A stretch of DNA of 64,000 nucleotides from Candidatus Eiseniibacteriota bacterium. GTDB taxonomy: Bacteria > Eisenbacteria > RBG-16-71-46 > JACRLI01. Below the pieces are notes generated by a model. That model did no database searches. It saw nothing but the letters and a program-made list of their open reading frames with translations, and was not told where the DNA came from. Below, piece by piece: positions 1 through 64,000 of this stretch. Location of the stretch: assembly GCA_016235265.1 (NCBI GenBank), contig JACRLI010000015.1, positions 133,335-197,334 of the forward strand, in the 5' to 3' direction. The translations under genes and the position numbers were made by a program. Position 1 is the first letter of the stretch; each line of letters begins with the position of its first letter.

Positions 1-35
1 CCCGGCGACCCAGAGCAGGCGCAGCGCGCGCACGA

Positions 36-440
36 TCAGGCCTTCAGCCCGCCGAGGCGCTGGTCGGGATCCACCAGGCCCAGGATGCGCACGCCGAAAT
101 TCTCGTCCACCACCACCACTTCCCCGCGGGCCACCAGCTTGCCGTTCACCAGCACGTCCACCGGGTCCCCGGCCGCCTTGTCGAGGCGGATCACGGAGCC
201 CAGTCCCAGCTCCAGGATGCTCTTGATGGGCATCTGGGCGTGACCCAGCTCCACCGAGAGCGGCAGTTCCACGTCCAGCAACAGGTCGATGCTGCGCGGC
301 GCGACCTGGCCGGGGTCCGGCGCCAGTTCCGGCAGCGCCACGGCCTGGGCCACCGCGGGGGTGTCCCCCCCGCCGAAGTCCCCGGCCGGCGCGTCCATCG
401 GCTCCTGCACGGAGTCGGAGGTCTCGAATGCTTCACTCAT
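36..440 (-). CDS. fliN: Flagellar motor switch protein FliN (SpoA domain)
   Basis: 134 aa; C-terminal motif VLVNGKLVARGEVVVVDENFGVRI is the FliN/SpoA signature; immediately follows fliM on the same strand. Confidence 0.9.
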   Translation of the reverse strand: MSEAFETSDSVQEPMDAPAGDFGGGDTPAVAQAVALPELAPDPGQVAPRSIDLLLDVELPLSVELGHAQMPIKSILELGLGSVIRLDKAAGDPVDVLVNGKLVARGEVVVVDENFGVRILGLVDPDQRLGGLKA

Positions 441-450
441 GGCTTGCTCC

Positions 451-1425
451 TCACGGTTCGAGGGAGATCACTTCCAGCGCGCGGTGACGGCCCACGCGGC
501 CCAGTCGCACCGAGCCCTTGGGCTGGCCCGAGATGCACAGCGGCAGGGTGCCCCGCGGCGTGCTGTCCAGCCGCACCACGTCGCCCACGCGCAGGTCGAG
601 CAGCTCCCCGATGCGGATCCGGGCGTGGCCCAGCACCCCGGCCACGTCCAGCGAGGTGGGTTCGATGCCGTCGCGCCACAGCTCCCCGGGGATCGGCGTG
701 GGCCGGCGCACCCGCTGGCCCGGGCTTCCGGCGGCGCCGGCCTTGCTGAGCGGCTCCTCGATGTCGCGGTGCTGGAAGCACAGGCTGGCGAACCCGGATG
801 CCTTGGGCAGCTGGATCTCGAAAGACACGAACAGCACCATGTCGCCGGCCGCGCCGGCGCTCACGAACTGCGGGTTGCTCTCGAACACGTCGATCTCGGG
901 CTGCAGCGCCACCACCGGTTTCCACGATTCCACCAGGTCGGGCAGCGCGCGCCGCACGATCTTCTGGATCACCGTCTGTTCCAGCGTGGTGAGGTGCTTG
1001 CCCTCCGAGCCCAGCAGCCCGGGACCGCCGAAGAGCCGGTCGATCATGGCCAGCAGCAGGCTCTGGTTGATCTCGAGGACCATGCCGCCCTCGAAGGGCG
1101 GGGTGCTCAGCACGGTGAGCCCGGTGGGGTTGGGCAGCGCCTGCTGGTACTCGGCGTACGTCACCCCGCTCACGGACACCAGCGAGACCTCCACCACGCA
1201 GCGCAGGTAGGCCGACAGCGAGTTGGCCAGCATGCGCGCGAAGGACTCGTGGATGCTCGTGAGGGTCCGGATCTCCTCCTTGGTGAGCCGGCTCGGCCGG
1301 CGGAAGTCGTAGGTGGTGATGTTCTGCGCCGGCATCCCGGGATCGCCGGGGGACGCCTCGAGGTCGCCGGTGGATACGGCGCTCATCAGGGCATCGATTT
1401 CTTCCTGGCTCAGAATGCCGGCCAT
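451..1425 (-). CDS. fliM: Flagellar motor switch protein FliM
   Basis: 324 aa; N-terminal MAGILSQEEIDALM (CheY-P binding peptide), FliM middle domain; sits in fliL-fliM-fliN order. Confidence 0.92.
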   Translation of the reverse strand: MAGILSQEEIDALMSAVSTGDLEASPGDPGMPAQNITTYDFRRPSRLTKEEIRTLTSIHESFARMLANSLSAYLRCVVEVSLVSVSGVTYAEYQQALPNPTGLTVLSTPPFEGGMVLEINQSLLLAMIDRLFGGPGLLGSEGKHLTTLEQTVIQKIVRRALPDLVESWKPVVALQPEIDVFESNPQFVSAGAAGDMVLFVSFEIQLPKASGFASLCFQHRDIEEPLSKAGAAGSPGQRVRRPTPIPGELWRDGIEPTSLDVAGVLGHARIRIGELLDLRVGDVVRLDSTPRGTLPLCISGQPKGSVRLGRVGRHRALEVISLEP

Positions 1426-1452
1426 CGGATTCCCCTGTCGGGCCGCGGGCGC

Positions 1453-2058
1453 CTACTGGCCCACGAACTCCGTGAAGTAGAGGTTGCGCACCGCGATGTC
1501 CTTCATCTTCTCGGACATCTTCGCCTTGATCACGTCGCGGATGCGCTGGCGTCCCTCGGGCGTGTTCAGCTCCGCCACGGTGCACTTGCCGAACTCGGTG
1601 ATCATCAGGTCGCGGAGCACTGCGTCGCGCGCCCCCAGCTCCTCCACTTCCTTCTCGCTGGCGACCTCGAAGGCCAGCCCGACCTTGATGTAGTGGATCT
1701 CGTCCTTGTCGGCCGAGTTGATGACCATGTCCTTCAGCTGGAACATCGGGCCCATGGCGGCCTCGACGGCCTTCTCGGGCTTCTTCTTCGCGCTCGCCTC
1801 GGCGCTCTTCGCCTTCGGCAGCACCACCATGTAGATGATCGCCAGCGAGGCGCCCACGATCACCACCAGGCCGCCCACGAGCCCCAGGATCAGGAACAGC
1901 GGGCCGCCTTTCTTCGCCGGGGCCCCCTTGACCTTGGCCTTGGGGTCCTTGGAATCCTTCGCGTCCTTCGCGCCCTTGGGATCCTTGGCGTCCTTGGGAT
2001 CCTTGGCGTCCTTCGCGTCCGTGGCAGGGGCCGCGGGGGCCTTGGCCTCATCGGCCAT
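1453..2058 (-). CDS. fliL: Flagellar basal-body-associated protein FliL, with N-terminal Lys/Asp repeat
   Basis: 201 aa; single TM helix (LFLILGLVGGLVVIVGASLAIIYMVV) followed by a FliL domain; position between motB and fliM. Confidence 0.85.
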   Translation of the reverse strand: MADEAKAPAAPATDAKDAKDPKDAKDPKGAKDAKDSKDPKAKVKGAPAKKGGPLFLILGLVGGLVVIVGASLAIIYMVVLPKAKSAEASAKKKPEKAVEAAMGPMFQLKDMVINSADKDEIHYIKVGLAFEVASEKEVEELGARDAVLRDLMITEFGKCTVAELNTPEGRQRIRDVIKAKMSEKMKDIAVRNLYFTEFVGQ

Positions 2059-2806
2059 CGTCGCCTCCTGTCGTGGTGGGCGGTGAGACCTCCGCCGGGG
2101 GCGGGGCCGGGGCCGCCAGAATCACGAAGTCCACGCGCCGGTTGCGCGCCTGGCCCTCGAAGCTGTCATTGGCCACCTCGGGCCGGTACTCGGCGTAGCC
2201 GGCCGCCGAGAGCTGTGCCGGCGACATCCGGTGGTTTTCCACCAGGTAGCGGATCACCGCGGTGGCCCGCGCCGACGAAAGCTCCCAGTTCGAGGCGAAT
2301 CGGTCGCTGTGGATGGGTACGTTGTCCGTGTGACCCTCCACCCTCACTTCGTTCGGGTACCGCGCGAGCAGCGTGGCCAGCGTGTCCAGGATGGCCCGCG
2401 CGCCCGGCTGGATCTCCGCCTTCCCCGACTCGAACAGCACCTTGTCGGAGAGCGACAGCACCACGCCCCGGGCGTCCTGCTTGATGCGCAGCTTTCCGGA
2501 GAGGGCCTCGGACTTGAGGTCTGCCTCCATCTTTCCCATAACGATCTTGAGATCGATGCTCTCCGACGGCACGTACGATTGGGTAGGAGCAACGACCGTG
2601 CCCATGTCCCCCTTCAGGAGCAACCCGCCGCCCGAGAGGATCTTGTGCAGCGCCGTGCTGACCGCCCCGAACTTCTTCGCGTCCACCTTCGACATCGAGT
2701 ACATGACGATGAAAAAGGCAAGCAGGAGCGTAATCAGGTCGGCGTAGGTCAGCAGCCAGCGCTCGGAGTTCTCGTGCTCCTCGTGGGACTGGCGGCGCCG
2801 GCTCAT
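2048..2806 (-). CDS. motB: Flagellar motor stator protein MotB (OmpA-like peptidoglycan-binding)
   Basis: 252 aa; N-terminal TM with LLTYADLITLLLAFFIVM motif; C-terminal OmpA domain (NRRVDFVI); 4-nt overlap with motA. Confidence 0.92.
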   Translation of the reverse strand: MSRRRQSHEEHENSERWLLTYADLITLLLAFFIVMYSMSKVDAKKFGAVSTALHKILSGGGLLLKGDMGTVVAPTQSYVPSESIDLKIVMGKMEADLKSEALSGKLRIKQDARGVVLSLSDKVLFESGKAEIQPGARAILDTLATLLARYPNEVRVEGHTDNVPIHSDRFASNWELSSARATAVIRYLVENHRMSPAQLSAAGYAEYRPEVANDSFEGQARNRRVDFVILAAPAPPPAEVSPPTTTGGDDGR

Positions 2807-3579
2807 GCGGCCTTCTTCTGGGGCTCGGTCCGGGCCTTGGGCTCCAGGAAGCTCAGCAGCTTGGTCCGGATGACGCGCGGATTTTCACCGCTCTGGATGG
2901 AAATTACCCCCTCCATGGCCAGTTCCAGGAACAGCTGCTCCTCCTCGTGCCTGACTTTCAACTTATCGCCGATCGGCAGGTAGAACAGGTTGGCCATGCC
3001 CACGCCCCACAGCGTGGCGATGAAGGCGCCGGCGATGGACTCGGCCATCTTGCTCGCGTCGCTGGTGTTGCCCAGGGTGTGGATCAGGCCCAGCACCGTC
3101 CCGATGATGCCCAGGGTCGGCGAGAACCCGCCCAGCTTCCCGAACAGCGTCGCGCCCTCCTTGTGCCGCACCGAGATGAACGCCATCTCCGTTTCCAGGA
3201 TGTTGCGCACCACCGCCGGGTCGGTGCCGTCCACCACCAGTTCCACGGCCTTCTTGAGGAAGGGGTCCTTGATCTTCTTGGCCTCGGACTCCAGGGGCAG
3301 CAACCCGTCGCGGCGGGCCTTCTCGGCCAGCGTCACGATGGTGTTGATCAGCTCCCCCGGGCTCCGCTCGCTGGAGAACATCGCGATCTTCAGGTACGTG
3401 GGCAGGGCCAGCACGGTCTTGAGCGAGGTGGTCATGGTGGACGCCCCGATGGTGCCGCCGATCACCAGCAGCATCGCCGGGATCTGGAGCACCGCGGCGA
3501 CCTCGCCGCCCTCCATGAGGTAGGAGACCAGGATCGAGCCCAGCGCCAGGACGAGTCCGCCGACGGTCGCGAGATCCAT
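2803..3579 (-). CDS. motA: Flagellar motor stator protein MotA
   Basis: 258 aa; four TM segments and MotA/TolQ/ExbB proton-channel motifs (GTVLGLIHTLGN...ATLWGV). Confidence 0.92.
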   Translation of the reverse strand: MDLATVGGLVLALGSILVSYLMEGGEVAAVLQIPAMLLVIGGTIGASTMTTSLKTVLALPTYLKIAMFSSERSPGELINTIVTLAEKARRDGLLPLESEAKKIKDPFLKKAVELVVDGTDPAVVRNILETEMAFISVRHKEGATLFGKLGGFSPTLGIIGTVLGLIHTLGNTSDASKMAESIAGAFIATLWGVGMANLFYLPIGDKLKVRHEEEQLFLELAMEGVISIQSGENPRVIRTKLLSFLEPKARTEPQKKAA

Positions 3580-3582
3580 GAC

Positions 3583-3909
3583 CTAGCGCTCCTCTCCGGA
3601 CCGCGGGGCCGTCGCCCACGGGCCGGGGATGGGCCCCGCCTGCGCGAGCGGCGCGTCCTGCGCCTCGTCCACTTCCTCCCGCCCCGACTCCTCCTCCTCC
3701 TGCCACGACCCCTCCACGACGTAGGGGGCCGCCATCAGGCGTCGGCGAAACTCGATCACCCGGGCCACCACCTCGTCCACCGGCTCGAGCACGTTCATCT
3801 TGTGCCCGGAGATCAGGGTGATGGTGGTGTCCGGCGTGCTTTCGAGCGTCTCGATCAGGTCGGCGTTGAGCACGCAATCCACGCCGTTGAGCTTGGTGAG
3901 ATGAATCAT
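3583..3909 (-). CDS. flbD: Flagellar protein FlbD with acidic C-terminal tail
   Basis: 108 aa; N-terminal 70 aa MIHLTKLNG...IETLES...ISGHKMNVLEPVDEVVARVIEF match the FlbD family; spirochete/Firmicute-type position between flgE and motA; GGAGG RBS. Confidence 0.8.
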   Translation of the reverse strand: MIHLTKLNGVDCVLNADLIETLESTPDTTITLISGHKMNVLEPVDEVVARVIEFRRRLMAAPYVVEGSWQEEEESGREEVDEAQDAPLAQAGPIPGPWATAPRSGEER

Positions 3910-3922
3910 GGTCCTCCGTGAC

Positions 3923-3946
3923 GGGCGGCCCGTCCCCGGGCCGCCC
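3923..3946 (-). other. Perfect 10-bp GC stem-loop (GGGCGGCCCG-tccc-CGGGCCGCCC) between flgE stop and flbD RBS
   Basis: Palindrome read directly from the sequence; no U tract follows it, so it is more likely an mRNA processing/stability element than a terminator. Confidence 0.5.
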
Positions 3947-3960
3947 CGCCAGGCCGCCGG

Positions 3961-5226
3961 CTAGCGCTTGATGTTGACGACTTCGCTCAGCAGCTCGTCG
4001 CCGGTGGTGATCATCCGGGCGTTGGCCTGGAACCCGCGCTGCGCGGTGATCAGGTCGGTGAACTCGGACGCCAGGTCCACGTTGGAGCCTTCCAGCGCGC
4101 CGGCGGAGATGCTGCCGAACGAGCCGGAGCCCGCCGAGCCCACCACCGCGCGGCCGGAGTTGAGCGACTCTTCCCACGAGTTGCCGTTGCCCTTGGTCAG
4201 CCCGGCGTCGTTGATGAAGCGGGCCAGCGCCACCTGGGCCAGCGTGCGCGTGACGCCGTTGGAGAAGCTGCCCACCACGTGACCCTGGCTGTCGATCGAG
4301 GTGCGCACCAGGTTGCCGGCGCTGTAGCCGTCCTGGCTGAACACGAACGCGGTGGTGTCGCCGGCGCTCGAGGTCATGGTGCCGAACGGGTTGTAGGCCG
4401 GCGACGTGGTGGTCGCCAGCTTGACCACGATGTCGGCCGCCCCGTTCGCCGGGCTGGGGGCGAGCGTGAGGTCGGTCACCGAGCTGGTGTTGAGCGTGCC
4501 GTCGGTGTTGAAGGTCAGCGCGCCGGCGCCGCCGGTGGCGGTGTAGCCCGTCGGCGGGGTCGGGATGGTCACGTTCCACACCAGCGGGCTGGTGGCATCC
4601 TTGGTCAGGCGCAGCGTCAGCGAGTGCTTGTTGCCGCGCGAGTCGTACACGGTGGTGGTGACGTCCACGTTGGTTCCCGCCGCCGCGCCGGCGTCCAGGT
4701 TGCCGTGGACTTCCATCTGCGTGGTCGGCTTGGCGGAGGCGGTGGCGTCGGTGGAGATGCGCAGGTCGGACAGCGCGGTGCCCGGCGCGATGGTGCCGGC
4801 GGCGTCGGCCATGTAGCCCTGCACCACCTTGCCGGTGCCCGGATCCACCAGGCGGCCCTGGGCGTCGAAGCTGAACGCGCCGGCGCGGGTGTACTGCTGC
4901 CCGCCGCCGCTGCCCAGGATGAAGAAGCCGTCGCCCTGGATGGCCAGGTCGGTGCCCAGGCCGGTGTTCTCCAGCGTGCCCTGGCCGAAGAAGTTGTCGA
5001 TGCCGGCCACGCCGGTGCCCATCCCGATCTGCATCGGGTTGGTGCCGCCCTGGGTGCCGCTGCCCGGCGAGGCCGCCTGCAGCAGCTGGGAGAACTGCTC
5101 GGCGAAGCGCGCCCGACCGGTCTTGAAGCCGATGGTGTTGATGTTGGCGATGTTGTTACCGATCACGTCCATCATGGTCTGGTGGGCCCGCAGGCCGGTG
5201 ACTCCGGAGAACATGGCTCGCAGCAT
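3961..5226 (-). CDS. flgE: Flagellar hook protein FlgE
   Basis: 421 aa from ATG at 5226, which is preceded by AAAGGAG. The ORF-track start at 5256 would place this RBS inside the gene. N-terminal MLRAMFSGVTGLRAHQTMMDVIGNNIANINTIGFK and C-terminal DLASEFTDLITAQRGFQANARMITTGDELL are flagellar rod/hook family signatures. Confidence 0.92.
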   Translation of the reverse strand: MLRAMFSGVTGLRAHQTMMDVIGNNIANINTIGFKTGRARFAEQFSQLLQAASPGSGTQGGTNPMQIGMGTGVAGIDNFFGQGTLENTGLGTDLAIQGDGFFILGSGGGQQYTRAGAFSFDAQGRLVDPGTGKVVQGYMADAAGTIAPGTALSDLRISTDATASAKPTTQMEVHGNLDAGAAAGTNVDVTTTVYDSRGNKHSLTLRLTKDATSPLVWNVTIPTPPTGYTATGGAGALTFNTDGTLNTSSVTDLTLAPSPANGAADIVVKLATTTSPAYNPFGTMTSSAGDTTAFVFSQDGYSAGNLVRTSIDSQGHVVGSFSNGVTRTLAQVALARFINDAGLTKGNGNSWEESLNSGRAVVGSAGSGSFGSISAGALEGSNVDLASEFTDLITAQRGFQANARMITTGDELLSEVVNIKR

Positions 5227-5310
5227 GGAAGTCTCCTTTGCTTTCAGGTTCCGCACCGGGCGCCGCCCCCAGGGGCGGGCCCGCGATTTGAGGTCGATTC
5301 CAACGCCCCC

Positions 5311-5994
5311 TTACTTCTTCACCGGGGCTTCCACGATCTGGGTCACGTCGGACAGGCTCACGGAGCGGTCGCCCACCAGCAGGTAGGTCTGACCGTGACT
5401 GAACTTCACCCCGGTCACGCGTCCGCGCACCAGCGTCTCCGCGGGCACCGCCGCGCCCTTGGCGTCGGTGGCGGTGACCTTGAAGGTGTACTCGCCGGCC
5501 GGGGCCGGCTGGCCGTCCGCGCCGTTGCCGTCCCAGGCCACGGTGTGCGAACCCTCGCCCATGCTGCCGGACTTCACCGTGGCCACCACCTTGCCGCTGG
5601 AGTCCACCACCTCCACCTTCACGCTGCCCGCGGCGCCGGAGAGGTTGAAGCCCAGGTCCACCTTGCCGCCGGCGGAGAGGGTGAACTGGTCGCCCCGGGC
5701 CTCCACGTCGCGGCCGATGAGCCCGGTGGTGAGCGAATTGTTCACCGACTGGTTGAGCAGAATGCTGGTGGCCATGCCGTCGTTCATGTTCTGCATCTGT
5801 TCCAGCGAAGAGAACTGCGCCAGCTGCGCCACGAACGCCTCGTTCTGGATCGGCTGCATGGGGTCCTGGTTGCGCAGCTGCGCGGTGAGCAGGAGCAGGA
5901 AGTCCTCCTTGCCCAGCGCGCTGGCGCCGCTCGCGCCCATGGTGGCGCCCAGGCTCGCGGCGGTGTTGGTGCCGTGAATCGCGTTCGTGCTCAT
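5311..5994 (-). CDS. flgD: Flagellar hook assembly/capping protein FlgD
   Basis: 227 aa from ATG at 5994 (GGGAGGTG RBS). FlgD N domain (FLLLLTAQLRNQDPMQP) plus Ig-like/FlgD Tudor C-terminal domain. The ORF-track N-terminal extension is Arg-rich junk. Confidence 0.9.
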   Translation of the reverse strand: MSTNAIHGTNTAASLGATMGASGASALGKEDFLLLLTAQLRNQDPMQPIQNEAFVAQLAQFSSLEQMQNMNDGMATSILLNQSVNNSLTTGLIGRDVEARGDQFTLSAGGKVDLGFNLSGAAGSVKVEVVDSSGKVVATVKSGSMGEGSHTVAWDGNGADGQPAPAGEYTFKVTATDAKGAAVPAETLVRGRVTGVKFSHGQTYLLVGDRSVSLSDVTQIVEAPVKK

Positions 5995-6031
5995 GACGTG
6001 CTCACCTCCCGTGCGGGCCCCGATGCCGGGG

Positions 6032-7918
6032 TCACGCGTACAAGTCCAGCCGGCCTTCGCGCGCCGCGCGGGGCGCGCCGGGTGCCGGAGCGATCTCCGT
6101 GGTCGTGGTCGCAGCCCGCGGGACTGCCGGGCGCGTGCGCGCCGGCGCCGCATCCCGGCGGCCGTGGCCCTCGAAACTCCCCCCCACTTCCACCCTGAGC
6201 GAAGTCACGCCGCGGGCGTCGGCCAGCGCGCGCTCCAATTCCGGAAGATGCTGCCGGATGGCCTCGCGGGCCTCCGGGCTGTCCGCCGCGAACTGCGCCT
6301 GCAAGTGGCCGTTCTCCATGCGCAGCCGGATCTCCACCTTGCCCAGCGATTCGGGGTGCAGCCGCACCGTGGCCTCGCTGGAACCCGGGGCGTGGAACTT
6401 GATCGCGATCTGGCTCACCAGCGTGTCCACGATCCGGCGCGCGGCGGGCGCGCCGGCGTGGGACTTCGACACCGGGGTCGCAGCCTCCTCGCGGGACCGG
6501 GCGCCCGGCGCGGCGGCCGTGGCGGAGTCGGCTCTCACCGCGGTCACCGCGTCGGCGGATCCACTCGAAACCGTGGTCGCAACATCCTGTGTCTTCATCA
6601 GTTGAGCGCGAGGCTCCGCTCCCGCCGGTGTCGTGCTGGCCGCGGGCTCGGAGGCGCCGGAACGGGGGTTTCCGCCCTCCTGCGTCAAAGCCTGTTCCCC
6701 TCCTCCCTGGCGCTGGGCCTCCACCACCGGGTGGGCGGGAGTGCCCGCGCCCCGGGCGGACTCGTGCGCCTGTGCACCGCGCGGGCCCGACGCCTCCGGG
6801 GCGGCGGACGCGGCAGCCTGTGGCGCGCCCGCGGCGGCTTCCGGCGCGGACGCGGCGCGGACGCCCCGCGGACCGGCTTCGCCGGCGCGGGCCGGGGCGT
6901 CGGCATTCGCCGTGCCTGCGGCATTCGGTTCCTGGTTCGGACGGGCGGCCTCCGGCTGCGCCTCGGGCGCGCCCGGGGCGTTGCCCTTCGCGTCCTGCGG
7001 CGTCACCGGCAGCGTGCCCGGCACACCTGCGCCGCTGGCGTTCGAGCGCGACGAAGTCGCCGGGGCCGAAGCTCCGGCGTCCTGGCCCGGCGCCGCGGCC
7101 GCGGTGTCCCCGGGCTGCGCCCCCGCGGCTTCCGCCTCCGCCTCTGCGCCTGCCCGGACCTGCGCCGCAACCGCGGTTGCCTGGCCCCAATCCGACTTCG
7201 ATGGCCCGGTCACCACCACGCGCGCGGCGGCCCCCAGCAGTTCCTTCAGGATCGCCCCCGCGGGGTCCCCGGCGTCTCCGTCCGGGCCGACGGCCGCGGG
7301 CAGGCCGGACCCGGCGGGCGCCGACGGGGTGCCCGTCGCGGCGGATGATTCGGGCTGCGGCGTCGTGCCCGGCGCGCCGGGGGACGCGCTCGCCGCACCC
7401 GGTCCGCCTTGCGGCGCGGCCGACTGCGGCTGCGGCACGCGGGCGGGTTCCCCACCGCCCGTCCCGTCCACTCCGACCTTCGATGCGCGCGGCGCAGTCC
7501 GTGCCCCGTCGGGGCCGGGGGTGCCGCCGGTCGCGCCGATCGGGGCGGCGCGCTCCGTCCGTGCGTCCTCGTCCCCCGCGGGCCGGTCCTCGCCGTCCGC
7601 ACCGCGGGCCGGGCGCGCCGGGGTGCTGACGTCGCGGGAATCGCGGGGCGCTGCGGCGTGTGCGGCGCGGGGCGCGTCGGTGTCGTCCCTCCGCCCGGTG
7701 CGCGGCGACGGGGTCGGCGCGCAGTCGCGGCGCGGGTCCGCGGCGCGGGCGCGGTCCCGCCCGCCCGGGGGCGCCGCCTGCGGGCGCGCGGCCAGGTCGA
7801 GCAGCGCCGCGAATGCAGCGCCCGGCCCGGCCTGCGGCGGGGCCGCGGGCCGGGGCTCGAACGGGTCGGTGCGCCGTGCCGCGGGGCGCGGGCGCGGAGA
7901 CTGGACGGATTCGCTCAC
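6032..7918 (-). CDS. fliK: Flagellar hook-length control protein FliK (Pro/Ala-rich)
   Basis: C-terminal FliK domain (VRLHPESLGKVEIRLRMENGHLQAQFAADSPEAREAIRQHLPELERALADAG); long low-complexity Pro/Ala N-region typical of FliK; GTG start overlaps the ylxF-like stop (GTGA). The rest of the 1102-aa ORF upstream is a shadow frame. Confidence 0.7.
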   Translation of the reverse strand: MSESVQSPRPRPAARRTDPFEPRPAAPPQAGPGAAFAALLDLAARPQAAPPGGRDRARAADPRRDCAPTPSPRTGRRDDTDAPRAAHAAAPRDSRDVSTPARPARGADGEDRPAGDEDARTERAAPIGATGGTPGPDGARTAPRASKVGVDGTGGGEPARVPQPQSAAPQGGPGAASASPGAPGTTPQPESSAATGTPSAPAGSGLPAAVGPDGDAGDPAGAILKELLGAAARVVVTGPSKSDWGQATAVAAQVRAGAEAEAEAAGAQPGDTAAAAPGQDAGASAPATSSRSNASGAGVPGTLPVTPQDAKGNAPGAPEAQPEAARPNQEPNAAGTANADAPARAGEAGPRGVRAASAPEAAAGAPQAAASAAPEASGPRGAQAHESARGAGTPAHPVVEAQRQGGGEQALTQEGGNPRSGASEPAASTTPAGAEPRAQLMKTQDVATTVSSGSADAVTAVRADSATAAAPGARSREEAATPVSKSHAGAPAARRIVDTLVSQIAIKFHAPGSSEATVRLHPESLGKVEIRLRMENGHLQAQFAADSPEAREAIRQHLPELERALADARGVTSLRVEVGGSFEGHGRRDAAPARTRPAVPRAATTTTEIAPAPGAPRAAREGRLDLYA

Positions 7919-8460
7919 GGGCGGCTGCCCTCCGGACCGGTCATGCCGGCCCACATCTGGGTGATGCGCACCGAGCGCTCCGGCCCGAACGCCTCCAGCA
8001 GGCGCGCGGCCTGCGGGGCCTTGAGCTGGCGCACGATGGCCATGGCGGTGACGTCGTCGAGCTGGCGCAGGATGCGCGCGGCGTCCTCGGCCTTCATCTC
8101 CGCGTAGATCTTCGCCAGCGCCTTGTCCTGGGCCTGCTGCTCCGGGGTGCGGGCCGCGGGCACGGCCTTGGCGACGGCGTCGCGCCGCGCGGCGTCGGCG
8201 TCCGGCTCCCCGGCGCCCGGCGCGGGGGCGGCAGCCACGGCGGCAGTCGGGACCGGCGCGGCGGCGGCGCTCTCCGCGGGCGCGGCGGCCCCGCCGGGTG
8301 CGGCAGGCGGCTCCGCCGGCGCCTTCGCCGGCGCGGTGCGCGACTGCGCCAGGCGCTGCTTCACCAGCGGCAGCAGGTGCTGCTGGGCCACACCGGTGGC
8401 GAACAGCAGCCCGGTGAAGATCCCCAGGAACGCGACCAGGAATATGGCGACCCACTTCAT
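7915..8460 (-). CDS. ylxF: YlxF/MotE-like flagellar protein (N-terminal TM plus MgtE_N-like domain)
   Basis: 181 aa; TM helix (WVAIFLVAFLGIFTGLLFA), Ala/Pro linker, C-terminal KIYAEMKAEDAARILRQLDDVTAMAIVRQLKAPQAARLLEAF resembling the MgtE_N domain of B. subtilis YlxF; conserved position between fliJ and fliK. Confidence 0.65.
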   Translation of the reverse strand: MKWVAIFLVAFLGIFTGLLFATGVAQQHLLPLVKQRLAQSRTAPAKAPAEPPAAPGGAAAPAESAAAAPVPTAAVAAAPAPGAGEPDADAARRDAVAKAVPAARTPEQQAQDKALAKIYAEMKAEDAARILRQLDDVTAMAIVRQLKAPQAARLLEAFGPERSVRITQMWAGMTGPEGSRP

Positions 8461-8466
8461 GGCGTC

Positions 8467-8913
8467 CTACACCCTCTCCAGGGACATCCGGCGCGCGTAG
8501 CGGCCGGCGTTCCTGTCGTTCAGCTCCCGCTCCTCGGCCCGGACCGTGTCCAGCCGGACCTCCTCGGCGATTCTCTCCTTGAGCCTCTCCAGCACCCGCA
8601 GCTGCTGGCGGGCCGCGGCCACCGCGTCCCGGGCCAGGGTCTCGGCCTGGTGCGCCCCCCGGAGCCGCGTCGCGGCCGCCCCACGGGCCTGCCGGTGTGC
8701 GTCGGCCAGGTCGCTCCAGGTGCGCACCGCCGCCGGATCCGAAATCTCCGCGCGCAGCGCCTGCAACGTGCGGTTTTCCTCGAGCTGCAGCCGCGCCACC
8801 TCCCGCTCCACCGCGGCGCGCGCCCCCACGGCCCGCGCCAGCGCCATCTGGCGGTCCTTCAGGGCCCGCGCCCGGAGGCGCTCCAGGCCGTGCAGCCGGT
8901 AGCGGCGGGTCAT
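8467..8913 (-). CDS. fliJ: Flagellar export chaperone FliJ
   Basis: 148 aa coiled-coil protein; position directly after fliI; FliJ-like heptad-rich sequence. Confidence 0.8.
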   Translation of the reverse strand: MTRRYRLHGLERLRARALKDRQMALARAVGARAAVEREVARLQLEENRTLQALRAEISDPAAVRTWSDLADAHRQARGAAATRLRGAHQAETLARDAVAAARQQLRVLERLKERIAEEVRLDTVRAEERELNDRNAGRYARRMSLERV

Positions 8914-8919
8914 GGCGGC

Positions 8920-10227
8920 CTAGGCCACCGCGGCGCGCAGGTGCGCCAGGGTGCCGTGAAACGGTTCCAGTTCGCCGGGGGCCTGCTGCAGGAACTGCTG
9001 CAGGCGCGGCCGCCGCTCCAGCGCGGCGTCGATGTCGGCGTTGCTGCCCCGGGCGTAGGCGCCGATCTGCACCAGGTCCTCCGCCTCGCGGTAGGTGGCC
9101 AGGTGCCGGCGGCCCTCCTGCGCCCACTTGCGGTGCTCCGGGTCCGCCACGTCGTGCATCACGCGGCTGACACTCTCCAGCACGTCGATGGCCGGGTAGT
9201 GCCCCGCGGACGCCAGGCGCCGCGAGAGCACCACGTGGCCGTCCAGCACCGAGCGCGCGGAGTCGGCGATGGGGTCGTTCATGTCGTCCTGTTCCACCAG
9301 CACCGTGTAGATGCCGGTCACCGAGCCGTCCGCGCCGCAACCCGAGCGCTCCAGGAGCTGCGGCATCAGTGCGAATACGCTCGGGGTGTAGCCGCGGGCC
9401 GTGGGCGGCTCGCCGGTGGCCAGGCCCACCTCGCGCTGCGCCATCGCCACGCGGGTGAGCGAGTCCATCAGCAGCAGCACCTGCGCGCCGCGGTCGCGGA
9501 AATACTCGGCGATGGTGGCGGCCAGCAGCGCGCCCTTCACCCGCACCAGGGCGGGCTGGTCGCTGGTCACCGTCACCACCACGGAGCGCTTCAGCCCCTC
9601 GGGGCCCAGGTCGCGCTCCAGGAAGTCGCGCACTTCGCGGCCGCGCTCGCCGATCAGCGCGATCACCGTGACCTCGGCCTCGGTGCCGCGCGCCATCATC
9701 CCCAGCAGCATGCTCTTGCCCACGCCCGAGCCCGAGAAGATGCCCATGCGCTGCCCGCGTCCCAGGGTCAGGAATCCGTCCACCGCGCGCACCCCGGACG
9801 CCAGCGGGCGCAGCACGCGGGCGCGTTTCAGCGGGTGCGGCGGCGCGGCATGCAGCGGGCGCATCTCGCCCGGAGGCAGGGGGCCCCCGTCGTCCATGGG
9901 AACGCCCATTCCGTCCAGGACCCGTCCCAGCATCCCCGGGCCCACCGGCGCCGACAGCGGCTGGCGCGTGCGCACCACCTCACTGCCCGGGTGCACCCCG
10001 CGCAGGTCGCCCAGCGGCATCAACAGCGCGCGGTCGCCCCGGAAGCCCACCACCTCGGCGCGCGCGGGCGGCTCGGTGCGGGAGGTGCAGATCTCGCACA
10101 GCTCGCCCACCGAGGCGGACAGCCCGGTGGCTTCCACCACCAGGCCCACCACCTGCGCCACCCGGCCGGTCACCCGGATGGAGTCGAAGCGGTTCACCCG
10201 CTCCAGCCTCGGTTCAAGCGTCGGCAT
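8920..10227 (-). CDS. fliI: Flagellum-specific ATP synthase FliI
   Basis: 435 aa; Walker A GSGVGKS, Walker B LLLMDSLTR, F1/T3SS-ATPase family. Confidence 0.95.
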   Translation of the reverse strand: MPTLEPRLERVNRFDSIRVTGRVAQVVGLVVEATGLSASVGELCEICTSRTEPPARAEVVGFRGDRALLMPLGDLRGVHPGSEVVRTRQPLSAPVGPGMLGRVLDGMGVPMDDGGPLPPGEMRPLHAAPPHPLKRARVLRPLASGVRAVDGFLTLGRGQRMGIFSGSGVGKSMLLGMMARGTEAEVTVIALIGERGREVRDFLERDLGPEGLKRSVVVTVTSDQPALVRVKGALLAATIAEYFRDRGAQVLLLMDSLTRVAMAQREVGLATGEPPTARGYTPSVFALMPQLLERSGCGADGSVTGIYTVLVEQDDMNDPIADSARSVLDGHVVLSRRLASAGHYPAIDVLESVSRVMHDVADPEHRKWAQEGRRHLATYREAEDLVQIGAYARGSNADIDAALERRPRLQQFLQQAPGELEPFHGTLAHLRAAVA

Positions 10228-10870
10228 CGGTCCCGGGCCTCTCTCCCAGCAGCATCCGTTCGATCTCCACCAGTTGCGTGGTCCACCGCGCGTCCACCGC
10301 CCCGTGCAGCGTGGTCACCAGCGCGCCGCCGCGCGCCACGCGGCGGTCCTCGATCACCTCGAAGTGCTCCACGCCCTCCACGATCCGCAGCCACGCCTCG
10401 CGCCGGGAGCGGACCGCTTCCAGGTCCTCCGGGTTCACGCGCAGCGTGATGCGGTCGCGCGCGGTGACCCGCTTGAGCGCCTCGGTGGTCATGCGCTCGG
10501 CCATGGTGCGGTCCTCCTCCGACAGCCGGCCCACGACCCTTCCCGCCACCGCCAGGGCCAGGCGCACCGCGTCGGTCTCCAGCTCGGATGTCATGCGCTC
10601 GCGGTGCTCCCACACCTCGCGGACCACCAGATCCAGCGTGGTGCGCAGTCCCTCGACCTCGGCCTCGCCCTGCGCGCGGCCCTCCACCACACCGTCCTCG
10701 AAGCCCCTGCGGTAGGCCGCCTCGCCCTGCGCCTCCGCCGACGGCTGGATGCGGACGTGCCGGGCGGGCTGGGGATAGGGCGCGAACACGGCCACCGGGG
10801 CGTCCTGCCCCGGGCCTTCCGCCGGCTCCGTGCGCACCGCGCCGCGGATGACGCTAGACGACGACTTCAT
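10214..10870 (-). CDS. fliH: Flagellar assembly protein FliH
   Basis: 218 aa; FliH/YscL-type C-terminal domain; overlaps fliI by 14 nt and fliG by 17 nt. Confidence 0.8.
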   Translation of the reverse strand: MKSSSSVIRGAVRTEPAEGPGQDAPVAVFAPYPQPARHVRIQPSAEAQGEAAYRRGFEDGVVEGRAQGEAEVEGLRTTLDLVVREVWEHRERMTSELETDAVRLALAVAGRVVGRLSEEDRTMAERMTTEALKRVTARDRITLRVNPEDLEAVRSRREAWLRIVEGVEHFEVIEDRRVARGGALVTTLHGAVDARWTTQLVEIERMLLGERPGTDADA

Positions 10871-11888
10871 CCTGCTTGCCTCCGCGCCCGGCGATCACGA
10901 TCTCGCCCTGCTCCTCGAGGGCGCGCACGGCGTCGATGACGTGCCGCTGGGCCTCCTCGAAGGTCTTGAGCTTCACCGGGCCCATCCTGTCGCGCTCCTC
11001 CTTGAGGATCTCCACCGCGCGCTCGGACATGTTGCGGAAGATCAGGTTCTTCAGCTCCTCGCTGGCGGCCTTGAGGGCCAGCGCCAGCTCCTTGGTGTCC
11101 ACTTCCTTGAGCAGCCGCTGGATGCCGCGGTCGTCGATGCGGCCGATGTCCTCGAACAGGAACATGAGGTTCTTCACCTGCTGCGACACCGCCGGGTTCT
11201 CCCGATCCAGGGTGGAGAGGATGTTGCGCTCCACGCCGCGGTCCAGCCGCTTCAGCAGGTCGGCCACCACCTGCACGCCCCCCACCTCGCTGGCCGACTG
11301 GCTCTCCACCGAGACCAGGTTCTGGCTCAGCACGCTCTCGATCTCGCTGATGGTGTCGGAGCTGATGTGGTCCATGGTCGCCAGGCGCGCCACGATTTCC
11401 GGCTGCGTCTCGGGCGGCAGCATGCTCAGCACCTCCGCCGCCTGCGGCACCCGCAGGTGCGCCAGGATCAGCGCGATGGTCTGCGGGTGCTCGTTGCGGA
11501 TGAAGTTCACCAGGTGCGCGGTCTCGAAGTTGCGCAGCATCTCGAAGCCGGTGGTTTCCACCGAGCCCTGCACCCGGTTCACGATCTCGCGCGCGCGGTC
11601 CCCGCCGAGGGCGCGCTCCAGCACCTGCTGGGCGTACGGGAGGCCGCCCTCCACGAAGTTCTCGCGGGTCATGGCCTCCTTGCCCACCTGCTCGAAGATC
11701 TGGTGCCGCAGCTCGCTGGGCACGTCGCCCAGCCGCGCGATCTCCAGCGTGAGCGACTCGATGTCCGCGGGCGGCATCTCCTTGAGCACCCGGGCGGAGT
11801 CCTCGGGTCCCAGGCTCACCATCAGCACGGCGGCGCGCTGCGCCCCGGTGAGCTGGGAGATCGAGGTGGTCTTCAGTTGCGGCTTCAA
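10854..11888 (-). CDS. fliG: Flagellar motor switch protein FliG
   Basis: 344 aa; FliG N/M/C domains with the conserved charged torque helix; ATGA overlap with fliF. Confidence 0.93.
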   Translation of the reverse strand: MKPQLKTTSISQLTGAQRAAVLMVSLGPEDSARVLKEMPPADIESLTLEIARLGDVPSELRHQIFEQVGKEAMTRENFVEGGLPYAQQVLERALGGDRAREIVNRVQGSVETTGFEMLRNFETAHLVNFIRNEHPQTIALILAHLRVPQAAEVLSMLPPETQPEIVARLATMDHISSDTISEIESVLSQNLVSVESQSASEVGGVQVVADLLKRLDRGVERNILSTLDRENPAVSQQVKNLMFLFEDIGRIDDRGIQRLLKEVDTKELALALKAASEELKNLIFRNMSERAVEILKEERDRMGPVKLKTFEEAQRHVIDAVRALEEQGEIVIAGRGGKQDEVVV

Positions 11889-13345
11889 TTCGGGTTCTCC
11901 TCGCGCATCCAGGCCCGGACCAGGGTGGCGACCTCCTGCGGCCGCTCACGGGCGAGCCGCGCCATGCGCTCCTCCATCCGCCGCCGCTGGATCTGCACCG
12001 GGTCCTGCTGGCCGTGGAGCTCCTCCTCCGGGGGCGGCGCCTGCGTCAGGCTGCCGAGGCCCTTCATGGCGGAGCGCAGGAAGAGCAGCAGCAGCAGGCC
12101 CACCACCACGTAGCCCACCTTGCCGCCGACCTTGCTCACCACGCCGAAGGTCTGGGCCTTCTTCATGTCCTTGGCCACCGCGTCCATCACCGAGGTGTCG
12201 AACGCCACGTTGGCCACTTCCAGCTCGTCCCCGCGCTTGGCGTCGATGCCCACGGCGTTGCGCACGATGTTGCGGATCTTGGTCAGCTCCTCCGGGCTGC
12301 GCGGCTGGTACTTGCGCGCGCCCTTGGCGTCCACCTGGTAGGCGCCGTCCACCATCACCGCCACCGACAGCTTGCGGATGCCGCCCGAAGCGCTGGCGAT
12401 GTGCTCCACGCTCTTGGACACCTCGTAGTTGACCACCGAGCTGGTGCTGCGCTCCCCGCCCCCCTGGCCCTGGGTGTCGTTCTTCTCCTCGCTGCGCACC
12501 ACCTGGTTGTCCGGGTCGTACTTCTCCACGGTGCGCTCGATCTTGTCGAAGTCCAGCTGCGCGCTGACCTGCACCACCGCGCGGTTGCTGCCCAGCACCT
12601 CCTCGAGCATGCCCTGCACCTTGTGGGACAGGTAGTTCTCCACGTTCTGCTGCAGTTCCAGCTGGTCGTTCGACAGCCCCGCGATGGAGTTGGCGGAGTG
12701 ACCCTTGGAGAGGACGTTGCCGTTGGTGTCGATCACCGTCACGTCCTCGGGCTTGAGCCCCTCCACGCCGCTGGCCACCAGCCGGGTGATGCCGTGGACC
12801 TGGCCCTGGTTCAGGCGGCCGCGGAGCTTGAGCACCACCGAGGCGGTCGGCACCGCGCGCTCCTCGGTGTAGAGGTGCGGCTCGGGCAGCACCAGGTGGA
12901 CGCGGGCCTGCTCCACCTCCTCGATGCCCTGGATGGTGCGCGTGAGCTCGCCCTCCAGGGCGCGCTGGTAGTTGAGCTTCTGCACGAAGTCGGTCATCCC
13001 GAAGTTGTTCTTGTCGAACACCTCGTAGCCCACCCCACCGGACTGCGGCAGCCCCGCGGTGGCCAGGTCGAGGCGCGTCTCGTAAACCTGCGCGGCCGGC
13101 ACCAGCACCGTGGCGCCGCCGTCCCGCAGCTGGAAGGGCACCTTCTTGGTGCGGAGCTTCTCCACGATCCTGCCGCCGTCCTCGGACTTCAGACCGGTGT
13201 AGAGCACCTGGTAGTCGGGGCGGCCGGCCCACGTGGCCACCAGCGCGCCGAGGGCCACCACGGCCAGCAGCGAAAGGACCACCGCCATGCGCTGGTTCGC
13301 GGACAACCGTTTCCAGGTCCCGAGGAGTCGATCCATTCCAGTCAC
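11885..13345 (-). CDS. fliF: Flagellar MS-ring protein FliF
   Basis: 486 aa; N-terminal TM, YscJ/FliF ring-building motifs, C-terminal TM plus FliG-binding tail. Confidence 0.9.
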   Translation of the reverse strand: MTGMDRLLGTWKRLSANQRMAVVLSLLAVVALGALVATWAGRPDYQVLYTGLKSEDGGRIVEKLRTKKVPFQLRDGGATVLVPAAQVYETRLDLATAGLPQSGGVGYEVFDKNNFGMTDFVQKLNYQRALEGELTRTIQGIEEVEQARVHLVLPEPHLYTEERAVPTASVVLKLRGRLNQGQVHGITRLVASGVEGLKPEDVTVIDTNGNVLSKGHSANSIAGLSNDQLELQQNVENYLSHKVQGMLEEVLGSNRAVVQVSAQLDFDKIERTVEKYDPDNQVVRSEEKNDTQGQGGGERSTSSVVNYEVSKSVEHIASASGGIRKLSVAVMVDGAYQVDAKGARKYQPRSPEELTKIRNIVRNAVGIDAKRGDELEVANVAFDTSVMDAVAKDMKKAQTFGVVSKVGGKVGYVVVGLLLLLFLRSAMKGLGSLTQAPPPEEELHGQQDPVQIQRRRMEERMARLARERPQEVATLVRAWMREENPN

Positions 13346-13421
13346 CCTTCATCGTTGTTCGGTCCGACGTCCATGTCCGTCCGGGGACTGTCCCCGGGCC
13401 CGGCCCGCTCCGCGGGCCTTC

Positions 13422-13736
13422 CTACAGCGGCATCCGCATCACTTCCTGGTACGCCGACACCAGTTTGTCGCGCATCTGCAGCACCAGGTCGAAGGCGATC
13501 TGGGCCTCCTGCTGCGCCAGCACCACGCGGTGCAGGTCCACCGGCCGGCCCTCCACCAGGGCCTGGTTCATCGCGTCCGAGCGCTGCGAGAGCGCGTTGG
13601 CCGTGTCCACGGCCTGGGTCAGCAGCTGCTGGAACGGCACCTGCGCCGGACCGGCGCCGGCGGCGGGGGTGGCGGCGGGCGAGGTCCCCTCGAGGGGCCG
13701 CCCGACCTCGATCGGGTTCAGGCGAATGGTCTCCAT
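13422..13736 (-). CDS. fliE: Flagellar hook-basal body complex protein FliE
   Basis: 104 aa from ATG at 13736 (ATGA overlap with flgC stop); FliE family C-terminus (IAFDLVLQMRDKLVSAYQEVMRMPL). Confidence 0.88.
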   Translation of the reverse strand: METIRLNPIEVGRPLEGTSPAATPAAGAGPAQVPFQQLLTQAVDTANALSQRSDAMNQALVEGRPVDLHRVVLAQQEAQIAFDLVLQMRDKLVSAYQEVMRMPL

Positions 13737-14233
13737 CAGCGGCCGATCTCCAGCGTCTTGTTGGCCATGTCCCGCGCCACCGTCAGCGCGGTCACGTTGG
13801 CCTCGTAGGCCCGCGAAGCGGCCATGAGGTCCATCATCTCGGTCACCGGGTTCACGTTCGGCATCCGCACGTAGCCCTTCTCGTCGGCGTCCGGGTGGCC
13901 CGGGTCGTACACCATGGGCAGTTCCGAGGGGTCGTCCTGCACCTCGCCCACCTCCACCCCGGCGGGCAGCACCTGGTAGCGCTCGGCGGCCACCTGGCCC
14001 GGGCCGGTCTTCATGCCGGCGGCCGGGGACGCGGGGCCTTCGGGCACCAGGATGCGCGGGCCGTCGAGCGCGGCGCGGAAGTCGGCCACCTGGCGGCGGT
14101 ACGGCCCGCCCTGGGGCGTCCTGGTCACGCTGGCGTTGGCGATGTTGTTGGCGATCACGTTCAGCCGGAGCCGCTGCGCGGCGAGCCCCGACGCGCTGAT
14201 CTCGAGACTGTTGAAGATGCCCATGTCCGGCAT
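13736..14233 (-). CDS. flgC: Flagellar basal-body rod protein FlgC
   Basis: 165 aa; N-terminal FNSLEISASGLAAQRLRLNVIANNIANASVTRTP and C-terminal rod-family motif. Confidence 0.92.
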   Translation of the reverse strand: MPDMGIFNSLEISASGLAAQRLRLNVIANNIANASVTRTPQGGPYRRQVADFRAALDGPRILVPEGPASPAAGMKTGPGQVAAERYQVLPAGVEVGEVQDDPSELPMVYDPGHPDADEKGYVRMPNVNPVTEMMDLMAASRAYEANVTALTVARDMANKTLEIGR

Positions 14234-14315
14234 GGTGCTTCCTCCGGGACGGGACCGCGCGGCGCGGCTCCCAGGATGCGCGCGCCCCGCAGCGGGGCGC
14301 GCTCACGAAACCTGC

Positions 14316-14726
14316 CTACCGGTCGACGATGGCCTGTCGGATCATCTTGTACTTCGCGGAGACCAGCTGGGCGATCGCGCCGTGGCGCAGCACGGTCTTC
14401 TGCAGCTCCACCATTTCGCGCTCGATGTCCACGTTGTTCACGCCGCTGCGCAAATCCGGGGAGGTGTCCACCTCCACCCGCGGCGACACGTGCCGCGCCC
14501 CGCGCGAGGCTTCCAGGTGCGCCGGGCCGTCCCCGGCCAGCTGCAGACGGTGCGGCTGCCGGGTGCGATCCTGGAGCAGCTCCTCGAACGCCACGTGCTT
14601 CGCCTGGTAGCCGGGAGTGCCCACGTTGGCGATGTTGTCCGCGGTCACCTTCTGGCGCAGCGCGGCCGCGTCGAGGCCCTGCCGCAGTCCCGGGATGCTT
14701 TCTCCGAAGAGGATCTTGTCCAGCAC
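14316..14726 (-). CDS. flgB: Flagellar basal-body rod protein FlgB
   Basis: Start re-assigned to GTG at 14726 (GGAGG 5 nt upstream). This gives MLDKILFGESIPGLRQGLDAAALRQKVTADNIANVGTPGYQAK, a classical FlgB N-terminus (compare E. coli MLDRL...). The ORF-track start at 14765 lies upstream of the sigma54 promoter core. Confidence 0.85.
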   Translation of the reverse strand: MLDKILFGESIPGLRQGLDAAALRQKVTADNIANVGTPGYQAKHVAFEELLQDRTRQPHRLQLAGDGPAHLEASRGARHVSPRVEVDTSPDLRSGVNNVDIEREMVELQKTVLRHGAIAQLVSAKYKMIRQAIVDR

Positions 14727-14756
14727 GTTCGCCTCCAGTCCGTGGAGGGGCAAAAC

Positions 14757-14771
14757 GCAATCCACGTGCCA
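14757..14771 (-). promoter_or_regulatory. Sigma54 (RpoN) -24/-12 promoter for the flgB...fliN operon
   Basis: Minus strand reads TGGCAC-GTGGA-TTGC (exact consensus TGGCAC-N5-TTGC); predicted TSS about 14745, 19 nt upstream of the flgB GTG. Confidence 0.75.
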
Positions 14772-14819
14772 CCCGGAGGGGCTCCGGGCATTTCCGACAA
14801 GATCAAGCAGGAAGGTGGG

Positions 14820-16231
<1,412 letters not shown>

Positions 16232-16235
<4 letters not shown>

Positions 16236-17380
16236 GCGTCCTCCGGAGGCAGGGACGGCAGGGTCAGGGTGAAGCAGGCCCCGTGCGGCTTCCGGTCCCG
16301 GTACGCGAGGGCGCCGCCGTGCGACTGCGCGGCCTTGGCGGCCAGCGCCAGGCCCAACCCGGTGCCGCGCGCCTTGCCGGTGATGAACGGTTCGAACATC
16401 CGGTCGCGCACGGCGGGATCCACGCCGGGGCCGGAGTCGGAAATCGTGAGCCGGTGCGCCTCGCCCGGGATCAGGGCCACCCGCACCCGGCCGCCCCGGG
16501 GCGAGGCTTCCACCGCGTTGCGAGCCACGTTGACCACGGCCGCCTGCAGGCGCGTCGCGTCCCCGCGGGTGAATGCGGCCCCCGGTCGCTTCCACACCAG
16601 GGCCACGCCGCGCTCGCGCGCCAGCGAACCGGTCTGCACCAGCGCGGATTCCACCACCGCGCGCAGGTCCACGGGGTCCTTGCGCGGCTCGAAGGGCCGC
16701 GTGAATTCCAGGAATTCGGAGACCAGGTCCTCCAGGGCGTGGATGCCGCAGCGGATCTTCTCCGCGTAGGCCCGGCGGGGGTCGGCCGGTTCCAGCCCGC
16801 GCTCCAGCAGGTCCAGGAAGCCGGACATGCCGCCCAGGGGGTTGCGAATCTCGTGTGCCGCCACCGCGGCCACCCGTCCCAGCGCCGCCAGCGAGCGGGC
16901 GCCCTCCAGCTCCTTGCGCAGCCGCACGTCCTCGGTGCGGTCGGTCAGGATCTCGACGGCCCCCAGCGGCTCGCCGCGCACGCCGCGCACCCAGGACACC
17001 TCGGAGTCGAGGTGACCGGAATCCGGTCCCAGGTCCAGCGCCTCGCTTCGGGGTCCGCCGGCGCGCAGGCGGTCCGCGGGCGAGGGGTGGCCGGGCCACA
17101 ACTCGGCGTACGCGTGCCCCCGCGCGGCCTCGCGGCCCACACCCAGCATGCGCTCCGCGGCGTGGTTCATGCTGCGCACGCGCCCGGAGGAGTCGCTCCA
17201 CACCAGGCCCAGCGGCAGGGACTCCATCACCCGGCCGACCCACAGGTGGAAGCCCTCGGACTCCTCGCGCACGCGACGCAACCGGTCGCGCAGCACGTAC
17301 AGTTCGGCCTCGTCCTGGGCAAGGCGCAGTTCCAGCTCCGCCTGCCCGGTCCAGTCGGTCCCCGGGTGCAGCACGGTCAT
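16232..17380 (-). CDS. PAS-domain sensor histidine kinase (HisKA plus HATPase_c)
   Basis: 382 aa from ATG at 17380 (ATGA overlap with upstream gene). H-box AAVAAHEIRNPLGGMSGFLDLL; G1/G2 boxes DSGPGVDPAVRDRMFEPFITGKARGTGLGLALA; cytoplasmic, no TM. Confidence 0.88.
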
Positions 17381-18504
17381 CGGGAGGTCATCCGCGCGGC
17401 CGAGCCCGCGCGAGCGCGGGCCTGGGCCGTCCAGTAGTCGTCCGGGTGGTGCGTCTCCAGCTCCTGCAGGCGGGCGGCGGCGGCCTGCGCCCGGCCCAGC
17501 CGCGTCTCGAGCTTGGCGCACTGGTGCAAGGACCAGGGTCGCTCGGGGGCCGCGGGATACGCGGCCATGGCCTCGACGTAGGCCGCGAGCGCGTCCTCCG
17601 GTCCGGCCAGGCGGTACTGGGCGTCGGCCCACTGGAAGTACGCGGTCCGCCGCGCGTCATCCTTCGATTCCGGGTCCGGAGTGATCTGCGTGGCGCGCCG
17701 GTACCAGCGCGCCGCCTCGTCGGTGCGCCCGGTGCGATCCAGCACCCGGCCCAGCAGCAGGTCCAGCGACACCGACTCGGCGCCCAGCTGCAGCGCCCGG
17801 CGGGCGTGACCTTCCACCCCATCCGGGGCGGCATGCAGCGCCCATTCCAGGAGGGCCAGCCGCGCGTACAGCGCCGCGGCCGAGTCCGCCGACAGGAACC
17901 TGGCGCAGCTGTCGAGCGCGGCGGCGGCCGCGACGGCGTCACCGCGCGCCAGGGCGGTGCGCACCGGTGCATCCGGGGCCCGGGAGGTGACCGTGCGGGT
18001 GTCGTGCGCGCGCCGGCCGGCGACCCCCGACTTCGGGGGCGGCGCGGGCGCGCGGATCGCGGCGGGGCCTGCGGAGCGACCGCGGGCGGTCGCGGGCGCG
18101 GCGCCGGACCGCGGGCCCGCGACGGATGAAGCCGGAGTTGCGGGCGCCGGCGCGGGCCCGCCGGCCAGCAGCAGCACGCCGGCCGAGTCCCTCCAGCTCA
18201 CCCAGTACGGCGCGCTCCGGGGCAGTTCCAGGATCAGGCGCGGGTGCGCGCCATCGAGGTCGCGCACCTGGGCCCGCCGCAGGCGATTCGCGCCCGGATC
18301 CGCCTCCACCTTCGCGTCGGCGGGAAAGTCCAGCACCACGCGTGGCGGGGAGCCCAGCTCCCAGACCTTCTGCGGACGCGGCCCGCGGAAGCGCAGCACC
18401 GCGTCCCCGCCGCCGGCCCGCGCCGACGGCGCCGGCCCGCACAGCGCCGCGGCGCACGCCAGCGCCAGCAGTGCGCGCCCCGCGCCCGGGGGCGGGTGGA
18501 TCAC
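17377..18504 (-). CDS. Secreted AMIN-like plus TPR-repeat protein
   Basis: 375 aa; signal peptide MIHPPPGAGRALLALACAAALCG; AMIN-like beta domain (RVVLDFPADAKVEADP...LILELP); C-terminal TPR/Sel1-like helical repeats; translationally coupled on both sides. Confidence 0.6.
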   Translation of the reverse strand: MIHPPPGAGRALLALACAAALCGPAPSARAGGGDAVLRFRGPRPQKVWELGSPPRVVLDFPADAKVEADPGANRLRRAQVRDLDGAHPRLILELPRSAPYWVSWRDSAGVLLLAGGPAPAPATPASSVAGPRSGAAPATARGRSAGPAAIRAPAPPPKSGVAGRRAHDTRTVTSRAPDAPVRTALARGDAVAAAAALDSCARFLSADSAAALYARLALLEWALHAAPDGVEGHARRALQLGAESVSLDLLLGRVLDRTGRTDEAARWYRRATQITPDPESKDDARRTAYFQWADAQYRLAGPEDALAAYVEAMAAYPAAPERPWSLHQCAKLETRLGRAQAAAARLQELETHHPDDYWTAQARARAGSAARMTSR

Positions 18505-18815
18505 GACTTCCTCGCGGCCCGGGCGGGCCGCGGCGGTTCGAGGCGCCGCTCGATCTCGCGCGCCAGCATGGCCACGGTGTCGCGCTGCAGGCTCTCCACC
18601 TCGCGCTCCGGCAGGCCCAGGGTGCGCGCGATCTCGCCGGCCGAGAGCTCCTCGTAGTAGTGCAGCGCCAGGACCAGCCGCCGCTTCTCGTCCAGCCGCG
18701 GCAGCGTGTCCACGATCAGGCGGCGCGCGGTGCTCTGCGCGTCCGGGGTGAGCGGCGGGTGGGCCGCGGGCGATCTCCCGGGCAGCCAGCCGAGCAGGGA
18801 TTCCACGGACAACAT
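18501..18815 (-). CDS. Sigma70 region-4-only protein (truncated sigma-factor-like HTH)
   Basis: 104 aa; LDEKRRLVLALHYYEELSAGEIARTLGLPEREVESLQRDTVAMLAREIER matches sigma70 region 4.2 (-35 binding HTH). No regions 2/3. ATGA-coupled to the AMIN/TPR gene. Confidence 0.55.
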   Translation of the reverse strand: MLSVESLLGWLPGRSPAAHPPLTPDAQSTARRLIVDTLPRLDEKRRLVLALHYYEELSAGEIARTLGLPEREVESLQRDTVAMLAREIERRLEPPRPARAARKS

Positions 18816-18825
18816 CGGGTCCCTC

Positions 18826-19221
18826 CTAGGTACCGGTCCGCCGCAGGCCGTCCAGGTACTTCTGGGCGCACTGCTGGACCTGTTCCGAACTGAACGGTTT
18901 CACCAGGTAGTCCTCCGCCCCGGCCTGAAGGCTCTGGTTGCGCACCGGCTCGTCCTGCTCGCTGGTCAGCACCAGCACCGGCACGCCGGCGAAGGCGGCG
19001 GAGCCCCTCACCGCGCGCAGCAGCGAGAGACCGTCCATGTTGGGCATGTTGAGGTCGGTGAAGATGAGCGCCGTCTCCGGGTTCCGGGCCAGCTGTTCGA
19101 GGGCGTCGTGACCGTCCATCGCCTCGATCACCCGGCAACCGATCAGGCGCAGGCTGAACGCGATGAACTTGCGCGTGGTCGGGGAATCATCGACGACGAG
19201 AACCAGCTGGGACATGACCAC
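18826..19221 (-). CDS. CheY-like single-domain response regulator
   Basis: 131 aa; LVLVVDDSPTTRK...DLNMPNMDGL...LVKPF receiver-domain residues. Confidence 0.85.
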   Translation of the reverse strand: MVMSQLVLVVDDSPTTRKFIAFSLRLIGCRVIEAMDGHDALEQLARNPETALIFTDLNMPNMDGLSLLRAVRGSAAFAGVPVLVLTSEQDEPVRNQSLQAGAEDYLVKPFSSEQVQQCAQKYLDGLRRTGT

Positions 19222-19237
19222 CTCTTGGGTGAATGTG

Positions 19238-20071
19238 CTAATCCTTGCGGTACCCGAGGCCTCGGCGAAAGGTGACCGGCCGGAACGCGCGGCTCACGCC
19301 GTGCAGCGATTCGGCCTTGCCCAGGAACAGGAACCCGCCGTCCCGCAGGCACTCGTAGAGCACCGCGGCGGCGCGCTTGCGCGAAGTCTCGGAGAAATAC
19401 ATCATCACGTTCCGGCAGAACACCGCGTCGGGCTCGGCCCGCTCCCCCGGCTCCAGCTCGAGCAGGTTCCCGGCCTCGAAGCTCACACCCTGCCTCCAGC
19501 GATCCCGCACCCGCAGCATGCCGGCGCGGTCCTCGAACAGCTGGGGCTTCACGGTTTCGGGCACGTCGCGCACCGCGGCGCCCCGGTATTCCCCGCGCCG
19601 GGCGTCGGCGACGCACCGCTCCGACAGGTCCCAACCCAGCACCTCCAGGCCCCGTTCCGACACCGCGTCGTCCTGCCCCAGCCGGTACCGCAGCGAGTAC
19701 GCCTCCTCGCCCGCCCCGCACCCCACGCTCCACACCCTCACCGGGCCTTCCCCGCCCAGCGGCGGGAGCACTTCCTCGACCAGCGCGTCCAGTTGTTCCG
19801 CCTCCCGGAAGAAGCCGCTCTCGTGGGGCGCGGCCAGGTCGCGAAGCTGGCGCAGTTCCTGCCCCGTCTCGTCGTACTTGAGTCTCAGCAGCAGGTCGTG
19901 GGCGCCCTGCGCGTCCACCGTCTTGAGCCGGCCCTGGAGCCGCTCCACCAGCAGCGGCAGCCGCGGGTCGGCGTAGTGCACGCCGGTGCTCTCGTGGATG
20001 AAGTCCCGCAGGGCCCCCCAGTCCTCGGGTGGCGCCACCAGGCGCTGCGGCGAGATCACCGGCACGAACAT
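19238..20071 (-). CDS. cheR: Chemotaxis protein methyltransferase CheR
   Basis: 277 aa; CheR N-terminal domain plus SAM-binding fold (VWSVGCGAGEEAYSL, CRNVMMYF). Confidence 0.88.
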   Translation of the reverse strand: MFVPVISPQRLVAPPEDWGALRDFIHESTGVHYADPRLPLLVERLQGRLKTVDAQGAHDLLLRLKYDETGQELRQLRDLAAPHESGFFREAEQLDALVEEVLPPLGGEGPVRVWSVGCGAGEEAYSLRYRLGQDDAVSERGLEVLGWDLSERCVADARRGEYRGAAVRDVPETVKPQLFEDRAGMLRVRDRWRQGVSFEAGNLLELEPGERAEPDAVFCRNVMMYFSETSRKRAAAVLYECLRDGGFLFLGKAESLHGVSRAFRPVTFRRGLGYRKD

Positions 20072-20437
20072 CTAGCCCGGCTCCCGGGCCAGCGCCTGCC
20101 GCACCCCCTCCACCAGCAGTTCCACGCGGAAGGGCTTCAGGAAGCACTGCACCGCGCCCGCCCCCATGACCTGGCGGACCAGCGCCGGGGTGCCGTGCGC
20201 GGTGATGGCGATCGCGGGCACGGCGCGCTTGCGCCGCGCCAGCCTGCGAATCAGGTTCACGCCCCCCAGGCCGGGCAGCCGCAGGTCGGCGATCACCAGG
20301 TCGCACGGCTCGCGCCGCAGCACCCGCAGGGCCTGTTCCGCGGAAGTCACGGTCACGGCCGCGAATCCCTCCTCCCCGAGCCGCTCCGCCAGGGCCCAGG
20401 CCGTGGCGCGCTCGTCCTCGACGATCAGAACTCTCAG
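20072..20437 (-). CDS. Response-regulator receiver-domain protein (start uncertain, possibly CTG)
   Basis: The conserved LRVLIVEDE...DLVIADLRLPGLGG...LKPF receiver fold begins about 80 nt upstream of the first canonical start (GTG at 20356). The in-frame stop is at 20501-20503. No ATG/GTG/TTG lies in the leader. Confidence 0.6.
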   Translation of the reverse strand: MRVLIVEDERATAWALAERLGEEGFAAVTVTSAEQALRVLRREPCDLVIADLRLPGLGGVNLIRRLARRKRAVPAIAITAHGTPALVRQVMGAGAVQCFLKPFRVELLVEGVRQALAREPG

Positions 20438-20505
20438 GTTGCCCCCACTCGCGTTGGCCAGCCCGCCCCGGGGAAGTCCGGATGCCAGCGTCCAGCAGCG
20501 CTAAG

Positions 20506-20520
20506 GCAATGCCTGTGCCA
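20506..20520 (-). promoter_or_regulatory. Sigma54 -24/-12 promoter upstream of the receiver-cheR-cheY-sigma_r4-AMIN/TPR-HK-RR operon
   Basis: Minus strand reads TGGCAC-AGGCA-TTGC; the in-frame stop of the receiver ORF lies just downstream, so this is the leader. Confidence 0.7.
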
Positions 20521-20666
20521 GATTTCGGGGTTGGGTGCGGGTTTGGAGGAGGGCTGTAACTGCTTGCGCGGCAAGCGGCTCAAATGCAGCGGGGGCGGCC
20601 GGTTTTGCCGCCCCCCGGAAAATGCTTCCGCCCCGGCGGGTGGGACCCGCCCGGGTCGGCAGATTC

Positions 20667-22053
<1,387 letters not shown>

Positions 22054-22079
<26 letters not shown>

Positions 22080-23580
22080 GGCGCTTCTCCAGGGGCAGCT
22101 CGAGGGTGATGGTGGTGCCCCGGCCGGGGGTGCTCTCGGCGGAGATGCTGCCGCCGTGCTCGTGAATGATGGACTGGCAGATCGCGAGGCCCAGCCCGGT
22201 CCCCGTGGCGCGGGTGGTGAAGAACGGGTCGAACAGGCGCGGCAGGTGCTCGGCCAGGATCCCCTCGCCGGTGTCCGACACCCGCAGGCGCACCACCGGG
22301 CGCGCCGCCGCCGGCGGACCCTGCGGCAGCAGGCTGTCCTCGGCGCGCCGCCCGCCGGTGCGGCGGATGAACGGCGGGCTCTCCGCGAGGCGCGCATCCA
22401 GCGTGAGCTTGCCGCCGCGGGGCATGGCCTCGAGGGCGTTGCGGAACACGTTGAGCAACACCTGGATGAGCTGGTCGCCGTCGGCGAACACCTCGGGCAG
22501 CGGATCCTGTTCCTGGAACTCGATCACCACGCCCTGCCGGCCGGCGGCGTCGGCCACCAGTGCGAGCGCCTTGCGCGCGCAGTCCGGCAGCGAGACGCGC
22601 CGCAGCGTGAGGGTCCAGGGGCGCGCGTAGTCTAGCAACCCTGAAACGATCCTGTCCAGCCGGTTGACCTCGTCCTGGATCACGTCCAGGAAGCGACGGC
22701 GGTCGTCGCCCTCCTCCAGCCGGTTGCGCAGCACCTGCGCGCTGGTCGCGATGCCCGCGAGGGGATTGCGGATCTCGTGCGCCACGCCCGCGGAGAGCTC
22801 GCCCAGCACCGCCAGGCGGTCGCGCCGGCGCGCCTGTTCCTGCGCGCGGCGCTCCTGGCTGCGGTCGGAGATCACCACCGCGTGGCCCGCACCGCGGCCC
22901 AGCGGAACCGCGCGCAGCACCAGCGCCAGGCTGTGTCCGGTGGGGTGCGGCGCGCGCACCTCGAGGGCCACCCCCGGCGCCAGGGGCCATGGGAACCCGG
23001 CGTCCTGGCCCAGGGCCGCCGCGAGCGGGAGCCCCACGAGGCCGGCCGCCGGCACGCCCAGGATGTGAGCCGCCGAATCGCTGGCCGCGGTGACCGCGCC
23101 GTCGCCGGCCACCGTGAGCAGACCCTCCTCCAGCAGCGCGCCCGCCACGGCCCAGGCGTGCGCGCGCCGCGCGGCGTCCCACGTCTCGAACGCCGACCGC
23201 GCGGCGGACGCGGCCACCCGCCGGAGCGCGGCGCGCCGGCCGGGCGGCAGCGCGGCCCGCACGCGCACCAGCAGCACGCACGCGCGCCACGGGTCCGAGG
23301 GCCGATGCAGTGGGAACGGGGAGCCGGAGCCGGGGACCGTCTCCGCCAGGGCGGCGCGCAGCGCGCGGCGGCCGGCGGCGTCCAGGCGGCGGTGCGCCAG
23401 CGCGGGCGCCAGGCCGGGAAGGCGCCACGCCACGCCGAATGCGGTGACCCCGCGTTCTCGGGCCAGCAGATCCATGACAGGTTCGAAGAGTCGGGCCGGG
23501 GCGGGGACGGGGATCGGGACGGCGCTGCGGGCGCTGCGGGAGGCTCGGGGCTTCGGGACGGACGGACGGCGTTCGGTCAC
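22054..23580 (-). CDS. Sensor histidine kinase (cytoplasmic, N-terminal sensing region plus HisKA/HATPase_c)
   Basis: 508 aa; H-box LSAGVAHEIRNPLAGI; N/G boxes LLNVFRNALEAM...DTGEGI...GTGLGLAI; overlaps the RR start by 26 nt; N-terminal start uncertain. Confidence 0.85.
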
Positions 23581-23602
23581 GGGCCCCTCACACGGTTGGC
23601 CT

Positions 23603-25621
23603 CTAGGGGAAGGAACTGGCCAGGTCGACCACCTCCCGCCACTCCGGGCGTTCGGCGCGGACGCGGTCGAGCGCGGCGCGCACTTCTTCGCCGCCCATCC
23701 GGCCCAGCGCGGTGATGGCCGCGCGCACGAGGTCCTCTTCGGGGCGCTCCAGCAGCGCGACCAACGGCCGCACCGCCTCCTGCACCCCCAGGGAGCCCAG
23801 CCCCCCCGCGGCCGCCACGGTCACCACCGTGGCGGGATCGCCCAGCGCGCGGACCAGCAGGTCGGGCACGCCCGGGTGGCCGCTCCCCGCGAGGGTGTTC
23901 ACGAGATGGTAGCGGACCCACGGATCCGGATCCTCCAGCATGCCCGTGAGCTGGGGGAACACCGCGTTCATGTCAATCGCCGCCAGGGCCTGCAGCGCCG
24001 ACTGGCGCACCCCGGCAGCCGGATCGCGCAGCACCGGGAGCAGCGGCTCCAGCGCCCGCGGGTCGCGCAGCCGCGCCAGGGAGACGGCCGCCGACTGGCG
24101 GACCATCTCGTCGCCGTGGTGCAGCGCCTCGAGCAGCGGCTCCAGCACCGCCTCGTCCCCGATGAAACCCAGCGCGGACACCGCGAGGCGGCGGCGCTCG
24201 GGGTCGGGGTGGTGCAGGTCCTCGTTCAGGCTGCGCACCACGTCGTCGCCGGAGAGCAGCACCAGCGCCCCGAGCGCGGACTCTCGCACCTCGGGCGCTT
24301 CATCGTCAAGCCGGGCGCGGAGCGCCGCGGCCGCCTCCGGAACCCGGAGCCAGCCCAGGGCGCGCGCGGCGCAGGCGCGCACCGCGGGGATGGGATCGGC
24401 CAGCAGCGCCACCAGCGGGGCGCCGTCGCCATCCCGGCCGCACTGGCCCAGCGCCAGCGCCGCGGCGGCGCGCAGCCGTTCGTCGTCGGAGGACAGCAGC
24501 TCGGACATGGCCTCCACCACCCGCGGGTCGGAGTGCGAAGCCAGCATCTCCAGGGCCAGGCAGCGGGCGGCCACGCCGGCTTCGCGCGCCACGCGCACCA
24601 GGTGCGGCACCACGTCGTCGGGGGTGCGCTCCAGCGCGCGCCGGGCCTGGTTGCGGATCTCCTCCACGGGGTCCTCCAGCCGCGCCGCCAGCACGGCGGT
24701 GACCGCCGTCGAGGGCGGGCACAGGGCCAGCACGCGGAGCGCCGCGAGGCGGATGTCCCACTCCTCGCACCCGGAGGCGTCCACCAGGTCGGGGACCATG
24801 AAGTCCAGGGAGCCGTCGGCGGCCTCGCCCACCGGGCCCTTCTCGAGCAGCCGGCTCACGGCGCGGATGATGGCGTGGCGCAGCGGCGCCGGCGCCCCCC
24901 GGTAGCCCGACATCAGCGGGCGCAGGGTGTCCGGCGAGCCCACCTGGCCCAGCGCGTTGGCCGCGGCGAAGCGCACCATCAGGTCGTCGTGGTCCAGGGA
25001 TTCCAGCAGCAGCGGCACGGCGCGCGGGTCCCCCTGGCGGCCGAGTGCCTCGGCCAGGGCGCAGCGCAGTTCGGGCCGCTCGCGGAATACGTCCATCAGG
25101 TGGGTGGCCACCTCGGCGCCGCGGAACTTGCCCAGCGACTCGGCGGCCGCGAAGGCCACGTTGGGGTCGGGGTCGCGCAGCCCGTGCACCAGCGTGGCGG
25201 CGGCCCGCGGGTCGCGCACCTCGCCCATCAGCTCGAGCGCGAACTTCCGCGTGCTGGGCTCGGCCGCGGCGGCCGCGCCCACCAGCACGCCCACCGCGTG
25301 CTCACCCAGGCCGGCCAGCGCGGAGCCCGCGCGGTTGCGCAGGCCCAGGTCGTTGGATCCCAGCAGCCCGCCCAGCGCGGCGGCGGTGTCCTGGCCCCCG
25401 CGCATGCGCAGCGCCTCGGCGGCGGTCTCCCGCACGCTCTGGCGCGGATCGGAGAGCAGGCCCACCAGCGCCGGCACCGCGCGGGAATCCCGGCACAGGC
25501 CCAGCCGCGACGCGGCGCGCCGGCGCACCCGGTCCTCGGGGCTCCCGGCCTCGGCCAGGAGCTGCTCGATGTCCGGGCCCGAACCGGCGATCACGCCGGG
25601 GATGTCCCTGCCCGGGGTCAC
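23603..25621 (-). CDS. HEAT-repeat (PBS-lyase type) protein, 672 aa
   Basis: At least 14 tandem repeats of about 31 aa of the form L..LL.D.D..VR..AA.ALG; begins 3 nt after the STAS gene stop. Confidence 0.8.
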   Translation of the reverse strand: MTPGRDIPGVIAGSGPDIEQLLAEAGSPEDRVRRRAASRLGLCRDSRAVPALVGLLSDPRQSVRETAAEALRMRGGQDTAAALGGLLGSNDLGLRNRAGSALAGLGEHAVGVLVGAAAAAEPSTRKFALELMGEVRDPRAAATLVHGLRDPDPNVAFAAAESLGKFRGAEVATHLMDVFRERPELRCALAEALGRQGDPRAVPLLLESLDHDDLMVRFAAANALGQVGSPDTLRPLMSGYRGAPAPLRHAIIRAVSRLLEKGPVGEAADGSLDFMVPDLVDASGCEEWDIRLAALRVLALCPPSTAVTAVLAARLEDPVEEIRNQARRALERTPDDVVPHLVRVAREAGVAARCLALEMLASHSDPRVVEAMSELLSSDDERLRAAAALALGQCGRDGDGAPLVALLADPIPAVRACAARALGWLRVPEAAAALRARLDDEAPEVRESALGALVLLSGDDVVRSLNEDLHHPDPERRRLAVSALGFIGDEAVLEPLLEALHHGDEMVRQSAAVSLARLRDPRALEPLLPVLRDPAAGVRQSALQALAAIDMNAVFPQLTGMLEDPDPWVRYHLVNTLAGSGHPGVPDLLVRALGDPATVVTVAAAGGLGSLGVQEAVRPLVALLERPEEDLVRAAITALGRMGGEEVRAALDRVRAERPEWREVVDLASSFP

Positions 25622-25623
25622 GT

Positions 25624-25944
25624 TCAGGCCGCCTGGTCCATGGACCGGTGCATGCCGAAGACGTGCGAAAGCTGGGTCAGCTCGAACACTTCCTGCACCT
25701 GCGGCTGCAGCGAGAGCAGGCGCAGCGTGGCGCGCCGCTCCCGGCAGCGCTTGAGGCAGGTGATGAGCGAGGCCAGCCCCGCGCTGTTGACGAACGGCAC
25801 CGCCCGCAGGTCGATGGCCACGTGGAGCCCGGACTGCGCCAGCGCGGAGATCTCCTCCACGAGGAGGTTGCCGGCCTCGCCGTCCAGGCGTCCCGAGACC
25901 TCCAGGACGACTCCGTTGGGCACTTGCGATTTCTTCAGTGTCAT
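25624..25944 (-). CDS. STAS-domain anti-sigma-factor antagonist (RsbV/SpoIIAA-like)
   Basis: 106 aa from ATG at 25944 (AAGGAG RBS). ...DLRAVPFVNSAGLASLITCLKR... has the conserved phosphorylatable Ser context of SpoIIAA-family proteins. Confidence 0.8.
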   Translation of the reverse strand: MTLKKSQVPNGVVLEVSGRLDGEAGNLLVEEISALAQSGLHVAIDLRAVPFVNSAGLASLITCLKRCRERRATLRLLSLQPQVQEVFELTQLSHVFGMHRSMDQAA

Positions 25945-25975
25945 CTCCCGCTCCTTGGGGTTTCGGGGTTGCCGG

Positions 25976-26443
25976 TCACCCGGCCTTGCGCATTTCCATT
26001 GCGCCGGGGCGCGTCTTCCACATCCGGACCCGGTTTTCACCCGGGCCGCGGACCACCTCCACGTTGTCCATCAGCCGCAGCATCAACGCCACCCCGCGCC
26101 CCCCCTCCAGCATCTCGCGGTTGCGTTCGGTGACGGACTGCAGGCGGCCCACGTCGAAGCCGTTCCCGCGATCCACCACGTCGAACCACACGCCGTCCTC
26201 GACGTCGCTCACCACCAGCTCCACGGTGCGGTCGGCCCGCCGGCTGTTGCCGTGCGTGATGGCGTTGTGCATCGCCTCGTTGACCGCCAGGTCGATCCGG
26301 AAGGTGTCCCTCCGGCTCCACCCGCTGGCGCGGAGGAATGTCCGCAGACCGTGGCTCACCCACGGCAGCATGGCCGGGTCGCTGGGCAGTTCCACCCGGA
26401 ACCAGTGTTGCGCCGCTCCCAGGCGGCCGGCGTCGCGGTTCAC
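25976..26443 (-). CDS. Anti-sigma regulatory factor / serine protein kinase (RsbW/SpoIIAB-like HATPase_c)
   Basis: About 155 aa from GTG at 26443 (GTGA overlap with the phosphatase stop). N-box AVNEAMHNAITHG, G-box VVDRGNGFD, GRGVALM motif. Confidence 0.75.
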   Translation of the reverse strand: MNRDAGRLGAAQHWFRVELPSDPAMLPWVSHGLRTFLRASGWSRRDTFRIDLAVNEAMHNAITHGNSRRADRTVELVVSDVEDGVWFDVVDRGNGFDVGRLQSVTERNREMLEGGRGVALMLRLMDNVEVVRGPGENRVRMWKTRPGAMEMRKAG

Positions 26444-27726
26444 TCCGCCCTCCCCACCAGCACGGTCAGGTCGTCCGAGACGCCCCCGGGCCCCGCGTAC
26501 AGCCGGACCTCCTCCACGATGCGCGCGGCCAGCTCCTTCACCGGCAGCCCGCGCGCGGCGCGCACGGTGGCCAGCAGCCGTTCCATCCCGAAGAGCGAGT
26601 CGTCGGGGCCGTGCGCCTCGGTCACCCCGTCGGTGTAGAACACCAGGAGATCGTCCGGCGCCAGCGTCACCTCGCCGGCCACGTAGGTCATCTCCGGGAA
26701 CTGGCCCAGCACGCCGCCCCGGGCGGTGAGCCAGGCCGGCTCGCCCTCGCGCGGCAGCCACAGCGCCGGGCAGTGCCCCGCGTTGGCGTAGCGAAAGGTC
26801 CGCGTGGCGGCTTCGTACAGCCCGTAGAAGAGCGTCACGAACACGGATGCGTAGCGCTCGGTGTCCTCGCACAGCGCCAGGTTGACGCCGCGCACCGCGC
26901 CCGCCGGGTCCGAGTGCAGCGCCGCCTCGCGGCGCACCAGGCTTCTCGTGGCCACCATGAACAGCGCCGCGGGCACGCCCTTGTCGGAGACGTCCGCCAC
27001 CACCACCCCCGCCGCGCCCCCCGGGCCGCGCACGAAATCGAAGTAGTCGCCCCCCACCTTGCCCATCGGGAAGTACGCGGTGGCCCAGCGGATGCCGGTG
27101 CCCTCCGGCTCGCGGCCGGGCAGCAGCGCCATCTGGACCTGCCGGGCGATGCCCAGCTCCCGCTCGAGCGCCTGCTTCTCGAGGTCCACCTGGTGCAGCC
27201 GGGCGTTCTCGATGGCCACGGTGGCCAGGCCCGCCAGCGCGCCCAGGCTGTCTGCGGCCGCGGCATCCAGGCCCTCGTAGGCCAGGTTGGCGATCACCAG
27301 CGCGCCGAGGGCGTGACCCTTGTGCCGCAGCGGAACCGCGACCAGCGACTCCAGGCTCACGCCCTGCGGCACGCTCTGGAAGCGCGGGTCGTGCAGGCAA
27401 TCCGGCGACCAGACCATCTCCCCGGTCCGCGTGACGCACTCGGGAACGGTCTCGCCTCCCTGGAGCCGCAGTTGCTCCAGCACGTCCCCTTCCAGGCCCC
27501 ATGCCACCCGCGCGTGCGGGGTCTCGGCCTCCAGCCACAGGCAGCCCACTTCGGCGCCCGCCATGTGCAGGGCCGCGTCCATCAGGGTGCTGAGGATCTG
27601 GTCCCGGTCGAAGGTGGAGGTGAGCAGCGCGGCCACATCCGTGAGTTCCCGGATGCGCGCCAGGCCCAGCTCCAGCTCCGCGCGGTCGTCCACGGCCGGC
27701 GCGGCCACCTTGATCGCCTGGAGCAC
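26440..27726 (-). CDS. GAF-domain PP2C-type serine phosphatase (RsbU/SpoIIE-like)
   Basis: 428 aa; N-terminal GAF; C-terminal PP2C/SpoIIE domain with metal-binding GGDYFDF...VADVSDKGVPAALFM...YTDGVTE. Confidence 0.85.
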   Translation of the reverse strand: MLQAIKVAAPAVDDRAELELGLARIRELTDVAALLTSTFDRDQILSTLMDAALHMAGAEVGCLWLEAETPHARVAWGLEGDVLEQLRLQGGETVPECVTRTGEMVWSPDCLHDPRFQSVPQGVSLESLVAVPLRHKGHALGALVIANLAYEGLDAAAADSLGALAGLATVAIENARLHQVDLEKQALERELGIARQVQMALLPGREPEGTGIRWATAYFPMGKVGGDYFDFVRGPGGAAGVVVADVSDKGVPAALFMVATRSLVRREAALHSDPAGAVRGVNLALCEDTERYASVFVTLFYGLYEAATRTFRYANAGHCPALWLPREGEPAWLTARGGVLGQFPEMTYVAGEVTLAPDDLLVFYTDGVTEAHGPDDSLFGMERLLATVRAARGLPVKELAARIVEEVRLYAGPGGVSDDLTVLVGRAE

Positions 27727-27748
27727 CGGCGCCCTCCCCCGCGGGCCG

Positions 27749-28612
27749 TCAGGCGGCCTGCGGGACCTCCGCGTCCGGCGTGCCCATCACTTCCTCCGCC
27801 TGCTTCCATTCCTTCTGGAACTCGACGGCCAGGTCCGCCGCGCGCTCGAAGGGCACGGTGGCCGCCTGCCACAGCGTGGCGTCCACGTCCGCCGCGGCCC
27901 GGCCCGCGTCCAGCGCGTGGGCCAGGGAATCCGCCAGCGCCACCAGGTGCACCAGCGGTTGGTGCTGCGCGTCCGCAGCGGCGGGTGAGTGGTGGTGAGT
28001 GATGGCCGCCACGATGACGTCGGGGAGCTTCCACTTGGTCGCCAGCCATCCACCCACCTCGCCATGCGAGGCACCCAGGAACTCCCGCTCGGCGTCGGAC
28101 GCGGAGTTCTGCCGCTCCTTCGCCGACGCCAGGGCCTCCTCGTATTCGACCGTGGCCACCACGTCGAGCACCAGCTTGCCCAGGTCGTGGACCAGGCCCG
28201 CGGACATCGCGGCTTCGCTGTCGCGGCCCACCGCGCGGGCCAGCACCCGGCCGCCCACGCCCACACCCAGCGAGTGCCGCCAGAACTCCTGGGGCTGGAA
28301 CGTCTTCGCCCCCGCGCCCGCGATCATGCGGTGCACGGAGGCGGACAGGGCCAGGCTGCGGATGGTGTTGAAGCCGAGCACCAGGGCGCACTGGGGCAGC
28401 GAGACCATCCCGTTGCGGCGGCCGAAGTACGCGGAGTTGGCCAGGCGCAGCATCCGGGCGGCGAGCGCCGGCTCCTGGCTGATCAGCTCGTTGAGCCGCG
28501 ACACGGAGGACTTGGGGTCGTCCACCGCCGCGATGATCTTGGTGACCACCACGGGGAGCGACGGCAGATTGGGAGTGCGCTCCACCTTCTGCTGGAGTTC
28601 GGCGAGTAGCAT
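27749..28612 (-). CDS. HDOD-domain signalling protein
   Basis: 287 aa; HDOD family (IIAAVDDPKSSVSRLNELISQEPALAARMLRLANSAYFG...LVHDLGKLVL...ITHHH). Confidence 0.8.
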   Translation of the reverse strand: MLLAELQQKVERTPNLPSLPVVVTKIIAAVDDPKSSVSRLNELISQEPALAARMLRLANSAYFGRRNGMVSLPQCALVLGFNTIRSLALSASVHRMIAGAGAKTFQPQEFWRHSLGVGVGGRVLARAVGRDSEAAMSAGLVHDLGKLVLDVVATVEYEEALASAKERQNSASDAEREFLGASHGEVGGWLATKWKLPDVIVAAITHHHSPAAADAQHQPLVHLVALADSLAHALDAGRAAADVDATLWQAATVPFERAADLAVEFQKEWKQAEEVMGTPDAEVPQAA

Positions 28613-28721
28613 TCGGGGAACTCTCCGAGGCCGGGGGCCTGGTGAAGGAGACTCTGGCTTTCAGGCGCCCCGGGGGCGCCCCGCACCGGCTCGGCCGGGT
28701 GCTCCGGTTCCGCGCACGGTC

Positions 28722-29042
28722 CTAGTGGGCCGGCTTGCGGAACGCGCTCAGGAGGGCCTCGACGATGGAGCCCCGGACCTCGGGACGCTCGTAGTAGCCC
28801 TCCTGGACGCGCTGCCGCGCCTGCTGCACCCGCTCCTCCCGGACATCCGGCACGTCCGCCGCCGCCCGCTTCACGGCCACCACGGCCTCGTGCACCCGCA
28901 GCTGGTCGCGGCCCTCCTCGGAGATGTCAATCTCGTCCGAGGACGGCCGGTCCGGCTTGCGGGAGGCGTCGCTGGCGGAAGCCTTGCGCGGGGGCTGGCT
29001 TCCCTCGGCGGCTCGGAACCGGTCGATCGGCGGAATCGGCAT
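28722..29042 (-). CDS. flgM: Anti-sigma28 factor FlgM
   Basis: 106 aa from ATG at 29042. C-terminal VREERVQQARQRVQEGYYERPEVRGSIVEALL matches the FlgM sigma28-binding helices. Confidence 0.75.
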   Translation of the reverse strand: MPIPPIDRFRAAEGSQPPRKASASDASRKPDRPSSDEIDISEEGRDQLRVHEAVVAVKRAAADVPDVREERVQQARQRVQEGYYERPEVRGSIVEALLSAFRKPAH

Positions 29043-29104
29043 GCTGGCTCTCTCCCGGGCGCTCGCGCCCGCGGGTGCGGTGAGTGTCGGGTTCGGCTTC
29101 GGCT

Positions 29105-29431
29105 TCAGGCGCTGCGCCGGCGCACGGGGTCTTTTCCCGCGTACCGGGAAGCGCATCGCTCCTGCATCTCCAGCGATTCCAGCTCGCGGGCCACCCGGTC
29201 CTGCTCCGTCACCACGGCGCGGTGGCAGAGCGCGAGCATCCGGGTGGCCGCCTCGGCCCAGCGCCTCGGCTCCGGGGCCGGGGCGCCGGCCGCGCGGAGG
29301 GCCCGGACGTGCTCATCGCACTCGGCGCCCGCCCGCGCGGCGGCCTGGAAGTCCATGCTCCGGAGAGCGGACCTCAGGCGCCGGGCGGAATCAAACAGTT
29401 CACGGGCCGGGTGGCGGGAAGTCTCAGGCAA
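29105..29431 (-). CDS. Hypothetical helical protein between flaG and flgM
   Basis: 108-aa ORF (MDFQAAARAGAECDEHVRALRAAG...), predicted helical. It sits where a chaperone-type gene is often found, but no family was recognised. Confidence 0.4.
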   Translation of the reverse strand: MPETSRHPARELFDSARRLRSALRSMDFQAAARAGAECDEHVRALRAAGAPAPEPRRWAEAATRMLALCHRAVVTEQDRVARELESLEMQERCASRYAGKDPVRRRSA

Positions 29432-29789
29432 CGCCGCCCTCGCCCGTGTCGGGTTCCTTCTCCTGTTCCTTGGCGTAGGCGCGCCGGATGCGAAGGGCCT
29501 CGTCCGTGGGGATCTGGCGCAGCACGTCGCCGCTGTCCTTGTCCACCACGCGGATGATGGTCTCCCGCAACTGCTGGTCCACGCTGAACATCACCCGCGT
29601 GCCCACCGGGGTGGGACCGGGCTGCTTCTCGCCGCCCTCCGGAGCCTGCCCCATCACGTGGGGCCGGACCGGCGCGCGGGTCGTGCCGGCATCATGCGTT
29701 CCGTCGCCGGACGCCGGTTCCGCCACGGCCCCGCTGTCCCACGTCGTGGGCATCGGGGTTCCGGGCTTGAGTGGTTCGATCGAGCTCAT
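29424..29789 (-). CDS. flaG: FlaG-family flagellar protein
   Basis: 121 aa from ATG at 29789 (GAGAGGA RBS). C-terminal VMFSVDQQLRETIIRVVDKDSGDVLRQIPTDEALRIRRA matches the FlaG family. Confidence 0.75.
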   Translation of the reverse strand: MSSIEPLKPGTPMPTTWDSGAVAEPASGDGTHDAGTTRAPVRPHVMGQAPEGGEKQPGPTPVGTRVMFSVDQQLRETIIRVVDKDSGDVLRQIPTDEALRIRRAYAKEQEKEPDTGEGGVA

Positions 29790-29813
29790 GCCGTCCTCTC
29801 TTGGCACGGGCGC

Positions 29814-31214
29814 CTAACCGCCCGTCAAACTGGACAGCTGTGACTGCCGGTCTGCCAGCGAGTTGGCAAGATCCTGAAGTCGGGCAAACTGCGCCACGAG
29901 CTGTTTCCGCCTGCGATCCAGGCGATCTTCCAATCCCGCCTTCCTGGCGTCGAGTGAAGCGGACAGGTCGTCGAGAGCTCGGGTCTCGAGGCGAAGCCTG
30001 CCGCCGGTTGAGGTGAAGTCGTCGACCAGGGTGTAGAGCCGCGAGGCGACTCCGTTGCTTCCCGCGAATACCGCCACGACCTGCGCCGGGTTGGCGTCGA
30101 GCGCCGCGGCGAGCTTGCTTTCGTCGGTGACCGAGAGCGTGCCGTCCTGGGCCGCGTCGATGCCCAGGTCGTACAGCCCCGCCGGGGCGCCGGCCGACAC
30201 TCCGTCCACCCGCCCGCCGGTGATGTCGCGCAGGTCGCCGCGCAGCGAACCGAACGAGCTGTTTCCGGACAGCGGGCCGCGGGTCTTGCCGTCATCGGAG
30301 ATGGCGCTCTTGGCCCGCACGTAGCCCAGCACGGCGTTGTACTTGGTGATGAAGTCGTCCACGACCTTCCGCGTGGCGGTGCCGTCGGCGGCGACCGTGA
30401 AGCTCACCGGGGTGGCGCTCTTCGCGTTGAGCGTGAGCGTGACCCCGGAGAGCACGTTGGCCACCTGGTTGCTGGCCGACGACAGGTCGAGCCCGTCCAG
30501 GTTGAAGGCCGCGTCCCTGGCCTGCTGGATGGTGGCCGCCGAGTACGAGGAGGACGTGGAGGCCCCCTGGATGCCCAGCTGGGCCGCCAGGCCGCCGGTG
30601 GCGTCCGCCACGTTGGCGACCAGGTTCTCCACGCCGGTCTTGGTGGACTGCAGCACCAGCCGGCGCGTGCCGGCGGCGGCGTCGGTGGTGATCACGGAGG
30701 CGCTGGCGCCGATGCCGGCCGCGTTCACGGCCTGCGCGATCGTCGAGAGCGCGGTGTCGTCGCTGAGCCCCGCGCCCAGGGTCACCTGGATGCGGGTGGT
30801 CGTGCCGCCCACCGTGATGTCGAAGGCGTAGTCGCCGGCCGCGAAGTCGGTGGCCGACTTGTTGAAGCTGCCGCTGCCCAGCATGTGCGACTGGGCCAGC
30901 TCGGTGACCGTCACCTGGTGGGTGCCGCGGGCCGCGCCCGCGGCCGCCGTGGCGCTGACCACCTGGGCGTTGGAGTTGGTGACGCTGAAGCCCAGCAGCG
31001 GGGAGAGCGTGCCGGTGCCGCGCAGGCCGTCCACCGCCGTGCGCAGGTCCGAGAGCATCTTCCCGATGTCGCTGAGGATGCCACGCGTCACGTCCAGCTG
31101 GGAGCGGCGCGCGATCAGCTTGTTGATCGGGCCGCGTTCCAGCTGCAGGAGCTGCTCGATCTGGGTGGCGAACTTGCCCCCCGATGTGGAGCTCACGCTG
31201 GACGTGGTGGCCAT
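29814..31214 (-). CDS. fliD: Flagellar filament cap protein FliD (HAP2)
   Basis: 466 aa; FliD N-terminal coiled coil (TSGGKFATQIEQLLQLERGPINKL) and C-terminal FliD domain. Confidence 0.88.
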   Translation of the reverse strand: MATTSSVSSTSGGKFATQIEQLLQLERGPINKLIARRSQLDVTRGILSDIGKMLSDLRTAVDGLRGTGTLSPLLGFSVTNSNAQVVSATAAAGAARGTHQVTVTELAQSHMLGSGSFNKSATDFAAGDYAFDITVGGTTTRIQVTLGAGLSDDTALSTIAQAVNAAGIGASASVITTDAAAGTRRLVLQSTKTGVENLVANVADATGGLAAQLGIQGASTSSSYSAATIQQARDAAFNLDGLDLSSASNQVANVLSGVTLTLNAKSATPVSFTVAADGTATRKVVDDFITKYNAVLGYVRAKSAISDDGKTRGPLSGNSSFGSLRGDLRDITGGRVDGVSAGAPAGLYDLGIDAAQDGTLSVTDESKLAAALDANPAQVVAVFAGSNGVASRLYTLVDDFTSTGGRLRLETRALDDLSASLDARKAGLEDRLDRRRKQLVAQFARLQDLANSLADRQSQLSSLTGG

Positions 31215-31236
31215 GGTGCTTCCTCCCCCCGCGGCG

Positions 31237-31596
31237 TCAGGCCGCGGTGGACATTCCGGCTTCCTTGCCGGTCAGGGCCGCGTGGCGGCTCTCTTCCATC
31301 GCCTGCTTCCACGCGTCGCGGAGGCAGGAGAGGATGCGTTCGGGCTGCTCGAAGCGGTTTTCCCGGACTTCGCGCAGGGCGTAGTCGTACAGCACCAGGA
31401 AGTTGCCCGCGACGGGCTGGTTGAAGTCGAGCGCCGCGATCAGCTCGGTGAGCACGTCGCGCACCAGCGACCGGTCCTGCTTGCGGCAGCCCTTCAGTCC
31501 CAGGTCGTAGGCCGCGAGCACGAGTTCCTGCGGGTTGCGGCTCAGGAGGTCGTGCTCGACGTAACGGCGGCTGCTGGAGTCCAGGTTCGACGGCAA
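31237..31596 (-). CDS. fliS: Flagellar export chaperone FliS (TTG start)
   Basis: 119 aa; FliS four-helix signature (ELVLAAYDLGLKG...AGNFLVLYDYALREV). Confidence 0.85.
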   Translation of the reverse strand: MPSNLDSSSRRYVEHDLLSRNPQELVLAAYDLGLKGCRKQDRSLVRDVLTELIAALDFNQPVAGNFLVLYDYALREVRENRFEQPERILSCLRDAWKQAMEESRHAALTGKEAGMSTAA

Positions 31597-31628
31597 AGGG
31601 GGCCTCGCTGCGTTGGTGTTGCTTCCGT

Positions 31629-31728
31629 TGATCCCGGGACCTCATCCCGGGTCTCTCATCCCCGGTTTCCCTTCCCCGGGCTTCCCATCCCGGGTCCGTG
31701 ATTCCGGGTTTCCGGCGGTCCCGGCGGG
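31629..31728. repeat. Seven tandem imperfect 13-15 bp repeats with CCCGGG/CCCCGG cores in the fliC-fliS intergenic region
   Basis: Read directly: TGATCCCGGGACC / TCATCCCGGGTCT / CTCATCCCCGGTTTCC / CTTCCCCGGGCTTCC / CATCCCGGGTCCG / TGATTCCGGGTTTCC / GGCGGTCCCGGCGGG. Confidence 0.8.
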
Positions 31729-31803
31729 GGCCCTTCGGCCCCCGCCGGGCGCACGGATTCGTCACGGGATCCTCAAAGAAGGGATCCCAGGCCCGGTCCC
31801 GGC

Positions 31804-32643
31804 CTAGCGGAACAGGGCCAGCAGCGCCTGCGAGTTCACGTTCGCCTGGGCGAGCACGGACGTGGACGTCTGCTGCAGGATCTGGTCGCGGACCACCAGC
31901 ATCTGCTCGTGGGCCACGTCGGCGTCCATGATTCGGCTGTAGGCCGCCTCGGTGTTGGTGATGGCCACCGCGATCACGTCTTCCTTGACGGTGAACCGGT
32001 TGGTCAGCGATCCCACGGTGGTCAGGCCGGAGTTGACCGTGGCCAGCGCGGAGGTCACTTCCTGCAGGTACGTGGAGTAGTTGCTGCTGTTGATGACGGT
32101 GCCCGAGGTGAGGCCGCTCATCTGCGTCATCGCCAGCGCGGTCGCCGAGTAGTTGCCCGACGTGAAGGCGGTCTGGCTGCCCTCGCCCGTCTGGAAGGTG
32201 AAGGTCACCGCGCTCGCCAGCAGGGACACACCGTTGAACGAGGTGTCGCTGGCGATGCTGTTGATTTCGTTCGTCAGCTGGGTCAGCTGCGCCGAGATCG
32301 CCTGCCGCTCGGTGGTGCCCAGGGAGTCCGAGGCCGCCTTCAGGATCTTGGACGACATCTCGGAGAGCACGTCCTTCATCTTCTCGAGGCCGCCCTCGGC
32401 GACGCCGATGAGGTTCTTCGCCTCACCCAGGTTGTCCATCACCTGGTTGAGGTTACGATTCCGGATGTCCAGCTTGCTGGCGATGGTCAGACCCGCGGGG
32501 TCGTCACCGGCCTCGTTGATCCGCTTTCCGGTCGCCAGGCGCAGCTGGTGGACAGCCAGGTCGCGGCTCACACCACGCAGGGCCTGCAGGATGTTCAAGC
32601 TCTGGATGTTGGACCGGATCCGTGAAATGTCCGAAGACGCCAT
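31804..32643 (-). CDS. fliC: Flagellin FliC (short, 279 aa)
   Basis: Conserved flagellin N-terminus (RIRSNIQSLNILQALRGVSRDLAVHQLRLATGKRINEAGDDPAGLTIASKL) and C-terminus (LAQANVNSQALLALFR); AAGGAG RBS. Confidence 0.93.
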   Translation of the reverse strand: MASSDISRIRSNIQSLNILQALRGVSRDLAVHQLRLATGKRINEAGDDPAGLTIASKLDIRNRNLNQVMDNLGEAKNLIGVAEGGLEKMKDVLSEMSSKILKAASDSLGTTERQAISAQLTQLTNEINSIASDTSFNGVSLLASAVTFTFQTGEGSQTAFTSGNYSATALAMTQMSGLTSGTVINSSNYSTYLQEVTSALATVNSGLTTVGSLTNRFTVKEDVIAVAITNTEAAYSRIMDADVAHEQMLVVRDQILQQTSTSVLAQANVNSQALLALFR

Positions 32644-32784
32644 TGGGAGATGACTCCTTGTGGTGCTTCACCATCCGTGGCGAAGCGGGTTTCCATACCC
32701 GAGGGTCTCGCAAGATCCCTCTGCGTTCGGGGATCCCATCGCCGGGCCGAGCTCCTCACCGGGGATCCAACCGTCTGGACTGGG

Positions 32785-32812
32785 TTTTCGGCATTACTCG
32801 CAGGAACTTTAG
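32785..32812 (-). promoter_or_regulatory. Sigma28 (FliA) promoter for fliC
   Basis: Minus strand reads TAAAGTT-N-GCCGAAAA with an exact 15-nt spacer between TAAA and GCCGAAAA (consensus TAAA-N15-GCCGATAA); about 140 nt upstream of the fliC ATG. Confidence 0.75.
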
Positions 32813-32937
32813 CCGGGCGGACCCCGGCGCGCCGCCGGGGTGCGGGAAGTGCCGGCGGACCGCGGTGCCGGGCCCGCGCGCACCCTCCGACCGGCCTCGT
32901 GGTGGGCGCCCGGCCAATCCGGCGGGCGCCGGCGCAA

Positions 32938-35829
32938 TCAGGCGGCTGCCCGCCCGGCCAGCGAGGGATCCGCGGCCAGGGCGCGCTCGTACGCCCCGGC
33001 GGCTTCGTCCTCGCGCCCCGCGGCCAGCAGCGCCAGGGCGTACTGCGACAGCAGCTGCGCGTCCGAAGCGTGCTGGGGCGTGAGCCTCTCGAACACCTTG
33101 AGACTCTCCGCCACGCGCCCCGCTTCCCGCAGCGCCACCGCACGCAGGAACTCGGTGTGCGGGTCGCCGCTGTCCTCGCGGAAGAGCTCCTCGAGCAATT
33201 CCAGCGCCTCGCCGGGCAGGTGGGCCCGGATCCGGGCGGCCGCCACGCGCGTGCGCAGTTCCCGCGGCGCCCCGACCACGCCCAGCGCGGCCAGCTCCAG
33301 GTCCCGCCCCTCGCGTTCCATCTGCTCGGCGATCCGCAGCGTGCACTGCCACGCGTTGTGCCGCGCGGGCTGAAGACCCGGGTCCAGCGACAGGGCGCGG
33401 TCGAAGGACTGCAGGGCCTCGCCGTAGCGTCCCGACTGGTACAGGGCGTTGCCCAGGTTGTAGCGGGCCAGCGCGGACTCCGGCTGCAGTTCCGCCGCGC
33501 GCATGTATTCGCGCACGGCCTCCCCGAAGCGGCCCAGGTAGTAGAGGCAGTTTCCGTGGTCCAGGCGCAGCGGGCCCTCGTCCAGGCTCTCCTCGCATGC
33601 CAGGCCCTGTCCCGAGGCCAGCAGCCTCCCCAGCAACTCCGCCGCGACCTGGTAGTCGCGCCCCATGAACTCGATGCCCGCGCGCAGGTAGGTCACCAGC
33701 GCGCTGTTCGGGCGGGCGGCCTCGGCCTCGTCCAGGTGGGAGCGGGCGGTCTCCCGGTTGCCCTCCGCGAGCGCGATCTGCGCCAGCTTGACGTGCGCCA
33801 GCGACAGGGCCTCGGGCGGCAGCGAGCGCCCGTGCAGCGAGGCCTCCAGCGGGATCACCGCGTCGGCGTTGCGTCCCAGCGCGAAGAGGGTCACGCCCAG
33901 ATGGAACAACAGGAACCGGTCCCCCGGACGTTCCGCGATCTCCCGGTGCAGCAGTCTCAGGTTGCGCTCCTGCTTGACGCGCAGCGTCTGCGCGTCCAGG
34001 CCGTAACCCGCGTGCAGGATGCGGATGTTGCTCCGCGCCAGCCGCGCCCCCCCCCGCACCAGCGAGGGAAGCACCTGCTCGTGCACCCGGCCCTCGAAGG
34101 CCACGCCCGGGAGCTTGCGGAACACGCGGCAGTAATGGTGGGACACCCCGCTCACCGCCTCGCCGTCGCGCATGCGGTTGGCGATCACCACCTCGGCCGC
34201 GTCCCAGCGCCCGCCGCGGAGCAGGGCCCGGAGTTCGTCCACGGAATCGGGGTCCAGCTCCTCGTCCGCATCCAGCACCAGCACCCACGGGCCCCGGGCG
34301 TGGGACAGCGCCAGGTTGCGCGGCGCGGAGAAGTCATCGTCCCAGGTGGTCGTGATCACCGCGGCGCCCATCGCGCGGGCCAGGTCGGGCGTGCCGTCCA
34401 CCGAGCCGGTGTCCACGACCACGATCTCATCAGCCACGCCGCGCACGCTGGCCAGCGCGCGCTCCAGCGAAGGCCGCGCGTCCCGCACGATCATGCACAC
34501 GCTCAGGTCCGCCCCGGTGACGCGGCTGCCGGAGACCAGCTCATCCTCGTCCATGGTCTCCTGCAACCGCAGCAGCTCGGCGTTTCCCGGCACGTGGGCC
34601 GCGCCCGACGCCAGCGCGGCGCGCGCCTCGTGGGGCCGGCCCAGCCCCATCAGCACGCGGGCCAGGGCCAGGTGCCCTTCGGGCAGGTGCGGTGTGAGCC
34701 GGGTGGCCTTCTCCAGGTGGGCCCGGGCGCTCTCCAGCTCCCCGGCCACCTCATCCAGCGACGCCAACTCCAGCAGCGCCTCCGCGGAGTTGGGCTGCAG
34801 GCGCAGCGCCGCCTCCAGGTGGGCGCGGGCGCGCGCCGGGTAGCCGCGGATCCGCTCGCACAGGGCCAGCTGCACGCGCACGTGCACCGGCTCGGCGTGG
34901 AAGTCCATCACCGCGTCGCTGGGCGGGGGCGGGGATTCCAGCAGCGAGGTCAGGATTTCCGCCGCGCGGGTGGGGTCGCCCGAGCGGCGGGCGGCCTCCG
35001 CCCGCAGCAACATCCCGCACTGCGTCCGGTCGTCCTCGCCGATCGCCTCCAGGGCCTCGGCGTTTCGCCCCGTCTCCAGGGCGCAGATGCACAGGTTCCA
35101 GTGCGCCTGCTGCAGGAACTCCGCTGGCAGCGGCGCCTCGAGCAGCCTGCGGAACAGGCCCCGGGCGCGCTCGTACTCGCCCATTGCCATCAGCGCGTTG
35201 GCGAGGTTGCGTTGCACCATGGGATCGTCGGAGCGCAGCCGCGCCTCCTCCTCCACGATGGCCAGGTTCCGCGCGCGGCGGGCCGGCTCGCGCTGCGGGT
35301 CGGCGTAACCGAGGTGGCGGATCACCACCGGGACGCGCTGGGCCGCCGCCGCCAGGGGCCCGTCCGGCCCGATCACCTGCTCGTGGAGCGCTCCCTCGAA
35401 GCGCACTCCCGGGAGGCGGCGGAAGACGCGGGGATAGTAGTGGGACAGCCACACTCCGGAATGGCGGTGCCGGGCCTCGCTCTCGATCCGCAGGCACATC
35501 GCCGGGAGGTACTCATCGGCATTTTCCAGGAACCGGCGCAGCCGCGCGCCGTTGAAGAAGTCGATGCGCTCGTCGGCGTCCAGGTACAGCACCCAGTCCC
35601 CGGTCGCCTGCGCCAGCGACGCGTTCCGTGCGGCGGCGAAATCGCCGGTCCACGCGAACCCGGACACCCGCGCGCCGGCGTCCCTCGCGATCTGCGCGGT
35701 GCGGTCGGTGGAGCCGGTGTCCACGACGATCATCTCGTCCACGAACTCGGAGGCCATCGCGAGGCACTCGCGCATGTGGACCTCCTCGTTCTTGACGATC
35801 ATGCACAGCGAAAGCCGGACCTCGGGCAC
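32938..35829 (-). CDS. Tandem-duplicated GT2 glycosyltransferase-TPR protein (two GT2 plus TPR modules), 963 aa
   Basis: Two copies of the family-2 glycosyltransferase DxD core (LSLCMIVKNEE...VVDTGSTDRT...LYLDADE and LSVCMIVRDARP...VVDTGSVDGT...LVLDADE), each followed by TPR repeats. Confidence 0.8.
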   Translation of the reverse strand: MPEVRLSLCMIVKNEEVHMRECLAMASEFVDEMIVVDTGSTDRTAQIARDAGARVSGFAWTGDFAAARNASLAQATGDWVLYLDADERIDFFNGARLRRFLENADEYLPAMCLRIESEARHRHSGVWLSHYYPRVFRRLPGVRFEGALHEQVIGPDGPLAAAAQRVPVVIRHLGYADPQREPARRARNLAIVEEEARLRSDDPMVQRNLANALMAMGEYERARGLFRRLLEAPLPAEFLQQAHWNLCICALETGRNAEALEAIGEDDRTQCGMLLRAEAARRSGDPTRAAEILTSLLESPPPPSDAVMDFHAEPVHVRVQLALCERIRGYPARARAHLEAALRLQPNSAEALLELASLDEVAGELESARAHLEKATRLTPHLPEGHLALARVLMGLGRPHEARAALASGAAHVPGNAELLRLQETMDEDELVSGSRVTGADLSVCMIVRDARPSLERALASVRGVADEIVVVDTGSVDGTPDLARAMGAAVITTTWDDDFSAPRNLALSHARGPWVLVLDADEELDPDSVDELRALLRGGRWDAAEVVIANRMRDGEAVSGVSHHYCRVFRKLPGVAFEGRVHEQVLPSLVRGGARLARSNIRILHAGYGLDAQTLRVKQERNLRLLHREIAERPGDRFLLFHLGVTLFALGRNADAVIPLEASLHGRSLPPEALSLAHVKLAQIALAEGNRETARSHLDEAEAARPNSALVTYLRAGIEFMGRDYQVAAELLGRLLASGQGLACEESLDEGPLRLDHGNCLYYLGRFGEAVREYMRAAELQPESALARYNLGNALYQSGRYGEALQSFDRALSLDPGLQPARHNAWQCTLRIAEQMEREGRDLELAALGVVGAPRELRTRVAAARIRAHLPGEALELLEELFREDSGDPHTEFLRAVALREAGRVAESLKVFERLTPQHASDAQLLSQYALALLAAGREDEAAGAYERALAADPSLAGRAAA

Positions 35830-35859
35830 GGTGTTCCTCCTCGATGCGCGCGGCGGCCG

Positions 35860-36657
35860 CTACGCCGCCCGCTGCGCCGTCTCCAGCCGCCGGAGCAGGC
35901 TGGGCAGCAGCGCCAGCTCCGGGTTGCGCCATTTCTGCTGGAACAGGGCGCGGTTGCGTTCGATCAACGCCATGTAGTCCACGCCCTCGGCGCGGAATGT
36001 GGCGCTGCCCTCGTGGTGCACGAAGCAGCTTTCCACCACCAGGCACTTCAGGCCCAGCAGGCGGGTCCTCAGGCAGTAGTCGTCGTCCTCGAAGTTGCCG
36101 ATCCCGAAGCGCTCGTCCCATTCGCCCACGGCGTCGGCCGTCTCCCGGGTGAAGGCGAGGCAGAAACCCACCAATCGCTCCACCTCGCGCACCGCGCCGA
36201 AGCGCGTGGCGGCCAGGGTGCGGGCCACGCCGTCGGGCCCGCCGCTGCGCGCGTAGTCCACCGGGACGCACTGCGCACCGGAGCAGTTGTTGGTGAGCGG
36301 GCCCGCCAGCCCCGCGCCGGGCAACGCCAGCGCCTCGTGCAGCTCCTCCAGCCAGCCCGGAGTGACCTGCACGTCGCTGTTGAGCAGCACCAGCGTCCCG
36401 CCGCGGGAAGCGTCCACCAGCTGGTTGACGGCAGCCGCGAAGCCGCGGTTCCCGGGATTCACGATCAGGCGCACGTCGCGGCCGGCGAGGTCCTCGCGCA
36501 CGTCCGCGCGGGAGCCGTTGTCCACGATCACGATCTCGTGGGGCTGCCGGGTGTGGCGGCCGATGCTCTCGAGAGCCAGCCGCAGCAGCGGCAGCTGGTT
36601 CCATACCGGCACCAGGATGGACGTGAGCCGGGGTTCGATTCCGCGTTCAACCGGCAA
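35860..36657 (-). CDS. GT2-family glycosyltransferase (probable TTG start overlapping upstream stop)
   Basis: About 265 aa; TSILVPVWNQ...IVIVDNGS...LNSDV...FGIGNFEDDDYCLR family-2 GT motifs. Confidence 0.7.
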   Translation of the reverse strand: MPVERGIEPRLTSILVPVWNQLPLLRLALESIGRHTRQPHEIVIVDNGSRADVREDLAGRDVRLIVNPGNRGFAAAVNQLVDASRGGTLVLLNSDVQVTPGWLEELHEALALPGAGLAGPLTNNCSGAQCVPVDYARSGGPDGVARTLAATRFGAVREVERLVGFCLAFTRETADAVGEWDERFGIGNFEDDDYCLRTRLLGLKCLVVESCFVHHEGSATFRAEGVDYMALIERNRALFQQKWRNPELALLPSLLRRLETAQRAA

Positions 36658-39529
36658 GGGGCAGTTCCTCCTCCCCGGCGGCGCCCAGCAGGCGCAGCCG
36701 GTCGTGGATGTCCTCGTTTCGCGGGGCCAGCTTGCGGGCCAGGTGGAAGCACTGCACCGCCATGTCCGTGCGCCCGATGGAGAGCAGGCAGTCCCCGGTG
36801 TCCAGCAGCGCCTCAGGATCCTGTGGATCCAGTTCGAGCAGCCGGGAGAACGCCCCGGCGGCCTCCTCCCCGCGCCCCAGGTGGCGGAGCACGTGGGCCA
36901 GGTGGCCCAGCGCCCGTCGCGAGCGCGGGGCGCGTCGCACGGCCTCCGCGAATTCCCGGGCCCCGGCTTCGAAGTCTCCGCAAGCGCAGCGCGCAATCCC
37001 CAGCAGCAGCGCCAGTTCCGCCGGCCCGTCGCCCGTGGCGTGGGCGGCCTCGAGGCGTGCCACCGCCTCGCGCACGAGCCCCGCGTCGAGCTCTTCCGAT
37101 GCGGCGCGCAGCAGCGCGCGCACCGCGGGGTCGCCCGCCTCGGGCAGGTCCGGCACGGCGCGCACCGGCGGGTGCCCCAGCAGGAAGTACTCCGCCGCGG
37201 TCACGCCCCACTTGAGGGCGAACGCCCGCGCCGCCGAAGGCGCGCCTTCCTCCGGGTCCCCGCCGTCCACGTGCACGTAGGTGTCGCGGGCCACCGTGAG
37301 CCCCAGGCCCGACTCCCGGGCCCGCAGGCAGAAGTCGTCCACGGCCGCCTGCCCGTCCAGCGCCTCGTCCAGCTCGCCGATGCGCTCCACCACCTCGCAC
37401 CGGAGCGCCAGGCATTCGGGACGGAGCCCGGGAGTGTCCGCGTAGTCCATCCGCCGCAGCGCGCGCAGCTGCGCCGCGGCCTCCGCCGGCCCGGCCGAGC
37501 AGAGCGCCTCGCCGACCGCCTGGGCGCCGGAGGGCACCGGCAGCAGCGGGCCGGCCATGCCGGCCGCGTCCCGGTCGGCCAGCGCCCCCAGGAGCCCCTC
37601 GAGCCACCCGGCGGTCACCCGGGCCCGGTCGTCGAGCAGCACCACGAAGCGTCCCTTGGCCGCGCGCACGGAGGCGTTGGCGGCGCGGGACAGGCCCGGG
37701 GCGGACCCGGTCCCGACCGCGCGCGCACCCAGCCGCGCCAGCTCCGCGGGGAATGCCCCGCAGCCCGGGTCCCAGGCCACCAGGATTTCGTGGGACAGCG
37801 TCGTGTGGCGGCGCACCGCCTCCGCGCACTCCGCGGCCTGGCGCACGCCATGCCCGGGCAGGAGCACCACGGAGGTGAGGCCGACGGGCAGCACCTCCGT
37901 GCGCGGCCCCCCGCCCCGGCGGCGCCAGCAGGTCAGGAACCCGTCCTCGAGATGCACCGGATGAACGTCGGGCCGCACCCGCCCCGCCCACCGGGCGTTG
38001 AGCACCTTGGCGTTGTGCGACATGCGCGAGAAGCGCTCCGGGCCGCCCATGGACTCGTGGTGCGTGAGGACGCTGCGGGGTCGGTACACCACGCGGAAGC
38101 CGTGGGCCCGGGCGCGGAAGCACAGGTCCACGTCCTCGAAGCCGTTCCAGTAGGCGGGATCGAAACCGCCCAGCGCGTCGAACAATTCCCCGCGAACCAG
38201 GCAGCACGCCGCGGTGACCACCTGGAAGTCCCGCGGACGGTCCACGTGCGGGGCCCCGGCCGGGTCGTGCTGGTAGATGTGGAACCCGGTCACCCCCTGC
38301 GGGAAGTCGGGGTTGCCGGCCACCGTCACGCCGGCGTGCTGGATGGTCCCGTCGGGGAACAGCAGCTTGCTGCCCGCGATCCCCACCGTGGGGTCCTGGT
38401 CCAGCGCCTCCACCAGCGGCCCGAGCCAGCCCGGGTGCGCCTCGGTGTCGTTGTTGAGCAGCAGCACGTGGCAACCGGCGGCCGCGCGCGCGCCCTGGTT
38501 GCAGGCCCTCGCGAACCCGACATTCACCGGGTTGCGGATCAGCCGGATGCGCGGCAGGAACTCCGCCAGCGCCTCGCGCGGGTCCTCCACCGAGGCGTTG
38601 TCCACGACCACCACCTCGAAGCTGGCCCCCGCGGGGACGGAGAAGAGCGAGGCGAGACACTGCCGCGTCCATTCGGACTTCCCGTAGGCGGGGATCACCA
38701 CGGTGGCGTCGGGACGCTTCGTGGCCGGGTCGCACCGCCACGCGGAGGGCCGCAGGTCCGGGAAGCCGCGCAGGCCGGCGGCCGCGCCCGCGCCGCACGC
38801 GGTGCACTCCAGCGGACGGCATTCGCGGCCGGTGGCGCAAACCGCGGCGGCGGCGCAGGCCGGGCACAGCAGGGCCGGCGCCAGCGCCTCCGCCACGGCG
38901 GCCGGGCCGGAGCCCGGGAGCCCGGAGAGGCTGTCGAGCACGGGCACCCGGGGCTCCAGGCGCGTGAGGACCACCAGCGTGCGCCCCGAATCCGGGGAGG
39001 CCGTGGACCGAGCCAGGCGCGCCCACGCGCCGCGCTGCGAGCGCAGCGCGCGGCTCACCTCGGGGCGCACCTCGGGCAACCGGTCGGCCTGGGCGGCGGC
39101 GCACTCCACCGCCGCGCTGCCCCAGGGGAGCCTGCGGGTCTCGAAGCGCCCGTCGGAGCGGGCGTGCCACTCGATTCTCCCGGCCAGGCCCGCGGGGGCG
39201 GCCACCACCACCAGCTCCGCGGCCACCCGCATCGCGGCGGTGAGGATCGCCTCCAGTTCCCCTTCCGCCAGGTCGGCGCCGGCGTCGGTCCACGCCACGG
39301 CCCGCACCGCGCCCTCGCGCAGCGCCGGCCGGGCGGGATCGCCCAGCAGCGTGATCTCCGCCCGCCCCGGACGCGCCCCGTACACCGGCCCCAGGCCCAG
39401 GTGCGGCGCGTCCCACGCCCCATTCCACCCGTCCCGGCCGTGCCGCAGTTCCAGCACCGAGGAGCAGTCCAGGCCGGCGTCCTCCAGGAATCCGGTCAGC
39501 GGCGCCCAGCGCACCACGTCACCCAGCAT
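36647..39529 (-). CDS. Multi-domain glycosyltransferase (Cys-rich zinc-ribbon-like motif, two GT2-like domains, TPR C-terminus), 960 aa
   Basis: CPACAAAAVCATGRECRPLECTACG Cys cluster; GT2 core (TVVIPAYGKSEW...VVVVDNAS...LLLNNDTEAHPGWL...DVDLCFRA); second Rossmann-like GT-A region; TPR repeats. Confidence 0.75.
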   Translation of the reverse strand: MLGDVVRWAPLTGFLEDAGLDCSSVLELRHGRDGWNGAWDAPHLGLGPVYGARPGRAEITLLGDPARPALREGAVRAVAWTDAGADLAEGELEAILTAAMRVAAELVVVAAPAGLAGRIEWHARSDGRFETRRLPWGSAAVECAAAQADRLPEVRPEVSRALRSQRGAWARLARSTASPDSGRTLVVLTRLEPRVPVLDSLSGLPGSGPAAVAEALAPALLCPACAAAAVCATGRECRPLECTACGAGAAAGLRGFPDLRPSAWRCDPATKRPDATVVIPAYGKSEWTRQCLASLFSVPAGASFEVVVVDNASVEDPREALAEFLPRIRLIRNPVNVGFARACNQGARAAAGCHVLLLNNDTEAHPGWLGPLVEALDQDPTVGIAGSKLLFPDGTIQHAGVTVAGNPDFPQGVTGFHIYQHDPAGAPHVDRPRDFQVVTAACCLVRGELFDALGGFDPAYWNGFEDVDLCFRARAHGFRVVYRPRSVLTHHESMGGPERFSRMSHNAKVLNARWAGRVRPDVHPVHLEDGFLTCWRRRGGGPRTEVLPVGLTSVVLLPGHGVRQAAECAEAVRRHTTLSHEILVAWDPGCGAFPAELARLGARAVGTGSAPGLSRAANASVRAAKGRFVVLLDDRARVTAGWLEGLLGALADRDAAGMAGPLLPVPSGAQAVGEALCSAGPAEAAAQLRALRRMDYADTPGLRPECLALRCEVVERIGELDEALDGQAAVDDFCLRARESGLGLTVARDTYVHVDGGDPEEGAPSAARAFALKWGVTAAEYFLLGHPPVRAVPDLPEAGDPAVRALLRAASEELDAGLVREAVARLEAAHATGDGPAELALLLGIARCACGDFEAGAREFAEAVRRAPRSRRALGHLAHVLRHLGRGEEAAGAFSRLLELDPQDPEALLDTGDCLLSIGRTDMAVQCFHLARKLAPRNEDIHDRLRLLGAAGEEELPLAG

Positions 39530-40538
39530 CTCGGCCTCCGTCCGGTCGCCTTTCGTGGCCGGCCGCCTCGCGGCGGGCCAGCTCGTCCAGCGCGTACACC
39601 GTGCGCTCCGCCTCTTCCAGCGTCACCGCGGCCTCGCACGGGAAGCTCAGCGCGCGCCGCAGGTACTCCACCGCGCCGGGAAAGCTCCGCCGCACGTGAG
39701 GATCGTCGGGGTCCAGCCCCAGGGCCAGCCGCAGCTGCGGCCGCGCCACGCGCACGCCGCGCGCGTGCAGCTGGCGCGCCCATGCCGCGTTGGGATAGGC
39801 CGTCGAGCCGAACAGCACCCGCACCGTGTAGCGCGGCCACGTGCCGCGGGTGCCGCGCGCGTACTCGGGCAGGCGGACGCCATCCAGCGGGCCCCAGGCG
39901 GATTCCCAGAGCGCGGCCAGGCGGCGCTGCCCCGCGACGCGCGCGGGAAGGGCCGCCAGGAATTCCTCCAGCGCCGGATCGGCCGGCGCCCCCACCTCAA
40001 CGGAGGGCGGGGGCAGCTTGCGACCCGCCTCCTCCACCGTGCCCGCGTCGGCCGAGGCGATGCGCGCCGCGCGGTCGGGACCGTGCAGCAGCACCGCGTC
40101 GGCGTGGGCCCCCGGAAGGAAGCCCTGGGCCATCGCCCCCAGCGACTCGCGCACCTCCTCGACCACCACCGCGTCACGGCGCCGGGCCAGGGCGGCCAGT
40201 TGCGGTCCGTCCGGCGGCAGGCCGTCCACGTCGGCGCACCACAGGGCCTCGAAGCCCCGGCCTTCGCGGGCCACCGAGGACACATCCAGGCGCCCGGTGT
40301 CGGGATCCACATCCAGCGGGACCACGTCACAACCGCCCCGCCTCAGAGCCTCGGCGGCCTGCGTGCAGCCCCACACCGGCAGCGCCACGCGCGCGCCGGG
40401 CCCCAGGCCCAGCGTGCGCGACAGCGCCTGCGCGGCGGTGCGGAACGGGACCGGTCGGGTCAGCGCGACCACCTCCAGGTGGTCCTCCAGTCCCTCGGGC
40501 AGCCCCGCGGGGCGGATCGGCTGGCGCAGCGCGCTCAC
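39519..40538 (-). CDS. DegT/DnrJ/EryC1-like (PLP-dependent sugar aminotransferase-like) protein, possibly degenerate
   Basis: 339 aa from GTG at 40538 (GTGA overlap); VALPVWGCTQAAEALRRGGCDVVPLDVDPDTGRLD resembles the DegT motif (PSFTF.A...G..PVFVDID..T.NID); assignment is tentative. Confidence 0.45.
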   Translation of the reverse strand: MSALRQPIRPAGLPEGLEDHLEVVALTRPVPFRTAAQALSRTLGLGPGARVALPVWGCTQAAEALRRGGCDVVPLDVDPDTGRLDVSSVAREGRGFEALWCADVDGLPPDGPQLAALARRRDAVVVEEVRESLGAMAQGFLPGAHADAVLLHGPDRAARIASADAGTVEEAGRKLPPPSVEVGAPADPALEEFLAALPARVAGQRRLAALWESAWGPLDGVRLPEYARGTRGTWPRYTVRVLFGSTAYPNAAWARQLHARGVRVARPQLRLALGLDPDDPHVRRSFPGAVEYLRRALSFPCEAAVTLEEAERTVYALDELARREAAGHERRPDGGRDAG

Positions 40539-41515
40539 GAGGCGGCTCTCCAGGCCGCGCCGCGGGCATCGCGGGTTCGGCCCGCGTCCGCGGCGGCCCA
40601 GGCGCGCATCTCGCGCAGCCCTTCCCGGAGCGTCACCGACGGGGCCCAGCGCAGCAGCCGCGCCGCGAGCGAGGGGTCCCCGCGCATGCGGCCGATCTCG
40701 GCCAGCGGCGCGGGGTGGGTGACGAAGGTGTAGCCGACCCCCGCCGACATGGAGCGCCCCAGCTCGGAGAGGCGCGTCTCCTCGCCGGAGGCGGCGTGCA
40801 CCACCGTGCCGTGCACGCGGAGATCCTCGCCCATCTCGGCCAGCAGCCGCGCCACGTCCCGGGCGTGCACGAAGTCGCGGCTCTGACGGCCGTCGCCGTG
40901 GATCTTCACCTTCTCGCCGCGGGCGACGCGGCGGGCGAACGTGGCGATCACGCTGTCGTCCTCCTCCCCTTCGGGAACGGGGCCGTACGCGCCGAACACC
41001 CGGCACACCGAAACCGGCAAACCGTGGGTGTGATCGCAGGACAGCGCCAGCTGCTCGGCCGCCAGGAGCGCCGCGGCGCGCGGTGTGCGCGCCGCGGTGG
41101 GCCAGGACTCCGACTGCTTCTCCCGGCCGCGGTAGGGCTCCAGCACCTCGGAGCTGCCCGCGAGCACCAGCCGCGCCCGGTGCGCCCGGCACGCCTCCAC
41201 CACCTCCAGCGCCTCGCCGACCACGCGGCGGAACGCCTCACGCGGCGACGCGTCCGCGGCGGAGGCACGCGGCACCTGCCAGAAACACACCGCCGGCCGC
41301 TCCGAGAACACCGGCAGCAGCTCCTCGGGGTTGCCCACGGCGCCCGCGCTGAAACCCAGGAATCCCTCCCGGCCCGCCAGCTCCGCGTACCCGCGGGCGG
41401 AGGCCTCCGACCTGCCCAGCACGCGCACCGAGTGTCCGCGCGCCAGCCACTCGGCGACCAGCGCGTGGCCCAGGGCGCCCGAGCCGCCGACCAACGCCGC
41501 GCTCAGGCCGCGCAC
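40535..41515 (-). CDS. NAD-dependent epimerase/dehydratase (SDR family)
   Basis: About 326 aa from GTG at 41515; glycine-rich NAD motif VGGSGALGHALVAEWLARGHSV; epimerase C-terminal region. Confidence 0.65.
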   Translation of the reverse strand: MRGLSAALVGGSGALGHALVAEWLARGHSVRVLGRSEASARGYAELAGREGFLGFSAGAVGNPEELLPVFSERPAVCFWQVPRASAADASPREAFRRVVGEALEVVEACRAHRARLVLAGSSEVLEPYRGREKQSESWPTAARTPRAAALLAAEQLALSCDHTHGLPVSVCRVFGAYGPVPEGEEDDSVIATFARRVARGEKVKIHGDGRQSRDFVHARDVARLLAEMGEDLRVHGTVVHAASGEETRLSELGRSMSAGVGYTFVTHPAPLAEIGRMRGDPSLAARLLRWAPSVTLREGLREMRAWAAADAGRTRDARGAAWRAAS

Positions 41516-44103
41516 GCCTCCGCCTTCCCGGGGCGCGGCGCAGGCCGGGCCCGCAGCGCCTCCTCCAGGCCCTCCACCAGGTCCATCCGGCTTTGGGCGC
41601 GCGCGCGGCGCAGCGCCTCGGCGGTCGCGTCCCGCGCCCCGGCGTAATCGCCCATGCGCGCCAGGAGGTCGGCGCGCCGCAGGGCCGGCGCGAGCTCGCC
41701 GGGCATCAGCTCGCACAGGCGCGCATAGCCGCTGGCCGCCACCGGCAGGTTCCCGTGGGTCTCCGCGAGGCGCGTGGCCTCGGATACCGCCCAGGTGTTG
41801 GCGGGCTCCAGGTTGATCGCCTGCTGGTACTGTCCGACGGCGTCCTGCACCCGCCCGGCGGCCTCCAGCACGCGCCCGCAGGCCACCAGCAGCACGGCGG
41901 GTCGCGGGGTTTCAAGCAACTCCCGCCGCATCAGCTCGCCCGCGGCGCCGAAGTCGCGCATGGCGGCCAGGGAGAGCGCCAGGCCGGACACGGCCCCGGG
42001 CAGGTGCGGATGGGCGCCCAGCACGCGGGCGAAGATTTCCGACGCGGCCTCGGGGGAGTTGGACTCGAGCAGTTCGTGCCCGCGGCTCATGGCGTCGGCC
42101 AGGTGCACCGGATCGCCCAGGTCGCGCTCCTCCCGGGGCCCGTCCGGTCCCAGGCCCAGAGCGGGTCCGAGGAGGCTGGCGATGCGCTCGTCGCCATGCG
42201 CCTCTCGCACCAGCTCGCGCCCCGCGCGCGAAAGCGCCTCCCACGCCTCCTTCGAGTCGTACAGCTCCGCGATGGCGCGGGCGAACCCCTCGGGGTCCGA
42301 TGCGATCCTCGCGTTCCGCCCATCCACCAGGTGCATGCCCTCGGCGCCCACCGGGGTGGTCACGCACGGCAGGCCGCAGCCCAGCGCCATGGCGATCTTG
42401 CCCTTGAGCCCCGCACCGTAGCGCAGCGGGGCGATCGAGACGCGGGCCCCGGAGAGGTACGGGGCCAGGTCGGGAACGTAACCGGTGACCTCGATGTCCC
42501 CTCCGTGGAGCCGCCGCACCGATTCCGGCGGGCGGTCACCCACGATGCGCCAGCGCACGCCGGGCAGCAGTTCGCGCACCCGGGGCCACACCTCGGCGTG
42601 GAACCACGCCACCGCGTCCACGTTGGGCAGGTGGCGGAAGCCCGCCAGGAACACCAGGTCGCGGCGCGCCTCGAAACCGGGCTCGTGCTCGTCCACGTGG
42701 TAGACGTCGGGCACCACGCGCACGTCGCGATCCGGCAGGTGGCGCAGCAGCTCGAGTCGGTCGTCCTCGGTGACGGTCAGCACGGTGTTGGCGCAGCGGT
42801 AGGCCGCCAGTTCCCGGGCCTGCATCTGACGGAACGGCCTCCAGGTCTCCGGGAGGTCCTCCTGGCGCGCGCGGCGGGCGTGCCGCAGGAAATCGAGGTC
42901 CACCGAGTCGATCACGATGCGCGTCCGCGGACTCTCCTGGATCAGCCGGGGAATGAGGCGCAGGGCCGACTCGTAGAACGGCAGCAGCGCGACGTCGTAG
43001 TCGCGACCCGCGAGCAGCGCGCCCATCGCCGCGGAGGGGTCCACCCGCGGCGGGCTGCCCTGCAGCGGGCGGTCCAGCGGGTACACCATCACTCCCGTGG
43101 CGCGCAGCCGCTCCACGTAGGGAGCCAGATCGATGCCTTCGTGCTCCCCGCTGTGCAGGCAGGCCACGGTCACGTGGTGGCCGCGCTCCGCGAGGAGCCG
43201 CACCATGTTGTGGATGCGCTGGAAGCCGGAGGCGCGGTCGAAGAGCGGCGGGATCTCGTGGAACATCAGCACCTGGCGGCCCGAGATGCGGTGCGCCGCG
43301 CGCGCGGTCTCACGCGGGTCGCGGGTCACGACCGGCTGGAGGCGCAGTTCCGCGGTCCACTTCTCGAGGAACTTGGGCCGGTTGACGGCCTGGAACTTCT
43401 TGAATCCGGACTCGGTGTCGCGGCCCGCGGTCACGCCCTCGTGATGCACCACCCGTGCGGCGGGCTGGTAGACCACCCGCAGGCCCTCGCGGCGCGCGGC
43501 GAAACACAGGTCGGTGTCTTCGTAGTAGGCGGGCGCGAAGCGGCGGTCGAAGCCACCCAGCTTCCGGAACAGGCTGGCGCGCGCCAGCAGGCAGGCGCCG
43601 GAGCCGTAGTCCACCTCGCGGACGTAGGCGTACTCGGGAGCCTCGGGATCGCCGCCGCGGCCGTAGTTGCATCCGGTGGCGTCGGAGAAGAGGATGCCGC
43701 CCGCCTCCTGCAGCGTGCCGTCGGTGTTGAGCAGGCGCGCACACACGACTCCCGCGGTGGCGTCGCGCTCGGCGGTATCCACCAGCGCCTCGAGCCAGCC
43801 GGGCGCGGGGAGGGTGTCGTTGTTGAGGAACACCAGGTACTCGCCGCCCGCGACCTCGGCAGCGCGGTTGTTGCCGTCCACGAAGCCGAGGTTCTCCGGG
43901 CTGGAGATCACCTGCATGGCGCCCTCGGGGAGGCTGCCCCGGAACGCCGCCAGCCAATCCCCGGTGCCGTCGGTGGACGCGTTGTCCACCACCACCAGTT
44001 CGTAGAGGCCGGCGGGCGTGACGTCGCGCACCCGCTCCAGGCAGGCGCGGGTGTGCGCGAGGTGGTTGAAACAGACGACCAGGATGCTGGCTTTCGGCGG
44101 CAT
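41503..44103 (-). CDS. Multi-domain glycosyltransferase (GT2 plus GT4-like plus TPR), 866 aa
   Basis: ATG at 44103 with GAGGAG RBS; N-terminal GT2 (ILVVCFN...VVVDNAS...FLNNDT...YYEDTDLCF); central GT-B/GT4-like region (GAGLKGKIAMALGCGLPCVTTPVGAEG); C-terminal TPR. Confidence 0.8.
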   Translation of the reverse strand: MPPKASILVVCFNHLAHTRACLERVRDVTPAGLYELVVVDNASTDGTGDWLAAFRGSLPEGAMQVISSPENLGFVDGNNRAAEVAGGEYLVFLNNDTLPAPGWLEALVDTAERDATAGVVCARLLNTDGTLQEAGGILFSDATGCNYGRGGDPEAPEYAYVREVDYGSGACLLARASLFRKLGGFDRRFAPAYYEDTDLCFAARREGLRVVYQPAARVVHHEGVTAGRDTESGFKKFQAVNRPKFLEKWTAELRLQPVVTRDPRETARAAHRISGRQVLMFHEIPPLFDRASGFQRIHNMVRLLAERGHHVTVACLHSGEHEGIDLAPYVERLRATGVMVYPLDRPLQGSPPRVDPSAAMGALLAGRDYDVALLPFYESALRLIPRLIQESPRTRIVIDSVDLDFLRHARRARQEDLPETWRPFRQMQARELAAYRCANTVLTVTEDDRLELLRHLPDRDVRVVPDVYHVDEHEPGFEARRDLVFLAGFRHLPNVDAVAWFHAEVWPRVRELLPGVRWRIVGDRPPESVRRLHGGDIEVTGYVPDLAPYLSGARVSIAPLRYGAGLKGKIAMALGCGLPCVTTPVGAEGMHLVDGRNARIASDPEGFARAIAELYDSKEAWEALSRAGRELVREAHGDERIASLLGPALGLGPDGPREERDLGDPVHLADAMSRGHELLESNSPEAASEIFARVLGAHPHLPGAVSGLALSLAAMRDFGAAGELMRRELLETPRPAVLLVACGRVLEAAGRVQDAVGQYQQAINLEPANTWAVSEATRLAETHGNLPVAASGYARLCELMPGELAPALRRADLLARMGDYAGARDATAEALRRARAQSRMDLVEGLEEALRARPAPRPGKAEACAA

Positions 44104-44161
44104 GGCTCCTCGCGCGGAAATGGAAGACGGATGGCCGGGCGGGCCGGACATCCTGCGGAGA

Positions 44162-44176
44162 GCAACCGATGTGCCA
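44162..44176 (-). promoter_or_regulatory. Sigma54 -24/-12 promoter for the glycosyltransferase island
   Basis: Minus strand reads TGGCAC-ATCGG-TTGCT (exact consensus), about 58 nt upstream of the 44103 ATG. Confidence 0.75.
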
Positions 44177-44313
44177 TGCGGGAAGGCAATCGAAGCGAGG
44201 GGCTATCTTACGGAATGCCTTGAGGAAGCGCCGGGGCCGGGAAATGGCCACCGGGCGGAACGGAAAAGGGCGCCGGCGGATAAGCCACCGGGCGCCCAGA
44301 ATCTGGCCGAGGA

Positions 44314-44559
44314 TCAGTCCTTCTTGGGTTTCACCTTCCGGAGCACCCGGGCGGCATCCTTGATGTCCAGCGGGGAGGCGTTCGCCGCGCGGCGATTCTC
44401 CTCCTGGATGCGCTCGTAGATCTCCTCGCGGTGAACGATCACCTCGGGCGGAGCTTCGATCCCGAGCTTCACCTGCGTGCCGCGGACTTCGAGGACCGTG
44501 ATTTTCACGTTGTCCCCGATCCGAATGTTCTCGCCCAACTTCCGTGTTAGGACCAGCAT
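44314..44559 (-). CDS. csrA: Carbon storage regulator CsrA (flagellin translational repressor type)
   Basis: 81 aa from ATG at 44559 (GGAGG RBS); [51 protein letters not shown] is the canonical CsrA fold sequence. Confidence 0.93.
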
Positions 44560-44609
44560 CAGTTGCTGCCTCCGCGGCCGGACGCCATCGGGCGCCCGAA
44601 CCCGGCTCA

Positions 44610-45056
44610 TTATCGCACGGTCTGTGTCTCGGAGATAAGCGGAATTTCCGCCCGCACCGGGTAACCGCTCTCGAAGAGGACCACCTGCATACCCTTGTGG
44701 GACTTGGGATTGAGCATGATTGGGCCGCGCATGTTGGCGGTCACATGGGGCTGTCCCGTCCCCACCGAGACGATCACCAGCGGCACGACCGGGTCCTCGG
44801 GCACCGAGCCCAGGGCCCGGCGTTCCACCTCACCCAGGGGCACCACGTACTTCGGGTTGAGCAACAGCGGCGATACCACCGGGAAGCAGATCTCGGGCTC
44901 GTCCACCGCGATCAGCCAGTCGAAGGGCGCGTACTCATCGAGATGCAGGTAACCGAAGCGGCGCAGCTCCTCGAACCCCAGGAGGCCGTGCTTGAACTCG
45001 TACACGGCGCCATCGGGCAGGTCCACCTCGCCGAACTGCGAGTTGTTGAGCTTCAT
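44610..45056 (-). CDS. fliW: Flagellar assembly factor FliW (CsrA antagonist)
   Basis: 148 aa; FliW family ([27 protein letters not shown]...); fliW-csrA adjacency downstream of flgK-flgL as in Bacillus. Confidence 0.88.
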
Positions 45057-45068
45057 GAGCCTTTCCCT

Positions 45069-45995
45069 CTAGCCCAGCAGCTGGCCAAGACCCATCTGCA
45101 GGATCCTGTTGCCCACCGCCAGCGCCTGCTGGTAGATGAGTTGCTCCGCCTGGAGATCCGCGGCGGCGCTCGCCGTGTCGATGTCCTCCACGCGCGAGCG
45201 GTTGCTTTGCAGCACCACCGCCTGGTCCTCGAGTTTCGTCTGGACGTCGTCGAGCCGCTGCCAGCGAGACCCCGCGAGGGCCTCCTGCGCCGACACCTGC
45301 TCGTGGAGCGTCTGCAGCTGCGGGACCAGCGCGCGGACGGCGTTGCCGTCGTTGGCGGCCAGCGCGTCTCGCAACTGGATGAGGCTGGCGAAGTAGTCGA
45401 TCGAGCCCGGGGGCGCGCCCGTGCCCCCGAAGATATCGGCGGCGTTCAGGTTGACCTTGAGGATGTTGCCCTTGTCGATCTGCCGGTTGATGGCGTCCGT
45501 GGTCACGGCCGGGTCAAGGGCCACCGCGGTGATCTTGCCCGACCCGTCCCGGGTGGCCACGAACGGCGGCGTGCTGGTGTGGGTGCCGGCCAGGGTGTAG
45601 CGACTCAGGCTGTGGTCGTTGCCCGTGTCCAGCGCGGTCTCGAGCAGCTGGTCGATTGCCGCCGCCAGCGCCGTGCGGGCCGACGCGGTGTTGGAGTCGT
45701 TGGCGCCGCGCTGGGCGGTCACGATGGCGTCGGCCAGCGTCTTGCCGGCGGCCTTGGCCACCGAGGCGGCCTGTTCCACGATGGTCTTGGCGTCGGAGAC
45801 GTTCGACTGGTACTGCTGGTTGGCGCTCAGCGCGTTGATCGTCGCCGCCACCTGCTGGGCCCCCACGGGGTCGTCGGAGGGCGTGAGGATCCGTTTCCCG
45901 GTGGCGACGACGCGCTGGAGCTCGAACAACCGCTGCTGGTGCGCCTGCAGGTCGCTCAGGAAGAAGTCCGCGTACATCCGGGAACTGATCCGCAT
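45069..45995 (-). CDS. flgL: Flagellar hook-associated protein 3 FlgL
   Basis: 308 aa; flagellin-like N and C helices (QQALAVGNRILQMGLGQLLG). Confidence 0.85.
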   Translation of the reverse strand: MRISSRMYADFFLSDLQAHQQRLFELQRVVATGKRILTPSDDPVGAQQVAATINALSANQQYQSNVSDAKTIVEQAASVAKAAGKTLADAIVTAQRGANDSNTASARTALAAAIDQLLETALDTGNDHSLSRYTLAGTHTSTPPFVATRDGSGKITAVALDPAVTTDAINRQIDKGNILKVNLNAADIFGGTGAPPGSIDYFASLIQLRDALAANDGNAVRALVPQLQTLHEQVSAQEALAGSRWQRLDDVQTKLEDQAVVLQSNRSRVEDIDTASAAADLQAEQLIYQQALAVGNRILQMGLGQLLG

Positions 45996-45997
45996 GA

Positions 45998-47350
45998 CTA
46001 CCTCGCCACCATCGCCAGGATGGTGCTCATCATCGTGTCCACCGCCGTCACCAGCTGGCTGGCGGCCTGGAAGGACTTCTGCGCGGTCAGGAGATGGGTC
46101 ATCTCCTCCTCGTTGTTCACGCCACCCACCGCCTCGCGCTGGTTCTGCATCTGCTGGAGCAGCAGCCTCTGGTTCTGGCTCATGTCGATGGCCTGCGCGC
46201 TGCTCGCGCCCACCGAGCCCACGATGCCCTCGTAGAAGCCGTGGAAGGTGGTGGTCCCCCCCGACATGGTCAGCGTGTCGCGCAGCCCCGCCAGGCGGAG
46301 CGCCAGGCTGTTGTCGCCCGGCGCGCCGGAAGTGCCGGTGTCGATGCGGCCGGGGTTGGCCTCGGTCAGCGGGTCCAGGCCCAGGCCCGCGGCGGTGCTG
46401 CCGCTGAAGATGCTCGCCCCGGTGGGGCCGGTGGACTGGATCGCGTTCACCTGGCTGGCGAAGGTGGCGGCGAGCGTGTCCAGCTGGGTCTTGTACCCGG
46501 GCAGGGTGTTGACCTTGAGCTCCTCCAGGGCCGCGATCTCGCCCCGCAGCACGGGGGCCGAGTTGCCGTCGGTGGTCTGCATGACCATCCGGCCGCCCAC
46601 GTTGGCGACGCCGCTCACGGTGCGAACCTGGTCGCCGTCCACCAGGTTCAGCCCGCCCACGCGGACGGTGACCACCCCGGCGCGGTGCTCGTCGAAGCTG
46701 ATGTCGGCCATGCCGGAGATCTCGTCCAGCAGCATGTCGCGCCGGTCGCGCAGGTCGTTGGGCTGCTCGCCGGCGCTGGTGACCGCCGCGATCTGGGTGT
46801 TGAGGGCGGCGATCTGCTGCAGGTTGCTGTTGAACTTGATCAGGTCGCCCTTGATCTGGCCGTCCACGTTGTCCGAGATGCTCTGGAGCTGGGCGGCAAG
46901 GCCGTGGAAGGTGTCCACGACCGAGCGGGCCTGGTTCATCACCGCCGCCTTGGCGGAGAGGTCCTCCGGGTGGTTGGCGAGCACCTGGTAGGAATCGAAG
47001 AACTTGCCCAGGGTGGCGGAGAGCCCGTTGTCGCTGGGCTCCTTGAACACCGCCTCGAGCTGGCCGAAGACGTTTTCGCGCACTCCCCAGCGGCCCGCGT
47101 TGCTGCTTTGCATGCGGGTCTGCACGTCCGCCAGCGTGTCGCGCATGCGGCGGATCTGCGTGACCGTCACGCCCGTGCCGAGCTGGCCCGGGAAGTAGTC
47201 CACCGGGTCCGTGGCGCCCAGGAGCGCCACCTGGCGCGTGTAGCCCGGGGTGTTGGCGTTGGCGATGTTGTGGCTCACCACGCTCAGCAGATTCTGCTGG
47301 GCCTGAAGGGCGCGGCGGGCGATCTCGAGCTGGGAAATGAGGCCCGACAT
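45998..47350 (-). CDS. flgK: Flagellar hook-associated protein 1 FlgK
   Basis: 450 aa; N-terminal LLSVVSHNIANANTPGYTRQ rod/hook motif and FlgK C-terminal domain. Confidence 0.9.
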   Translation of the reverse strand: MSGLISQLEIARRALQAQQNLLSVVSHNIANANTPGYTRQVALLGATDPVDYFPGQLGTGVTVTQIRRMRDTLADVQTRMQSSNAGRWGVRENVFGQLEAVFKEPSDNGLSATLGKFFDSYQVLANHPEDLSAKAAVMNQARSVVDTFHGLAAQLQSISDNVDGQIKGDLIKFNSNLQQIAALNTQIAAVTSAGEQPNDLRDRRDMLLDEISGMADISFDEHRAGVVTVRVGGLNLVDGDQVRTVSGVANVGGRMVMQTTDGNSAPVLRGEIAALEELKVNTLPGYKTQLDTLAATFASQVNAIQSTGPTGASIFSGSTAAGLGLDPLTEANPGRIDTGTSGAPGDNSLALRLAGLRDTLTMSGGTTTFHGFYEGIVGSVGASSAQAIDMSQNQRLLLQQMQNQREAVGGVNNEEEMTHLLTAQKSFQAASQLVTAVDTMMSTILAMVAR

Positions 47351-47352
47351 GG

Positions 47353-47850
47353 CTAGATCCTCCGGCTCACGATGCGCGGGCCGCCGGCGGATTCAGCCTT
47401 CCCCGCCTCGCCGTAGAACTGGACCTGGCCGGTCTCGCCCAGGATCAGGCGGACTGCGCGGTCGGTCATGTCGAGACTGTTGCGGATCAGCAGCAGGTTC
47501 TGCCCGTTCAGGGTGTGCAGGCGCCCCATCATGTCGCGGAACTCGGTCCGCAGCCGGTCGAGGCGCACCGCCGCCACGCCCAGGGACATCTGGGAGAGCC
47601 GCTCCATGGTGAGCTGCTCGGCGGGGATGCCGGTCTGTTCCGAGATCTTGCACAGGATCCCCGCCCGGCGCTCCGCGAGTTCCTCGACGCGCGAGGCCAC
47701 CGCGCGCATCTCGACCAGTGCCCGGTCCAGCGAGCCCGCGTCACTGGCCACGAGCAGCCGCTGCTCCTCCTGGCTCAGCGTGAACAGGCGCTCGTAGTGG
47801 CGGTACTCTTCCGCCAGGACCTGGCTCAGTTCCTCGAGTAGCAGCTGCAT
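47353..47850 (-). CDS. flgN: FlgN-family flagellar export chaperone
   Basis: 165 aa helical protein directly upstream of flgK-flgL; FlgN-like N-terminal region; GGGAGGGAG RBS. Confidence 0.7.
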   Translation of the reverse strand: MQLLLEELSQVLAEEYRHYERLFTLSQEEQRLLVASDAGSLDRALVEMRAVASRVEELAERRAGILCKISEQTGIPAEQLTMERLSQMSLGVAAVRLDRLRTEFRDMMGRLHTLNGQNLLLIRNSLDMTDRAVRLILGETGQVQFYGEAGKAESAGGPRIVSRRI

Positions 47851-47873
47851 GGGGCTCCCTCCCTCGACAGACA

Positions 47874-47900
47874 GTATCGGCCGCGGACGGCAAAACTTGA
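47874..47900 (-). promoter_or_regulatory. Sigma28 (FliA) promoter for flgN-flgK-flgL-fliW-csrA
   Basis: Minus strand reads TCAAGTTT-N11-GCCGATAC (consensus TAAAGTTT-N11-GCCGATAA; 15-nt spacer), about 24 nt upstream of the flgN ATG. Confidence 0.7.
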
Positions 47901-47961
47901 CCTGTTCCGGCCGGCGCGTAATTCAAGGAATTGCGGGACCGGGGCTTCCGCCCCGCCCGGG

Positions 47962-49242
47962 TCAGGACCGGTCGAGCCGGCCCAGGATCTGGCGGACATA
48001 GCGGCGCGTCTCCGGGTACGGTGGCACGCCGCCGTGGCGCTCCACCGCGGTCGGACCGGCGTTGTAGGCCGCCAGCGCGTGCGTCACGCTCCCGCCGAAG
48101 CGGTCCAGCAGCTGGGCCAGGTAGCGGGCGCCGCCGCGCACGTTCTCCCAGGGATCGAACACATTCTTCACGCCCATGGCTCGCGCGGTGTCGGGCATCA
48201 GCTGCATCAGCCCCGAGGCGCCCTTCGGCGAGACCGCGCGCGGGCGGCCGGCGGACTCGGTGAGCAGGACCGCCTCCAGCAGCCGGGAGTCCACGCCGGT
48301 TTCGTGCGCCGCCCGCAGGATCATGGGCTGCAGCTCCGGCGAGGCGCGGCGGGCACCGGATGCGGCCGCGGCCGCGGCGGTGCGGTCGGCAGGGCCCGGA
48401 CGGGCGGCGGCGCGGACGCGGTGCGCGGGCAGCGTCGCGGTTTCGCGCGGGCCCGCGGATTGGGTCGGAGCTCCGGCGGGCTGGGTGCCCGCGGCCCGGG
48501 AGTCCGGAGCGGCGGGGATGGCCCGCCCGCGCGGCGCGGCGGCCGAAAGGGCCGGAGCCGACTCGATCTCGGCGGCCAGGCTGCCCAGCCCGCCCGGCGC
48601 GGGCGCCGGCGCCGGGGGAATCCCGGCGGCGTGCGCGGCGCGCGGAGCGGAGGGCGAATTCGTGTGCCGGGAAGGCCGTGCCTGCAGGCCGCCCTCCGCG
48701 GACGCGGACGCGGACTGCGCCCGATAGGCCTGGACGCGCACGTCGGCGGGAATCGATACCGGGCCCGCGGCGCTCCCGGAGCACCACGGCAGGGCGTCCG
48801 CCGCGCCGCCCAGGGCCACCGGCGCGGGGGCGGTCGCGCCGTCCGCGCGAGGCAGCGCCACCGGCGCGCCGGCGGTCTCGTCGCCGCCGCGCGGCAGCCG
48901 GATGGGTGCACCGTCTCCGGACCGTTCGGGCTGCGGGCGCATCCGGTCGGCCAGCGTGCGCTCCATCATCGGGGCCACGCCGAAACCGGAGCGCGCGGCC
49001 ACCTTCTCTGCCACCGCCTGGTCCATGAAGCTGCCATACACCTCGTTGTCCATGCCCTTGCCGAACAGCCCGCTGGGCATGGTGGTCCGGCGCATGTCCT
49101 GCAGCACCCGCGCCACCAGCACCGCCTCGAACTGCTGGCAGGTCTTCTTGAGCTTCGCGCGCTGCGCGCCTGCGCGCGCGGCGTCGAGGCCGGGGGCGTC
49201 CACGCGCGCCACCTCGGCGCGCGGCGCGGGGGCGGTGCTCAC
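47962..49242 (-). CDS. flgJ: FlgJ: rod-binding domain fused to an SLT/GH23 lytic transglycosylase domain
   Basis: 426 aa; N-terminal Rod_binding motif (CQQFEAVLVARVLQDMRRT...FGKGMDNEVYGSFMDQAVAEKVA); C-terminal SLT motifs (ESAGRPRAVSPKGASGLMQLMPDTA...AYNAGP); ATGA overlap with flgI. Confidence 0.8.
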   Translation of the reverse strand: MSTAPAPRAEVARVDAPGLDAARAGAQRAKLKKTCQQFEAVLVARVLQDMRRTTMPSGLFGKGMDNEVYGSFMDQAVAEKVAARSGFGVAPMMERTLADRMRPQPERSGDGAPIRLPRGGDETAGAPVALPRADGATAPAPVALGGAADALPWCSGSAAGPVSIPADVRVQAYRAQSASASAEGGLQARPSRHTNSPSAPRAAHAAGIPPAPAPAPGGLGSLAAEIESAPALSAAAPRGRAIPAAPDSRAAGTQPAGAPTQSAGPRETATLPAHRVRAAARPGPADRTAAAAAASGARRASPELQPMILRAAHETGVDSRLLEAVLLTESAGRPRAVSPKGASGLMQLMPDTARAMGVKNVFDPWENVRGGARYLAQLLDRFGGSVTHALAAYNAGPTAVERHGGVPPYPETRRYVRQILGRLDRS

Positions 49243-50390
49243 AGGATGACCAGCTCCGCCTGCAGCGAGCCGGCTTCCTTGAGCGCCTGGAAGATGGCGA
49301 TGAGGTCGCGCGGGGTCACGCCGATGGTGTTGAGCATGCGCGCCAGCGACTCAGGCGTGGCCGCCCCGGGCAGCGCGATGGCGTGCCCGCCCTGCTCCTT
49401 CGCGGTGAGCTCGTCCACCCGCTCCACCACGGTGCGCGAGCTGTCGGAGCCGAAGGGCTCCGGCTGCGAGATCACCGGGGTGCTCTCCTTCACCTCGATG
49501 GTCAGCCCGCCGTGCGCCAGCACCACCGGCAGCAGCCGCACCGCACCGCCCGCGACCACCGTGCCGGTGCGCTCGTTGATCACCACCCGCGCGGGCTGGT
49601 CGGGCTCGACGTCAATCTGCTCCAGGGCCGCGGCGAATTCCGCCTGCCGGGCGCCCCACGTGGAATCCGGGTACGACACCGCCACGGTGCCGGCGTCCCG
49701 GGCCACCGCCAGGGTCGCGCCCAGCCTCTCGTTCACCGCCCGCGCCACGCGCGATGCGGTCAGGAAGTCGGGCTGGTCCAGGACCACCTGCACCCCGCCC
49801 TGGCCCTCGATCTCCATGGGCACCTCGCGCTCCACGAGGGCGCCGGAGGGCACGCGGCCCACCAGCGGGTGGTTCTTCTGCACCGAGTTGCCCCCGCCGC
49901 TGCCCGCCGAGAAACCCCCGATGCTCACGGCCCCCTGGGCCACGGCGTAGACGCGCCCGTCGGCGCCGCGCAGCGGGGTCTGCAGCAGCATCCCGCCCTG
50001 CAGGCTGCTGGCGTCGCCCAGCGACGAAACCGTCACGTCCATGCGGCCGCCGGAGCGCTGGTACGCGCCCAGGTTGGCGGTCACCATGACCGCGGCCACG
50101 TTCTTCACCTTGATCTCGGCGGGCGACAGGTTCACGCCCTGCGCCACCAGCAGGTTGGCCAGCGAGCGCACCGTGAACCCGGTGCCCTGCTTGTCGCCGG
50201 TCCCGTCGAGGCCCACCACCAGGCCGTAGCCCGTGAGCTGGTTCTCGCGCACGCCCTGCAGGTGCGCCACGTCCTTGAGGCGCGCGGCGCGCGCGGGCCC
50301 GCCGCACGCGCACGCGGCCAGGGCGACCAGCAGCACGGCGGTCGCGGCCCGGCCGGCGGGCGGAAGGCGTCTGGAGCTCGGCACGGTCAT
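49239..50390 (-). CDS. flgI: Flagellar P-ring protein FlgI
   Basis: 383 aa from ATG at 50390; signal peptide; FlgI family throughout (VVGLDGTGDK...). Confidence 0.92.
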   Translation of the reverse strand: MTVPSSRRLPPAGRAATAVLLVALAACACGGPARAARLKDVAHLQGVRENQLTGYGLVVGLDGTGDKQGTGFTVRSLANLLVAQGVNLSPAEIKVKNVAAVMVTANLGAYQRSGGRMDVTVSSLGDASSLQGGMLLQTPLRGADGRVYAVAQGAVSIGGFSAGSGGGNSVQKNHPLVGRVPSGALVEREVPMEIEGQGGVQVVLDQPDFLTASRVARAVNERLGATLAVARDAGTVAVSYPDSTWGARQAEFAAALEQIDVEPDQPARVVINERTGTVVAGGAVRLLPVVLAHGGLTIEVKESTPVISQPEPFGSDSSRTVVERVDELTAKEQGGHAIALPGAATPESLARMLNTIGVTPRDLIAIFQALKEAGSLQAELVIL

Positions 50391-50407
50391 GGTCTGCGTC
50401 CCCCCGG

Positions 50408-51019
50408 TCAGAAGATCCAGTTGAGCACGCGCGAGATCAGGCCCTGGCGCTGTGCGGCGGTGTTGGGGCCGTGGCCCTTGTAGGCGATCTTCGCGTCCGC
50501 GAGGTAGGTGGAGAGCACCGTGTTGTCGCCCCTCACGTCCTCGGGGCGCACCGTCGCGGTGATCGTGATCTCCTCGCTGTCGTTGTTCACCCCCACCAGC
50601 CGGTCGCCCTGGATCTGGAGGTTCCCGTTGGGGTCCACCCCCACCACGCGCGCCGTCAGGCGCGCGTTGAGCTTGCTGTTGAGGTCGTTCTTGCCCGAGC
50701 CGTTGAAGTCGTTCTTGGACGATGCCTCGGTCTTGAAGGCCTTCAGGAACCCGAACAGGCCGATGCCCGGGGCCCCGTTGTTGCTGAACTTGCTCTCCTT
50801 GGCCGTCTGCGCGGTGGCCTGGTTGGATCCGCTGGCCGACTCCACGATCAGCACCGTGACCAGGTCCCCCACCCCGCGGGCGCGCCGGTCGGCGAACATG
50901 CCGGGCGCGCCCTCCTTCCACAGCGATTCCGCCGCCGAGGGCCCCGCGAGGCACAGCAGCGCGGCCACCGCCGGGCCGAGCGCGGCGGACGCCGCGAACC
51001 ATGCGTGCTTCGATCGCAT
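50408..51019 (-). CDS. flgH: Flagellar L-ring protein FlgH
   Basis: 203 aa from ATG at 51019 (AAGGGGG RBS); signal peptide; FlgH family (GDLVTVLIVESASGSNQA...LQIQGDRLVGVNNDSEEITITATVRP). Confidence 0.9.
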   Translation of the reverse strand: MRSKHAWFAASAALGPAVAALLCLAGPSAAESLWKEGAPGMFADRRARGVGDLVTVLIVESASGSNQATAQTAKESKFSNNGAPGIGLFGFLKAFKTEASSKNDFNGSGKNDLNSKLNARLTARVVGVDPNGNLQIQGDRLVGVNNDSEEITITATVRPEDVRGDNTVLSTYLADAKIAYKGHGPNTAAQRQGLISRVLNWIF

Positions 51020-51033
51020 CCTGGAGACCCCCT

Positions 51034-51705
51034 TCACGGCACGAGTTCGGCGACGCCGGGGCCGGTCACCCGGACCTTCAGCAGCGTGCCGTTGTTGGGC
51101 CCGCGGGCCCGGATCACGTCGCCCAGCCCGCCTTCCTGCTGCGCCTGGGCCTGGAAGCGAATCACCACGGTGGCGGTCTGGGCGCTCACCGCCAGTGCCG
51201 TCCCGCGCTTCACCACCGGGGCGCGCTCCAGGCATGCCGGGGTGAGCCACGAACCGGCCGCCAGGGTGCGCCGCATGCGCATGCCATCCGCCTGGGCCGG
51301 CCCGGCCACCGGACGCTCGCCCGGCGGCAGGACCTCCACCGAGACATCCACGTCCCCGGGCTGCAGCACCTCGCCGGCGCGCACCGCCCGGAGCACCCGC
51401 AGCCCCGCTCCCACGCGCTCGCAGCGCAGCGCGGCGGTGACCGCGTTCAGGATCCGCCCGTCGCGCAGCACCTGGACGGTGCACGGCACCACTCCCGGGC
51501 GCGGCTCGCCCGTGGGCGGCACCAGCCGCACCCCGGTGGCGCCGGCCGGCACGGGCATCGCCGTCCACGGCCGGGCCAGGCTCCAGCGCAGGGAGTCGCC
51601 GCCCAGGGTGTGCGGCAGCCGCTCGGACGCCAGCCGGACGAGGTCCGTCTCTCCGAGCGTGCCGCTCAGCCCCAGCGCGAGTACCAGGAATGAGACCAGG
51701 TTCAT
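51034..51705 (-). CDS. flgA: Flagellar P-ring assembly chaperone FlgA (SAF domain)
   Basis: 223 aa; signal peptide; C-terminal SAF/FlgA domain (LKVRVTGPGVAELVP). Confidence 0.75.
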   Translation of the reverse strand: MNLVSFLVLALGLSGTLGETDLVRLASERLPHTLGGDSLRWSLARPWTAMPVPAGATGVRLVPPTGEPRPGVVPCTVQVLRDGRILNAVTAALRCERVGAGLRVLRAVRAGEVLQPGDVDVSVEVLPPGERPVAGPAQADGMRMRRTLAAGSWLTPACLERAPVVKRGTALAVSAQTATVVIRFQAQAQQEGGLGDVIRARGPNNGTLLKVRVTGPGVAELVP

Positions 51706-51711
51706 CGCCGC

Positions 51712-52503
51712 CTACCTGCGAATGTTGTTGGCCTGCGCCATCATCTCGTCGGAGGTCTGGATGGACTTGGCATTCACTTCGTAGGCTCGCTGGGCCACGA
51801 TCATGTCCACCATCTCCTCCACCACCTCGACATTCGAACGCTCCAGGAAACCCTGCTGGATGCTGCCCAGGCCGGTCTGGCCCGGCACGCCCGTGACCGG
51901 CTGGCCGCTGCTGGAGGTGGCGGCGTACAGGTTGCCGCCCTCGCTGGAGAGGCCCGCTTCGTTGATGAACCGCGCCATCTCCATCTGGCCCACACGCTGC
52001 GGCTGGTTGCTGCCCGGCACGGTCACCGCGACGGTGCCGTCCTTGGAGATCTGCACCGCGGTGGCCTCCGACGGGATGGTGATCTCGGGCTGCATCGGCA
52101 GGCCCTCGGCGTTAACCAGGCGGCCCTCCTCGTCCAGGCGCAGCGAGCCGTCCCGCGAATACACGGTGATGCCGTCGGGACGGGTGAACTGCAGGAAGCC
52201 GTCGCCCTCGATGAGCAGGTCGAGCGGGTTCCCGGTGGTCTGGCTGTCGCCCTGCGCGAAGATCTTCGGCGAGCCCACCAGGCGCGTGCCGTGCCCGATC
52301 TGCATGGCCACCGGCGTCTGCTGCGCGGTGCCCGGGGCGCCGCCCGCGGCGGGCTTGACGGTCTGGTAGAGCAGGTCCTGGAACTGCACCCGGGACTTCT
52401 TGTAGCCGGTGGTGTTCACGTTCGCCAGGTTGTGCGCGATCGAGTCCACGTAGGTCTGCTGGGCCTGCATGCCCGAGGCAGCGGTGCGCATCGCACGGAT
52501 CAT
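51712..52503 (-). CDS. flgG: Flagellar distal rod protein FlgG
   Basis: 263 aa; MIRAMRTAASGMQAQQTYVDSIAHNLANVNTTGYK; C-terminal LERSNVEVVEEMVDMIVAQRAYE. Confidence 0.93.
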   Translation of the reverse strand: MIRAMRTAASGMQAQQTYVDSIAHNLANVNTTGYKKSRVQFQDLLYQTVKPAAGGAPGTAQQTPVAMQIGHGTRLVGSPKIFAQGDSQTTGNPLDLLIEGDGFLQFTRPDGITVYSRDGSLRLDEEGRLVNAEGLPMQPEITIPSEATAVQISKDGTVAVTVPGSNQPQRVGQMEMARFINEAGLSSEGGNLYAATSSSGQPVTGVPGQTGLGSIQQGFLERSNVEVVEEMVDMIVAQRAYEVNAKSIQTSDEMMAQANNIRR

Positions 52504-52532
52504 GGTGATTCCCTTTCTTCAGTCGGGGCCCG

Positions 52533-53261
52533 CTAGCGGGCGCGGCCGACGTTGTTGATGAGCACCGAGAGGGTGTCGCCCTGGAGCTGCGCGCTCTTCA
52601 TGTTCGACTCGTAGCTCCGGAAGGCGGCCACCATGTCGATCATCTCCTCGACCGGGTTCACATTCGAACCTTCGAGGAACCCCTGTTTCACCGTCGCGCC
52701 CGTGGCGGCGACGGGCTGTCCGGACGAGGCCCACAGGGTGGCGCCTTCGCGCGTCAGCTCCGCACCCTCGGGGAACTTCACCAGGCGCAGCCTGCCGGCG
52801 GGCTGGCCGCCCGTGGTCACCGTGCCGTCGGGCGAGATCGTCACGTCGCCCTCGACGCGGATCGGGCCGCCCTCCCCCAGGACCTGGGAACCGTCGGGCA
52901 GCGACAGCTGGCCCCCGGCGTTCATCGTGAAGTTGCCGGCTCGGGTGTAGCGCTCGCCCGCGGGAGTGCTCACCGCGAAGAAGGCGTCGCCGGTGATGGC
53001 CAGGTCCAGCGGGTTGCCGGTCTGGTCCACCGAACCCGGCCGCATGTCGGGGCGCGTCCGCGGGTCGGCGGCCAGCGACGGCCCGCCGGGCATGGGGGCC
53101 GGCGAGCCACCCGCGGCGGCCTGCTTGAGCACGCTCTGGAAGCTCACCTTGTCCCGCTTGAACCCGGGCGTGAGGGCGTTGGCCAGGTTGTTGGCCAGCG
53201 TTTCCTGCTGCGCGATGCGCGGCAGGATGCCTTCACGAGCCCGACGAAGTCCCTCGATCAC
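52533..53261 (-). CDS. flgF: Flagellar proximal rod protein FlgF
   Basis: About 242 aa from GTG (GGAGGTG about 6 nt upstream); LANNLANALTPGFK and C-terminal LEGSNVNPVEEMIDMVAAFRSYE rod motifs. The long N-terminal extension in the ORF track (to 53597) lacks homology and would bury the sigma54 promoter. Confidence 0.8.
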   Translation of the reverse strand: MIEGLRRAREGILPRIAQQETLANNLANALTPGFKRDKVSFQSVLKQAAAGGSPAPMPGGPSLAADPRTRPDMRPGSVDQTGNPLDLAITGDAFFAVSTPAGERYTRAGNFTMNAGGQLSLPDGSQVLGEGGPIRVEGDVTISPDGTVTTGGQPAGRLRLVKFPEGAELTREGATLWASSGQPVAATGATVKQGFLEGSNVNPVEEMIDMVAAFRSYESNMKSAQLQGDTLSVLINNVGRAR

Positions 53262-53311
53262 GACGTTCACCTCCGCGGCGGCCGGATAGACCTGTCCGGC
53301 AGCCGGAATCG

Positions 53312-53326
53312 CAACGGACGTGCCAC
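53312..53326 (-). promoter_or_regulatory. Sigma54 -24/-12 promoter for flgF-flgG-flgA-flgH-flgI-flgJ
   Basis: Minus strand reads TGGCAC-GTCCG-TTGC (exact consensus), about 50 nt upstream of the flgF start. Confidence 0.72.
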
Positions 53327-53550
53327 GGGCCCGCGAGCGGCCGGGGACGGCCCCGGGCGGCGCGCCCATGTGCCGAATTCGCTGGGAGAGGCGCGGCGGG
53401 GGCGCAGGTGTGGAGGTCCCGGCCCCCGAGGGCGTGGCGGGGCTGTCGGGGCCGCGGGGGCAGGAACAAATTGACCGCGGGCGGCAAATTCTGCCGCCCG
53501 AAGCCCGGCCGGCGCGTGCAATAATGCGAAGCCACGAAACGAGGTCCGGG

Positions 53551-55841
53551 ATGACCAGAACGCGCACCCTGGTATATCCGACAGCGTTCTTCTTCACCGC
53601 CGTGTGGCTGCTCGCCGTGGTGCAGGGCTTTCGACAGCCCTACACCGGGGCGGCGGTGCAGAGCGGCCGCGTGGACATGGTGGAGCCCGGCGGGCCCGCG
53701 GACCTCGCGGGGGGCACCCCCCGGCGCGCGAGATCACCTGGCAGGCGCTGCTGGCCCTCTCCGGCCTGGCGCTCATCCTGCTGGGCCTGTGGGTCCACCG
53801 CCGCAGGCCGCAGCCCGCGACCGCGCTGTTCCTGCTGCTGTCGGTGCTCCTGGCGCTCATCTTCAAGCCCTCCCTGCAGCTGCCCCCCGAGGTGCCCGCC
53901 CCCCTGGAGGAGTGGGTGCTGCAGGCGGCGCAGCTGGGCTTCCCGCCCCTGCTGATCCACTTCGTGATGCTCTTCCCGCCGCGCGCCGGCGGGCCGCAAC
54001 CCTCGAGGCGGCGCCTGGCCGCGGTGTACCTGCCGGCGGTGGCGCTGCTGCTGGTGAACGGCAGCGTGGCCACGGCGGCGCTGGCCGCCCCGGGGGAGTA
54101 CCACCGGGCGCTGGAGGCGGCCCAGGGGGTGGCGGCGCTCTACTTCCTGGGCGCGCTCGCGGTGGCATCGGCGCTGCTGCTGCGCACCTACCGGCGCGTG
54201 CGCACCACGGTGGAGCGCAACCGGATGCGGGTGGCGCTGTGGGGAACGCTGGTGGGCCTGCTGCCGCCGGCTTTGACCACGGTGGCCCTGATGTGGGTGC
54301 CGCTGTCGGCGGTGCCTTGGAGCCGCTACGCCTCGCTCTCGCTGTTGCTGGTCCCGGCCGCGTTCGCCGACGCCGCGGTGCGGCACCGGCTCTTCGATTT
54401 CGAGGTGGCGTTCAAGCGGGGCCTGGTCTACAGCACGCTGGCCGCCGCCTCGCTGGCGGTGTACGTGCTGCTGGCGCAGGTCGCCGGGCGGTGGCTCTCG
54501 CGGGCCACGCACCTGCCGGACCTGGTGTGGCCGGCGCTCTCGGTGTTCGCCGCCGGGCTGCTGTTCGCGCCCGCGCGGGCGCGGCTCTCCACCGCGGTGG
54601 ACCAGCTCTTCCTGCGCGGCCCATTCGACTACCGCGCGGCGCTGCTGCGCCTCACCCACGAACTGGCCCGCGTGCCCACCGTGGACGCCCTGATGGAGCG
54701 GGGCTTCCCGGGCCTGCTGGCGGCGCTGGGGCTCAAGCAGCTGGCCTTCTATCATGGAAGCGCGCCCGAAGCGCTGCGGCTGCGCCGCGCCGTGCCGGCG
54801 GACGCCGACCCCCCCGCCGAACTGTGCGTGCCCCCGGACTGCGCGCTGGCCGGCCTGGATGAGGCGGCGCCGTGGGACCCCGACACCGCCGCATGGAGCG
54901 GGTTGCCTTTGGAATCCCGGCGCGCGCTCGACGCCATGCGCGCCTGCGCCCTGGCGCCGCTGCGCCTCGATGGGCGGCTGGTGGGGCTGTGGGTGCTGGG
55001 ACCTCGCGCCGCGGGCCCGTGGTACGAGCCCGCCGATCTCGAGTTGCTCACCGGGCTTTCCGACCAGACGTCGCGCGCGCTGGACCGCGAGAGGGCGCAG
55101 CGGGAGGCCGAGACCCAGGCCCACCTCAAGCGCGAGTTGCTGGTGGCCCGGCACCTGCAGCGCATGCTGGTGCCGGCCCACACCCCGATCTACCCCACCT
55201 TGGACCTGGCCAGCGCCAGCCTGCCCTGCGAAGAGGTCGGGGGCGACTACTTCGATTTCATGCCGCAGGGCGACCACCGCTTCGGGTTCGTGATCGCCGA
55301 CAGTTCCGGCAAGGGAGTGCCCGCCGCGCTCCTGATGGCCGGCCTGCAGGCCCAGTTCCGCGCCGAGGCGCCGCGCCATCCCAGCCCCGGGGAGCTGCTG
55401 GCCCTGCTCAACGCCCGGGTGCGCCCGGAGGACGATCCCCGCAGGTACGTGGCCCTCTTCTACGCGCAGGTGGACGTGCGCGAGCGGCGCATCCGCTACG
55501 CCAACGGCGGGCACCCGCCGCCCATGCTGCTGCGCGCCAGCGGCTCGGTGGAACGGCTGAACGAGGGCGGCCTGCTGCTGGGAGTGTCCCCGGATGCCGG
55601 CTACCCGGAGGGCGAACTACAGCTGGAGCGCGGCGACCTGCTGGTGTTCTACACCGACGGGGTGGTCGAAGAACGCTCGGGCGACGATTTCTATGGCGAC
55701 GGCCGGCTGGAATCCGCCCTGGCCCGGCACCGCCACCTGCGCGCCCACCGCCTGGTGGACCGGGTCATCGAAGACGTGCAAGCTTTTAGCGGTGCGCCAC
55801 TTGGAGACGACGTCACGGTCGTGGCGATGAAGTTCCTCTAA
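53551..55841 (+). CDS. Membrane-bound sensor phosphatase: N-terminal TM/PDZ-like segment, about 8 TM helices, GAF, PP2C (SpoIIE-type). Reading frame broken in a G6-CA-C6 tract near 53709-53722
   Basis: ATG at 53551 (GAGG RBS) opens MTRTRTLVYPTAFFFTAVWLLAVVQGF...VEPGGPADLAGG. The main ORF (track 53604..55841) continues in a different frame with ...PPAREITWQALLALSGLALILLGLWV. One extra C in the C6 run joins them seamlessly. C-terminal PP2C motifs (GGDYFDF...IADSSGKGVPAALLM...FYTDGVVE). Confidence 0.65.
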
Positions 55842-56122
55842 GCTCTCCGGCCCCCAATCCCCGTTGGCCCCATCCATGCAATCCCCCCTTCAGAGTCCGG
55901 TGCTTTCTGCCGATACCCCAGGTGACGCCCCCGGTCGCATTGCGCCGGCACCCTGGCCAATGGAGGTGACGCTCAACCCGGAAGGCGAAGCCGGTAGACT
56001 ACCGGTCCTCTGCCACGGCCCCAACCGAAACCGGACCCGCCTCACCTCGCCTGGACCCCTGCGACGGCGGGCCCCTCGAGCAGCCTGGGACACGGGTGAA
56101 GAGCCCGTCCCTGGAGGGAACC

Positions 56123-56179
56123 ATGGATCCGGTCATTCTAGGGCTCCTGATCGACATCTTCTGGTGGCTGCACCGCTAG
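56123..56179 (+). CDS. Candidate small hydrophobic peptide (18 aa, MDPVILGLLIDIFWWLHR)
   Basis: ATG preceded by GGAGGGAACC in an otherwise non-coding 570-bp gap; too short for the ORF track. Confidence 0.3.
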   Translation: MDPVILGLLIDIFWWLHR

Positions 56180-56410
56180 CCGGAAGGTGACCCGAAGGCA
56201 GAGACGCCGGGGAAATTCCCTGATCCCCGGCGCACACCGGAGTGCGCGACGGCCGCGGGACGGCCCCGCACGCTCACGATGAATCCGGAAACCCCGACCG
56301 CACGGAAGCGGCCGGGGTTTCGCGTTTGGGGCGAATGGCGGGAGGCTTCGCGCCGCCGCGCCTGCCCGCCGCTACTCCCTGCCCCCCCTCTCCGCTACAC
56401 TGGCCCCGCG

Positions 56411-57628
56411 ATGGATCCCTTCGACCAGACCTCCCGCCTTCTCGCGGAATGCCGGGAACTGCAGCAATCGCTGCGCCGCTTCAGGACTCTGCGCGCGCTG
56501 CTCGCCGCCCCGGAAGGACCCGGGCTGCGGGCCCGCCTGGCGCGCGTGCTCGGCCACGTGAGGCTGCATGTGCCGACCGCCGGAGGGCCGCGACCCGGAG
56601 CGCCCGGCCCGGTTGCGTCGCTGCCGCCCGGGGATCCGGCGACTGCCGCGGCGCCGGATTCCCCGAAACCAGTGCGAGCCGTCCACTGGAACATCGAGAA
56701 GGCCCTGCGCCGCGCCGGCATCGAGCGGGCGCTGCGGGAGGAGCCCGGGCTCGCGGACGCGGACCTGGTGTTGCTCAACGAAGTGGATGTGGGCATGGCG
56801 CGCTCCGGCAACCTCGACGTGGCCGCCTCTCTGGGCGCGGCGCTGGGGCGGTTCGCGGCGTGGGCCCCGATGTTCCTGGAAATCACCGCGGGGCGCGACG
56901 ACGATGTGGCCGCCGCCGGCGGACGTGGGAATGCGGAAGGCCTCCTGGGCCTGGCGGGGCTGTCGCGATGGCCGCTGGGCGCGGTCCGCGTTGTGGAGCT
57001 TCCCTCTCCCTCCGAATTCCAGTTCGAGGTCGAGCGCATGTTCGGCCGGCACGTGGCGCTGGTGGCGGAGGTGCTGCGCCCCGGCGCGCCATTCGTGGCC
57101 GTCGCCGCGCACCTGGAAGTGCACCGCGGGCGCGCCCACCGCGCGGCGCAGGTGCGGGCCGCGGCGGAGGCGCTGCGGGGCGAGACCCGCCCGGTGATCC
57201 TGGGCGGCGACTTCAACACCCACACATTCGACCGGGGCGTGCCCCTGGCTTCGTTGCGCGCGGGCCTGCCGCTGCTGCTGGCCCCGGAAGCCGCGCTGGA
57301 GCGCCGCTTCGTGAGGCCCTTCGAGGGGCGCACGCGCGAGTTCCTGTTCGACGAGCTGCGGGACGCGGGTTTCGCGTGGGAGCCGTTCACCGACTTCGCG
57401 CCCACCCTGCGGCTGCGCTTCGAGCGCGTGCGTGAGGCCCGCGGGTTGTCCACGCTGCTGGGGCCGTTCCGGAACGCGGTGCTCGCGAGGATGGAGCGGC
57501 GGGCGCTGCTGAAGCTGGATTGGTTCGCGGGCCGCGGATGGAGCGGCGGGCGCGGGTGGACGGTGGTGGGGCTGGACGGGCCGGAGGGGCTCTCGGATCA
57601 CGCCCCGGTGGGTGCGGAGTTTCGCTGA
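56411..57628 (+). CDS. Endonuclease/exonuclease/phosphatase (EEP) family protein
   Basis: About 405 aa from ATG at 56411. EEP catalytic motifs (HWNIEKALRRAG...LLNEVD...GGDFNTH...SDHAPV). Confidence 0.75.
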   Translation: MDPFDQTSRLLAECRELQQSLRRFRTLRALLAAPEGPGLRARLARVLGHVRLHVPTAGGPRPGAPGPVASLPPGDPATAAAPDSPKPVRAVHWNIEKALRRAGIERALREEPGLADADLVLLNEVDVGMARSGNLDVAASLGAALGRFAAWAPMFLEITAGRDDDVAAAGGRGNAEGLLGLAGLSRWPLGAVRVVELPSPSEFQFEVERMFGRHVALVAEVLRPGAPFVAVAAHLEVHRGRAHRAAQVRAAAEALRGETRPVILGGDFNTHTFDRGVPLASLRAGLPLLLAPEAALERRFVRPFEGRTREFLFDELRDAGFAWEPFTDFAPTLRLRFERVREARGLSTLLGPFRNAVLARMERRALLKLDWFAGRGWSGGRGWTVVGLDGPEGLSDHAPVGAEFR

Positions 57629-57712
57629 GGCGGCCGTGAGCGGTGTGGCGCGGCCGGCGCCGCTCGCGTGCTCCATCCGGCGCGGGGCGCGCCGTCGCGG
57701 GCACGGGCCCCG

Positions 57713-58501
57713 TCAGCCGGCGCGCAACCCGGTGAGAAACGCCCCCGCCGCGCGGGCGGCGCCCTCCGGTCCGGCGGCGTCCATGCGCTTGAGCAGCGCC
57801 GAGCCCACGATCACCGCGTCCGCCAGGCCGGTGAACCGGCCCACGTGCGCGGCACTCTCGATGCCGAAGCCCACGGCGACCGGCAGCGGCGTCATGGCGC
57901 GCAATCCGCGCAGCAGCTCCTCCAGGCCCGCGGCGGCCTCGCCCTTGCCGGTGACCCCGGTGCGGCTCACCACGTACACGTAGCCGCCCGCGCCTTCCAG
58001 GATCCGCCGCAGCCGCCCGGGGCGGGTGAGCGGAGTGACCAGGCGCACCGCGCCCACGCCGGCGTCGCGCAGCGCGTCCCACACCTCCGGCAGCTCGTCG
58101 GGAGGCACGTCGGTGAGGATGACCCCGTCCACCCCCGACTCCGCGGCACGGCGCGCGAACGCCCCGGCGCCGAAACGCAGCAGCGGGTTGGCGTAGGTCA
58201 TCATCACGATCGGCAGGGCGCAGCGGGCGTGGATCTCGGCAGCCATGGCCAGCGAGCGCTCCACGGTCATGCCGTGGCCCAGCGCCACCTGCGAGGAGGC
58301 CTGGATCACCGGCCCGTCGGCGATGGGATCGGAAAACGGGATGCCCAGCTCGAGCGCGGCGGCCCCGGCCGCGGCCAGTGCCACGGCGGCGTCCACGGTT
58401 CGCGCGGGGTCGGGGTGGCCTGCGGTCAGGAACGGCACCAAAGCGGGACGGCCCCCCGGGGAGCAGACCCGGAGAGCCGTCTCGAGACGCGCCGCGGGCA
58501 T
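57713..58501 (-). CDS. trpA: Tryptophan synthase alpha subunit TrpA
   Basis: 262 aa from ATG at 58501 (ATGA overlap). TrpA motifs (LVPFLTAGHPD, ELGIPFSDPIADGPVIQ, VGFGI). Confidence 0.9.
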   Translation of the reverse strand: MPAARLETALRVCSPGGRPALVPFLTAGHPDPARTVDAAVALAAAGAAALELGIPFSDPIADGPVIQASSQVALGHGMTVERSLAMAAEIHARCALPIVMMTYANPLLRFGAGAFARRAAESGVDGVILTDVPPDELPEVWDALRDAGVGAVRLVTPLTRPGRLRRILEGAGGYVYVVSRTGVTGKGEAAAGLEELLRGLRAMTPLPVAVGFGIESAAHVGRFTGLADAVIVGSALLKRMDAAGPEGAARAAGAFLTGLRAG

Positions 58502-59010
58502 CAGCGCGGGAACATCGAGACCGGGTCGGTCTCGTACCCCAGCGGCGTGTAGCGCGGGTTCCAGGTGCCCGGCATGCGCTGGTACTGGATGGTGATCAGC
58601 GAGTGCTCGCCGGCCTTGTAGCTCAAGTTGACGTCGTGCAGGAACAGCCCCGGCTTGGCGGAGTAGCCGAAGTACGAGCCGCTGGACATGAACAGGTTGC
58701 CCACCCCCACCGACATGGTGAGCGGGCCCGAGGCGCGGTAGTTGAGGCGGGTGACGTTCAGTCCCTGGGAGAGCGTGCCGCCGCCGCCCGACATCACCGA
58801 AAAGGTGGTCTCGTTGGTGATCTTGAAGCGGCTGGGGTCCAGCGCCCCCAGGAGCGAGCGCGAGCCCGAACCCGAATAGCCCGCCGGCGAGCCCTGCTCC
58901 GACGAACGGCCGAACATGTCCAGCCCGCTGCGCGAAAGGTAGGTGTCCTCCGCGCGCGCGGTGGTGGCGCAGGCGGCGAGAACCACGAGAATTGCCAGGC
59001 AGCGCTTCAT
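58501..59010 (-). CDS. Secreted hypothetical protein (signal peptide; possible small beta-barrel)
   Basis: 169 aa from ATG at 59010 (GGGAGGAAC RBS); signal peptide MKRCLAILVVLAACATTARA; Gly/Ser/Tyr-rich beta-type composition. Confidence 0.5.
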   Translation of the reverse strand: MKRCLAILVVLAACATTARAEDTYLSRSGLDMFGRSSEQGSPAGYSGSGSRSLLGALDPSRFKITNETTFSVMSGGGGTLSQGLNVTRLNYRASGPLTMSVGVGNLFMSSGSYFGYSAKPGLFLHDVNLSYKAGEHSLITIQYQRMPGTWNPRYTPLGYETDPVSMFPR

Positions 59011-59295
59011 GGGTTTGCGTTCCTCCCTGGAAGACCGGAGGCCAGGCCCCGGCCGACACATCCTCTAGATTAGGTCAGGCTGGCCGGGCAAGTCAACGGC
59101 CAGGGAATCGGGACCCCGGGAGGTCGGCTGGGGTCGCCGCGGCGTAATCGCCGCTGCCGCAACGTCCGGAAGGGCGCAGACTCCCCCGGGGCCGTCGCGG
59201 CCGGTACTGAATAGGACGCGCGAGACGACCGCGGGGTTCCCCCGGAAACGCCCCGGCCCCCGGCGCGCAGGACGGGGGCCGCAGGCGGAATGGGA

Positions 59296-59319
59296 CGGGC
59301 GGCCCGCGAAGGCCGCCCG
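59296..59319 (-). terminator. Candidate intrinsic terminator hairpin downstream of the MglA-like gene
   Basis: Palindrome CGGGCGGCC-cgcgaa-GGCCGCCCG (9-bp stem) 29 nt after the stop, followed on the transcript by a modestly U-rich stretch (UCCCAUUCC). Confidence 0.35.
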
Positions 59320-59347
59320 CGCAGTGACGTCCAGGCGAGCCGGCGAC

Positions 59348-60955
59348 CTACTCGTCGACGGCCTGGACCTCGATGACGAGGTTGATCCGCACCTTCTGCC
59401 CCGGCTTCAGCCCCGAGAGGCTCACCGGGATGGTAAAGGTGCGGTCCACCGGTGCGGGCCCGGCTTCGCCGTGGGCCGCCGCGACCGGGGCTCCAACCTC
59501 GTGGTGCAACTCGACGACTTCGGCCTGCAGCTTCGGGTACGGCGCCTGCGAGCCGGCGCCCGGGCGACCGCCGATGCTCTCCGGCAAGTCGCGGCTGCCG
59601 AACCCCTCGCGGAAGTCGGGCAGGTCCAGCGGACGGTCGTCGGAGGGCGGGGGCAGCTCGTCCGCCTGCACGGCGGCCGCCTCCTCCAACGATGCGGACA
59701 CCGCGGGCGGCTCGAACACTGTGGCCGGCTCCGGCCGGGTCACCACCGCCGGCGGCGCGCACGTCTCCACCGCGGTGGCCGCGAAGCCGGCGGATTCCGC
59801 CTGCTGCCGCGCGGCAAACTCAGACACTCCCACCGCCTCGACGGACTCCTGGACCGGGGGCGCGACGCCATTGCCCTTGCCGGTCTTGAGCCACGTGGCG
59901 AACCGCTCCGCGAGCGACGGAGCCCGCCGGGAAGCAGCCGCGGAGTACATGGACGCCTCCGCCGGGGAAGCGCCGTACGTGGAGGCGTCCGCTGAAGCGG
60001 CCGCGGCCATCGCCGCGCCTGCGCCCGCGGCCGAAGCCATCGCCGGCTCCGGTTCGGGCACCGCCGGCTGCGGGGGCGGCGCCGGTGCCAGTGGCTGGCT
60101 CTCCCGCACCCCTGGCGCGGCGGCCGCCGGGGCGGGATCGAAGACCGCCGGAGCGGGAGCCTGGATCTCGGGCCGGCTCGTCTCGCGGACGGCCGGCGCC
60201 GGCGCGTGGGACGCGGAAGCGGCCTCGAAGGCCACCGGCTCGGGCTCCGGCAGGGATCGCGCCGGCGCCGGCGCGGACGCCGCCGGCGGGGCGGAAGGAG
60301 AAGCGGGCGCGGAAGCCATGGGACGCGCTTCGCCGGCGGACATCGCCGACGAACTGCGCGCGCCGAGCTTCAGCTCCCGGTTCAGGTTCTCGAGCAGCAG
60401 CCGCGACACGCCGCGGAAAGTCTCGAACACTCCGTCACCCTTGACCGCCACCGCCTCGAACCACGGCACGCCCTTGGGGTTGAGCTCGCGGTTGAGCTCT
60501 TCGACGGTGTAGACATCCGGCAGGTCGCGCTTGTTGTACTGGATCACCCAGGGCACCTGGTCCAGGGACAGGTTGTACTCGGCCAGGTTGTCCACCAGGT
60601 TCTGCAGGCTGTCCAGGTTCTCCTGCATCCGGCCGCGCTCCGAGTCGGCCACGAACACGATGGCGTCGGCCCCCCGCAGCACCAGCTTGCGGGTGGCGTT
60701 GTAGAACACCTGCCCCGGCACGGTGTAGAGCATGAACCGGGTCTTGAAGCCGGAGATCTCGCCCAGGTCAATGGGCAGCAGGTCGAAGAACAGCGTGCGG
60801 TCGTTCTGGGTCTTCATCGAGACCATCTTGCCGCGGCTGGTGGACGGGATGGCGCCGTAGATGAACTCGAGGTTGGTGGTCTTGCCGGAGAGCCCGGTGC
60901 CGTAATAGACCAGCTTGGCGTTGATTTCGCGGCCCGAATAACTTACGACAACCAC
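59348..60955 (-). CDS. MglA-like Ras-family small GTPase fused to a roughly 340-aa Ala/Pro-rich low-complexity region and a C-terminal beta-rich domain
   Basis: GTG at 60955 with AGGAGG RBS. First about 195 aa align with Myxococcus MglA (REINAKLVYYGTGLSGKTTNL...DRTLFFDLLP...TVPGQVFY...VIQYNKRDL). The rest is a long A/P/S-rich segment ending in TFTIPVSLSGLKPGQKVRINLVIEVQAVDE. Confidence 0.75.
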   Translation of the reverse strand: MVVVSYSGREINAKLVYYGTGLSGKTTNLEFIYGAIPSTSRGKMVSMKTQNDRTLFFDLLPIDLGEISGFKTRFMLYTVPGQVFYNATRKLVLRGADAIVFVADSERGRMQENLDSLQNLVDNLAEYNLSLDQVPWVIQYNKRDLPDVYTVEELNRELNPKGVPWFEAVAVKGDGVFETFRGVSRLLLENLNRELKLGARSSSAMSAGEARPMASAPASPSAPPAASAPAPARSLPEPEPVAFEAASASHAPAPAVRETSRPEIQAPAPAVFDPAPAAAAPGVRESQPLAPAPPPQPAVPEPEPAMASAAGAGAAMAAAASADASTYGASPAEASMYSAAASRRAPSLAERFATWLKTGKGNGVAPPVQESVEAVGVSEFAARQQAESAGFAATAVETCAPPAVVTRPEPATVFEPPAVSASLEEAAAVQADELPPPSDDRPLDLPDFREGFGSRDLPESIGGRPGAGSQAPYPKLQAEVVELHHEVGAPVAAAHGEAGPAPVDRTFTIPVSLSGLKPGQKVRINLVIEVQAVDE

Positions 60956-61079
60956 AAAGCCTCCTTGCGAGATGCGGCCCGCCCGGCGGTGCGTGAGGCC
61001 GGTGCTCGCCTGCGATGCGAATCGGCAGCCTTCAGCGGGATTGGGCGCATTGGGCGCGGATTCCCTGCCCTGAAGATTC

Positions 61080-61094
61080 GCACCATTCGTGCCA
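61080..61094 (-). promoter_or_regulatory. Sigma54-like promoter upstream of the MglA-like gene (imperfect -12)
   Basis: Minus strand reads TGGCACG-AATG-GTGC; GG and GC correctly spaced but G replaces T at -14; about 110 nt upstream of the GTG. Confidence 0.4.
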
Positions 61095-61207
61095 GCCTCC
61101 CGGTCGTTGGGAGCGCGGACTTTGCAGGCGGCTTTCGCGGGTTTCGTCGAGCCGGGACGCGCAAACTGCACGGGGAACCGGGCAGACTCGCGATCGCCCC
61201 GCGACCG

Positions 61208-61654
61208 TCAGCTGGCCATGGCCGCGACGGCGCTCCGGCGAATCCAGATTCCTTCCTTCTCCTTGAGCTGCGGGCCCCCCTCCAGGCGGGCGTCGGGCGC
61301 GGTGTAGTGCGAGAGGAAGATCCGCTTGAGCTCCGGGTAGTGCTCGGTCGGGAAGTAGCGACACACGCGCGTGACCATGCCGTCGGTGTCCGAATAGACG
61401 TAGAGCGTGACCTCGGTCACCCGGTCGAACGTGTTCTGGCTGTACGCGACCTCGGGGGACTCCTCGAGGTCGAGCCACAGCGAGGCGCCACAGTTGCGGA
61501 CCTCGAAGCCGTGCTTGTGGACCATCAGGTATTCCCACAAGCCGAAGATTTCCATCGGGATGTAGCGGGAGCTCGGTGCGGACCGGCCGCTGCTGACTTC
61601 GCAGCGAACGAGCTTCTGGCTGGGCATGGGTCTTCCTCCTTGAAAGACCGACAT
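61208..61654 (-). CDS. Hypothetical protein (148 aa)
   Basis: ORF with coding-like composition (MPSQKLVRCEVSSG...EIFGLWEYLMVHKHGFEVRN...); no family recognised. Confidence 0.4.
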   Translation of the reverse strand: MSVFQGGRPMPSQKLVRCEVSSGRSAPSSRYIPMEIFGLWEYLMVHKHGFEVRNCGASLWLDLEESPEVAYSQNTFDRVTEVTLYVYSDTDGMVTRVCRYFPTEHYPELKRIFLSHYTAPDARLEGGPQLKEKEGIWIRRSAVAAMAS

Positions 61655-61874
61655 TGGGCGGGCGCCCGGTTACGGTGTCGCACTATAGCCAGAGCCGGCG
61701 ATAAGTGTCAACGAGGGGTATGGCCCGCCGGCGGCTCCCGGCCGGCCCCCCCCGACCGGGCGGAGCGGGAGACGGGGCGCGGCCGCGGCTGCGCGAACGC
61801 CCCCGCTGGGCTATGATGGCCGGGTTCTGTGCCGTCCGATGAGCAGCGCCCAACCCACGGGAGAGGAAGCAGCG

Positions 61875-63329
61875 ATGTCGAGCGCAATCGAGGGTCTGAA
61901 GCCGGAACTGGTCTGGAAGTACTTCGCCGGGCTGTCGAAGATTCCCCGCGGATCGAAGAACGAAGCGGCCGCGGGCGCGTGGGTCCTGAAGGTGGCGAAG
62001 CAGCTGGGGCTGGAAGCGCGCCAGGACCGCTGGGGTAACGTGGTGGCGCGCAAGCCGGCCTCGCCCGGTCGCGAACGGACGCCCTCGGTGTGCCTGCAGG
62101 GCCACCTGGACATGGTGTGCGAGAAGCGTCCCGATCTCAAACACGACTTCCTCAAGGACCCGCTGAACCTGGTGCGCGACGGGGAGTGGCTGCGGGCCGA
62201 CGGCACCACGCTGGGAGCCGACAACGGCATCGCGGTGGCCTCGGCGCTGGCGATCATGGAGGACCGCTCCCTGGAGCACGGCCCGCTGGAATTCCTGTTC
62301 ACGGTGGACGAGGAGACCGGCCTGACCGGGGCCAAGGGGCTGGAGCCCGGCTTCGTGACCAGCCGCATCCTGCTGAATCTCGACTCCGAGGAGGAGACCG
62401 CGCTGTTCGTCGGCTGCTCCGGCGGGCGCGACACCAACGGGAACTGGGCCCTCGAGTGGGACGCGGCCCCCGCGGGCTCCGTGGCCCTTGAGATCACCGT
62501 GGGAGGGCTGCGGGGCGGCCACTCGGGCCTGGAGATCGACAAGGGCCGCGGCAACGCCATCAAGATCCTGGGCCGCGCGCTGCGCCTGGCGGGGGAATCC
62601 GGAGCGCGGCTGGCGCGCATGGACGGCGGCAACAAGCGCAACGCGATCCCGCGCGACGCGGTGGCGCTGGTGTGGGTTCCGAAGGCGAAGCTGGCGGGCG
62701 CGACCGCCGCGCTGGAGGAGTTCGACCGCGTGGCGCGCGCGGAGCTGGCCACCGTGGAGCCCGGGTTGCGGGTGACCGCCACGGCGGTGAAGACGCGCGG
62801 CGGAAAGGTATTCCGGCGCCCGCTGCAGAAGAAGCTGCTGCAGGTGATCTCGGGGCTGCCCCACGGCGTCATCAAGATGAGCGCGGAGATCTCGTGGCTG
62901 GTGGAGACCTCCACCAACGTGGCGGTCATCGCCACCGGCAAGAAGTCGGTGTCCCTGGCCACCAGCCAGCGCAGCTCGGTGGCGTCCGAGATCCAGGAGA
63001 TCGGCGACACGGTGGTGGCGGTGCTCGAGCTGGGCGGGGCCGAGGTGCATGTCTCCGACGGTTACCCGGGCTGGAAGCCCAACCTGGACTCGCCCATCCT
63101 CAAGACCGCGGCAGGCACCTACCGCCGGCTGCGCGGCAGCGAGCCGGACGTGAAGGCGGTCCACGCCGGCCTGGAGTGCGGCATCATCGGGGAGCGCTAC
63201 CCCGGAATGGACATGGTCTCGTTCGGCCCGGTGCTGGAGTCGGTGCACTCGCCGGAGGAGCGCATCCACGTCGGCTCGGTGGGGCGGTTCTACGAGTTCC
63301 TGCTGGCGATCCTGAAGGACGTGAAGTAG
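61875..63329 (+). CDS. pepD: Aminoacyl-histidine dipeptidase PepD (M20 family)
   Basis: About 484 aa from ATG at 61875 (GGGAGAGGAAG RBS); PepD signature (GNVVARKPAS...HLDMVCEK...GADNGIAVA...DEETGLTGA). Confidence 0.88.
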   Translation: MSSAIEGLKPELVWKYFAGLSKIPRGSKNEAAAGAWVLKVAKQLGLEARQDRWGNVVARKPASPGRERTPSVCLQGHLDMVCEKRPDLKHDFLKDPLNLVRDGEWLRADGTTLGADNGIAVASALAIMEDRSLEHGPLEFLFTVDEETGLTGAKGLEPGFVTSRILLNLDSEEETALFVGCSGGRDTNGNWALEWDAAPAGSVALEITVGGLRGGHSGLEIDKGRGNAIKILGRALRLAGESGARLARMDGGNKRNAIPRDAVALVWVPKAKLAGATAALEEFDRVARAELATVEPGLRVTATAVKTRGGKVFRRPLQKKLLQVISGLPHGVIKMSAEISWLVETSTNVAVIATGKKSVSLATSQRSSVASEIQEIGDTVVAVLELGGAEVHVSDGYPGWKPNLDSPILKTAAGTYRRLRGSEPDVKAVHAGLECGIIGERYPGMDMVSFGPVLESVHSPEERIHVGSVGRFYEFLLAILKDVK

Positions 63330-63335
63330 GCGGCG

Positions 63336-63455
63336 CGGACGGCAGTGGCGGGGCGCCGGGGTCGTCCGGCTGCGCGAACCGCACTGGCGGGGGCGCCGGG
63401 CCGGTCCGGGTGCGCGGACGGCGCTGGCGGGGCGCCGGGGTCGTCCGGCTGCGCC
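63336..63455. repeat. Three tandem 40-bp GC-rich repeats (REP-like, each with an internal hairpin) between convergent pepD and a membrane-protein gene
   Basis: GACGGCAGTGGCGGGGCGCCGGGGTCGTCCGGCTGCGCG / AACCGCACTGGCGGGGGCGCCGGGCCGGTCCGGGTGCGCG / GACGGCGCTGGCGGGGCGCCGGGGTCGTCCGGCTGCGCC. Confidence 0.75.
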
Positions 63456-63510
63456 GGATCGACGCCCGGCGCTGCCACCGACCTGTATCTGCGGAGATGA
63501 TGCTGAAGCG

Positions 63511-63978
63511 CTACGCGGTGCGCATCCTCCGGCTTCGGCCTGCGGTCGCCAGGGCGACCAGCACCGGCACGGCTGCCAGGTAGAACCACGGCGCGCCCAG
63601 GGCCACCGACTCCTTCCACGCACCCATGTAGTCCAGCGGCGGCACCTGGTTGAGCGGGCCGAAGTACCACAGCAGCGTGTAGACAGCCTCGAAGGCGCGC
63701 GGCGTGTTGCTCCACGCGCCCAGCGCCAGCGCCAGCGAGGGCACGAACGCGGCCCCGGCGAGGAACGCCCCCACGCCCGCGGCGTCCCCCGCCATCGCCA
63801 GCCTCACCCCCACCCCGGCCCCGGCGGCCAGCGCCAGCAGGAACCCGGCCAGCCAGGTGGCCGGAAGCTGCCTCAGGAGCGGATGGGGACCGGAGAAGAT
63901 CATCCCCGAGACACCGTGGCGCACTTCGCGGGCACCCATGGAGGACCACGCGGCCAGCGGCCAGATCCAGGCGGCCAC
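63511..63978 (-). CDS. Hypothetical polytopic membrane protein (start may lie beyond window)
   Basis: 155 aa, hydrophobic helices (LAGFLLALAAGAGVGV..., WFYLAAVPVLVALATA). Confidence 0.4.
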   Translation of the reverse strand: MAAWIWPLAAWSSMGAREVRHGVSGMIFSGPHPLLRQLPATWLAGFLLALAAGAGVGVRLAMAGDAAGVGAFLAGAAFVPSLALALGAWSNTPRAFEAVYTLLWYFGPLNQVPPLDYMGAWKESVALGAPWFYLAAVPVLVALATAGRSRRMRTA

Positions 63979-64000
63979 CAGGATGCTGCGGCGCGAAATG

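Follow-up and report, generated by a model that had tools for sequence, protein, structure and literature searches.

MglA is a model bacterial Ras-like polarity switch, and the MglA proteins of Myxococcus, Thermus, and Bdellovibrio act in type IV pilus or gliding polarity. To our knowledge, everything learned about MglA so far concerns a protein of ~195 aa whose partner in pilus, gliding, or predation functions is the Roadblock GAP MglB. The position and number of flagella are set by the nucleotide-dependent switches FlhF, classed with the SRP-type GTPases, and FlhG, classed with the MinD/ParA-type ATPases, and proteins of the FlhG/MinD type bind the membrane via a C-terminal amphipathic helix.

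Of 449 MglA cases, 390 had MglB encoded no more than four genes away, and 59 orphans are known (PMC4316618). Group 1 MglA proteins also occur in Acidobacteria, Gemmatimonadetes, and Fibrobacteres (Wuichet & Sogaard-Andersen 2014, PMC4316618). SofG, an orphan MglA paralogue of M. xanthus without a coupled MglB, binds the bactofilin BacP and places pilus ATPases at the pole (PMC4316618, PMC4085708), and this association indicates that orphan MglA paralogues can act through a landmark.

Here we describe mglA-ext, a gene that joins an MglA G domain to a long C-terminal tail, in a window of 64 kb (i.e., the whole stretch of DNA that was analysed). The source of the window is a Candidatus Eisenbacteria MAG. 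We found no description in the literature of either a tailed MglA architecture or motility in Eisenbacteria.

The mglA-ext gene and its G domain

The gene, its ribosome-binding site, its GTPase domain, and the gene upstream are as follows.

59348..60955, minus strand: coding sequence of mglA-ext for 535 aa, from the GTG start through the stop codon, as given by the ORF translation
60960..60964, minus strand: Shine-Dalgarno sequence GGAGG, read from the sequence
60371..60955, minus strand: MglA G domain, residues 1-195, matching solved MglA structures (E 4e-72)
61208..61627, minus strand: p139, a conserved 139-aa protein of no known family, immediately upstream of mglA-ext on the same strand

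The reading frame opens with a GTG at 60955, four bases after the GGAGG (60960-60964); AAGGAGG occupies the equivalent position in the 3 orthologous loci inspected (L001-L003), and the N-terminus MVVVSYSG is common to all mglA-ext orthologues. A first-pass annotation had given the span as 59348-61094, of which 59348 is indeed the end of the ORF, whereas 61094 is the end of a sigma54-like element (see below) and not of the gene. Its description held up in that one reading frame encodes both an MglA-family GTPase and a long disordered extension: GC3 in the mglA-ext frame was 0.80-1.00 over the whole ORF, to the stop codon, and thus gave no hint of a frameshift, and 65 complete orthologues were available. 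That a normal mglA of 195 aa had been fused by a frameshift, misassembly, or merged call with either a gene downstream or GC-rich non-coding DNA is next to impossible. Long ORFs that arise by chance do abound at a G+C content of 72.5%, several of them overlapping the mglA-ext locus, but frameshift and assembly error are ruled out by the codon-position GC together with the 65 complete orthologues, which share the architecture in different assemblies. Many indels have left the C-terminal motif in frame, and p139, the intergenic region, and the mglA-ext start are identical in an independent assembly (L004). We therefore confirmed mglA-ext as a real, single uninterrupted gene.

The first ~195 residues had been called MglA-like, and structural matches, sequence identity, and intact catalytic residues all bear this out. 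Residues 3-192 align gap-free to residues 3-192 of M. xanthus MglA (5ymx, 6h17, 6hjh; E 4e-72), with 57% identity over the G domain, and equally without gaps to T. thermophilus MglA (3t12; E 1e-71). Compared with the M. xanthus protein, K25, T26, R53, T54, D58, T78, G81, Q82, and N141-K142-x-D144 are all retained; the P-loop reads GTGLSGKT (residues 19-26), and the NKxD motif is N141-K-R-D144. Across 121 family members, the invariant positions include G19, G21, K25, T26, N141, and R143, as well as T78 (in mglA-ext part of T78-V-P-G81-Q82), the arginine finger R53, and the catalytic glutamine Q82. A Thr at position 78, where the DxxG motif has its conserved Asp, is an MglA hallmark (PMC3000849), and an intrinsic arginine finger R53 with a catalytic Q82 are Group 1 MglA features (PMC4316618). 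Judged from these alignments, the G domain was shown to be a complete Group 1 MglA with an intact catalytic residue set. This Ras/Arf-like domain was the only one in mglA-ext matched by Pfam, NCBIfam, or solved structures. Switch I has family-specific invariants, GKMVSMKT in mglA-ext versus GKLISLST in canonical MglA.

All 65 complete orthologues found beside p139 in species-level genomes are tailed MglA proteins (median 378 aa), and, among the best 120 database clusters, every one was 296-569 aa long. The fusion is no peculiarity of one genome but the usual form beside p139, and, as far as these sequences indicate, tailed MglA is the usual MglA form across the phylum Candidatus Eisenbacteria.

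The C-terminal tail

Four parts of the tail are distinguished.

59447..60370, minus strand: linker, Ala/Pro/Ser-rich and disordered (from composition and low AlphaFold2 confidence), residues 196-503
59873..59929, minus strand: island RRAPSLAERFATWLKTGKG, residues 343-361, an amphipathic helix that is a candidate for membrane targeting
59600..59641, minus strand: acidic/hydrophobic island DDRPLDLPDFREGF, residues 439-452, kept in the closest relatives (P0001, P0002, P0004, and P0005)
59351..59446, minus strand: C-terminal motif DRTFTIPVSLSGLKPGQKVRINLVIEVQAVDE, residues 504-535, with a short beta-type amphipathic segment on either side of a turn

The 340-residue tail consists of 24% Ala, 15% Pro, and 9% Ser, and its AlphaFold2 (AF2) confidence, averaged over 10-residue blocks, was 37-64 over most of its length, to residue 500. 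In the same full-length model, the C-terminal half of the G domain was usable and the N-terminal half (switch/interswitch) had low confidence. The linker evolves fast, and its length varies several-fold between orthologues, so that the total protein ranges from about 300 to 580 aa.

The first island contains the sole helix that AF2 predicted in the tail (residues 348-358) and has the greatest helical hydrophobic moment of the tail. The equivalent moment peak in other long-tailed members reads FWGRLFRRGRK, FLGRLFGRGKK, or GFFGRIARFF, and a pattern for the island was matched in only 14 of 186 family members. The C-terminus of E. coli MinD is KKGFLKRLFGG, and the resemblance of residues 343-361 to this membrane-targeting helix makes the island a candidate for predicted membrane targeting. 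The second island may correspond to a (D/E)YG-x-E-x-x-LP island, a pattern carried by 105 of the 186 family members. In the window clade, the acidic island reads LDLPDF.

The C-terminal motif is more widely kept, its core h-x-[VIL]-P-[VILM] occurring in frame within the last 75 residues of 175 of the 186 family sequences. Its two segments have beta-type hydrophobic moments of 0.56 and 0.73, versus 0.13 and 0.07 for a helix, and AF2 block means rise to 76, 89, and 86 for residues 501-530, with no DSSP strands there. We interpret the motif as a putative ~30-residue amphipathic element of beta-hairpin type; because the AF2 model has no hydrogen-bonded strands in it, the word hairpin is taken from the sequence pattern alone. 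The "unknown C-terminal domain" with a beta-rich module reported earlier is therefore half right: TFTIPVSLSGLKPGQKVRINLVIEVQAVDE is present and conserved, but it forms just a two-strand motif of ~25-30 aa. At this length, the motif is too short for PilZ, a beta-barrel of ~100 aa, and the suggestion of a PilZ-like C-terminus had to be dropped, with no Pfam match in the tail at E<=1. A search for PilZ (PF07238) itself found no Pfam or NCBIfam match in the tail, and its RxxxR and D/NxSxxG motifs are absent; more generally, no known domain was detected in the tail by Pfam (E<=1) or NCBIfam.

Neighbouring genes, promoters, and flagellar context

As stated in the first-pass annotation, there is no mglB nearby, Pfam being negative in the window and tblastn in the window and related loci. 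Among the 51 window proteins scanned, Pfam detected no Roadblock/LC7 protein; 85 related loci yielded no MglB at distances up to about 10 kb; and tblastn with M. xanthus MglB, a query that agrees with 6h5b_B at every aligned position shown, gave nothing below E=1 in 1.12 Mb (the window plus 88 loci). The pocket of M. xanthus MglA that receives the acidic C-terminal helix of MglB consists of L64, I67, K181, and K185 (PMC6785124). The corresponding residues of mglA-ext are L64, I67, R181, and R185, and across the 121 family members, L64 is invariant and R181 nearly so.

Three further features lie around the gene.

61682..61711, minus strand: near-consensus sigma70-type promoter TTGACA-18-TATAGT before p139 (11/12 match; 0.1 expected in shuffles)
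61080..61095, minus strand: sigma54-type -24/-12 element CTGGCACGAATGGTGC (TGGCACGAATGGTGC at 61080-61094), 139 nt upstream of the start codon
58501..59010, minus strand: sec160, a conserved secreted protein of ~165 aa encoded downstream, with a signal-peptide-like N-terminus in translation

The gene p139 had been overlooked in the first-pass annotation. Although the genes beyond p139 change from locus to locus, about 70 of 72 loci retain the p139-mglA-ext pair, and we regard p139 as the best candidate for a GTPase partner that could stand in for MglB. For p139 itself, Pfam, PDB, and fold comparisons gave no match. Tried as a Roadblock/LC7 protein (PF03259), it fitted neither the fold nor the sequence family. 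More distant p139 homologues exist in other lineages, none of them adjoining an MglA, and a search of homologue contexts for a link between p139 and MglA outside Eisenbacteria found none. One lineage (L085/L086) has mglA-ext without p139 nearby, and some genomes, such as L007, lack mglA-ext. The gene sec160, for which no family match was obtained, follows mglA-ext in many Eisenbacteria loci, including the p139-less lineage (L086), and may, with some uncertainty, be part of the mglA-ext module. An Rfam scan of the mglA-ext locus returned nothing.

The sigma54-type element reported upstream of the gene was located at 61080-61094, and a matching element, TGGCA[CT]G-N4-[GC]TGC[TA], lies about 90-240 nt upstream of mglA-ext in about 28 of 72 orthologous loci. 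It has the GG at -24 and GC at -12, 10 nt apart (TGGCACG-N4-TTGCW framework), and TGGCACGAATGGTGC shows one mismatch to TGGCAC-N5-TTGC, a G for T before the GC of the -12 region. At one mismatch, the window shows no enrichment of this pattern (6 occurrences versus 4.8 expected); the four exact sites lie ahead of flagellar and neighbouring operons, and TGGCAY-N5-YTGC has 5 window matches versus 0.85 expected, 4 of them before operons. The element-bearing loci belong to the SYSGREIN-type clades, the window's included, and the element is absent from the SYSGKEIN-type majority; the p139-less lineage likewise showed none ahead of mglA-ext. The window encodes a sigma54 activator at about 20667-22523, others occur near mglA-ext in related loci, and, in another lineage, a sigma54 activator and a kinase are divergent from and adjoin mglA-ext. 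The gene for sigma54 itself, rpoN, is not in the 64-kb window. Taken together, we consider the sigma54-like element real as a predicted promoter.

A flagellar/chemotaxis supercluster does span about 36-53640 of the window, although mglA-ext is not at its very edge as had been described, since four unrelated genes (~5.7 kb, including trpA) lie between. In about 40 related loci, a count that refers to loci whose flank extends that far, csrA, fliS, a kinase/sigma54-activator pair, flhG with fliA, or flgF/G/A are encoded within 2-8 kb downstream. The genes for TrpA and a PP2C phosphatase are equally part of this conserved block; because trpA is just as conserved, the gene order is weak evidence of shared function, and conserved order within one phylum may reflect inheritance instead. 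An FlhF/FlhG-like role of mglA-ext in flagellar placement, as first suggested, is plausible speculation based on the neighbourhood and the promoter type.

Proposed function and comparison with known systems

Our best reading, to which we give about an even chance, is that mglA-ext encodes a tethered MglA switch acting on a motility apparatus. The tail would anchor the GTPase to the membrane or to a landmark, either by docking or by self-association through the hairpin, and GTP/GDP cycling of the G domain would then recruit or release parts of the motility machine. Another protein would take the regulatory role of MglB, with p139 as the best candidate. Because of the neighbourhood and the promoter type, the flagellar/chemotaxis apparatus is the most likely client; type IV pili would be an alternative.

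The explanation that competes best with a tethered switch on flagella, and which we hold to be possible though distinctly less likely, is that the protein does an ordinary MglA job with a tail attached, namely type IV pilus or gliding polarity, and that its proximity to flagellar genes has no functional meaning, being a matter of inherited gene order. In sequence, the G domain is as near to M. xanthus MglA as other cross-phylum MglA proteins are, and its effector-facing residues are kept; the equal conservation of trpA and other unrelated genes in the block fits as well, as does one distant p139 homologue that follows three pilin-like (N_methyl) genes. Moreover, all characterised MglA-family proteins treated in PMC4316618, PMC3983030, and PMC7668184 act on pili, gliding, or predation, not on flagella. 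However, no pilus or gliding genes were found in the 64-kb window or the flanks inspected, the promoter type in the window clade is that of flagellar operons, and the kinase/sigma54-activator pair stays near mglA-ext despite rearrangement in another lineage.

Two further explanations concern the tail, and we consider both unlikely, to the same degree. According to one, the GTPase regulates itself: the acidic LDLPDF island or the C-terminal motif would fold back on the G domain, where the target could be the alpha5/beta2-beta3-loop pocket, so that the tail could supply in cis part of the role that MglB plays in trans. The retention of the MglB-helix pocket (residues as in PMC6785124), the absence of MglB nearby, the AF2 values of 76-89 for residues 501-530 at the end of a disordered chain, and the unusual uncertainty of AF2 about the switch/interswitch half of the G domain are all consistent with such folding. 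On the other side, DSSP assigned no strand pairing to the C-terminal motif, the acidic island is not universal in the family, and conservation of the pocket is equally expected with a partner that binds in trans.

According to the other, the protein would be a self-assembling hub, in which an aggregation-prone C-terminal motif (VVVPV...EIVLRIVL type) oligomerises into a polar matrix or condensate bearing GTP-switchable heads. This suggestion draws on the layout, in which a folded head is followed by a variable stretch rich in Pro and Ala and by a C-terminus that is short and conserved, on the strongly beta-amphipathic character of the C-terminal segments, and on the comparable layout of RomR and PopZ (PMC6428892, PMC4085708): in RomR, the receiver domain and the C-terminal region are conserved and the centre between them is not (PMC6428892), and PopZ has helical regions and a proline-rich domain (PMC4085708). 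Self-association would nevertheless be an argument by analogy, and homology to RomR or PopZ is beyond assessment in low-complexity sequence.

Returning to the tethered switch, its most far-reaching form would make mglA-ext and p139 a new GTPase-regulator pair, in which p139, with a new fold, replaces MglB, the GTPase anchors itself through a membrane helix and a C-terminal hairpin, and the two belong to a sigma54 flagellar regulon and set flagellar position, number, or polarity. We rate this full combination as a long shot, slightly less probable than either tail-based explanation. If true, it would be a third flagellar placement system beside FlhF and FlhG, and mglA-ext would be the first flagella-linked MglA-family protein.

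Beyond the choice among these readings, the locus shows an uncultured phylum in which the MglA catalytic core is nearly unchanged, is fused to a disordered tether and a conserved end piece, and has dropped its neighbouring mglB. This raises the question of how such a GTPase is localised and switched off without MglB, and the locus offers concrete candidates in p139, the tail islands, and the sigma54/flagellar link. It also provides a natural example of a small GTPase putatively fused to its own targeting region, and extends a catalogue of prokaryotic small GTPases that has so far centred on single-domain proteins.

Among known systems, FlhF and FlhG are comparable to mglA-ext as nucleotide-dependent switches, and several related loci carry flhG a few kb away, but mglA-ext is Ras-like, without an SRP-type or MinD/ParA-type domain; the FlhG/MinD helix is likened to the first tail island. 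The layouts of RomR (M. xanthus, Bdellovibrio) and PopZ (Caulobacter) are analogous only as layouts, since these proteins begin with a receiver domain or a helix and mglA-ext with a GTPase. SofG is comparable by description, but mglA-ext is much closer in sequence to MglA, and neither the window nor the loci inspected showed a bactofilin gene. MglB, a Roadblock/LC7 GAP with an acidic C-terminal helix, has a functional slot that appears vacant at the mglA-ext locus: canonical MglA is usually coupled to MglB, whereas mglA-ext has none in the window or the loci scanned. The closest likeness is to Group 1 MglA, with which mglA-ext shares the P-loop, R53, T78 for the usual Asp, Q82, and NKxD; canonical MglA, however, is a single domain of ~195 aa, and mglA-ext is a protein of 535 aa with a C-terminal tail of 340 aa.

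Reading frame, GTPase domain and distribution

The tailed MglA gene (mglA-ext) and its neighbours in the window are as follows.

57713-58504, minus strand: trpA, no trpB adjoining
58501-59010, minus strand: sec160, secreted protein of about 165 aa without a family match
59348-60955, minus strand: mglA-ext, 535 aa (stop end 59348, GTG start 60955)
61208-61627, minus strand: p139, 139-aa protein, directly upstream of mglA-ext

We preferred the GTG at 60955, which has GGAGG four bases ahead of it and yields the N-terminus MVVVSYSG found in every related protein, and discarded the ORF-list start at 61171. In this window of 72.5% G+C, the coding signal judged best was third-position GC per 30-codon block, which stayed at 0.80-1.00 in one frame from the first through the last block, so the extension shares the reading frame of the GTPase. 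The first-pass annotation had read the two as one gene that a frameshift might split; the single gene holds, no frameshift is indicated up to the last block, and among more than 7,500 MglA-like proteins found by protein search, the best 120 clusters were all 296-569 aa, with none of canonical length.

The MglA-like character proposed for the first ~195 residues (the G domain) was likewise borne out. Over residues 3-192, M. xanthus MglA (its own residues 3-192; E 4e-72, 57% identity) and T. thermophilus MglA (E 1e-71) both aligned without gaps, with far weaker matches to eukaryotic Arf/Rab (E 1e-5 or worse) and only a weak Arf match in Pfam. Catalytic residues are retained relative to M. xanthus MglA (K25, T26, R53, T54, D58, T78, G81, Q82, and N141-K-x-D144), and by sequence mglA-ext is a Group 1 member of the MglA family with an intact core.

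The p139 protein is 100% identical to a Candidatus Eisenbacteria MAG protein, and when one genome per species was scanned with the p139 alignment, 135 species-level genomes yielded relatives; of the 80 listed, most carry the label Candidatus Eisenbacteria. Across the 80 loci examined, mglA follows p139 on the same strand in about 70 of the 72 with sufficient contig, and the median among complete mglA genes beside p139 (n=65) is 378 aa. At one Eisenbacteria locus (L007, 3778-4913), p139 is followed directly by trpA, which looks like a natural loss of mglA-ext. The principal survey of small GTPases in prokaryotes (PMC4316618) reports no C-terminal extension of this kind on MglA proteins, and full-text searches of the literature turned up nothing on tailed MglA or on Eisenbacteria motility. 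Overall, the tailed MglA is a genuine protein form that occurs widely within a single uncultured phylum and has yet to be characterised.

A variable tail with a conserved terminal motif

The 340-residue tail is rich in Ala (24%), Pro (15%), and Ser (9%). AlphaFold2, run on an alignment of 121 sequences, gave the linker low confidence (10-residue block means of 37-64 up to residue 500), except for a helix at 348-358, and rose to block means of 76, 89, and 86 over the last ~30 residues. Family tails diverge widely in length and sequence, yet nearly all share one short terminal motif (TFTIPVSLSGLKPGQKVRINLVIEV in the window), in which a hydrophobic segment that has Pro at its centre (VVVPV-x-L type) and an alternating hydrophobic segment (EIVLRIVL type) flank a 3-12-residue turn; its core pattern lies inside the last 75 residues of 175 of 186 family sequences. 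The hydrophobic moments of the two segments (0.56 and 0.73 at 170 degrees vs 0.13 and 0.07 at 100 degrees) point to beta-like periodicity. DSSP assigned no strands to the motif in the AlphaFold2 model, and 'hairpin' is therefore a label taken purely from the sequence pattern. Pfam shows no PilZ domain at the C-terminus, and the PilZ identity suggested earlier was rejected. The tail is a translated, disordered, fast-evolving tether ending in a conserved beta-type motif.

Two kinds of conserved island interrupt the linker. One, (D/E)YG-x-E-x-x-LP, occurs in 105 of 186 family sequences, and DDRPLDLPDFREGF at residues 439-452 of the window's clade may be its counterpart. The other is an amphipathic basic helix typical of long-tailed clades (RRAPSLAERFATWLKTGKG, residues 343-361, in the window; FWGRLFRRGRK, FLGRLFGRGKK, and GFFGRIARFF elsewhere), which coincides with the peak helical hydrophobic moment in each long tail, its pattern matching only 14 of 186 family members. 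These helices seem reminiscent of the one by which E. coli MinD is targeted to the membrane (KKGFLKRLFGG).

Flagellar neighbourhood and putative promoter classes

The usual Eisenbacteria order is p139, mglA-ext, sec160, trpA, a convergent GAF-PP2C phosphatase, and csrA (sometimes then fliS), followed by a histidine kinase, a sigma54 activator, and a response regulator and, farther away, flhG and fliA. The window and the related locus L001 depart from it, with flgF, flgG, and flgA after the phosphatase. Nearly all related loci hold trpA in this block, between sec160 and the phosphatase. Many Eisenbacteria loci have sec160 downstream of mglA-ext, as does the p139-less sister lineage (L086, 11896-12411); the gene may be a third module member or just a conserved neighbour. 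The following features bear on location and regulation.

About 36 to 53640: flagellar/chemotaxis supercluster (fliN, fliM, fliL, motB, motA, flbD, flgE, flgD, fliJ, fliI, fliH, fliG, fliF, flgC, flgB, cheY-like, cheR, kinases, sigma54 activator, flaG, fliD, fliS, flagellin, four giant glycosyltransferase-TPR proteins, fliW, flgK, flgN, flgJ-like, flgA, flgG, flgF)
14757-14771, minus strand: exact sigma54 site TGGCAC-N5-TTGC upstream of flgB
20506-20520, minus strand: the same, upstream of the cheY-like/cheR unit
44162-44176, minus strand: the same, upstream of a glycosyltransferase gene
53311-53325, minus strand: the same, upstream of flgF
About 20667-22523: sigma54 activator with receiver domain
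61080-61094, minus strand: sigma54-type element TGGCACGAATGGTGC, 139 nt ahead of the mglA-ext start codon
61682-61711, minus strand: sigma70-type promoter TTGACA-18-TATAGT ahead of p139 (11/12 match, 0.1 expected in shuffles)

The supercluster at whose edge the first-pass annotation had placed the gene is present, but mglA-ext lies 5.7 kb past flgF, beyond four unrelated genes (the GAF-PP2C phosphatase, an endonuclease/exonuclease/phosphatase-family protein, trpA, and sec160). The flagellar neighbourhood is conserved across the phylum. Within the supercluster, the interval from the flagellin gene to fliW holds the four giant proteins with glycosyltransferase family 2/4 domains and TPR repeats (about 450-990 aa; 32938-44202, minus strand). 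One of them is preceded by an exact sigma54 site, and the group is probably a flagellin glycosylation island. Another stretch of the supercluster (23603-28660, minus strand) encodes a HEAT-repeat protein (790 aa), a STAS protein, a GAF-SpoIIE/PP2C phosphatase, and a protein of the HDOD family, and resembles a module that regulates motility by partner switching.

The sigma54-type element reported upstream of the gene was found, although by itself TGGCACGAATGGTGC is weak evidence for a sigma54 promoter, a one-mismatch pattern matching 6 times in the window vs 4.8 expected. The case is strengthened because the stricter TGGCAY-N5-YTGC is enriched (five matches vs 0.85 expected, four on the minus strand just upstream of genes or units) and because TGGCA[CT]G-N4-[GC]TGC[TA] recurs in the p139-mglA intergenic region, 90-240 nt upstream of the mglA start, in about 28 of 72 orthologous loci (e.g., TGGCACGTATCGTGCT and TGGCATGACATCTGCA), the flanking sequence not being conserved. 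Element-bearing loci belong to clades with the protein start MVVVSYSGREIN, the window's included; the larger SYSGKEIN clades have no such element. The mglA-ext promoter is a putative sigma54-type, clade-specific one. Given the four exact sites and the encoded activator, the window's flagellar genes appear sigma54-dependent. Given the near-consensus sigma70-type promoter before p139, transcription of p139 and of mglA-ext probably starts from two promoters that differ in class. No terminator-like sites or Rfam families were found in the mglA-ext locus.

In the sister lineage (L085, L086), the hairpin loop of mglA-ext is longer, its tail carries a helix like that of MinD, and p139 is absent nearby. 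A small Cys-rich protein of 56-64 aa (L085 9611-9781 and L086 9441-9635, both minus strand) shares one operon there with a PAS histidine kinase and a sigma54 activator, divergent from mglA-ext; no -24/-12 site was found near mglA-ext despite the adjoining kinase and activator.

Candidate partner, proposed mechanism and relation to known systems

The claim that no mglB is present in the window was upheld. Pfam found no Roadblock/LC7 protein among the 51 window proteins scanned, and tblastn with M. xanthus MglB, a query identical to PDB chain 6h5b_B at all positions displayed in their alignment, gave zero matches below E=1 in the window and 88 related loci (1.12 Mb). As Wuichet and Sogaard-Andersen define coupling to MglB as lying within four genes (PMC4316618), mglA-ext is an orphan MglA.

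Its obvious candidate partner is p139, for which AlphaFold2 predicted a confident fold (pLDDT 86, pTM 0.79) with the order beta-beta-alpha-beta-alpha-beta-beta-alpha-beta. It matched no family in Pfam or NCBIfam and no PDB sequence, and the best Foldseek E was 0.07; a full HMMER profile search against 1.84 billion representatives returned only 200 clusters, and the best 150 are all small proteins (mostly 50-220 aa, maximum 326 aa) that show no obvious fusion to other domains. The partner idea is limited because trpA shares the conserved block, because distant homologues in other lineages have no MglA adjoining in the loci inspected, and because the sister lineage has mglA-ext without p139 nearby. 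One distant homologue (E 1e-25; L088, 670-4987) directly follows three prepilin N-terminal methylation-motif genes and an Ig-like repeat protein, the contig stopping immediately past it, and is the only hint of a link between type IV pilus-like systems and the p139 family.

We hypothesize a tethered MglA switch, in which the tail would anchor the G domain to a membrane or landmark, or cause self-association, components of a motility machine would be recruited or released according to the GTP/GDP state, and MglB would be replaced by another protein, most plausibly p139; we give this general mechanism an even chance. A variant in which the tail acts on its own G domain seems unlikely. The acidic C-terminal helix of MglB binds M. 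xanthus MglA in a pocket of L64, I67, K181, and K185 (PMC6785124), which here reads L64, I67, R181, and R185; the tail carries acidic-hydrophobic islands, and AlphaFold2 is unsure of the switch/interswitch half of the G domain yet confident on the last 30 residues, but the terminal motif has no DSSP strands. For the tethered switch, we lean towards a flagellar/chemotaxis client over pili, owing to neighbourhood and promoter class and nothing else; no evidence so far ties mglA-ext to flagellar placement. The tailed MglA opens clear testable hypotheses.

Typical MglA-family members are single-domain and MglB-coupled, whereas mglA-ext is neither, and it has no family relation to FlhF or FlhG. Its head, variable middle, and conserved end resemble, by analogy only, RomR (PMC6428892) and PopZ (PMC4085708). 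The closest functional precedent may be SofG, an orphan MglA paralogue whose function runs through direct contact with a bactofilin landmark (PMC4316618, PMC4085708).
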